From Euglena gracilis (Eukaryota), in the NCBI GenBank assembly GCA_039621445.1, contig CP154954.1:40355572-40419571 (forward strand): a stretch of DNA of 64,000 bases, read 5' to 3'. The notes under the pieces were generated by a model that had not been told where the DNA came from, did not search any database, and saw only the letters and a program-made list of their open reading frames with translations. A program made the translations under genes and the position numbers. This document shows positions 1-64,000 of this stretch, in pieces. The stretch's first letter is position 1. Each line of letters opens with the position of its first letter.

Positions 1-1691
1 AACGCGTGCGATGGACACATGTGTGGGGGGCATATGATGGTGGAATGGAAGCATGCTTTACCCCCACCTCAACCCCAGGCCATACAACCCACAGACATGC
101 AGATGTGCACGTTTCTGGAGAACGCTCGCACACACACGCACACGCACTCGATGAAGGTTCAACGTCTAACGCACGACACATGCAGTCCACCAGGGTTGGC
201 GTTTTTCCCCAGTGGGGTACGTTGCCAAGGGGCACTGAAGGCAGGCAGGAGCGCAGGAGCAACAGCGCCTTCTGGTTGCTTCACACCTGGCATCCCCATC
301 ATTATAGGTTGGATTGATTTGGCTGTGAGGGCCACGGTGGGTCAGGCGGTTAATTTGTCACCCAGGTGCAAGAGGGGGCACACTGATCCCTCAGTTTGTC
401 CCATCCCGCCGATGCCCTCCGGGCAGGTGCCCCTGAATAAAGGCTTGGTGGAGTTTTCATGGAGAAGCTGTGTGGTTTATTCTGTTGTCAATTTTTTTGC
501 AAAATTTCTGCAAACACGTCATTGGGGGGTGCATTCAATTCTGTCAAGTTTTGAGAAGTTTTTTTTTTGATTGTTTCCCATGTGGGCGGGGTTGCAGCCT
601 GCCCATATGCCGCCCCACCACCAGACACATGATGCCCAGGCAAGGCATTTTACAACCCCAAGCCAGACAACGGGTGAAAGGTGGTTAGTGGTGGCCAATG
701 GTCAACTGCTTCTGGCCGTGTTCTTGGCCTGTTTTCCTGCTCTTTCTGCCCTTCTTCCTTCGGCCACCTCCTTTGATGCGGTCTTGCGTCGTTCTGCAGC
801 GCTTCAGCAGCTTTGAAGCAGTTTTGCCACCTTGGACCTGTCTTGAGGGCTTTGGTCTTGCACTTGCCGTGGTTCAGCTTTGGCTGCTTTGGACCTCTTT
901 CCGCTTCGCAGTGGCCACCTTGGCCACATTGGGCCCTGCTCACCGTGCTTTGGCTGCAAAGGCAGCCAAAAGGTTTGCTTCGGCCAGCTCGAGTTTCTAC
1001 CAGTGCTCTATCTGCTCTCCTCACACCTTGTGCCTGTTTTCTTGGCCACCCTGTTTGTTTCTTGGGTCGTGCCAGAAACAAGGCCATTGCATGAGGTTTA
1101 GGTTCAGGCATTGGATGATAAGTGCCTTGCCATGCCATGCATTTGATTTGATACACTGACCAATGTTGATGTGTCTCCTGATGTTTGGTGGTGGGTGGCA
1201 TTGGGCCAGGGCAGACAATGCTGGTTGTATTGACGGTCGCCGCATATTTTATCTTTTTTTTTGCGGCAATTTGTTTCCACAACAAAAAAGTTGGTTCCAC
1301 CAGAACCCAGTCCAGTGGGAAAAGAGCTCTCAGTGGTGGCTGTGTGCTTAATCTGGGCGGGTCTTTTTTCAGATGGCTAACCAAATGTTTGGCCGTCCGT
1401 TTTGGTGGGGGCAGCATGAGGTCCGAAGCCGTTCGCAGAAAAAACAGGCACCAATGCTTTGCACTCTGGGATGGGCCACACCGGGGTCGCCAGAAGGCAG
1501 CCCCGCCGCAGCCGCTGGCAGAGTGGCGGAGGCGGGTGGGCTGGAGCGGCATGCGCCCAGCCGCGACGGTGAAGATGAGGTGTGCGTGTGTGGGTGGGGG
1601 TTTGAACAATCAATTGGCATTCCTTCGTTCTCCATCCTTGCCATTTATTATTTTTGCTGAAATGGAGGGCCTTACTTTTGGGGGGGGGTTA

Positions 1692-2756
1692 CAGGCTTGT
1701 GCTTAGTCAGGTGCCCACCCCATGGGGGGGTGCCAGGGGCAGGCACCCTCCAGCACTCATCTGACTACCCCCCGGGGGCCATTTTGGCCATTTGGTTTGG
1801 CAAAAATTGCTCTTTTTGCGCCTTTTTTCCGCCAGCAATTTTGCATTTTTGCTGGAAAAGTTTTTTGATTGCCAAAATTCCTCGTTTGACCCCCATTTCC
1901 CCAATACAGAAAATGTGATACCAAATTTGTCAATTTTTTGCTCGAAGATAAGCATTCTGTTGACCCCCCCCAAAAAAACGCAGAATTGACAAAATTTTCG
2001 GCGTCGGGGGATGATCGGGGGCAAACCGAGGAGTTTTTCATTCAGTCAAAGAATTCCCAGCAAGGATCTAAAAGTCGACAAAAAAAAAACACAAAAAAAC
2101 GCAAATTTTCACAAAATCGAAAAACACAAAAAAAAACAAAATAAAACACATTTGCTTCCCCCCCTGCACCGGGGATTGTGTCTGCCAAGAAACAATTGTT
2201 GTTGTTTTTTTTTTTGCCCCCCACGTGGCTTCACGCTAATCCCCGAAACGCGGCGGGTGGTTGGAGGAGGGGTGGTCGACACCCCCCCCCCCCCCAATCC
2301 TGTTGGGGGGTCCTACCTCTCCACCTATTTCAGGTGGGGAACCAAGCTGCCCCCCCCCCCCGCCCACCAAACTGGATTCCTACAATCGTTGGTGGGCAAG
2401 GTGCACAAGCACAAGGAAATTTCTTTTGCAAATTTTGAACCAACCACCAGGCCGTATTTTAGTTGGGTGCTGACCAGGCTTGTGCTGAGTCGGGTGCCTA
2501 CCCACGGGGGGGGGGTGCTAGGGGCAGGCACCCTATAGCACCCGATCCGACCCCCCCCCAGGGGGTAGGGTTTTGGGGGTGCCTGCCCACAGCAGGCACC
2601 CCCCTCCGACCCCGGCGCCGGGTGCCCGGAAAAGACAATTTCAATGAAAATTTCTGGGTCCCCCCCCGGACCCCCCCCGGGGTGTGTCTGCTCGTGGCAG
2701 GCACCCTATAGCACCCACCCACCTCCTCCCCCCCCGGGTTGGAAAGCACAAGCTTG
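1692..2756. repeat. Dispersed GC-rich repeat, possible hAT-like MITE remnants
   Basis: A ~65-bp direct repeat (CAGGCTTGTGCT.AGTC.GGTGCC...GGCAGGCACCCT..AGCAC) occurs at 1692 and 2475, with a partial copy near 2695. CAGGCTTGTGCT (2475) is inverted to AGCACAAGCTTG (2745-2756). No TSD found. Confidence 0.4.
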
Positions 2757-3225
2757 TTGCCTGTGGCCTTTTGGAGTCCCTCCTGGCAATCCCTCCTGGC
2801 AAAGCAATGGCATGTTCCCTATCCCCCAAACTCCCCGTTGATGCCACAACCTCTGCCTCTCAGCACCCCCAAATCCCAAAATGTTTTCGGGGCCAGATTG
2901 TTTTAATGCCAGGAAATGGGGGGATCCAAAATGGGCAGAGGGACCCCCCATTTTTAAAAAGGAAATCCCTGGTGGCTGGCTAATTTTATTCCTATGGTAT
3001 TTCCCCTTGGTGAAGCTTCTGAATTTAAAGGAGTATAAACCGTAATTACTCGTGAATGCTTGATGGAATACTTTCAAAACAAATGTCGCTTTAAAAGATG
3101 TTGATACAGATGAGAGTGCCAAAGACGAAATACGTTGATATTTTTATTCCATATTTCTATGATTCCACCCTGGCTGCAGTTGAGTCGGGGCTCCCCAGGG
3201 TCAGAAGTGGGTGATTGGTTCATTT

Positions 3226-3502
3226 ATGGCCAGTTTCCCCCCCAGGACCCTGTCTTGGTGGGGTCCTAGGGGGGGGGGTCCCGCAATTCTTGGCAAAATT
3301 TTTGCACCAAAAGATGAGGTTATTTTGAAGACTGGGGGGGGTCGGGGGGGGGGGGGCGGTTGCCTCTCCCCCCCCCCCCCGCCAGCGGGCACAAAAGGCG
3401 CCCGGAACTCCACGGTCAGTGGGTCCTGTGGGCACCGTCCCCCGGTGGGTGCTGGGGGGGGGGGGGCCTTTGGGGTTGGGGGCCTGGGGGGGAACTGGCC
3501 AT
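3226..3502. repeat. ~280-bp element with ~20-bp terminal inverted repeats (MITE-like)
   Basis: ATGGCCAGTTTCCCCCCCAGG (3226-3246) is near-inverted to CCTGGGGGGGAACTGGCCAT (3483-3502); the interior is rich in G/C homopolymers. Confidence 0.45.
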
Positions 3503-3587
3503 GACTCGATTGGTTTCCAGAAAAAAGCAGCTGACTGTTTTCTTTTTGGGGGTGAAAATGAACAGGGGGTGGCACGGTCATAACCTG

Positions 3588-3627
3588 TGTATGTGGGTGT
3601 TGGTGCGCGTGTGCGTGTGCGTGTGCA

Positions 3628-3663
<36 letters not shown>

Positions 3664-3720
3664 TGTGGGTGGGTGGGTGTGGGTGTGGGTGTGGGTGGGT
3701 GTGTGTGTGCGTGTGTGTGG
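3588..3720. repeat. (GTGC)n/(GT)n/(GTGG)n microsatellite
   Basis: Tandem short repeats seen directly. Confidence 0.9.
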
Positions 3721-5379
3721 ACGCATTTGTGCCCATGTGCCCCCCTCCATCCATTCTCAGCTTGCGAAAGGTGGAGGAGGCAGAGTGTCGTTTTATCACC
3801 AGCAAGGAGCGGTGCCTGGCGCTGGGTGGCCACAGTTGGACTGCTTTCAAGCCCCGTATTGAGAATTTCCAGATGTTCTGATTGTTCCCCAACTGGGGGG
3901 TGCAGTACCCGCAACTGACGGACGGCTTTGCCTGGACAAGGTGTGGCAACCTGCAGCCTCTCCAACCTCCCATGTTGCTAGGGCAGTCCACAGGGGACCG
4001 GATTTTTGCTTTTTTTTGTCGCATTAAGGACCGCGCTTCAAGGTCTTGCCTTTAGGCCCAGTAGCCGGCCAAAGGCCGGACTGGGGCCTGACGAGATCAA
4101 AAATCGAAATCAAAAAATTTTCGATTTTTTTTGAAATGGGTTCTCATTTTTCCAAAGAATTTGGTGGCATTTTTTTTGCATGTTTTCCTTTTATTTCCAC
4201 ATGAAAAATCTTCCAGAAAATCATTAACTGAGCATTTTTTGGTTTATTTTCAACGATGAAACAGGGATTTCCCAACAACTTTGGTGTTAGGTTCAGCATG
4301 CATGTGACCAGCCAAATGACCCCTCACCGGTCCATCCCCCCCATTCTCTCAGGTCGTTCCAAGTGTTCCCCGGCAGGAGGTGGGTGTTTCTGGACACCCC
4401 TGTTCTTTGCCATTGTATTGCCTGCCATTCACTGGCTTGTTTGCTGAGGGCTGCCCCCCCCCACCCAAGGAAGTACGGGAATCGGCGAAGCAGCCACGGT
4501 CAACCCCCTCCCCCCCAACAACCAGCTGTATTCCCGGCAGCACCAATTTCGACCCCCCAATGAATTTTCCCCGCGGCTTTTGCGCCAGGCGGGTTTGTTT
4601 TAAAAAAATCTGTGGAAATGCTGTGGTGTGGGGGGTCAACCACCCCCCCACCGTGGGGGGTCAACCACCCCCCCCCCCACCGTGCTTTCCCGTGCAGTCC
4701 TGTCCCAGCATCGCCATCCGCACACGTTGCGATGCGTTGCGCTCTTGTATCATAGAACGTTAAAAATTAACCAATAACCTGAGAATAAAGCAAGTGTCAC
4801 CCATAACCTTGAAGAACAAGTTGATTAATTCCGCCCGCATTATTTTCTGTTTCAAAGAGCAATTTGTGGATGGTCTGACCCCCACCTTCCTGCAGTTTGA
4901 ATTTGGCGGGGGAGGTTCCAGGTTCCTGTGAAAACCAAAACTCAAATTCATTTTTTTTTGTTCGCTGTTGTCATTTGAAGCCAAAGGATCCACAATTTTT
5001 TTGGGTTTGTGTGCAGAAGTCTCTAAATCATTTGGCATTCTTCCTCCAGTCAATCAACCGAGTCCATCATTTTGTGAATCCATCTCTCACTTTTATTGAA
5101 CCCACAGCACCCCTCAACCAACCACCCACCCACCTGAAATCCAGCCAAGATCGGCTGTTCACGTTTGTGGGAGATTATCTTCCCAGAACTAATTGCAGAC
5201 AACATGGGGGTTGCACTGGGAGGAATTTTATCGCGCAAAAGAATGCGCCGGGGAGGGCGAGAGCCCCTCCCCCCCATTTCAATTTAACCTTGCTATCAGA
5301 GAGCGAAAAATCCCCCACACCACTCCACACTGATGTGCAGGTTGAGTGGGTTCCGTAAAGATGAAGCAAGAAGTTAAAT

Positions 5380-5895
5380 TGGGATCAGGGTGAAGCCCGA
5401 AATTCGAAGACGGTTTTTTTTTCTGGAAAAACACCAATTCGGGAAAATGAGGGTCAGAAAAAAAATGTTTCCCCTAAACGGGCCCACCCCATGCAGGGGT
5501 TTTTTTAAGACCGGGGGGGGTCCTCCCCCCACACACCCACCCCCCTGGGCCCCCCAGGGTTCGATATGAGGAGGGCGTACGTGGTTTAGGTGGGGGGGGT
5601 GTCCCCCCACCCCCCCCCCTCATGGCCAGCAGGGGTGGTCCGGACCCCCCCTGGACAGGTGGGGGGGTGGACCCCCCCACCTGTCCTTATATCGAACCCT
5701 GGGGCCCCCGGGGGGGGGAGGGGGTCCTGGGGGACCCACCAAAAATGGCCGAAAAATCGCGAAAAGTGCTAAAAAAAGAATTTTTTCAGCGCCTGGGGCG
5801 CCGAAAGTATATCCCACCCCCCTCCGGGGGGGAGGGGGTCCGGCGGACCCACCTCCCCCCCCCGGGGTCCAAACTTAAAAATATCCCTGACCCCA
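5380..5895. mobile_element. MITE-like element with internal inverted repeats
   Basis: Ends TGGGATCAGGG (5380) and CCCTGACCCCA (5885-5895) are near-inverted. Internal inverted pair CCCAGGGTTCGATATGAGGA (~5553) / TCCTTATATCGAACCCTGGG (~5684), plus repeated GGACCCCCC motifs. Confidence 0.45.
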
Positions 5896-6189
5896 TGCTG
5901 GCGTCTCTGAAGCGGTGGGGCATCCACTCAAAAAAAAAGGACCACTCGGGCTCCGCACTGCGAGATGGTGAGGCCCTGCTTTCTTTGCCGGCTGTTCTGT
6001 TCTGGTGTGTTTGTGCGTGCGCGGGGAATGCTTCCTACTGCTGACCATTCGGGCTTCGCACCTTCAGGGGGTGAGATCCTGCTTTGTGTGCCGGCTGTTT
6101 TGTTGTTTGTGTTCTTTTTTGGCGGGGTGCTTCTTACTGCTTTTTGGTGCCGGAGTTGGCGGATATTAACGCCCTTCGACAACATCAAA

Positions 6190-9100
6190 ATGGCAACGTA
6201 CGCAGAAATCTTGACATCAGAGGATGAATCAGTTTTCGACAATTCGTGGAGCGAGCTCTTTTTCAACGGGGACAAGGTGGCGAAGCTATTGGCGGAGTCG
6301 TCCCCGGAATCCCTCGTCGCCGTCATCGCGGCCGGGCAGAACTGGCTGGGAGGCGGATGGCACACGACGAAGTGCGCAAAGAAGGTCCACGAGTTGACCC
6401 AGGTGGCGATGGTCTCCAGCCAAGTCGGAGACTACAGGAATTCGTTCTTGTACTCGGTGGCGTTGGCAGGAAGTGTGGAGGTACCACTGATTGACTTGGG
6501 GCAGACAGCAGCGGACGTGGCGTTCAAGTTGGCGGATCGTTGGCTGGAGAAGAGTTCGAAGAAAGACAAAGGGATGACGCCACGAGCGGAGCGGTCCGCG
6601 ATGGAGGAGGACGGAGAAGACGAGGAGGACAACGACAACGACGACGCGGAAGAACGGCTCCCCTGGCAGGAAGAACTGGCGCCCCTGGCGCCAGAGCTGG
6701 CAGCGTGCCTTCGGCACGTCGAAAAGGGAGTGAGACTCCCCTGGAAGATGGTCCTGGGGGAGCTGCCCAGGTATAACGGGATGAAAAGTCGTGCAGAGGA
6801 TAACAATCACAACGCAGACGGCAAAGGGGCCTGGGATAAACAATTGAAGTCATGGCAACAAAAGATGTTACACCTGGAAAGGATGGTGGCATGCCTGTAT
6901 GGCAGTGTGGAGACAGATTATCAAATATTGGCACAACAATTGCTTTTTGCTGTAGCAGAGATGGAACAGACACTGCTGAAGGAGAGGAAGAGGTGCAGCA
7001 TTCCAGGGGCAATCCCCAGCACCAACAACGGGCTGTTCTCCAAAGAAGGCTTGGCTGTGGACAAAGCCCAATGGGCTCTGAATCAAGCAGGCCTGGCAAC
7101 AGCCTTTTCAAGACATTCTATGTCTCATTTTCCCATCCCCACAGGAAATAAAGGATTTAAGTTCAAGTGGGGCAAAGGCAAAGGCTATGGCAGCCAAGGC
7201 AAGGCTGGGAGGGGAAAAGGCTATGGCAGCCTGTGGAAGAACCCAGGATGGCAGAAGGGGTATGGATACCCTACTGAATCTTCCCACTCCCTACTCATGC
7301 CACAGGAAAGGCAAGGGCAAAGCCTGAAGCATCAAAGCCTGAAGCATCAAAGTCCCCAAGAAGGGGTGAAGCCATCACAGCCAGACCATCAATGGAGTGG
7401 GGGAGAGACCCCCCAGCTGAGCTCCATGGAGGAGGTAATCCCCCTGCTGACCCCTGCTCTGAAGCCATCCCCAGTCTGGCAAGGGCTCATGGGGACAGGG
7501 GCCTGGCCCAGCACAAACTCCCCCCCTATGGAATGGGAGAGAGGAATCATTCAAAGCCTGGATTTCAGAGAAAGGGCCTGGGAAAAGGTGCCTCTGTTTC
7601 AGAGACTAAGAAAATGTCTGCCATGGTGGCAGGAAAATGCAAATCAGTGGGTAGTAGCACTAATTCAAAAAGGTGTGCAGCCAGACCACCCCCTACCTCT
7701 GGGTCTGTCAAAAAGGCAGCAGCAAAAGTCAGTGCAGGAAATCAGCCTGGCCTCCAAAATCTTGCAGGAGTACCAAGAAAGTGGGGCAACCAAAAAAGTA
7801 CAAAATGCCCAAGACACTGCCCATCTGGTACCCTGGTTTGTGTTGTCCAAACCAGAAGGGGAGGGGGTCAAGCATCGACTTATCACAGATTGTCGAGATC
7901 TAAATCAATTTTGCTGTCCAGAGAAGTTCACTTTGGAAAACATGTCCACAATTTTCCCCACTCTAAAAAAGGGGGATTTGAAAGATCCGGGCAGCATGCC
8001 CACAATGGCAATTGCTGGCATGCAGATGGCAGCTTCCGCAACACTGGCATTCTTCAACCTTCAGAACACAGAACTTGCACACCCAGCAGACTTTGCATAA
8101 TCTCCCCTTTGAATTTGCCAGGCACTTGGGACACCCAATCCCAGGGGGACTTTCCCAATTCTTCTTCCCCTTGGCACGCAGCATCAGCCAAATGCACAAA
8201 TACAGCAGAACACTCCTTCAAGTCCAGTCCACAGCGCCACGCAAACAAGTCATGGGATTTGCCCTACCAGAAAAATGAATTAGGAACTTCTCTGCTGGAA
8301 ATCCTTAATTCACCAATCTGTAATGCCAAATGTTGTAATGCCAAAGGCTGGCATGCCAAAAGTTGCTGTGCAGCAAGGCCACTCACACTCCCCTCTCCGG
8401 GCGAGCTTTGCTGGGTCCAACTCCCAACAAAGCGAGTCAAAAAATTAAAAAGTGGCCTTGGTTGCCGTCACACCCGTAAAATAAAAAAAATAGGAATTTT
8501 AAATACGGTTCGAAGTGTTGCACCTGTCTTGGGGCAAAGCTCCCCCAGGTGGACACTCCTACAGCAAACACACAGGCAGGCTGCAGAGGAAGGGCACCCA
8601 CACCCCCTTGGAACCTCCTCCCCTGATCACCTCTTCTTTTTCAGGGGAAGACATCCCAAAGATGCCCCTTGGACCATCATGGGTGGAAACCTACCCTTCC
8701 ACCCAAAATGGCCCAGAGGTGGGTGGGGTCCCAAGCAGGGGGTGAAATGGGCAAACTGGGGCATTTAAATTCTAGTTAATTTGGTCAACTGCGGCTCACC
8801 ACAACCCACTGTCGAGCCATTTAATGAGATTTCCACCCAGCAAACACCCACCGCGGCATGGCCACATGCCCTCAGCGGCCATCTCCCACAGACATGTGTA
8901 ATTTATTGGGTTTACTGCCCCAGAACTGGCCACAGACACAGCACGCGGCATGCCACAAACATCAGCCAAATACTTCGAATCTGACCTGTCCAGCTTGCCA
9001 TTACTTCCCCTTCACTTTCTTCCTCCTCTCTCTTCTTCCCCTTGTTCTGGCTTTTCCTTCTGTCTGCACCCCCTTGTCGCACATCTCGATTGCATGTCTG

Positions 9101-11204
9101 AATTTGGAATCTCCATGTCCAAAATTGTCTTCAACACTTCTGTCCGAAACCTTCCCATGACCAAATCTGGCATTGCAATCTTCAGCATGACTGCCCAGAT
9201 CATGCACTTTCTGAGCATCTTGGGCAGAGAACTTGTTTGTACAGGCTGGACTGACTTGTTTGTGAAAGATCCGGGCAGCATGCCCACAATGGCAATTGCT
9301 GGCATGCAGATGGCAGCTTCCGCAACACTGGCATTCTTCAACCTTCAGAACACAGAACTTGCACACCCAGCAGACTTTGCATAATCTCCCCTTTGAATTT
9401 GCCAGGCACTTGGGACACCCAATCCCAGGGGGACTTTCCCAATTCTTCTTCCCCTTGGCACGCAGCATCAGCCAAATGCACAAATACAGCAGAACACTCC
9501 TTCAAGTCCAGTCCACAGCGCCACGCAAACAAGTCATGGGATTTGCCCTACCAGAAAAATGAATTAGGAACTTCTCTGCTGGAAATCCTTAATTCACCAA
9601 TCTGTAATGCCAAATGTTGTAATGCCAAAGGCTGGCATGCCAAAAGTTGCTGTGCAGCAAGGCCACTCACAGATTGGGCAGTCAAACTAGATTTGAAAGA
9701 TGCATACTTTCATCTGGGTCTGGAAAAAGATTTCAAAAAATTTGTCAGAATTCAAGTGGGATCAGACCTGTGGGAGTTTGAGGGGGCCTGTTTTGGCCTA
9801 AGCACCCTCCCAAAATTGTTCATGTCACTAATGAAAGTTCTGTTAAAACTGTGGAGGTCAAAGGGAATGCAGGTGTTCGTCTATTTGGACGACATCATTC
9901 TGTTTGGTTCAACAGAAAATTTGGTGAAAAAACATTTACTGCAAATGCTGGACACATTAGGGGAGGCTGGGTTCAAGGTCAGCCAGAAAAAGTCTGTGTT
10001 TACTCCCACACAAAGGCTGCAGCATTTGGGGTTCATCATAGACTGGGAAAAAGGTCAACTGGAGGTGCCCCCACACAAACTAAAAACTATCAGAAAGGAA
10101 CTGGGCAAGGTGGTGCTGGCCCAAAAACTAAGCTGCAGAAAAATAGCCAGCATTCTGGGGCAAGTCAGAAGTTACCTCCCTGCTCTGCCATTTTTAAGGC
10201 TGGTAACCCAGGAGCTTTTAAAGTTCAGCCAGATGCACCAAGAAAGGGGCTGGGATTTTTGCGTCGACCTTCCAGAAAGGCTGAAAGGGGAAATCAAATT
10301 GCTGAAGGCATACTTGCAGCCAGGCCTGGGCAGGCCTTTCCTGCAACAGGCAAAAAGGGTGCTCCATTCAGACTCCTCCACATGGGCATGGGGGGGAGTG
10401 GATTCATCCCAAAATCAAATCATCCAAGAATTTTGGAGGGAGAAAAATTGCCTACACATAAATGTGAAAGAATTGATGGCAGCTGTTCAGACAGTAAAAG
10501 CATTTGCCCAGCCAGGGGAGACAGTGCTGTTAAATGTGGACAATCAGGTAGCACTGAGTTACCTTACCAAATGGGGAGGCAGAAAAACACACCTCAATCA
10601 GATTTTGGAACCCCTGTTTCATTGGTGTTGGGAAAACCAAGTTCAGTTGCAGGTTCAGTGGGTTCCTTCAGCAGCAATGTTGGCAGACCCCCTCACAAGG
10701 TGGGATCAAGACAGGGGGGATTATACCCTGTGCCCAAAACTGTTCACCCAAAATTTGAGGTTCTTCAGAAAGGACATTGCTCCAGACACAGACATGTTTG
10801 CATCTCCAGGAAATGCAAAATTACAAAAATTTGTGGCCAGATGGCCACACCACCAGGCTTTTCTGGTGGATGCATTGAAATGCGACCTGAGCTCAGCCAA
10901 AGAGGTTTATGCCAACCCCCCATGGAAGGTAATTTTTCCATGGCTCATCAGACTGAGGCTGAACAAGCAGGTGAAATGTCTTTTGGTGACACCCATGTGG
11001 GTTTCCAGTCCATGGTGGCCCCTGTTAATCAAAATGTCCAAACCAGGGACAGGAATGTTGGTCTTACCCCCCAGGGAAGGCATGTTCAGCAACTGTTGGG
11101 GGCAATCAATGCCAAAGCCAAAATGGCCCCTGGCTTGCACAGTGGTATCAGGTTCCTTTTGGAACAGCAAAAAATGTCACATCAAGACATTGAAAATGTC
11201 CTGA
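6190..11204 (+). CDS. DIRS A polyprotein: gag-like ORF1 + reverse transcriptase + RNase H + N6-adenine methyltransferase-like domain, interrupted by the LTR insert
   Basis: Removing 7979-9675 restores TLKKGD-WAVKLDLKDAY and gives one ~1105-aa frame. Motifs: RLITDCRDLN, FGLSTLP, VYLDD, HSDSS, HINVKELMA, VDNQVA, LADPLTR, DMFAS, YANPPW. Confidence 0.88.
7979..9671 (-). mobile_element. Non-autonomous LTR retrotransposon (TRIM-like), 1693 bp
   Basis: Two 409-bp LTRs (7979-8387, 9263-9671) that appear identical; TG...CA termini; GATT TSD (7975-7978, 9672-9675); minus-strand PPT GGAGAGGGGAG abutting the LTR at 8388-8398; no pol motifs in the 875-bp interior. Confidence 0.92.
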
Positions 11205-12314
11205 GGAGTTTGGGACCACTGAAACGTTATGACAGTGCATTCAGAAAACTGTTTGTAATTTTGCAACAGAAAGGATTGGAGCCCTTGCAAGTCTCCAAGA
11301 TGGAGCTGGCCACTGCCCTGCTGGACCTTCACAAACTGTCACAAAGCGATGCTCGATGTGCGTATGCCTCACTGCAATATCTACCTGGTTGGGAGTCCAT
11401 CAGATTTCATCCTTTACTGACAAAAGTAAAAAAGGAATGGAATCGTTCAGTGCAGAGGTATGCTGTTTTTTGGGACCCCCTACCCATTTTGCAGAAGTTG
11501 CAGAGCCATACAAAAATTTCTGACATGTCCATCGTGGAATTGAGATGGAGAATCATTTTGTCTTTCAGACTTTTGGCTCTTCACAGGGGGGTGGACCTGG
11601 CCAGAACCCAGAGGACCATTTCAGTGGTGGGGGAAAAAATTTTTCATTTTGGTCAGGAGAAAGGGATGGCCTTCACCAAAGTGGGAACAAGTATTGAAGA
11701 TTGATTCCATTCCATCTTTGAGTCCATATCATTTGATGAGAGAATATGTGAAGAGAACATCTTTCATCCCCCAGGGTGCCCCATTGTTGTGGAGTTTGGA
11801 TGGCAAAAAACCCTTGTCCTCCAACAGAATCAACTCTTTGACAAAGGAGTTGTTGGGCACTTTTGGCATTCCCATTTCCCACTGGAAAGCCCACAGCACC
11901 AGGGGGGCAGGAGTTTTGATGTACAAAAAGCTGGGATTGTCCAGTGAGGAGGTGTGTGAACTTGGGCAGTGGAAAAATGCCACAGCTTTTTCAGCCCATT
12001 ACCTCAGATTGGGGGCGGTGGATTCGGCAAAGAAAAAATTTGAAACAAGGGTCGTGCACACAGTCTCACCCCCTGAAGGTGCGAAGCCCGAATGGTCGAG
12101 TACTCCCGGGAAGCATGACCAGGGAGGAAGTGACCATGAGGGCGGAGCACAAGAGGGGGGTGAGCCCACCCAACCCACCCGAAAAAGAAAAGCATCCTCG
12201 GGGGGGGGGAGGAAACGCCCCTGCTCACGGGCCGGGGGGCCCCTGCGGTTCACCTTCGCCAAGTCGGTGTCGGAGAGCACGTCATCGCCAACTCCGGCAC
12301 CAAAGTCGCAGTAA
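9851..12314 (+). CDS. DIRS A tyrosine recombinase ORF (overlaps RT/RH/MT; frameshift near 11645)
   Basis: Frames 9851-11704 and 11649-12314 carry LHRGVDLAR, KAHSTRGAG, LGQW...FSAHYLR, the YR catalytic R, HxxR, W and Y pattern. Confidence 0.88.
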
Positions 12315-12781
12315 GAAGCATCCCGCCAAAAAAGAACACAAACAACAAAACAGCCGGCACACAAAGCAGGATCTCACCCCCCTCTTGTGCTCCGCCCTCA
12401 TGGTCACTTCCTCCCTGGTCATGCTTCGCGGGAGTACTCTTTTGTTGCCGGAGTTGGCTGATTCCTAATTCTGCCCTTCCACCTCAAGGAGAAAGACTTT
12501 CAACTCTACGAGTGCGGTCAATACGGAAGACAAAAATCAATCACGTGTTCAACGGACTTCAATGAAAGATGTGTTGGAAAAAATTTGACCACTCGGGCTC
12601 CGCACTGCGAGATGGTGAGGTCCTGCTTTCCTTGCCGGCTGTTCTGTTGTGGTGTGTTTGTGCGTGCGCGGGGGGTGCTTCTTACTGCTTTTTGTTGCCG
12701 GAGTTGGCTGATTCCTAATTCTGCCCTTCGACCTCAAGGAGAAAGAAATTTCAACTCAACGAGTTCAGCAACGTTCAGCAA

Positions 12782-15700
12782 TTGGATCAATCAATACTGA
12801 GAAGGAAGAGCAATTCAGACGACACGGAAAAGCGGAGGAAGGAAAATTTTGTTTCCATGAGAGATGCACCAGACCTGGCGTCCAGCAGCCCAGTGGAGCA
12901 AAAAAGAACCCCAGGGAAGACAGCAGAAGCTGGAGAAGAGGGAGTTCCAGCAGGCGCCGGAGCAACCAACATGGAACCAAGCTGTCGAGCTGCAGCACAA
13001 GGAGTTTCAAGGAAGAAACTGGAAGTGGAGAAGAGTGGAGGAGCAGCAGAAGCTGGAGACGACGACGGGGCAGGAGCACAACACCAGTCCGTGGCCGTCG
13101 CAACCCCCACATCTTCCATTTTCCCAAAAAATTTTCAATTCCAATCATTCAACGACGGCCATGGACCCTGGACATTGGTGGCCAGAAAGTCGAGGAGACA
13201 AAGACAACAACAGCCCACAGCCCAGAGGGCAAGAAATGGGGAGACAGGTCGAGAAGACTACCCCCCCGGTTTCCCATCACCACCCCCCTCTCAGGGGGAA
13301 CATTCCAAAGAAAGCATTACATCAAGGGCATGGCGACCCTTTTCAACAAGGCTATGGCAGCCATCATTATCAAGGGCATGGAGCCCAACTGCAAGGCTAT
13401 GGAAGCCAGAAGCAAAGGCTGAAAGGCCCCAGGGGAAAGGTATGTCCATCTTACCCCACAGCTGCCTTAAACATAAACCCTTCAGGGACTGCCAATCAAT
13501 GCAGCAAACAGCCCCCCCATCGGGGACAGAAGGCCAATGGAGGCCACTGTATTCAAAATCAAGAGGCCAATGGAGGCCATTTTATTCAGAGTCAAAGAGC
13601 TGCCCATTCAAGCAAGCAGCCCCCCTTTCAGGGGAAGGCCAATGGAGGCCATTATATCCAAGAGGCCAATGGAGGCCAGGGGGCAAATATCAAGGCCAAT
13701 GGAGGCCATTTCAATCAAAATCAGGTGGCCATGGGAGGCCAGTGCATTCAAGACCACAGCCCTTGGGGGGGAGGCCCAAGATTGGCTTACACCAGGGCCC
13801 CCCCAGAAGGAAATCAGCCCACACCCCCCAGCTTTATATGTACCTCCCCACTGCAGAAACAGACCTTCCCCCATCTTTCAAAAACAGGGGGAAAGCCTGT
13901 CCATGGGAAGCCCTATGGCAGGGCCAGAGGTGACCCCAGTGATGGGGCAGCCAGAGATGACCCCAGTGATGGGGCAGCCAGGGGGAAGGACCCCAGTGAT
14001 GGGGCCTGTGGAATCCCCAGACAAATTACACCCAGGGGTGCCCCCATTCATGGCCCTGCAGGCCAGCATTCCCCATTGGGTCAAGGCAGGGGCCAGCACA
14101 GAGGTATTAAACCTGATAAGGGAAGGGGTCAGGGCAGATCTTCCCCCTCAGATGTCCTTAAAAATTCCCTTCAAAACTCCCCAAGAAATAATGACCGCCC
14201 AGAACATTCTGAGAGAATACGAATGTGCAGGGGCAACCAGGCAAATCCCCCCAGAGGAAGCAAAACATTTTGTCCCTTATTTTATCATTTCCAAAAAGGA
14301 AGGGGAAAAGACCAAGGAAAGACTGATTTCAGATTGTCGACAGTTAAATCTCCATTTCACCCCCCAGAAGTTCAGATTGGAACACATGGGAAACATCTTC
14401 CCATATCTCAGAAAGGGTTGGTTCTGTGGAAAAATAGACCTGAAAGATGCATATTTCCACTTAAAACTGCACAGCAGTCTGGAAAAACATGTGTGCATGC
14501 AGGTGGGGGGGGGGAAACGTGGCAATTTCAAGCTGCATGCTTTGGTATAAGCAGCCTGCCACAAAAATTTATGACTCTCATGAGAGTTTGGGAGAGAAAA
14601 TGGAGAAAGGAAGGAAAGGTAGTTTTCATCTACCTAGACGACATTTTGCTGTTAGCCCCAAGCAAAAAGACAGCAGCCCAGCATTTGGCAGAAATGAAAA
14701 AAGATCTTTTACTGGCAGGTTTCAGAATAAACCTCCCCAAATCATGTCTGGAACCAACACAAGAAATAAAGCATTTGGGCCAGTGGATCAATTTGAAAAA
14801 AGGCCAGCTGGAAATTCCACAGGAAAAATTAAAATCCCTAAGAAAGGAATTAGGAAAGGTGCTGACAGCACAAAAGATGAGCTGCAGAAAACTCAGCTCT
14901 ATTGTAGGGCAAGTCAGAAGCTATTTAGTTTCCATGCCTTTTCTCAGAATTCTGACAGATCAACTTTGCAAAATGGTGGATTTACACACAAAGTGGGGTT
15001 GGGACCACACCCTGACCATTCCCCAGGTGGTCAAAGATCAAATTGTGGAGTTAAAAACGTTTTTGCAGCCAGGTGTTGGCAGGGCATTTCAATCCCAGGC
15101 CTCTCAGGAACTGTTCTCAGACAGCAGCACCTGGCAGTGGGGGGGGGGGGCTGGACAAAATTCAGGCCAAAAAGTGCAGGATTTTTGGAGGGACCTGCAC
15201 ATCCTTCACATCAACCAAAAAGAGTTGATGTCAGCAGTGGAGACAGTAAAAAGTCTGGCCAAACCAAAGCAAACAATAATGCTTCATGTGGACAGCCAGG
15301 TGGCTGTAAGTTATTTAACAAAATGGGGAGGCAGAAAGCCCTACCTAAATTCCATCTTAAAACCCCTGCTGTACCATTGTCAGGAAAAGAAAATCAATTT
15401 GCAGGTGGTTTGGGTTCCCACAAAAGAGCAATTGGCAGACTCCCTGACCAGGGAGCAAAAGGACCCAGGGGATTATACCCTAAACTTGACAATCTTTCAC
15501 CAAATTCTGAAATTTTTCAGAAAGGACATTACCCCAGAGGTGGACATGTTTTGCACACCCAGCAACAAAAAATTTCACCAGTTTGTTTGTCGATACCCCC
15601 ACCAAGGGGCTTTGCTGGTGGATGCCTTGAAGGCCGATTTGAAGGGTCTCCCCCCAGTTTATGCCAACCCTCCCTGGAGCATCATTCCCCAGTGGGTTCA

Positions 15701-15956
15701 GAGATTAATGTTAAACCCAGACCTAACATGTCTGTTGATCGTACCCCACTGGGCTTCGACATCATGGTGGCGCCAATTAATGGCAATCAGACAGCCAGGC
15801 AGCAAAGTTTTGCTGGTCCCCCCCCAATGGGGTCTATTCACCAACTGCTGGGGGGAGGAGATGCCCCCCCCAAGGTGGAATTTGGCCTGCTTGATTGTGT
15901 CAGGCAAATATTACAATCCCAGGAAGTTTCGATGTCCAGTATCAACACTTACATAA
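12782..15956 (+). CDS. DIRS B ORF1 (low complexity) + RT + RNase H + adenine methyltransferase-like domain, with homopolymer frameshifts (e.g. ~14510)
   Basis: RLISDCRQLN, IDLKDAYFH, IYLDD, FSDSS, HINQKEL, LADSLTR, DMFCT and YANPPW across frames 13537-14550 and 12864-15956. Confidence 0.85.
13530..14008 (+). repeat. Internal tandem repeats of B: AGGCCAATGGAGGCCA x5-6 and CCCCAGTGATGGGG x3
   Basis: First motif near 13531, 13564, 13636, 13664, 13693; hairpin motif at 13934, 13961, 13991. Hairpin copies also occur in C (~18265-18334). Confidence 0.85.
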
Positions 15957-17172
15957 AAAATCTGGGAAATGTCAAAAGATATGACTCAGCCTTTATGACA
16001 TTGATGGGCCAATTATTGCAAAAAGGGGTGCCTCTGCAGAAGTGCCCCACAGTCCCCAAGACGGCTGAAGCCATCCTTGATCTTGCTGTTCATAGCATCA
16101 ACACTGCACGAAATGCATATGCAGCAGCCTTATTACTCCCAGGGTTTGGGTCTTTGAGATTTTCCCCTCTTCTGGCTCCATTGAAAAGGAAGTGGAATGC
16201 CAATGTCTGCAAGTATGCCCACTTTTGGGACCCCACTGATTTCCTGGAGAACATCATGAGGAATTCCACACCCCTCTCAGACCTATCTGTGAAAGAGCTC
16301 AGAAACAGGCTCATCATCTGTTGGAGGCTTTTAGCCGTCCACAGGGGGGTTGATTTAGCCAGGACACAGCGAAAAATCAGTTTCGTGGGAGAAAAAATTT
16401 TCATTTTGTTGCAAAGGAAAGGGTGGCAATTCCCAAGATGGGAAGAAGTTTTGAATCTGCCACACACCCCCCTCATAAGCCCTTGGCATTTATTGAAAGA
16501 GTATGTGGAAAGGACAGCCCACATGGTTGGACACAAAAATAATTTGTTATGGTCTTTGGATGGTAAAAGACCTTTGACATCAGAAAGGGTGAATTCCCTG
16601 ACCAGAGAAATCCTGCAAGAGGGGGGGGTGGACACCACCCACTGGAAACCCCACAGCACCAGAGGGGCTGGGGTTTTATGGTGGAAAAATGCTGGTTTGC
16701 AAGTGGAAGAAGTCCAGCAATTGGGTCGGTGGAAAAATTTTGGGGCATTCCAAGCTCATTATTTAAGGCTGGGAGTCGTGTCAAAAATTCAAAATATTAT
16801 GGCCCAAAGGGGGGTGCACAGTACCTCACCATCTCGCAGTGCGGAGCCCGAATGGTCTCGGACTCCCACGACACAGGAAGGGGGAGGAAGGGACCAAGAG
16901 GGCGAAGCACAAGAAGATGGTGAACCCAACCCTCCCACCCCAAAAATCAGCAGAAAAAGAAAACCATCCCAACCAGAAAGGAGACCCCCGACCAAGCAGC
17001 CCCAGCCACCCACCCAGGAAAACAGAAAGAGACAACCATCCCCATCGAGGGGGGGGGCCCCCACCAAGCGACCATGGGAGAGGGGGGGGGGGCGGGGCCA
17101 CGGCGGTTCAGTTTCGCCAAGGTGTCGGAGGAGGCCACCTCATCGCCAACTCCGGCAACAAAGGCGCAGTAA
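14489..17172 (+). CDS. DIRS B tyrosine recombinase ORF
   Basis: VHRGVDLAR, KPHSTRGAG, LGRW...FQAHYLR. The stop homologous to those of A and C is TAA at 17170-17172; the run-on to 17353 is explained by a poly-G indel near 17085. Confidence 0.88.
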
Positions 17173-17301
17173 GAAGCACCCCCCGCGCACGCACAAACAC
17201 ACCAGAACAGAACAGCCGGCAAGGAAAGCAGGACCTCACCATCTTCTTGTGCTTCGCCCTCTTGGTCCCTTCCTCCTCCTTCCTGTGTCGTGGGAGTCCG
17301 A

Positions 17302-20286
17302 CAAGCTGTCAAGAAGAAGTGGGAGCACAAGGAAGTTCAAGACAGACAGCTGAAGCTGGAAAACACCGAGGGGCTGCACACGCTGGAGTACCTGATGGAG
17401 CAGGGCCAGGACGCCCGTCCGTGGCCGTCGCAACCCTTCCGCCCCCCAGTTCGTCAGAAATGTCCTGTTTTCAGCAAAGCTTTTGTGACGGACATGGACC
17501 CTGGACACTTGTGGTCAGAGCAAAGCGACGGAGAAGCCATCCAGGGCAAGGCTCATTGGGTCATGGGGACCCATCACAGTCATCATCAATCAAGGAAACA
17601 TTGTCAGGAGAGGGAAAAACAGGTCTGGCATACTACCCATCACCCTTTTCTTCGTCCCCCCCCCCTTCCAGGGGGCAAAACAAAGGCTATGGCAGCCTTT
17701 CAACAAAAGCCAAAAACTCAAGGAATTCAAGTCATCATGGCTATGGCAGCCATCATCCAGAAGGACCTGGGGTCCACAGTCAAGGCTATGGCAGCCTTTA
17801 TTCAAGAGGGCAGTGGCCCCAGGGGCAAGGCAATGGCAGCCAGTACCCCAGCCTGGAAAGATCCCATTGGGGAAAGGTATGTCCAACTTTCCCCCCAGCA
17901 ATTTCAAAAACAAACCCCCCAGGAGCTGCAAAACAATACCAAAAAGGGGCCATGGTCGCCTATGTGGGGAATCCAGAAGGACTGAGAAGTCCTGGAGAAA
18001 AGGCCAATGGAGGCCAAGCAGGCCTGAGTGCCTCTCGAGGCCAAAGGGCCCTGAAGGCAAATGGTGGCCAATACCATCAAAGCCAGCCAAACCACACCAG
18101 CCCTTGGGGGGGAGGCCCAAGATTGGCTCAGGCAGGCCCCCCCCAGAAGATAATCATCCCAGCATTATATGTACCACCCCACCACAGGCACAGACCTTCC
18201 CCCATCATTCCAAAACAGGGGGAAAGCCTGTCTTTGGGAAGCCCTATGGCAGGGCCAGCTGCAGCCCAGTGATGGGGCAACCAGAGGGGGCCCCAGTGAT
18301 GGGGCAGCCAGGGGGAAGGACCCCAGTGATGGGGCCTGTGGAATCCCCAGATACATTGCACCCAGGGGTGCCCCCTTACATGGCCCTGCAGACCAGTATC
18401 CCCCATTGGGTCAAGGCAGGAGCCAGCAGAGAGGTATTAAACCTGATAAGGGAAGGGGTTATGGCAGATCTCCCTCTCCCCCCTCGGATGTCATTAAAAG
18501 TTCCCTTCAAGACACCCCAAGAAATAATGACTGCCCAGAAAATTCTGAGAGAATACGAATGTGCAGGGGCAACCAGGCAAATCACCCCAGAGGAGGCAAA
18601 ACATTTTGTCCCTTATTTTATCATTTCCAAAAAAGAGAGGGAAAAGACAAAAGAAAGGTTAATCTCAGATTGTCGACAGCTAAATCTCCACTTCACCCCC
18701 CCAGAAGTTCAGACTGGAACACATGGGAAACATTTTCCCATACTTAAAAAAGGGTTGGTTCTGTGGGAAAATCGATCTGAAAGCTGCTTATTTTCACCTA
18801 AAGCTGCACAGCAGCCTGGAAAAGCATATGTTTGCATGCAAGTGGGGGGGGAAACGTGGCAGTTTCAGGCTGCATGCTTCGGCATCAGCAGCCTGCCACA
18901 AAAGTTTATGACTCTCATGAGAGTCTGGGAAAGGAAGTGGAGAAAGGAGGGAAAGGTGGTTTTCATCTACCTGGACGACATTTTGCTGCTAGCCCCCAGC
19001 AAAAAGACAGCAGCCCAACATTTGGCAGAGATAAAAAGAGACCTTTTGTTGGCAGGTTTCAGATTAAACCTCCCCAAATCCTGTCTGGAACCAACACAGG
19101 AAATAAATCATTTGGGCCAGTGGATCAATCTGAAAAAAGGCCAATTAGAAATTCCTCAAGAAAAGCTGAAATCCCTCAGAAAGGAGCTAGGCAAGGTGCT
19201 CACAGCACAGCTGCAGAAAACTCAGTTCGATTGTGGGTCAAGTCAGAAGCTGTTTAGTCTCAATGCCATTTCTCAGAATTCTGACAGATCAACTTTGCAA
19301 AATGGTGGACCTGCACACAAAGTGGGGTTGGGACCACACCGTAACCATTCCCCAGGCGGTCAAGGATCAAATTGTGGAGTTAAAGGCATTTCTACAGCCA
19401 GGGGTTGGCAGGGCCTTTCAATCCCAGGCCACTCAGAATCTCTTTTCAGACAGCAGCACCTGGCAATGGGGGGGGGGGGGCTGGACAAGGCTTCAGGCCA
19501 AAAGGTGCAGGATTTTTGGAGGGACCTGCATGTCCTTCATAGCAATCAAAAAGAATTGCAAGCTGCAGTGGAAACTGTCAAAGCACTGGCCAAACCAAAA
19601 CACACAATTGTGCTTCATGTGGACAGCCAGGTGGCTGTAAGTTATTTAACAAAATGGGGAGGCAGAAAGCCGTATTTAAATTCCATCTTAAAACCCCTGC
19701 TGTATCATTGTCAGGAAAAGCAAATCAACTTGCAGGTGGTTTGGGTTCCCACAAAGGAGCAATTGGCAGACTCCTTGACCAGAGAGCAAAAGGACCCAGC
19801 GGATTATGCCCTAAACCTGAACATCTTTCACCAAATTCTTCAATTTTTCAGAAAAGACATGTCCCCAGAGGTGGACATGTTTTGCACACCCAGCAACAAA
19901 AAATTCCCCAAGTTTGTTTGTCGATACCCCCACCAAGGGGCTTTGCTGGTGGATGCCTTGAGGGCAGATTTGAGGGGTCTCCCCCCAGTTTATGCAAATC
20001 CTCCCTGGAGCATCATTCCCCAGTGGGTTCAGAGATTGATGCTAAACCCAGACCTGAATTGTCTGTTGATCGTACCCCACTGGGCTTCAACATCGTGGTG
20101 GCGCCAGTTAATGTCAATCAGGCAGCCAGGCAGCAAAGTTTTGTTGGTACCCCCCCAATGGGGTCTGTTCACCAACTGCTGTGGGGAAGAGATGCCCCCC
20201 CAAGGTGGAATTTGGCCTGCTTGATTGTGTCAGGCAAATATTACAATCCCAGGCAGTTTCGATGTCCAGTATCGATACTTACATAA
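17302..20286 (+). pseudogene. DIRS C ORF1-RT-RH-MT, frameshifted and interrupted by B
   Basis: Close paralogue of B (IYLDD, DMFCT, YANPPW) split over several frames. Confidence 0.85.
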
Positions 20287-21497
20287 AGAATCTGGGGAAT
20301 GTCAAAAGATATGACTCAGCCTTCAAGGCTTTGATGGGTCAATTGTTGCACAAGGGGGTGCCCCTGCAGGACTGCACAGTCCACAGGATGGCTGAGGCCA
20401 TCCTTGATCTGGCTGCCCACAGCCTCAACACTGCACGAAATGCATATGCAGCAGTGTTATTACTCTCAGGGTTTGGATCATTGAGGTTTTCCCCTCTGTT
20501 GTCTCTATTGAAAAGGAAATGGAATTCCAATGTCTGCAAGTATGCCCACTTTTGGGACCCCACTGATTTCCTGGAAAACATCTTGAGGAATTCGTCACCC
20601 CTCTCTGACCTGTCTGTGAAGGAGCTCAGAAACAGGCTCATCCTCTGTTGGAGGCTGTTGGCCCTCCACAGGGGGGTTGATCTAGCCAGGACACAGCGAA
20701 AAATCAGTTTCGTGGGAGAAAAAATGTTCATTTTATTGCAAAGGAAAGGCTGGCAATTCCCAAGACGGGAAGAAGTTTTGAATTTGCAACACACCCCCCT
20801 CATCAGCCCCTGGCATTTATTGAAAGAGTATGTCGAAAGGACTGCCCACATGGTTGGACACAAAAATAATTTGTTGTGGTCTTTGGATGGTAAAAGACCT
20901 TTGACATCAGAAAGGGTGAATTCCCTGACCAGAGAAATTCTGCAAGAGGGGGGGGGACACCACCCACTGGAAACCCCACAGCACCAGAGGGGCTGGGGTT
21001 TTATGGTGGAAAATGCTGGTTTGCAAGTGGAAGAAGTCCAGCAACTGGGTCAGTGGAAAAATTTTGGGGCCTTCCAAGCTCATTATTTGAGGCTGGGTGT
21101 CGTTTCAAAAATTCAAACAATTATGGCCCAAAGGGGGGTGCACAATACCTCACCATCTCGCAGTGCGGAGCCCGAATGGTCTCGGACTCCCACGACAGAG
21201 GAAGGGGGAGGAAGGGACCAAGAGGGCGAAGCACAAGAAGATGGTGAGCCCAACCCTCCAACCCAAAAATTCAGCAGAAAAAGAAAAACATCCCAACCAG
21301 AAAGGAGACCCCCGACCAAGCAGCCCCAGCCACCCACCCAGGAAAACAGAAAGAGACAACCATCCCCATCGAGGGGGGGGGGGGCCCACCAAGCGACCAT
21401 GGGAGAAGAGGGGGGGGGGGCGGGGCCACGGTTCAGCTTCGCCAAGGTGTCGGACGCAGCCTCATCATCGCCAACTCCGGCAACAAAGGCGCAGTAA
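20181..21497 (+). pseudogene. DIRS C tyrosine recombinase
   Basis: LHRGVDLAR and LGQW...FQAHYLR are present; the HSTR region is locally out of frame because of compensating indels near 20950-21010. Confidence 0.85.
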
Positions 21498-21752
21498 GAA
21501 GCACCCCCGCGCACACACAAACACACCAGAACAGAACAGCCGGCAAAGAAAGCAGGACCTCACCATCTTCTTGTGCTTCGCCCTCTTGGTCCTTTCCTCC
21601 CCCTTCCTCTGTCGTGGGAGTCCGAGACAGGGCAGCTCCCAAATAAAAAAAATTTCCACCCGAGCGAGTATCTTTTTTTTGGCTCGGGTCAGCTACGTGC
21701 TCCCGTGAGGGGGAGAACCCTGCACGAGGACGGGGCACCAAGGGCGAGGGAC

Positions 21753-21912
21753 TCGGACTCCCACGGCACAGGAAGGGGGAGGGAGGGACATGAGGGTGAC
21801 GCGCAAGAAGATGGTGAGGTCCTGCTTTCCTTGCCCGCTGCTCTGCTCTGGTGTGTTTGTGCGCGCGCGGGGGTGCTCCATACGGCGCCTTTGTTTCCGC
21901 AGTGGGCGATGA
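21753..21912 (-). mobile_element. Diverged right terminus (extension + ITR) of a B/C-family DIRS, possibly the end of element E
   Basis: Reverse-complement similarity to 17141-17301. Confidence 0.75.
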
Positions 21913-22009
21913 CGAGCCGTTGTAGCTAAATCTGAAAAAAAAACCAGCCTGAGTCGTCACCCCCTGCCAGTGTATGGCACCTCGGGCGCTTCACTTCCCC
22001 ACGCGAGGT

Positions 22010-23830
22010 CATTCGTTCTCCCTCGTGGAAAACCGACAAGGGAGGAAGGGACACCGGGGACGAAGCCCAAAGGCCTTGGTGGCCATGCGTTGCTCGCCGG
22101 GGGTGTTGCGTAGGTTTTTCCTTTGTGCTGGGTGAGGAGACCCCGCTTAGTGCCGCCTCGCCGGAGTTGGCTGAGTATGCAGCCCCGACTTGGCGACGTG
22201 GCTTCTTGCCCCTGGGCCCCCCCCTCTGCCCCCTGGCCCTCATTTTCTGACCGAGGGCTTTTGTACACAAATTTTCTTTTACCGGTGGGGGTTCGGGCTC
22301 ACAAGGTCTTTGTGCTTCGCCCTCGGTGCCGCTTCCTCCCTTGTCGGTTTTTCCTCGAGGGAGTGCGGGACCCCTCTGGCTCCGCACTTTGCCCTTGTGA
22401 GGCCAGATTGTGCACTGAAATTAGGGGGGCCAGGGCATTTTCCAAGGCACCTTGGGCACCAAAGCGTTGATAGTAAAAGCCTCCACCCCCCTCCACTGAC
22501 CAATTCAAAAAACTTCTTGGGCAGAAAGGCCCAATTTTCTGAGTGAACCAACTCCTGCCCCTCTGGTGGAGGGGGCCCCCCACACCTGGGGGTACCCCTT
22601 GCTTGGCCAAAAATTCCTTGGTGATAGAGGCAACGGTGTCTGCACTTATGGCCCTGAAGGGGTTTTTTAGTGAAATATGAAGGGGGCCCCAGGGCTGACG
22701 AATGAACGTGTGGCAGTTACATAACACATCATTAAATGAAATGGCTTATTTGTGGACACTGGGGTATGGACACAACCCTTTCTCTCTTGTGAAAATTTTG
22801 CCCTTTATGTTAAATTTTGATTTAGGGTGCCCCACCCAACCCACCCACCACCCACCACCCCACACACTGGTGGTTCGTTTGACTTGTGCCAAGTCAGAGG
22901 CCCTGTATAAACAGAGGATTCGTGAGGAAAAAAAAAGTTGTGTGCGCAATGTACAAGTGTCAGTGAGCACAGGGGCCTTGGCGAGCCCAGGAGGATTGGG
23001 ACGGGATCCCAGAATGCCCCATACTTCTCCAGATTTTGGTCCCAAAGCCGCTTGTGAGGGGTAAAAAGGTTGTGGAATCTCAGCCCACCAAACGCAGGAA
23101 CCAAAAGCATAGCAATGTATGTATGCATTATGGGCTTGGGCCTTGGAGAATTGGAATAATTGTATTAAAGCGTCAGCCACTTGGGCTGTGGTGGCTTCAG
23201 GGGGTGGCACCCCCATTTTCTCCAAAATTACCCACATAAGTGCAAAAGCACTCTGATACCTTTTAAACTGGGGTTTCTCCCCAGGAAATCGTCAACGGTT
23301 TTAACCTTAATTTGTTTCCCCTCCAAAATTTGCCTGAGCAAATCATGCAAAGCAGGGGCCACCTGGGGGGTGGCATTTGTTCCCCCCTGCAATTGGTGAA
23401 CATACCCACGTAGGGGATGATTTTCAGGCATGGGGCCCCTGCAACTTTCATTTTTATTAACTGAGGCCACCATGTGGCTGAATCCCAGTAGGGGGTGACC
23501 AACAAAACTTTGATCTGGGGAAACATTCTCAACCTGGGCAGAAGTTTTTGGATTATTGACCAGGGGGGGGTTTGCATAAAGATCCCCATGTTGTCCAGTG
23601 GACATTGTTATGCATTTACTGCTGTGGCTTCCCAATGGGGCCACCTGGCCACAAGATTGGGCATTTTTTTGTTGCCTGGGGAGGCAAATAAAACTGTTTC
23701 CAGATATGTGACGTTTTAAAAATGCTGCATTAGCCATTCAAAAAGTTGGGGGGTCTAAATAATTGTAGCCCCTGTTCATTTCCCGTCTGCTTATGGGGTC
23801 TGCCAGGCAATCTTTTGAAGGCTTCCAGTT
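22010..23830 (-). mobile_element. Degenerate, 5'-truncated DIRS element D (third family): end of RH, MT, YR, ICR, right end
   Basis: Minus-strand DLYANPP, VTPYWDSATWWPQL, KYGAFWDP, LYRASDLA. 22308-22363 is inverted-complementary to 22018-22072 (ICR versus right extension). Confidence 0.8.
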
Positions 23831-24280
23831 GACTTAATGTGCACCCCTTTCTGGCTGGGATTTCATTCTTTTTCTGCTGATTTTTTTTGGTGGGGGGTTG
23901 GGCTCACCATCTGTTTCTGCTTCGCCCTCTTGGTCCGTTCCTTCCCCTTCTTGTGTTGTGGGACTCCGAGACCATTCGGGCTCCGCACTGCGAGATAGTG
24001 AGGTACTGTGCACCCCACTCTGGGCCATAATTGTTTGAAGGTTTGATGCGACTCCCTTTCTCAAATAATGGGCCTGCAAGGCTTCAAAGTTCCTCCACTG
24101 ACCCAGTTGGCGTCTGGATATCAAGTAGTTGGTGGTTGCTTTCACACACCAGGGGGTTGGCTTCCTGCCCCAGGCAAGGCTTCCCTCCATCTGAGCTCTG
24201 TCCACTCTGGTGATGAGATGCTTCCAGGACTGCTCTCTCCACCCGCAGTGATAAAAATGGAAAATACAACTTGATGACTG

Positions 24281-24780
24281 TTGCGCCAAAGCGCAATGGG
24301 TAGACTCATGAAGAATGGAAATTTAAGAGTTATATTGCGCCAAAGCGCAAGTAGAAATACACTTTTAAGATTGTCAAAGCAACGTGGCTCTTGCGCCGAC
24401 GCGCAATGTTGACCAGTTTTAAGTCAACGTGACTGAGAGTAGGCTCCGTCCCCCTGTTCTACATTTTTGTGCTCCATCCCCTCTGGTGTTCTTACTCTAC
24501 CAGGGCCGTTCTCTCCCTGCGTTGTGAGATAAGTTTTAAACAGTTACATTTGTGCTTCGGCGCAAGCCATTTTGCTTTTGCAATTTTAAAATTTGTATTT
24601 CTACTTGCGCTTTGGCGCAACGTAACTTGTAAATTTCCATTCTTCATGAGCCTACCCCTTGCGCTTTGGCGCAAATGGAAACACATGTTGACACAAAAAA
24701 AGTTATCATTTTTCAAATGCGGCAATGGTCACCCACGTGTTGAATCACAAAAAAAGTCAAAAATTTGCGCCAAAGCGCAA
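24281..24780. mobile_element. Foldback/MITE-like insert with ~140-bp inverted arms
   Basis: 24281-24423 is inverted to ~24533-24674. The hairpin motif TTGCGCCAAAGCGCAA occurs at least five times. It lies in a ~670-bp insert in the YR gene of E. Confidence 0.8.
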
Positions 24781-25369
24781 AGTGAACTTCTTCCACTTGC
24801 AAACCAGCATTCATCCACCAAAAATCCCCAGCCCCTCTGGTGTTGTGTGGTTTGCAGTGGGTGGTGTCCACCCCCCCGGCAAGGTCATGGTCCAATGTCA
24901 CTCCGATCGAAACCATACACAGTCAATCCAATGGGGGGGGTACATTATGGGGGGGTACAATAGGGGGGGCATGGTAAATAAAAATGTAGATGTAGATATG
25001 GATATGGATATGGATGTAGACATAGACATAGTCAAAGATGTATATATAGTTGTACTACCGTGTCCCCCCCACCCCCTTGGGAGGGGAATTTCGCCAAGGG
25101 TGACTAACACGGGGGTGACTAACTCGAGGGGGTCAACTTATGCCCAAATTTTGCCGCCTGTCCCAATTCCTGGGGGGTTTCAAGGTCATCTTTGGGCATT
25201 CAAAGGCACTTTTCATGAATGACAACTGTCAAAAAGTTCAGATGGCCAAAATTTGGTGTTTTATTTTTAAAAAAATAATTTCCCTTCGAAAAAAAAATTT
25301 TGCCCGGGGCCAAAGGTGACTAATAGGGGGGGTGACTAACTGGGGGGGGGCATGGTAATAGGTGTAAAT

Positions 25370-25464
25370 ACAGATGTAGGTATAGATATTGATGTAGTTT
25401 TCGATATAGATATAGATATTGATATATATATATACGTATATATATACACATATATGTCTATATC

Positions 25465-25508
<44 letters not shown>

Positions 25509-25889
25509 TATACATATATAGACATATATATATCTATGTCTATATATATATATATATCTATATATATCTATGTCTATATATATACATATAGACATAGATA
25601 TATATATAGATATAGATATAGATAGAGATATAGATATATATATATGGATATAGATACAGACATAGACGTAGACATAGAGAGAGATATAGATATAGATATA
25701 GATATAGACATAGAAGATGTAGGATAAATATAGGTATGGATATAGACATAGGCATAGACATAGACATGTACATAGGTATAGATATGGATATATCTCTCGA
25801 TAGAGACATAGGCAGAGACATAGACATAGATATAGGTATAGATACAGATATAGATATAGATATAGATAGAGATAGAGATATAGATATAT

Positions 25890-25890
<1 letters not shown>
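25370..25890. repeat. (TAGATA)n/(TA)n microsatellite grading into the GATA array
   Basis: Seen directly; a similar short tract lies at ~24985-25050. Confidence 0.9.
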
Positions 25891-43381
<17,491 letters not shown>

Positions 43382-43448
43382 ATCTAGGTAAAAATAATAT
43401 ATGCAGATGGCAGGTGAGGACTATAAACACCCCCCGGCGGTCCCTAAA

Positions 43449-43869
43449 GTTCACCCCCACAATGACCGCCTGGGTACCCTGGGGTTAGTGAAGGGCGTAG
43501 TGTTGGGGTGAGTACCGGCCGGCCGGATTTCGCCTGCGCGCACTGCGACGGGCGCATCACCTGCCGGCGTGGGCGGCACTCACTGCTGACCCCAACTACC
43601 CCCGCACAACAAGTCCCAGCACCGGCCCGTTTGGGGTCACCGGAGGAATCCCCTGTGGGGGCCGACCACTCGTCGGCCTTTATCATTTTTCCCCCATGCC
43701 TGTCTTCCGCCCTTGGGAATGGCGCGGCATGGGTTCTGATGGGAGGCGTGTCGCGGTTGCATGCGCAGCCGCGAAGCGCATCTCTTACCGAACCCAGGCC
43801 CTGGTCCTCAGCCTAACCCTACGTCCTTCACTAACCACAGGCTACCCAGGTGGCCATCGTGGGGTGAAC
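43449..43869. mobile_element. ~420-bp MITE-like element with ~60-bp terminal inverted repeats
   Basis: GTTCACCCCCACAATGACCGCCTGGGTACCCTGGGGTTAGTGAAGGGCGTAG is imperfectly inverted to CTACGTCCTTCACTAACCACAGGCTACCCAGGTGGCCATCGTGGGGTGAAC. Confidence 0.8.
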
Positions 43870-45212
43870 CCTCTTGCAGCACCTCCTTGGTGAGGGAATT
43901 CGCTCTGTCTGAACTCGAAGATCTTTTCAAATCCAAAGATCACAACAAATTCTTTTTGTGTCCAACCATGTGGACTGTCCTTTCTGCATACTCCTTCAAC
44001 AAATGCCGGGGGCTGACAGGCAAACTAATGAGGGGGCTGTGTGACTAACTCCAAACCTCCTCAAAACAGGGCTACTGCCACCCTTCGCTTTGCAACAAAT
44101 GCTCCCACGAAACTTATTTTTCGCTGGGTTCTGACATGATAAACATCCCGTGGAGGGCCAACAGCATCCAGCAAATTGTGGTTCTGCTTCTGAGCTCTTT
44201 CACAGAAATTTCTGAGAGGTGTTTTGGATGGCTAATTATGTTCTTTAGAAATTTAGTGGGGTCCCAGAAATGGGCATAACCGCAGAAACTAGAATTCTTT
44301 TCAATGGAACCAAAAGAGGGGGAAATCTCAAAGAACCAAACCCCGGGAGTAACAAAGCTGCTTCATACACGTTTCTTGTAGTGTTGAGGCTGTGAAAATC
44401 CAGATCAAGGATGGCGTTGACCATATTGTGGACTGTGCAGTCCGGCAGGGGCACCCCTCTGTGCAAAAATTGGTCCACCAATGTCCTGAAGGCTGAGTCA
44501 TACCTTTTGACATTTCCCAGATTTTTTTCTGTAGGTATCGATACTGGACATCGATGTTTCCTGGGATTGAAATATTTTCCGGACACAATCAAGCAGTCCA
44601 ACTTCCACCTTTGGGGGGGGGGGGCGGGGCATGTCCTCCCCCCAGAAATTGGTGAGCAGACCCCACTGGGGGGCACCAGCGAATATATGCTGCCTGGCTG
44701 TTTGATTGACATTAATTGGCGCCACAGTGATGTCGAAGCCCAGTGGGATACGACAAGCAGACAAATTTGTTCTGGGATCAGCATTAATCTCTGGACTCAG
44801 CGTGGGATGGTGCTTCAGGTAGGGTTTGCATAGACTGTGGGGAGACCCCTTAAATAGGCCTTCACATCATCCACCAGTAAAGTCCCTTGGTGGGGGTATT
44901 GACAAATGAACTTGGTGATTTTTTTGTTGCTGGGGTATTATAATCTCCTGGATCTTTTCCCTCCTGGTCGGAGGTCTGCCAATGGCTCCTGGGTGGGAAC
45001 CCAAACCACCTGCAAATTGATTTGCGTTTATTGGCAATGGTACATAAGGGGTTTTAGGATGGAATTTGGGTTTGGCTTTTGGCATCCACATTTTGTAAAA
45101 CAGCTTTCTGCTATCCGGCTGTCCATGTGAAGCACAATTGTTTGTTTTGTTTTTGGCAAAGCCCTCACAGTTTGCACAGCAGACATCAATCTTTTTGATT
45201 GATGTGCAGGAG

Positions 45213-48071
45213 TGTATGTCCCCTGACCCTGTTCCCGTTCCACAATGTTCGCGTATCGGAGATTTGAGCTTGAAATTGCCTTTGATCAGGCTTTTGATGA
45301 CATGAATAAAATCATACAACCTGTGAAGGGAGAGGCAGATCAGAGATAGGATGGGCTATTCGTACTTCTGAAGTTTGTGTTGCAGAACTTGGAATAGTAC
45401 TATCTGTCATCTGCCATTGTACGTTGTTTTCCGCCATAGCTGTATTTGGAAAGCGTGACATATTTTTCACAGAACTGACTCGGAAAGCGGTCATTCCTGC
45501 TGTTGGGTGGCTCGTAGAAGCTGATTGGATTTGTACCAGAAGCTGTTATAGGTTAAATTCTTTGGAAACACAGTTCCATCGCTTACCGAGCGTCAAAATA
45601 TGTCCTACTATTTCGTTGCGGTGAATTTCTTTGATGAGTGTTGGCACAAAACGCGGTAACACTGCGTCAAATTTCTCTTTCATTTGGGTTTCGTCTAAGT
45701 GGTGTTCTTTGGCAGCCAAACAAAACCATTTTGAGTACCACATGTCTATCAACTTCCATTTTTGGTCATGTAAGGCATATTGCCGCCATTTTTTCTCATG
45801 AATGATTCTGGGAAACAAACTCGAACATGAAGAAGCATCTTGCTCTACCAAATCCTCGCTCAGATGACCAGTTGTCCTGCGCGTTCTTTCTCACGTTTCG
45901 TAGGCAATCTGTGAACTCCATTTTAATTACCTACGGGTTTCCGTCCTGGGTTGGTCGCTTCAAATTCCAGTAGTATTACCAGTCACGCCAAAACTGTTTC
46001 CATGTGGCAGGGTCACCGTCCCAGTGGGGCTTCACTTTTTTCCGCGATTGTGATGGGGACTTTGAAAATCTTTCTGAGTAACCCGTGGTCCTTCGGTTGT
46101 GTTCATAAGGGAAGGGCCCCGGCGCGATATCGCACCATGTGTGGTTAAACTGGCTGTTGCACCAAGTGTATGGTTGGGGAAACTATGCGAATCTGCATGG
46201 CACACAGCATCGTGTGTACCACTGGTGCCGTGTAAACTGTGGTTTCGCGAACGCGTGAATGGAGTGCGGATGCGCATTGAGGGGGTGAGGTGCAACATGG
46301 CTGTACCGGTAGGGCTGCCAAGCGTATTTGCGAGGAATGACCATATCCATGTGTGCGATTGCGGCTCATACCATGAACTAGGTCGGACTCATGAATCTGT
46401 TGATGTAAGGGTGAGGTAGGTCTAAATTTTGTCGGAAAACCCGACTCTTCATCCGAAAGCTGGTCCATTGGGATTGGTAAGGATAAGGGGGGAACAAACT
46501 GCATGAGCAGGAAACGCGGTTTGTTGGCAATGTGCCGGTCGAGAAAGGGTTTTCCCCAATTTATGCACATGCGTGTGGGGTACAAAGCTTCCAAATTGTT
46601 GGGAATGAAAGTGTAAATAAATCGCGGCATCACCGCTCAGTTGTTAAATGCGGAGTTGCGCTTCCTGAAAAGCAGTTGCAAGGGTGGAAAACTGCTCCAG
46701 CGTACTAAATTGTCCCAAACCAGGATACTCGGTGGATCATGCAAATTTTGATACAGTTTGTGGAAATATTGCCGTGGTTAGCTCCAAATGATCGGATAAA
46801 GCCTTCAAACTACGTTGGAAGTAGAAAAACACCGCATCACTGCGGGATTGAGTTTCAAGTGCTGTCTCACATAAACTTTTAATTTTTGTGGCAATTGTTC
46901 ATACAAATTCGTCTAAAATGAGTCCATGCAAGGTAATGCAGGAAAATAACCCATATCGGGTGGTGCAGCAAATTGTACCATAGGACTTGGATTTGTGAGT
47001 GCATGGGGAGGATGTTGAAAAAGGCACGGTGTTTCTAACCCACCCACCGAAAAAAGTTGTCTTTGTGCAAACGCCTCAGAGTCAAATTTGCCTATCGGCA
47101 AAATTGCGAGATCCCGTTGGGGAGAATAGCTTTCAGCCGATCGGGTTTCCACCAGAACGTGTTGTGCCCGTTGACCAATGGGTTGCACCACAGAGCACAC
47201 CAATTGAGTATCAAGGATTGATTAGTTCTTTGAGAATCACTTTGCATGAACTGTCACAACAGGAGTAAATGCTCCAATCAAAGCATTCCTCGTGCTCTAT
47301 TGAGCATCTCCCCACCCTAATCTGCAGCTCTATCGATCATCCCTCCACCCAAATCTCCAGGTCTATTAAGCATCCCCCCACCCAAACGTCCAGATTGGTG
47401 CTTGAGCTCTGCATACTTATATTTGCAGAAAAAAACACAAAACCAAACCTCGAAAAAGAAAGAAAAGGAACAAACTTAGAAGGATATGGCAGCGTAATAC
47501 TGCCCAGGGCCTCCTGAAGCTTGTACCTGTGCGTACAAGTTGGCTCCAATCCGCTTGAGGTTGCTGTGTAGCCTCTAAGCTCAGGGCCGCCCACTTTTTG
47601 AAGACAGCTTTTGAGATAGGGGGGGAGAAATGGGCGTAGGAACATAACCTGAACTGCTACCAAGTGGACGTCCCCTGACGCGGTTCCCAGAACCTGTCGG
47701 CGTACTTACACCCTCCCTTGGGAACAAAACCAGGAGAGTAACAAGAAGGTAAAAGTCTTTCTCTGAACTATTACTTTTTTTTGCCTTGGGCTTATGCAGA
47801 GCACCAGACAAACCAGGTGTGTCTTTGAAAGGTCTGGTCCACAACGTTCTCGTATCAAAGATCTTGGCTTGAAATTGCCTTTGATCAGGCTTTTGATGAC
47901 GTGAATAAAATTATACCACCTGTGAAGGGAGGGGCAGATTCGAGGTAGGATAGGCTATTCCTTTTTCTGCAAATTTGTATTGCACAACCTGGAATAGTAC
48001 TATGTGGCATGCCATTGACAATTCTGCACACATTATATATTCGCAGTGCCATGTTCATGATGCCTGGTACA
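45213..48071 (-). mobile_element. Old ~2.9-kb insertion in the RNase H of E, probably an LTR-retroelement relic
   Basis: ~180-bp diverged direct repeats at 45240-45420 and 47839-48020; TGTA...TACA ends; minus-strand gag-like WDGDPATWKQFWRDW near 45970-46020. Confidence 0.55.
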
Positions 48072-50581
48072 CAGAAAGACATGCACGACCCTCAAGAAAC
48101 CTTGGACTTTTTGACCTGATTTTTTGTCTAGCCCCTCCCCACTGCCAGGTGCTGCTGTCTGAGAACAATTCTTGTGATGCCGGGGATTGAAATGCCATGC
48201 ACACACCTGGCTGCAAAAATTCTTTCACTTCCATAATTTGATCCTTGATCCCTTGTGGAATGGTTAGGTTGTTGTCCCAACCCCACTTGGTGTGTAGCTC
48301 CACCATTTTTAAAAGTTGATAGGTTAGCATTCTTGTTAATGGCATCGAGACTAAAAAGCTTCTGACTTGCCCACAAAAGAACTCAGTTTTCTACAGCTCA
48401 CTTTTTTGTGACACACAGACTCTCATGACAGTCGGAAAGTTTTGTGTCAGGCTGCTTATACCAAAGCATGCATCTTGAAACTGCCATTTCCCCCCAGTTG
48501 CATGCAAACATGTTTTTCCAGGCTTCTGTGCAGTTTTAAGTGAAGGTAAGCATCTTTCAGATCGATTTTTTCACAGAAGGAACATTTTCCTAAATATGGG
48601 TAGATGTTTCTCATGTGCTCCAATGTGAACTTCTGGGGAGTGTGGTGAAATGGAGATTTAACTGTCGACAGTCTGAAATTAGTCTTTCCTTTGTGTTTTC
48701 CCTTTCTTTTTTTAAATGACGAAATAAGCGACAAAATCTTTTGCCTCCTCTGGGGGATTTGCCTGGTTGCCCCTGAACATTCGTGTTCTCCCAGAATTTT
48801 CTGGGCAGTTATTATTCCTTGAGAGGTTTTGAATGGAACTTTTAAGGACATCTGAGGGGGGAGGGGAAGGTCTGTAATAATCCCTTTCCTTATCATGTTT
48901 AGTACCTGTCTGCTGGCCCCAGCCTTTATCCAATGGTGAATGCTGGCGTGCAAGGCTCTGTAAGGGGCAAACCTGGGTGTAATGTGTCTGGGGATTTCGC
49001 AGGCCCCGTCACTGGGTTCCTTCCCCTTGGATGCCCCATCACCTCGATCCCTTCTGGCTGTCATATCACTGGGACTACAGCTGACCCTGCTTTGGGGCTT
49101 CTCAAACCCACGCTTTCCCCCTGTTTTGGAATGATGCGGGAAATTCTGTGTCTGCAGTCCGGAGGAAGTGTGGGCGGCGGGCGGCAGCCTGGCGCCTGTG
49201 CACCTGAATTAACGTATTTCCCTCCCCTTCCGCTACTTTTTTTTACCTGCAAACGTTCCTCCCCTATGTACGTCCAAAGCTTTCCCTTTTCCCCTTTCTG
49301 GAGAATTTCGAAGAAACCTTTCGCTTTCTCCTTGGTGTGCAACCTACTTATGAAAGGTAAAACTCATTGGAGTAACAAAAACTGGTTTTTCTCTTTTTGT
49401 TCCCAATTCCCCAAGAGGAAAGGCACAATGCAAAGGCTTCAGATGTTTCCTCCGAATCCAAGTTCGACTGTTCTGAGGGTTTTTCTCTCTGGTGAACCAA
49501 AACTGGAAGCTCGTAGACAATGAAGCAAAGGAGTACCACCTGTGGGGGAAGGAGTGAAAAGTGCTGACGTGTGCAGGGGCAGATCCCGGTTGAGTCTGCC
49601 ACGATCGTGCCAGCTGTGGTTTCCACAGTGGTGCGATCGTCACTGAACCTACTCTGCAGGTACCCTACAGAGCTGGGACGTGCCTGGTACACATCCCCCG
49701 CTCAGGGCCACGCCCGATTTCCTTCTTGGACCAGGGATTCCCAGGTCCAAGCAGGATATCTGAAGCTTCTACGGTGGGGTTCACTACTCCATTTGGTGTC
49801 TCTCTTTTCCGCATAGCATCATCCACCCAAAGCCCAAAACGCGCAAAAGGTTAGCTGCTTTCCGCGGTTACCTATTAGACGTTTCGGCTTGGGTGGGGTG
49901 TGAACAAGCCCACTTTGGTAATCGGGGCTGGCAGGTTTCCTGTCAAAGTATCTCATCCACCAAATTGGGTGAGCCAAAGGCACACGTGGTTGGTCAAGCG
50001 TATTCACTCAAAACCCGAAGGGAGATGTGTGGAAGGGGGGGGAGGGCACGCTCCTTTCCTGTTCATACCCTGATAGGGCTCCTAGGCGGTCATACCGCAC
50101 TAGGAAACAAAAGAGCGCTTACAGAACCGACTGCCGGCGACAGCTTTGCGGTGGGGTGAAAGAAGGGAGGAGAGGGGGGGTTGCTTAAGCCAAAACAGAA
50201 TTTTCGCTGTCTTGCAGACATAAGGGGCCTTAGGGCCGAAAAGTGAAACTTTGGACTATTATTATGGCATGCGCGCTGTGTGCTGTGTGACTCTTAGCGG
50301 CTTGACAGGTATCCCGGCTGCAGAGGTCTTCACGGCAGCAGGTCCTCCACGACGTGAAATGTGGCGCTTACCTCCTGCAGACGGGTTCCGTCCGCACGGC
50401 CAGTGGTGGAGGGGGGGGTGTGCTCATGGTTGCTTACATCCAGAGCTCGTGTTTGTGTCATACACCCGGGCTCATCTCATGGCTGTTTAGCGTTTTCCGC
50501 TACCATCCATGATCCTCCTGGTGTATCCAGGGTCCATGAAGGCGCTTACCTTACACGGGGTCTGTTAATGCCGTTTCGGCA

Positions 50582-51727
50582 TCATATCCTCTCCAACCGC
50601 CAGTAATCATGGAGGGCGTCCAGGGGGGCTTCCACCAGGACCATTTGGATTTGCTGTGGTGGTGGCCTGTCGACGAGCCAAGTTTCTGCCGATTCGTATT
50701 CGAAATCTTTTGCCACCCAATCCCGAATCCATCCTTCGGGGACTGCGTGCTTGGTTAAACTCGCTCGTTTCGCGAGGAACCGCTGCAGCTTCTCACAGTA
50801 TTTTCTGGGAAGAGCGGCTGGCCAGATAAAATAGTTCATCCGTGGACGGTTGGCTGACACCTGCGGCCGCGTGGAAGTCAATGGGCATGTGTTGTGCACA
50901 TTCCACGGGGACTGTATGGGGTCGTACTATGGCCCAAGCCCGTATTTCCAGGTGAAACCGTGGTTTTCGGGTGGCCGTTGTGGCAGGCACTGGCGACCGT
51001 TTTGGCCCTGCGTGGTGAGCATTTGCAAAAGCATCTTTTCCATGTCTGGTGTCTCCCAGAGGTAAGGTAATCTTACCCATGCCTCCTCAGCAGTGCGGCG
51101 TATCGCCCCACTGTCGATCTGCCACCCATTGGCCATTCCTGTGTTGCGGTAGTCGTCAAGCTTGAAGTTGGAGTACTTGAAAAATTCCTTGAACTTTTTG
51201 TGCAAGGTGGAATATTCCTCCAGGGGCTTCTGGCGGCTTACCACGATTGTGCGAACTGTGCCTTCCGCAGTTTGCCAAAAGGTTCCGCGAAAGGAGTTGA
51301 CGCAGAGCAATGACACATTTGTGCAATCCCGCTCCGTGTAGTGGAAGTTGTGCTTGTGGCTCCAACTGCCCACGCACTTGACACATACCAAGGCGGCACA
51401 GTTGGGGACGTGTATGTCCTTGTGGAACGATTTTCGATACACAGGGTTGCATACGTGGACGAGGGGTAATCCCAAGTCAGGTGCACTGTTATATGTCTTG
51501 TGGCAGACAGTGCAGAGCCACCAAAAACTGTCTTCTGTTTTGTCGACGAGGAGTTCATCGCCGAAGTATTGGGCCAAAAAGCATGGCCATCTAGAATTGT
51601 AATAATTCCAGGTCACGTTCTGGTCGAAGAAACATTTTCGGCCTTGACAGAACAGTTGCTCAATCCATCGATTGAGACATTGACTTTTCCTCAGTTTGTG
51701 GTCGATTCCCATGTCTTTCAGGTCCAC
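50582..51727 (-). pseudogene. Unknown Cys/Trp-rich protein, interrupted by a stop
   Basis: A 266-aa ORF with CxxC motifs (CTVC, CVKC) continues in frame past one stop into 50582-50899. Family not recognised. Confidence 0.4.
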
Positions 51728-54700
51728 GTGTCGTTCAGGTCAGGGGTCTCAGGATCATCCCGAGCGACCTTCCATCCATGAGTGACCATCACATTCAAGT
51801 CAATGACAATTTCGTCTTCCGTGGGTGTTTCAGCCGTTGAGGCGCGGGATTTTCCCTGCACATTTGACTGAGGTTTCGGCTGTGAGGTTTTTCCAGAGCC
51901 GGATGACGTGACGTGCGTGAATACTTGTCCCGAGGTTGATCCCAGAGAAGAGGATGCAACGCCCTGGCTTCCAGCACCACCACCACATTGCGGTGGGGGC
52001 CGGTCACCAGATTTTGGTGTGGGTTTGCAAGGTGCGGCGCCTGGCTTTTATTTGGCCGCCGCGTTCGAGCTTCCGGGTTCTGGAGCGTCCGAAGGCTGTC
52101 TTTCGGCGTCGCGCTTGCTCGCCCAGGTGCGTGGTGACGCCTGGGATGGTGGTGTTCTTCCAGATATCGAGCGTCGTTGTCCTTCAGCAGTTTCCCGAGC
52201 TGAGGGTCGCCCTACATGCTCCTTCGCGGCTTTCGTGGGTTTCCCAGGGGTAGCCGTGAGGGATAGTGTGGGTGCAGGCGTGGCCGGCGCACTTCGTGCT
52301 GGTTGAGCCTGTGGCGGAGGCATGGACGTCCGCTAATCCAGTTTTTCAGGTGCCGGTGTCCTCGTGCCTTGACGCTTCTGTGCAGCGGTTGTGGTTGTGC
52401 GCTGAGGTGCGGGTTCATCCTGTTCCTCAGGTAACGCTGTCGGTGCTTGCACGGGTTCATCCTGTACTTGCAAGACTGGTGTCTTTTCCACTGCCATTGC
52501 TGTCCGTTCGTCTTCCGTCCGTGTCGCTTCCGACAGCAGCGGAGGAGGTGCCGTTGGGTGAGGTTCATCCTCAACCATGGCTGTAGTATCAGGTGTTTCT
52601 TCCTCCAGCTGGGTATTTTCTGCCGCAGACGTGGAAGAACTGTCTGCTGTACCACGTGGAGTGACAACTGCTATCAGTGAACGCAAACCACCAAGTATGC
52701 GTCCGTCCAGAGATGTGCACGGCTCCGGCCCTTCAGCCGAAGTGGGCTCATTCGCTGGTTCCTTTGTCGACGGAGTTTCCCCGCAAACAGGGAGCTTGAG
52801 GCGTAAGGCCTCAGGCATGCGAGGTACCGTCTCCACCGGCGGGTTTTCCCGCAGAGGGTCGGTACACCTGGCGTACTCAGTGAGGTAGGTGAAATTGGTA
52901 CAGGTTTCATTTCACGTGCCGACGATCCTGGGCGCTGGGCAGCTTCTGCCACAGTGTCCAGCATCACGACAGATAGGCTACAGGTTTCCTGTGCCAGAGG
53001 TTCCGCTGGCAGAGGTTCCTCCCGGCCATTGGAGTCGCCTGCTCTTCCTCCTCCGCTTCCGGAGCAGACTCGGCTGTGTGTAGCTGTGCTGCAGAACGCG
53101 GGTCATTCTCGCTTCTGTAGCACGTCCGTGCATCTGACAGACGGTAAAAGCTTATACTTTCACTCCTGTAAGAGTTGGGGTATGGCGGCAGCCATGTCGG
53201 CCTTACCCAGCTTCCTGGTAAAGGCTGTGGCTGGCCCTCGTCGGTAATGCAGAGGCCTCCCCTCTGCGCCCGACGGCTTTCACCCATGCCGTTCTCGCCT
53301 GTGTCTTCCAGAAAGGCGGGCAACGGCAGAGCATTCCGAGGCTAGCTTATCCTGTGCGCCGCGACAAAATGCTCGAAGTTCTCATACTTCAGGATATTCC
53401 CGAGCCGGTTTTCGAGCTGCTCCTGGAGGACAATCTGGGCTTCCTGCCAGTCCGGCCGCAGGTTCATCCTGCGTCGGTCTGGGTCATTGGGTCTGTCTTC
53501 TACCTCGGTGTTTCCCCGAGGTAATCCACTTCGTGTGGATTTCCACATCGGTGGTCATGTATTCCAGGAAATAGATATAGACCTCTAGGACGTAGGTAAT
53601 CCACGCCTGGTGCAGGCTTGTTCCAACGAAATATTTTCTGCGGTTGATGTTTCAGCAACTTTCTTTCTTGCGTTCTAATCTGGGGATCACCGTTCCCCTT
53701 ACCCTTGCCTTTCCCTTTGCTCTTACCACTTGTGTTTGACAGGAAATCGCACGTCATCCCATTAGTCCCAGTATTCCAGGTCTTCTGGTGTGTATACGGG
53801 GTAGGTGACGGACTCCGTGTTAGGCGTTGGAGCAAATTATTGTGGGCGTCCCCACGATTTGAATGAATAGGCGCGACTGGGGGTGTTCGGGGTTCCCGAC
53901 GTGCCCGTACTGCCGTCACAACTGTCGCTAGCGATTTTTCCTCATCAGCGTCGACGTGCATCGCCGAGGGCGGATTTTACGACCTCGGCGAGCGGAGCTG
54001 TGGCTGCGGCGTCAGATTTTCCGGACCGCAGTCACGCTTGCCGGCGGCAGAGCTTGTGGGTCGTGCCGATGGCGCTTCCGCTACAGCAATGTCTCGCTGT
54101 CGCACTGGCTTACCTGATCGTGATGGGACTGGCATTCCGGTGAGAGCCGCCACAGCACATTGACATCATACTGTTGGCGGTCGTCCCTTGTCATTTCCGC
54201 TCGGGCAGGGTATCCCTGTCCGGCGGAAGTTGGGGGCTGACGTGCGATCTGCTTCTGGATCGTCACAGCATATTCATACTGTCGACGCTCTTCCTCTGAA
54301 TCGAACGGCCGGCTAGTCCACGGGTTGACAGGTTCATCTCGTACCTGGTGGACCTGCGCCACACGAGGCGCTGCCGCGGATTCCCGCGGAAGAGCTCTTC
54401 GAGCACGGGCAGACGTCGCGGGACGATTTCCATCCGTTTGGCGTCTTGGCATAGGGTCAGGAATGGTTGGGTGGGGTAGGTGGATCTCGTGGCACGGGCC
54501 TGTCCGCAGAAACAGGCGTAGGTGACGCTTCCTGGGGGTAATCCCCAGAGACGGTGCACTGAGAAACATGCTGCTGTGTGGGGTAATCCGGCCGGGTAAT
54601 GCGCTCAAAGGTTCGAAATATGCTTTCTTTCATGCGTGGCTGTTCTCTCCGGACAGGAACTTCTCCTACCCCTTCCTCGGGTAATCCGGAGGAGTGAGCA

Positions 54701-55469
54701 CAAAAACGTGAAAATGCGCGGTGTAAGTGCAAACCGGTGGTACTTGCCGTGCTAAGTGTTGCGGGACTTCCACTCCCAGGTCACACATGGTAATGTCCAT
54801 CGCGAATCCCGACGCGTTCGAGTCGGTGCAATACACCGAACCAGACGTCATTGCCTGGGCGCACATAAACCACAGAGCTCGAAGGGTGTTCGCGATGTTC
54901 AAAATTTGGCGGAAGTTGTCATCCCACAGTTCCTGTGTGAGGTGGTCCGGTGCCGGGGCTGCGGCCATGAACATCACCCGGTTCACCGACTCCGCCGCGC
55001 GGTGGATCATCACGCCCGCTTACGGAGGGAGGCGACGAGAGCCTGATGGCTGAAATGGCCGCCCTTCCGCGGGCATAGTGGTCATCCTGCTACAGCTGCC
55101 GGCTTCAGGCTTTCCCTGAGCCGCAGTCCGTGCAGGCGGCTGTGTACCGTATAGGCAGGCATATTGGTCTGGGTGAGGGTGAGTGGTTGGCTGGTAAGGC
55201 GTTACTCCGCCTGGCTCCCTTCCGCCGGGCGGCACGATACCATCCAGGGTCGGTACGGTGGCCTGGTTGGGTTGTTGGCTGTAACGTGGTAAGGGTAACT
55301 TTCCCTTCTTGACCATTTTCGGTACAGAAAAATTCTGTGGAAAGAAAGAATGATAAGGTTTATTAATAAAACGGCATAAAACTACGTGGTTTCCCATGCA
55401 CTGTCAAAAACTTGACATGGAAGTATCGAGGTCATGCTTTTTGCCCCACAGCTTTCAACCTTGCTGGAC

Positions 55470-55590
55470 ATACCCAGCAAACTGCTTGCTGGCTCCCAAG
55501 TGTCCTGCTCGGGTCCATAAGAGTTCCAGCGGACTTTCCAAAGGTGCATACCTTTGTCGATTTTGTTTTCGAGGATTTTATCGACTACTG
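55470..55590 (-). pseudogene. Chromodomain, probably the integrase C-terminus of a chromovirus-type Ty3/gypsy relic
   Basis: VDKILENKIDKGMHLWKVRWNSYGPEQDTWEPASSL fits the chromodomain pattern V..I......y.VkW.gy....tWEP. Confidence 0.85.
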
Positions 55591-58500
55591 TTGGCCGCAG
55601 GCTTTCGCCGGCAGCCACAAATTGCCAGAAAGTGCAAATCCCAACCTTCAAATTCTTTTTCTTTTCACAGAGCTTCATGGATTTACCACAATCTTTGGCA
55701 AAGGAGGGATAATTGTATTGAATTTTGCACTTACATTCTTGGCGGAATCGGACGTGTGTATTACATTGCTGGTGGGCTTTGAATTGCATTTGCACATTAG
55801 TCATTGACGTCAAATTGGTTATTGAAGTCAACAAGGAGACAAGTCAAGTAAAGAACCTACAACACCGCCACCACCTCTTCCTCTACAACGCCTCCCCTCC
55901 TTGCCCCAGGTTGGCACATTTTAACGTTCCATTTCAGTTCTCACGGTTCACTTTCATTTGTTCACTCTCAAGTTACTTTCAGTTTCAGTGTTTGTTTCGG
56001 GATCAGTGCGTTGCTTGGTGGTTTGTGCTACCTTCAAGTGTGAGTGAGAGTGTGAGTGAGAGAGAGAGATTGAGATTTCATTCAAAATTGTAGATTTTTC
56101 GATTTTCACCAAATTTTCAGGAAAAATTACAAAAAAGATCCTATGCACCGGCTGGGGTTGGTGAACGCACCTGGGTGAAATAATTGGGGTTGGATTAAGC
56201 CCACCAATTTCCCGAGAAAGCGCAGGCCCCAACCCGGAAACACCCACCCCCCTGCAGTCGGTGGTTACCCACGACGGCGAGGACCCCCCGCCGAGGGGGG
56301 CCTCGGCCAACCGGGACACGCCGGTCGCGGGGGCGACAGGCGGCGCACAGGGGGTGGGAAGAGTGAATGGTACGCAGAGGTTGCTTCAATGACTCTGTCA
56401 GTGAACATTTTTTTGTTCGATTAACGGCAAATCAGAGACCCTGAACATGGTTAGCAGAGGCCAGCTCACTGACTTCATCAGTGAGGATTTTTCAGATTCG
56501 GTGAACATCGTCGCACAGATTTGTTCCGTTGGCTCTGGCAGCAGAAACAGTGCAAACGTTTCAGTTTCGGTTAACATGGCAAGCAAAGGTTGTTTCACTG
56601 ACCCTGTCAGTGAACATTTTACAGAGAAGTTCGACACGCTTGCAGAGGTTTGCTCTGGATGCCGTGCCAGCAGAATGGCACATGAGGACAGTTTCACCAA
56701 CCCTGTGGTCTGTGAATTTTCAGAAGAATATGCAGAAATCTGCTCGTCTCGAGGTCAATCTCAATTTGAGGTTGTGGTGAACATTTCCTAAAATCTGTGG
56801 CAGAAAGCTGCTTTCAGAATGAAAAGGATACTGAATTTTCTGCAGCCCAGTTTTCAGAATCTACGGCATCATTGCGAATTGTGACGGAATCTGTGGCAGA
56901 AAACACTTTTCAGAATGCAGAATCCTTATTGTCTTCAGAATTTTCAGAAACAACACAAAAATCAGAATCTGATTCAGAATCAGAGAAGGTGTCAATTACA
57001 TGCATGAGGCATCACAGTGGCAGGGGCAAAAATTTACAGGTGGTATCACTGCACAGCAGTGACGATGAACCATACCCCCCAGCGTACGAAAGCGAAACAG
57101 AGGAAGAAAAAAACTGCTGAAAAAGATATAATTCAGGAAATGGTTATGCAAAGAATGAAGTCTGCTGGCATGTGTCCAATAAATTTTTCAAGTTTTCAGC
57201 AAATTTGGGTGGCGTCACGAGACAGCAGACCAGGTCCAGAACAAACAAATTTGTGTTTAACAGCCCAGCCAGAACCATCGGTGTTAACACGGAGTTCATA
57301 GTCGCAAGCAGCACAGCCGGCTGCAGCCCAGCCGCAGGTTTTTCAGGCAACCCAGCCGTTTTCGCTTGAGATATCTGTCCCAGCCCAGATCCCTGTCCGA
57401 AACCAGCAAGATTTGGAAATGGATTCGGGCCATGTCCAATCTAATGATGACTGGAACACTGGGGTGAAGAAATCAGTTGCAAAATTGAAGGTTTACAATG
57501 CAGAGGTTTGGTGCAGGAAGGGGAAAATCCTGAGAAAACAGATGAAAATCTGGTGGGTGATGCAGAAAACAGCCAAATCGGGCATTGGCCAGGTTACAGG
57601 GGCAAACATTGAATCTGGTGAATGAGGCATTGGACATGCATGCTCAGCGAAAGGCTGATCACATTGCCATGATGAAGCATGTAATTCAGGCTGAACTGAG
57701 TGCAACCGTAAACGACTTGCTGTTGCAGTTCCTGCAAAATGGTGAAATGGTGCAAAATCTGGCCCAATGCCAAAGGCATTTGTTGAGTGTGGAAATGGAA
57801 AGGCAGTTTGATGAAAAAGTGAAGAAAGTGCAGGATGGAATAAACACTTTTTATGAGGCCCAGGTTGAGGAGTTGAATGAGAGGGATTTTTCTCAGAGGC
57901 TGTCATTTTTGAAAAAATCTGTGGGGGAGATGCATGTGGCGGAACAGCAAGTGGGGAAGAGGGAAAACCGGGAGGAAATTGCTGTTAATCTGGTCAAATC
58001 CGCAGTCGCTGGGCTAAGCTCTGGTCTGTAGGGCCGTTTTGTGATCATTTTTCAGCAATGCAAAGGTTTTGGGGAGACTGACTGTGCCAAAATTCAGGCA
58101 CAGGCTGAAAAATTGAAGGAACTTTCACAGTCCCTGAAGCGAGAGAGCAAATCTCTGAATGATTGTTTGAGGAGGCTGGAAAATTTTCTGGGTCGGAAAG
58201 ATTATCCCATTGAGAAAGTCTGTGACCTGTTTAACAAGAGTGAGGAAACAATTCCGTTGGAGGTGCTAAGGGGGTTGAGGCCGCAAACAAAAAAGAACAT
58301 GGACTTCTTTATCAGTGAAAGGTTGCAGGAGACGTTGAGGCTGAGTGAAAGGGAGGGGTATTTTGAAAAAGTACTGGCTGAAATGGAAAATTCGATGAAC
58401 GGTAGGTTGGAGTTTTACTGCAATAGCAGTCCCGTGAACTTTTTGAAGAGCAACAGGAGCGAAAAAATTGCAGCAAAAGCTGGATTAGTTTCAGGCTGAG

Positions 58501-58667
58501 TTTTTGGGGATGAAAAATCAGCAAGCTGAATCTGCCAAAGCTGCGAAGGTGGATCTGACAAATGAAACGAGAGAAAAATCAACTGGACATCGAGAAATAG
58601 AGGAGTTTGATGTTTTTGGTAACAACAAGTTATCGGTGATTGAGAAGAATCAGGCTAAAATTGAAGC

Positions 58668-59400
58668 CTATGAATACGGGCAAAAAGACTTCTCCTCCAG
58701 CGGTGAAACCTTCGAAACCTTGCAGGGCTGTTTCCCAGTGTCACGTTCCACGGCACAAATAATGTTTTCCTCAGTTGCTGGCACTTTAGGGTACATTTTG
58801 ACGTTCGTTCCACGCGTTGACTTCCTTTCCTCCTCTTCAGCGACCCAATGCAAAATGAAATTTGGCAGTTTCCCCTTGACCAGCCTTTCTGCCTCATCGT
58901 CAGTGGCACTTTTCACCTGTCCCCAGGCCATTCTGAAACTTATGCCAAAATCTCGCAACTCCCGTACGGTAATTTTCCCTTGGTTCACAAGGTTGACATC
59001 ATTCCATTTTTTTCCTGGCACAATCAGACTGAGTTATAGCATATTTCCCGTCAAACCTGTCGAATTCCTGCTGAAAGATGCCTTTCCGTTCAATTCCATT
59101 CGGAATTGCAATTCCTTTTGATTTGTGGCGTCCAGCGTCATTGCAAAAAGCCAAAGTTTGAGGGGATAAGACACATTTCCACTATGTAAAGTAGCCAACG
59201 TCATGAAATATTGCTGACAATCACGCACAAAGGACGACAAGAGTTTTGGCGGTCCACAAAGTTTTGGAGGAACCAGAATTTTCCTCAATTGATTCGTTGC
59301 CAATGCATTTGATGAAACCAGCCCTGCACCTGCGGGCACTGTCCCCACAGGGCGTACACAAACCTGCCTGACATGTGTCGCACGTGTCCCTGGATCTTGC
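58668..59400 (-). pseudogene. Gag-like fragment of another retroelement in opposite orientation
   Basis: PPKLCGPPKLLSSFVRDCQQY resembles the P.F.G...W..F..DW gag motif also seen near 46000 and 60540. Confidence 0.5.
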
Positions 59401-60519
59401 AACAAACTGAAAGAGTTCAGTGGAAACCAATCCAGGCACGGACAAAAGGAAAAAAATCGTGGAGGAACAGCCAAAAATGGATGCTGAAGAAATTTTTCGC
59501 TTTGTGGAGCGAAAATTGTCGGCCAGGTATCATTAAGCCACATTACACCTTTCCAGAGAGCCAAATGGGTCCGGAAACCGGTGGGTCAGTCCTGCAAAGG
59601 CAGATCGGGCCAAAGGGTCCAGGCTACCCTCCCCAGCAGGGTCAGCAAAGGAGGGCGAGACGGTGGTAAAATCCTACGTTGGAATTTCAGATTCACAGGT
59701 GGCAGCTCCTGCGACCAATGCAAACGTGAACCCACCGCGCAAAATACAGTGCCAGTGATTCAATCACGGTCATTGCCACCCCCCGGCAATTTCAATTTGG
59801 CAACGAGAGGGGATGAAGAAACGATTCTGGGTGGAATTCCAATACCAATGCCATTTTTCAGGGAAATAAGTGGTGTCACTCAAATCAACAGAATTTCATC
59901 CACAGTCTGGTGGTGGCAAAGGCAAAGGCAAAGGCAAAGGAAAGGGCAAAGACAACAATTCATGGGGGAAACGAAAGAATGGAAACGACCGGCATAGGGG
60001 TAAGGGCCAGGATGGTGGAAAAGGCAACCGAGTTCCTTGTACAGAATAGCATCTGCAACAGGAAGTTGTCGTTCAAGCTGTGGTCAGCAAGTTCCTAGTG
60101 GAGAATTCAACAGTTGTTGCACTGGTTACTTGGTTGAAGCTTGTGGTGCTGCTGATCTCCTTGCGGTCAAGAACAAGATCCTGGTGTAGGCAAGATCTTC
60201 ATCATCTTTCTGACCTGGTCCTGAACCAAGTGGTTGGTTTTCTGTTCTGGTTTCTTCAGTTTTGTTTGGCTTTTTGGGTTGGCAAGTGTTTCTCCCAGTT
60301 TTCAGAGCCAGTGGTTGAGTTTTTTTGAAAGTGATCTGCAGAAAAGTCGTCAAATTGAAGATTTGTAAAGAAGGTTGCAAGAATTGGAAAGCAAGTCAGC
60401 CAGCAGCAGTCAGTCCGTGTTTACCCCTGTGAACCCCTCACCCAGGTGGAAACATCTCTGAAGCAAGTTGTGGAACCAAACTCCAGAAACCCCAGCCAAA
60501 GTTCAACCCAAAATTCAAG

Positions 60520-61334
60520 TTTACCCCCTGTGAAATTGCCAGAGTTTGATGGCGCAAACTGGCCAGAGTTTGTGAAAGATTTTGACAGATGGTTGAGGTT
60601 AACTGGTGCTGGTACACTTGGAAGTGTCCAGAAAAAGGATTGCCTGTTGGAACGTTGTTGAACGAACTTGTTGAAAAGTGTTTGATGAGAATGAGGATTT
60701 TTTAAAAGTGCTGTTGTAAATTTTAAAATTGTTTGCAACACTGGAAAATGGCATGACTTTCAGGTCTGCCATTGAGAAATTGCCAGCACTTTCACAGAAC
60801 CCTGTAACCACAAGACATCAAGAAAACTTTCAATGAGTTGGACAATTTGATGGCAAGGTTGAGCCCCCAGGACACGAGTGAACACGAAAAGTTTCTGCTT
60901 TTGCTGAGGAAATTACACACCAGAATGTATGCAGACATGATCTTTCTGTGATTTTCACAGATTTGAGAAAAAAAAATTTGGAAAACAGCTTCGAAGATTG
61001 GTTGGAGAGGAATTTGTTGAAAAAAGGAAACCTCAGGTCCCTGATTGAAAGCCCCTTTGACCAATCAGAAGAAGGTGGTGAAAGTGTCCCAGAATCTAGA
61101 AAAGGTAGAACGTTTGGTGGAAAAGGAGAAGGCAAAGGAAAAGGCAAATGCAAGGGTGAAAGAGAAGTTGATGACACCCCAGCCCCACGATTTGGAGCCA
61201 CAATTTTCTGTCGATTTTGTCACAAAAAACGGCATTATGAAGACAGATGGTGGTTAAGAGAAAAGATTGAGAAAAATAAGGCAGCAGCCCAGAAAAGGCA
61301 GGCAAATGGACCCCTTCGGTTCAACCCCAGGTAG
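60520..61334 (+). pseudogene. gag: gag (capsid-like region + degenerate CCHC knuckle)
   Basis: KLPEFDGANWPEFVKDFDRWL; CRFCHKKRHYEDRW (Cx2Cx4Hx4C with the last C changed to W); stops and frameshifts. Confidence 0.7.
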
Positions 61335-61399
61335 TGCAAACCCAGGTTACCCCCTTGGGTGACAACCACAAAAAGAGAAAGGCTGATGCTTTGCATTTC

Positions 61400-61690
61400 C
61401 TCCAGATGGTGTGTAAAACTTATCTGTTGCCAGTGAAGGTTTATGGAAAGGATGTTCAAGCCATTTTGGACACAGGTGCCACCATTACTGCAGTTTCTAA
61501 GAAATGTGTTCCTGAGAATAAATTTCAGCGGAGTGCAGTGGTACCCCTGCACATCGACAACGGGGAGTACACTGTTCCCGAGGGGACGTCGACATGTGTT
61601 TGCAGTTTGGGTCTAAGGTTTTGAATTTGACAGCTGTTGTGGTGGATACTTGTGCGTTGAGGCAGTTTTGGGGACTGAATTCATAGAAAG
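61400..61690 (+). pseudogene. Retropepsin-type aspartic protease
   Basis: VKVYGKDVQAILDTGATITAVS. Confidence 0.9.
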
Positions 61691-61815
61691 TGAGTTTTTT
61701 GGAGGGTGGTTGACCAGACCCCCCCAGAATTATCATCAGAGATGAGGAGTTTTTACTTCAGTGCCATGATGGGGACCACACTATCAAAAGCATTTTCAAA
61801 ATTTTCAACACAAAA

Positions 61816-62245
61816 AGTTACACTTTGGTCAGGCCAGTGAAGTCAAAAGCTATGGAAAAATTGAAGATTTCTGAGGGCCAAATTTGCATTGATCTTTTTG
61901 CAAACCACCTGAACGACACACAGTCTTTGTACATGACGAAAGGGAATTCAGCCTACAGGTATTCATGGGAATAATTGTTGTGTGACCTTGGTGCTTCAAA
62001 GTTTCTGTGAGCAAACCCACCCTTCAGCAAACTAAGCACAGTGGTGACCAGGTTGTGCGCTGATGAAACAAAAACGGTCTTGGTGCACCCAGACTGGGTG
62101 GACCAGTACCGGTCCCCCCTGCTTGAAAGGGTAACGGTGGCCATGGTTAAAATTTCAAGTGGGGTTCCCTTGTTTGTGGTGTGGCAGGTGCAAAAGGTGC
62201 CCTCCCCTCTGTGGAACACTCTTGTGACTGTGGTGGACACAGTGC
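61816..62245 (+). pseudogene. N6-adenine DNA methyltransferase-like domain (Dam/DIRS-MT type) inside gypsy pol
   Basis: One frame reads SYTL...IDLFANHLN...NSAYRYSWE*...FL*ANPPFSKLSTVV...VLVHPDW...SPLL...PSPLW, the same motif order as the DIRS MT domains in this window. Two in-frame stops. Confidence 0.82.
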
Positions 62246-62999
62246 AATTCAAAGTGGATTTTGAGCTTTTGGACCACAAAATTGTCAGTTGGCTCAGAAA
62301 AGTTTCAAGAAATTGGAATTTGGATGAATTGAGACGTGAGACCAGGAAGTACCCCACAGTGGATGATGAAATGCAAGTGGATTTCCCAGATGTTCCTGAT
62401 GTCCACCCAGCAGCAGGCACCCAAGCATGCCAATCCACCTGCAGACCAGCAAGTTTTTGAAACTCCAAGGTTTCCTTTGTGGACTGTTCCCCCCAAAGAA
62501 TCAGAGGAATAGGTGAAAGAATGGTTGGACAATGTTCGGGTGTGTGAACCAATAAGTGAGCATGAAAACAGCAGTTTTTTGGGTGAATTGACAAAGGACG
62601 TTGAAAGTGAGCTGAGCCTTTTTAAGGAATGAGAAAAGATGTGGATGTGAAGTTTTTCCAGCTGTCCAGGCCTGTGGAAGAGGTTCAGTTTGCAAAACCT
62701 GTGAAGACTCCCAAGGCAACAATCAAGATGGATAAACTAAAGAGCATTTCCCAGGATTACATGAAAAGATTTTGACTTTGTGGGCCCAAACAAATGCTCA
62801 GTGAAAAAGCAGCAAATTGTTTACTGAGAACCTGATTGGAGAATTTGATAAAGAATTTGAGAAATTCAGAGACCACCCCAGGTGGTATGAGCTTTTGGTG
62901 AAATTTTCGGATGTTTTTGGACCATTGGCCACAATTTCTGAGTCTTCCCCCCTGCCTGTTTTGATGGACATAGCTGAAGCCTGAATGGGAAGGCAAACC

Positions 63000-64000
63000 G
63001 CTAAGGCAAAGGTGTTGGCCCATGCCCCAGGAGGATGAAAAAGTAATTGATCTTCAGTGTGAAGAATTGCTAAAGTCAGGGTTGATTGAGCAGTTCCCAG
63101 TTGGTGAAATCCCCCAGGTGTGCAGCCCCACATTTTTGGTGGACAAAAAAATGGTCAAGTACCAGAAGGACGGTCATTCATTACAGAAAATTGAATTCCA
63201 GAATCAAGGCACTTGCAGCGTTTTTGCCAAACATGGAAATTCGGACTGAAAGTTTGGTCAAGTGTCGGTTCAAAAGTGCCCTGGACATGAGGAGTGGGTA
63301 TTGGCAAATCGCAATCACAAAAAGCGCACCAGGTTTGTCTGAATTTTGCATTCCTTCAGGGAGGTGTTTTCGTCCGAAAAGGATAATATTTCGGTTGATG
63401 AATGCCCCAGGGATTTTTCAGGAGTTGATGTAAATCCGAACCTCCCAATGCCAAACGGTTTTGAGGGTGAAAAAGACTTTGAAGGATGGACACCTGGCTT
63501 CTTTTCCCGATGACACAGGGGTTAGTGCAAACTCTGAGGAGGACCATTCGTATCTTTTGGAAAAGTGGTTTGAAGTTCCAGAAAGAACCAAGTGAGAGTC
63601 AAATCGAGCAAATGTTCTTTTCTGAATAAGACTACTGACTACTTGGGCTTCTCGTTGGGATAGGGAATGTGGCGGCAAACAAGAGGAACATTGAACCAAT
63701 TTTGAGTTTTCGAGTTCAGAATCAAAGGTATTTGAGGCGAATGTTGGGAGCCATTAATTTTTACCGCAGACACATGGAAGGGTTTACATTTGACTCAGCC
63801 CCACTGACAGGTCTTCTGAAAAAGAATGTGAAATGGAAGTGGACTGAAAAGAAGGAGAGTTGTTATGCTTTGAAAAGGAAATTATCTTCCCTTGATGTTT
63901 TGGGTACCACAAGAAGTTCGGGAGAGATTGTTTTGGTGACTGACAGTTCGCATTTAGGAGGTGGTTCTGCATTGTTTCAGTTGCAAACCCTCCAACAAAT
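63000..64000 (+). pseudogene. pol: Ty3/gypsy-type reverse transcriptase and start of RNase H
   Basis: ELLKSGLIE, CSPTFLVDKK, HYRKLN, ALDMRSGYWQI, FRLMNAPGIFQ, FPDD, IVLVTDSSHLGGGSALFQ. Confidence 0.9.

What the first reader, a model, noticed from the sequence alone, without database searches (positions are those of the whole stretch)
61400..64000. Ty3/gypsy-like retrotransposon with an N6-adenine methyltransferase domain between protease and RT
Seen: between LDTGA (protease) and a gypsy-type RT, one frame encodes DLFA (61891-61902), SAYRYSW, [W>stop]ANPPF (NPPF at 62014-62025), VHPDW and PSPLW. The ORF track misses the N-terminal half, including DLFA and NPPF, because of two stops. Established: [DNSH]PP[YFW] is the amino-MTase catalytic motif; Dam-like domains are typical of DIRS elements, where they follow RNase H; canonical gypsy pol is PR-RT-RH-IN. 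Inference: an LTR lineage that independently acquired an adenine MTase at a different position, perhaps to mark its own cDNA. No DIRS RH, YR or ITR sequence flanks it, so it looks native rather than a nested fragment. I cannot confirm from here that it is undescribed.
Basis: partly seen in the sequence, partly recalled or inferred. Interest (0 to 1): 0.85.

Follow-up and report, generated by a model that had tools for sequence, protein, structure and literature searches.

The report
Dead gypsy retrotransposon carrying adenine methyltransferase
This is a decayed copy of a jumping gene of the Ty3/gypsy type whose enzyme-coding gene carries an extra adenine-methyltransferase module between its protease and reverse transcriptase; intact relatives prove the module is native, and a 2026 preprint has already described this general kind of element.

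Summary
DLFA (61891-61902) and NPPF (62014-62025) lie in one frame between LDTGAT (61466-61483) and an RT remnant, with stops at 61972 and 62008. The window copy is dead, with at least 14 stops and several frame changes along the homologous path.

The domain is native. The copy is collinear, gag-PR-MT-RT-RH, with an intact 1988-aa ORF in metagenome locus L001. That ORF reads gag-PR-Dam-RT-RH-IN-chromo. Four more open polyproteins have the same order. The MT is as conserved as PR and IN (47, 48 and 50% identity). NPP[FWY] is kept in 98 of 115 relatives.

An AlphaFold model (pLDDT 91) matches small phage Dam methyltransferases and PCIF1. The DIRS elements in the same window carry a very different MT.

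Gypsy elements with a Dam domain ("DAM-LTRs") were described in bioRxiv 10.64898/2026.05.21.726589. The text I read does not mention the PR-MT-RT order. Pfam Dam scores in the full-length members of this lineage (19.7-24.8 bits) are below threshold. I call it a probable new variant of a known kind. Catalysis and substrate remain untested.

The parts
60455..61334 (+). gag remnant. It holds KLPEFDG at 60533-60553 and a decayed C-X2-C-X4-H zinc-knuckle stretch at 61209-61253.
   Evidence: tblastn of the L001 polyprotein: residues 87-162 and 153-537 match here at 25-34% identity. Stops on the path at 60659, 60672, 60717, 60834, 60879 and 61332. Relatives' gag parts align (relatives' rows only). 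Motif places.
61364..61609 (+). Aspartic protease remnant, with LDTGAT at 61466-61483.
   Evidence: Pfam RVP E 2.2e-6, 28.3 bits. 38% identical to L001 residues 421-498 with no stop in this HSP. 45% identical to P0001 residues 1-69.
61576..61797 (+). PR-MT junction. The frame changes here (PR frame to MT frame), and stops lie at 61684 and 61711.
   Evidence: Overlapping tblastn HSPs in two frames. DNA depth dips in bin 61540-61663.
61798..62340 (+). Dam/PCIF1-like N6-adenine methyltransferase domain, dead. DLFA 61891-61902, SAYRYSW 61948-61968, stop 61972, stop 62008, NPPF 62014-62025, VHPDW 62083-62097, PSPLW 62200-62214.
   Evidence: E 1.3e-58 to P0001. 36% identical to the L001 MT region. 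Aligns motif by motif with 29 relatives. Pfam Dam E 0.022. 235.7 bits against the family HMM built here.
62341..62822 (+). Poorly conserved MT-RT linker.
   Evidence: No tblastn match to L001 between 62421 and 62823. This linker is the least conserved part among intact relatives, at 34% mean identity.
62823..63675 (+). Reverse transcriptase remnant. DVFGPL 62910-62927, SGYWQI 63293-63310, FPDD at the YxDD place 63503-63514. Four frame changes, stops at 63431 and 63661.
   Evidence: 42-49% identical to L001 residues 905-1186 in frames 0, 1, 2, 1. Pfam RVT_1 E 0.0054 on one piece.
63675..64000 (+). Start of the Ty3-type RNase H-like domain. It runs off the window end.
   Evidence: 47% identical to L001 residues 1187-1294. 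Pfam RT_RNaseH_2 E 4.3e-4.

Best explanation
Window 60455-64000 (+) is the 5' two thirds of a dead copy of a chromovirus-like Ty3/gypsy LTR retrotransposon. The lineage's polyprotein reads gag-PR-MT-RT-RH-IN-chromodomain. MT is a small class I methyltransferase domain of the phage-Dam/PCIF1 type. Its D-L-F-A motif sits at the end of the first strand, and N-P-P-F sits right after the strand that precedes the catalytic loop. The domain is a native part of pol under purifying selection, not a nested DIRS fragment. The family is highly repeated in the host, and sister copies are transcribed at a low level. This particular copy cannot make protein. Shown: anatomy, collinearity, conservation, fold. 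Inferred, at about 0.4 to 0.45: in live copies the domain is made with Gag-Pol, packaged with the RNA and RT, and transfers a methyl group from SAM to N6 of adenines in the element's own replication intermediate (nascent cDNA or RNA:DNA hybrid). New insertions would then carry 6mA. This is the model proposed for DAM-LTRs in the 2026 preprint. The confidence below is for identity and architecture.
For: The window is collinear from L001 residue 87 to 1294, across gag, PR, MT, RT and RH. L001 has one 1988-aa ORF: PR 439-525, Dam 594-649, RVT_1 1012-1180, RNase H, Integrase_H2C2, rve, Chromo 1916-1949. P0160 (2039 aa), P0161, P0162 and P0163 have the same order in open frames. An exhaustive phmmer search with P0001 found 570 cluster representatives at E<=1e-3 and 190 at E<=1e-10. 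Of the best 150, 21 span PR and MT in one protein, 97 are cut before PR could show, 30 end before NPPF, and 2 have room upstream but no PR. Of 30 long representatives scanned with Pfam, 8 have PR plus Dam, 5 PR only, 9 Dam only, 8 neither, and none reaches RT. NPP[FWY] is kept in 98 of 115 relatives and D.F[AST] in 104 of 119. Mean pairwise identity among the five full-length proteins: MT 47%, PR 48%, IN 50%, RT 58%, RH 58%, linkers 34% and 43%. The AlphaFold2 model of the L001 MT has pLDDT 91.3 and pTM 0.86. BFVD top hits are small phage DNA N6-adenine methyltransferases (E 6.6e-8 to 2e-6, rmsd 2.4-3.0 A over 140-150 columns), with giant-virus PCIF1 proteins among them. The top PDB hit is PCIF1/CAPAM (Foldseek E 2.8e-5; VIA-align Z 9.2, rmsd 3.1 over 131 residues). 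KsgA (Z 8.3), T4 Dam (7.1) and E. coli Dam (7.1) follow. The exact 12-mer TGGTAGCAGAGG occurs once in each of L001, L002 and L003, outside the ORFs. L001's contig ends overlap by 70 nt. Both fit a primer-binding site and collapsed LTRs. In DNA runs of the host, 2952 and 3411 contig pieces were laid at 88% identity or more. X1 depth in the four MT bins spanning 61788-62283 was 73,000-110,000. The two PR bins spanning 61292-61539 gave 101,000-172,000, and the four RT bins spanning 63028-63523 gave 41,000-183,000. RNA runs gave 28 and 99 reads, none 99% or more alike.
Against: No activity is shown. The preprint reports that DIRS and DAM-LTR DAMs expressed in dam-deficient E. coli did not raise 6mA (read in Results). 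Iyer et al. 2016 (PMC4738411, passages read) held the DIRS1 MT domains to be inactive. Pfam Dam scores are below the curated cut-off of 28.1 in the window (14.9 bits) and in all five full-length PR-MT proteins (19.7-24.8 bits). A profile of the domain finds no PDB sequence even at E<=10. The stretch between the DLFA strand and the NPPF strand is only about 32 residues in the model. So the usual second and third strands that hold SAM are minimal, and SAM binding is not established. The integrase, the LTRs and a primer-binding site could not be shown for the window copy itself.
Confidence: 0.85

Rival explanations
1. The domain is a PCIF1-like RNA adenosine methyltransferase. It would modify the element's own transcript (cap-adjacent or internal A), or only the RNA strand or the hybrid, and not double-stranded DNA.
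For: PCIF1/CAPAM is the top solved structure in two searches of different design. Next come rRNA adenine methyltransferases (KsgA, Dim1, Erm), ahead of T4 and E. coli Dam. Iyer et al. 2016 place the DIRS MT domains in the PCIF1 clade (PMC4738411, passages read). The negative E. coli 6mA assay in the preprint would be expected under this reading.
Against: Among predicted viral structures, small phage DNA Dam proteins fit better than PCIF1 proteins (rmsd 2.4-3.0 A against 9-14 A). Pfam's only MT match is Dam PF05869. No WW domain or other PCIF1 accessory domain was found by Pfam. The preprint reports 6mA enrichment over DAM-LTR insertions.
Confidence: 0.2
2. The domain is conserved but non-catalytic. 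It would be a nucleic-acid or protein-binding module, for instance holding the template RNA or mimicking a host factor, as Iyer et al. proposed for DIRS1.
For: Heterologous assays were negative (preprint, Results). The SAM-binding half of the fold is minimal in the model. Iyer et al. 2016 argue this for DIRS1 (PMC4738411).
Against: The catalytic tetrad NPP[FWY] is kept in 98 of 115 relatives, and the acidic residue of DLFA in most of 119. A pure binding module would not be expected to keep these. The DIRS1 copies that Iyer et al. judged inactive were said to carry substitutions at such sites.
Confidence: 0.2
3. The MT stretch is a fragment of a DIRS element nested in, or mis-assembled into, a gypsy copy.
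For: DIRS-like elements with an MT lie in the same window at 9-20 kb. The copy is riddled with frameshifts.
Against: P0001 and 20 other proteins span PR and MT in one open frame. Five full-length open polyproteins carry MT between PR and RT. The window's DIRS MTs score 28-46 bits against the family HMM, where the gypsy MT scores 236, and they sit on a long separate branch. No RNase H or tyrosine recombinase match flanks the MT.
Confidence: 0.02
4. The PR-MT-RT lineage did not capture its MT independently. One ancestral gypsy element acquired the MT once, and the module later moved within pol, giving PR-MT-RT and RH-MT-IN forms.
For: In the MT tree, all 15 rows with PR upstream fall in one 51-row clade (SH-aLRT 84). 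Its sister is a 29-row clade (99) holding P0003, which reads PR-RT-RH-Dam-IN. L001 and P0003 are about equally diverged in RT-RH (26%), MT (29%) and IN (24%).
Against: The rows came from a search seeded with a PR-MT protein, so other MT lineages, most DIRS among them, are barely sampled. The DIRS outgroup is on long branches. Only P0003 and its near-copies show the RH-MT-IN context. The preprint infers repeated DIRS-to-LTR transfers.
Confidence: 0.4

Closest known systems
DAM-LTR retrotransposons (Fernandez-Moreno et al., bioRxiv 10.64898/2026.05.21.726589, May 2026). I read the outline, all of Results, Discussion and Methods. Figures and supplements were not available.
   Same: These are Ty3/gypsy-like LTR elements, some with chromodomains, whose pol carries a Dam-like domain with a conserved N-P-P triplet. 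The predicted fold is a five-strand sheet with flanking helices. Activity was not shown in E. coli.
   Different: The text defines five lineages: Chlorophyta chromovirus-like, Chloro-Ochrophyta (DAM between RT and IN), ichthyosporean, Pyropia and Euglena. It never mentions a DAM between protease and RT, and the words protease, aspartyl and RVP do not occur. Their screen needed a Pfam DAM hit at E<1e-5. The five full-length members here score only 19.7-24.8 bits, and 3 of 4 long relatives lack PF05869 in precomputed annotation. Whether this lineage is one of their five could not be tested.
DIRS1-like tyrosine-recombinase retrotransposons with a methyltransferase domain
   Same: The MT superfamily is the same (DLFA ... 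NPP[FW] layout). Such elements sit in the same window: RT-MT ORFs at 9255-11204, 12861-15956 and 17489-20224, and a Phage_integrase match in 14465-17353.
   Different: DIRS carry the MT after RT/RH and use a tyrosine recombinase. Here the MT lies between PR and RT, and relatives use a DDE integrase plus chromodomain. The MT sequences are far apart.
Gypsy polyproteins with Dam between RNase H and integrase (P0003, 1589 aa; P0155, 1641 aa)
   Same: They are gypsy-type pol proteins with a sister MT clade, and share LWANPPFS and the following motifs.
   Different: The MT position differs (after RH). Between DLFA and NPPF they read MDAF[ST][YF].W, where the PR-MT clade reads NSA[FW].Y.W. RT-RH is only 26% identical to L001.
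Small phage DNA N6-adenine methyltransferases (Pfam Dam, PF05869) and PCIF1/CAPAM
   Same: These are the best structural matches. They share the N-P-P-aromatic catalytic motif after the fourth strand.
   Different: There is no significant sequence match to any solved chain. The domain is embedded in a retroelement polyprotein. It has no WW domain as in PCIF1.
Retrotransposons carrying cytosine methyltransferases (SymbioDIRS-Dnmt3, SymbioLINE-DNMT, Gypsy-DNMT3; de Mendoza et al. 2018, PMC5890265, passages read)
   Same: A mobile element that carries its own nucleic-acid methyltransferase inside pol. The same idea of methylating its own cDNA was raised there.
   Different: The enzyme fold and target base are unrelated (C5-cytosine, not N6-adenine).

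Membership tests
Ty3/gypsy (Metaviridae) LTR retrotransposon, chromovirus-like | pol order PR-RT-RH-IN with a DDE integrase | tested here: met
   The window shows PR, RT and the start of RH in that order; IN lies beyond 64000. Collinear relatives L001, P0160, P0162 and P0163 carry RVT_1, RT_RNaseH, Integrase_H2C2 and rve in order.
Ty3/gypsy (Metaviridae) LTR retrotransposon, chromovirus-like | Long terminal repeats and a primer-binding site | tested here: inconclusive
   The window's 3' end is outside it and no 5' LTR was delimited. The 12-mer shared by L001, L002 and L003 is absent from the window above chance: 4 hits at 2 mismatches against 7.5 expected. L001's ends overlap by 70 nt, which fits collapsed LTRs. 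That the 12-mer pairs with an initiator tRNA 3' end is recalled, not tested.
Ty3/gypsy (Metaviridae) LTR retrotransposon, chromovirus-like | C-terminal chromodomain after the integrase | tested here: met
   Met in relatives only: L001, L002, L003, P0160 and P0162 have Chromo at E 1e-6 to 2.4e-5. Not testable in the window, which ends in RH.
DAM-LTR (bioRxiv 10.64898/2026.05.21.726589) | Dam-like domain in the same ORF or element as a gypsy-type RT and integrase | tested here: met
   Five open polyproteins show it, and the window copy is collinear with them. The Pfam Dam scores are below Pfam's cut-off; support comes from E-values of 1.9e-5 to 7.4e-4 plus the fold.
DAM-LTR (bioRxiv 10.64898/2026.05.21.726589) | Belongs to one of the five named lineages | not testable with these tools
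   No sequences, figures or supplements of the preprint were available. Its text gives no PR-DAM-RT architecture.
DAM-LTR (bioRxiv 10.64898/2026.05.21.726589) | Insertions enriched in 6mA in a host that encodes AMT1 | not testable with these tools
   No genome is held for the window, the host is coded, and no modified-base data were available.
Dam N6-adenine methyltransferase (Pfam PF05869) | Profile match at or above the curated score of 28.1 bits | tested here: not met
   Window 14.9 bits. L001 19.7, P0160 24.0, P0161 20.6, P0162 20.0, P0163 24.8. Two fragments that fall in the PR-MT clade of the MT tree reach or nearly reach the cut-off: P0141 29.9 and P0018 28.0. In the sister clade, P0003 scores 33.4 and P0066 36.3.
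Dam N6-adenine methyltransferase (Pfam PF05869) | Catalytic (D/N)PP(Y/F/W) motif after the fourth strand | tested here: met
   NPPF at 62014-62025. In the L001 model N75-P-P-F follows strand 71-74. Kept in 98 of 115 relatives.
Dam N6-adenine methyltransferase (Pfam PF05869) | Class I methyltransferase fold resembling known adenine-N6 enzymes | tested here: met
   Tested on the model of an intact relative (L001), not the window copy. Phage Dam proteins match at E 6.6e-8 and rmsd 2.4-3.0 A. PCIF1 gives Z 9.2, and T4 and E. coli Dam give Z 7.1.
Dam N6-adenine methyltransferase (Pfam PF05869) | SAM binding and methyl transfer to adenine | not testable with these tools
   This needs biochemistry. 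The preprint's E. coli assay on other DAM-TE domains was negative.
DIRS retrotransposon | Tyrosine recombinase instead of a DDE integrase, with the MT after RT/RH | tested here: not met
   The MT lies between PR and RT. Relatives carry rve and Integrase_H2C2 and no Phage_integrase.
PCIF1/CAPAM clade | PCIF1-type methyltransferase domain with an N-terminal WW domain, as a cellular single-copy gene | tested here: inconclusive
   PCIF1 is the top PDB match by structure, but there is no sequence match and Pfam finds no WW domain. The domain sits in a transposon polyprotein.

The most novel reading that the evidence does not exclude
The PR-MT-RT chromoviruses would be a sixth DAM-LTR lineage not yet recognised. 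It is large (hundreds of 50%-identity clusters in metagenome assemblies) and mostly invisible to Pfam-threshold screens. With its RH-MT-IN sister clade it would show that the methyltransferase module moved within pol after a single capture. Its enzyme would be a PCIF1-like adenine methyltransferase acting on the element's RNA or RNA:DNA hybrid rather than on duplex DNA, which would explain why E. coli assays of such domains were negative. In several relatives the ORF break falls just after the MT (L002, L003, P0064), so the MT may be made with Gag-PR in Gag-like amounts.
Probability: 0.25. Interest if true: 0.7.

Novelty: new variant of a known kind. Interest (0 to 1): 0.45.

Why it matters
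Retrotransposons that carry their own nucleic-acid methyltransferase suggest mobile DNA can write epigenetic marks on itself. A May 2026 preprint opened this topic for adenine methylation in gypsy-type elements. The lineage found here adds a different architecture, with the MT upstream of RT and next to the protease. It also adds intact natural sequences for biochemistry (L001, P0160, P0162, P0163). Domain screens at standard Pfam thresholds probably undercount such elements. The structural tie to both phage Dam and PCIF1 bears on an open disagreement about origin and substrate: prokaryotic Dam in the preprint, a PCIF1-derived and inactive domain in Iyer et al. 2016. The window copy itself is a dead pseudogene of no functional consequence.

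Tried and rejected
- **Own genome.** None is held, so genomic copies could not be collected.
- **Alignment A1.** I gave the window in the PR frame across the frameshift, so its row is meaningless after PR. Only the relatives' rows were used. A2 and A3 replaced it.
- **PDB by sequence.** The MT profile found 0 chains at E<=1 and at E<=10.
- **ESM Atlas.** P0001 gave only a 0.76 protease cluster. The window's DIRS ORF gave DIRS-like clusters from mixed phyla, with no host call.
- **Rfam on the whole window.** 0 matches.
- **Pfam on 132 flanking ORFs of 90 aa or more.** Only one Chromo match, on the minus strand, and no host gene. The host lineage stays unknown.
- **Cluster look-up of 10 relatives.** No organism names.
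- **Earlier notes of this scan.** Nothing, by place, sequence or words.
- **Sequencing-run search.** No RNA holder listed among indexed runs, and the organism is coded.
- **Primer-binding 12-mer.** Not found in the window above chance.
- **Troyka paper (PMC12440569).** The words methyltransferase and Dam do not occur in it.
- **Literature searches.** Searches found no paper other than the 2026 preprint describing a Dam domain in non-DIRS LTR elements.
- **dN/dS.** Not attempted. The only relatives with DNA (L001-L003) are 33-46% identical in protein, so synonymous sites are saturated. Domain-wise identity and motif retention were used instead.
Full report
**1. The observation**

- LDTGAT lies at 61466-61483.
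- In another frame lie DLFA 61891-61902, SAYRYSW 61948-61968, NPPF 62014-62025, VHPDW 62083-62097 and PSPLW 62200-62214.
- That frame is broken by stops at 61972 and 62008.
- The second stop occupies the column before A-NPPF, where all 29 aligned relatives carry the same residue.

- PR and MT are in different frames, with the change near 61576-61612.
- Two further stops (61684, 61711) lie upstream in the MT frame.
- The gag/PR path has eight stops.
- The RT part runs through frames 0, 1, 2, 1 and 0 and has stops at 63431 and 63661.

On the window copy alone the domain evidence is thin.

| Pfam family | E-value | Bits | Cut-off |
|---|---|---|---|
| Dam | 0.022 | 14.9 | 28.1 |
| RVP | 2.2e-6 | 28.3 | 20.7 |
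| RVT_1 | 0.0054 | 16.9 | 29.6 |
| RT_RNaseH_2 | 4.3e-4 | 20.7 | 29.8 |

**2. Relatives settle what it is**

The read-through translation of 61714-62460 finds P0001, an open 409-aa protein with protease followed by the same MT region (E 1.3e-58, 46% identity, 97% coverage).

An exhaustive phmmer search with P0001 over 1.84 billion cluster representatives gave 570 hits at E<=1e-3, 190 at E<=1e-10 and 32 at E<=1e-30. The best 150 sort as follows:
- 21 span protease and MT in one protein.
- 97 are cut at the N-terminus before a protease could show.
- 30 end before NPPF.
- 2 have room upstream but no protease match.

Pfam on 30 of the longer ones gave 8 with protease plus Dam, 5 with protease only, 9 with Dam only and 8 with neither. 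None reaches RT.

A metagenome scan returned 7 loci.
- L001 holds one 1988-aa ORF reading gag, protease 439-525, Dam 594-649, RVT_1 1012-1180, RNase H, integrase zinc finger, rve and Chromo 1916-1949.
- L002 and L003 have the same parts in two ORFs, with the break after the MT. In L002 the MT rests on the match to the PR-MT query and the family HMM, since Pfam Dam was not listed for its ORF1.
- A region-restricted search with the L001 MT found four more long proteins: P0160 (2039 aa), P0161, P0162 and P0163. Pfam places Dam between protease and RT in all of them.

The window is collinear with L001 from residue 87 to residue 1294. The element is therefore a gypsy-type, chromovirus-like LTR retrotransposon with the MT as a regular part of pol. 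Relatives continue into a DDE integrase, not a tyrosine recombinase.

**3. LTR features**

- L001's contig ends overlap by 70 nt at 99% identity.
- An exact 12-mer occurs once each in L001, L002 and L003, outside the ORFs.
- I read this as collapsed LTRs and a shared primer-binding site. The tRNA assignment is recalled, not tested.
- Neither feature could be shown in the window. Its 3' part lies beyond 64000.

**4. Is the domain under selection, and is it a methyltransferase?**

Conservation:

| Part | Mean pairwise identity among the five full-length proteins |
|---|---|
| MT | 47% |
| Protease | 48% |
| Integrase | 50% |
| RT | 58% |
| RNase H | 58% |
| MT-RT linker | 34% |
| IN-chromo spacer | 43% |

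NPP[FWY] is kept in 98 of 115 relatives that cover it, and D.F[AST] in 104 of 119.

Structure:
- An AlphaFold2 model of the L001 MT, built with a 30-row alignment, has pLDDT 91.3 and pTM 0.86.
- D37-L-F-A ends the first strand, and N75-P-P-F follows strand 71-74. By general knowledge of class I amino-methyltransferases, these are the places of motifs I and IV.
- Against predicted viral structures, the best matches are small phage DNA N6-adenine methyltransferases (E 6.6e-8 to 2e-6, rmsd 2.4-3.0 A over 140-150 columns). Giant-virus PCIF1 proteins are interleaved.
- Against solved structures, PCIF1/CAPAM is first by Foldseek (E 2.8e-5). It is also first by an independent all-against-all aligner (Z 9.2, rmsd 3.1 A, 131 residues).
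- KsgA (Z 8.3), T4 Dam (7.1) and E. coli Dam (7.1) follow.
- By sequence, no solved chain matches even at E<=10.

The fold and the motifs fit an adenine-N6 methyltransferase. Activity and substrate are not shown.

**5. Relation to DIRS and to other gypsy elements with an MT**

The same window holds DIRS-like elements.
- RT-MT ORFs lie at 9255-11204, 12861-15956 and 17489-20224.
- A Phage_integrase match lies in ORF 14465-17353.
- Their MTs score 28-46 bits against the HMM of the gypsy MT, where the window's gypsy MT scores 236.

I built an MT tree of 88 rows. Rows that did not cover HMM positions 45-140 were dropped. Five duplicates or near-copies (P0016, P0154, P0155, P0157, P0159) were also left out. 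In that tree:
- All 15 rows with a protease upstream fall in one 51-row clade (SH-aLRT 84).
- Its sister is a 29-row clade (99) holding P0003, whose order is PR-RT-RH-Dam-IN.
- The DIRS rows sit on long separate branches.

L001 and P0003 are about equally diverged in RT-RH (26%), MT (29%) and IN (24%).

A nested DIRS fragment is excluded. Whether the two gypsy architectures arose by one capture and a later move, or by two captures, is open. The rows were drawn from a search seeded with a PR-MT protein, and the outgroup is long-branched.

**6. The family in the host**

No genome is held, and the organism is coded.

DNA runs:
- In two runs, 2952 and 3411 contig pieces lay on 60300-64000 at 88% identity or more. 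Most were 90-95% alike.
- X1 depth in the four MT bins spanning 61788-62283 was 73,000-110,000. That is like the two protease bins spanning 61292-61539 (101,000-172,000) and the four RT bins spanning 63028-63523 (41,000-183,000).
- Sister copies therefore keep the MT region.
- The tool warns that these summed depths are not copy numbers.
- The stop at 61332 is not shared by the other copies laid.

RNA runs, read at about 5-6% of their size, gave 28 and 99 reads, none 99% or more alike. Sister copies are transcribed at a low level, and nothing shows that this copy is.

The region is CpG-poor, with observed/expected 0.30.

**7. What is known**

- bioRxiv 10.64898/2026.05.21.726589 (I read the outline, Results, Discussion and Methods; figures and supplements were not available) reports Dam-like domains in non-DIRS LTR retrotransposons as a first.
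- It defines five DAM-LTR lineages and proposes repeated DIRS-to-LTR transfer.
- It finds 6mA enrichment over DAM-LTR insertions in two ichthyosporeans and Euglena.
- It reports that expressed domains did not raise 6mA in dam-deficient E. coli.
- Its text gives the DAM position only for one lineage (between RT and IN) and never mentions a protease.
- Its screen used Pfam DAM at E<1e-5.
- The five full-length members here score 19.7-24.8 bits, and 3 of 4 long relatives lack PF05869 in precomputed annotation. The lineage may therefore have been undercounted or missed. That is an inference.
- Iyer et al. 2016 (PMC4738411, passages read) placed DIRS MT domains in the PCIF1 clade and thought them inactive. 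The preprint does not mention PCIF1. My fold searches recover both phage Dam and PCIF1.
- Four literature searches found no other paper on such elements.

**8. Mechanism**

- Shown: anatomy, native status, conservation and fold.
- Inferred, at about 0.4-0.45: in live copies the MT is made as part of Gag-Pol and packaged. It would methylate adenine N6 in the element's nascent cDNA or RNA:DNA hybrid, so that new insertions carry 6mA.
- Rivals: a PCIF1-like RNA methyltransferase (0.2) and a non-catalytic binding module (0.2).
- The window copy is a pseudogene.

**9. Verdict**

The kind is known since May 2026. The PR-MT-RT architecture is probably a new variant. Interest is moderate.

Noticed in passing
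window 25838-43382: A 17.5-kb uninterrupted tetranucleotide array, (ATAG)n, with 4409.8 copies and 97% matches. GC is 0.25 and GC skew is near 1.
   Followed up: partly
window 5900-21500 (+): A cluster of DIRS-like elements. Three RT-MT ORFs lie at 9255-11204, 12861-15956 and 17489-20224. An ORF at 14465-17353 has a Phage_integrase match (E 3.3e-4). The first copy's MT reads DMFA...YANPPW. CpG observed/expected is 0.28.
   Followed up: partly
window 55385-55843 (-): An ORF with a chromodomain (Pfam Chromo E 4.5e-9), probably the tail of another chromovirus copy on the other strand. It was not matched by the L001 polyprotein.
   Followed up: no
window 23281-23592 (-): A further MT-like fragment, 27% identical to L001 residues 627-727 (E 4.7e-6).
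   Followed up: no
window 57561-60049 (+): A run of plus-strand ORFs just upstream of the element: 57561-58031 and 58032-58499 (same frame, separated by one stop), 58489-59121, and 59488-59997. None has a Pfam match. A Gly-Lys repeat stretch at 59870-60049 resembles the GKGK run in the gag of relatives. This may be a fragment of another copy or an unknown upstream ORF.
   Followed up: no
L002 4190-4193; L003 2208-2535: In two of three metagenome elements the ORF break falls between MT and RT. L002 has a single in-frame stop. In L003 the two ORFs overlap in different frames. P0064 is a 744-aa gag-PR-MT protein on a 6725-nt contig. The other five full-length relatives are single ORFs. This could be a recoding site that puts the MT on the Gag-PR side, or just decay.
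   Followed up: partly
L001 7379-7390; L002 216-227; L003 6257-6268: The exact 12-mer TGGTAGCAGAGG is shared by three elements that are only 33-46% identical in protein. It is a likely primer-binding site.
   Followed up: partly
L004, L005, L006: Metagenome contigs with DIRS-like RT-Dam ORFs whose Dam scores (42-48 bits) are well above those of the gypsy-type MT.
   Followed up: no
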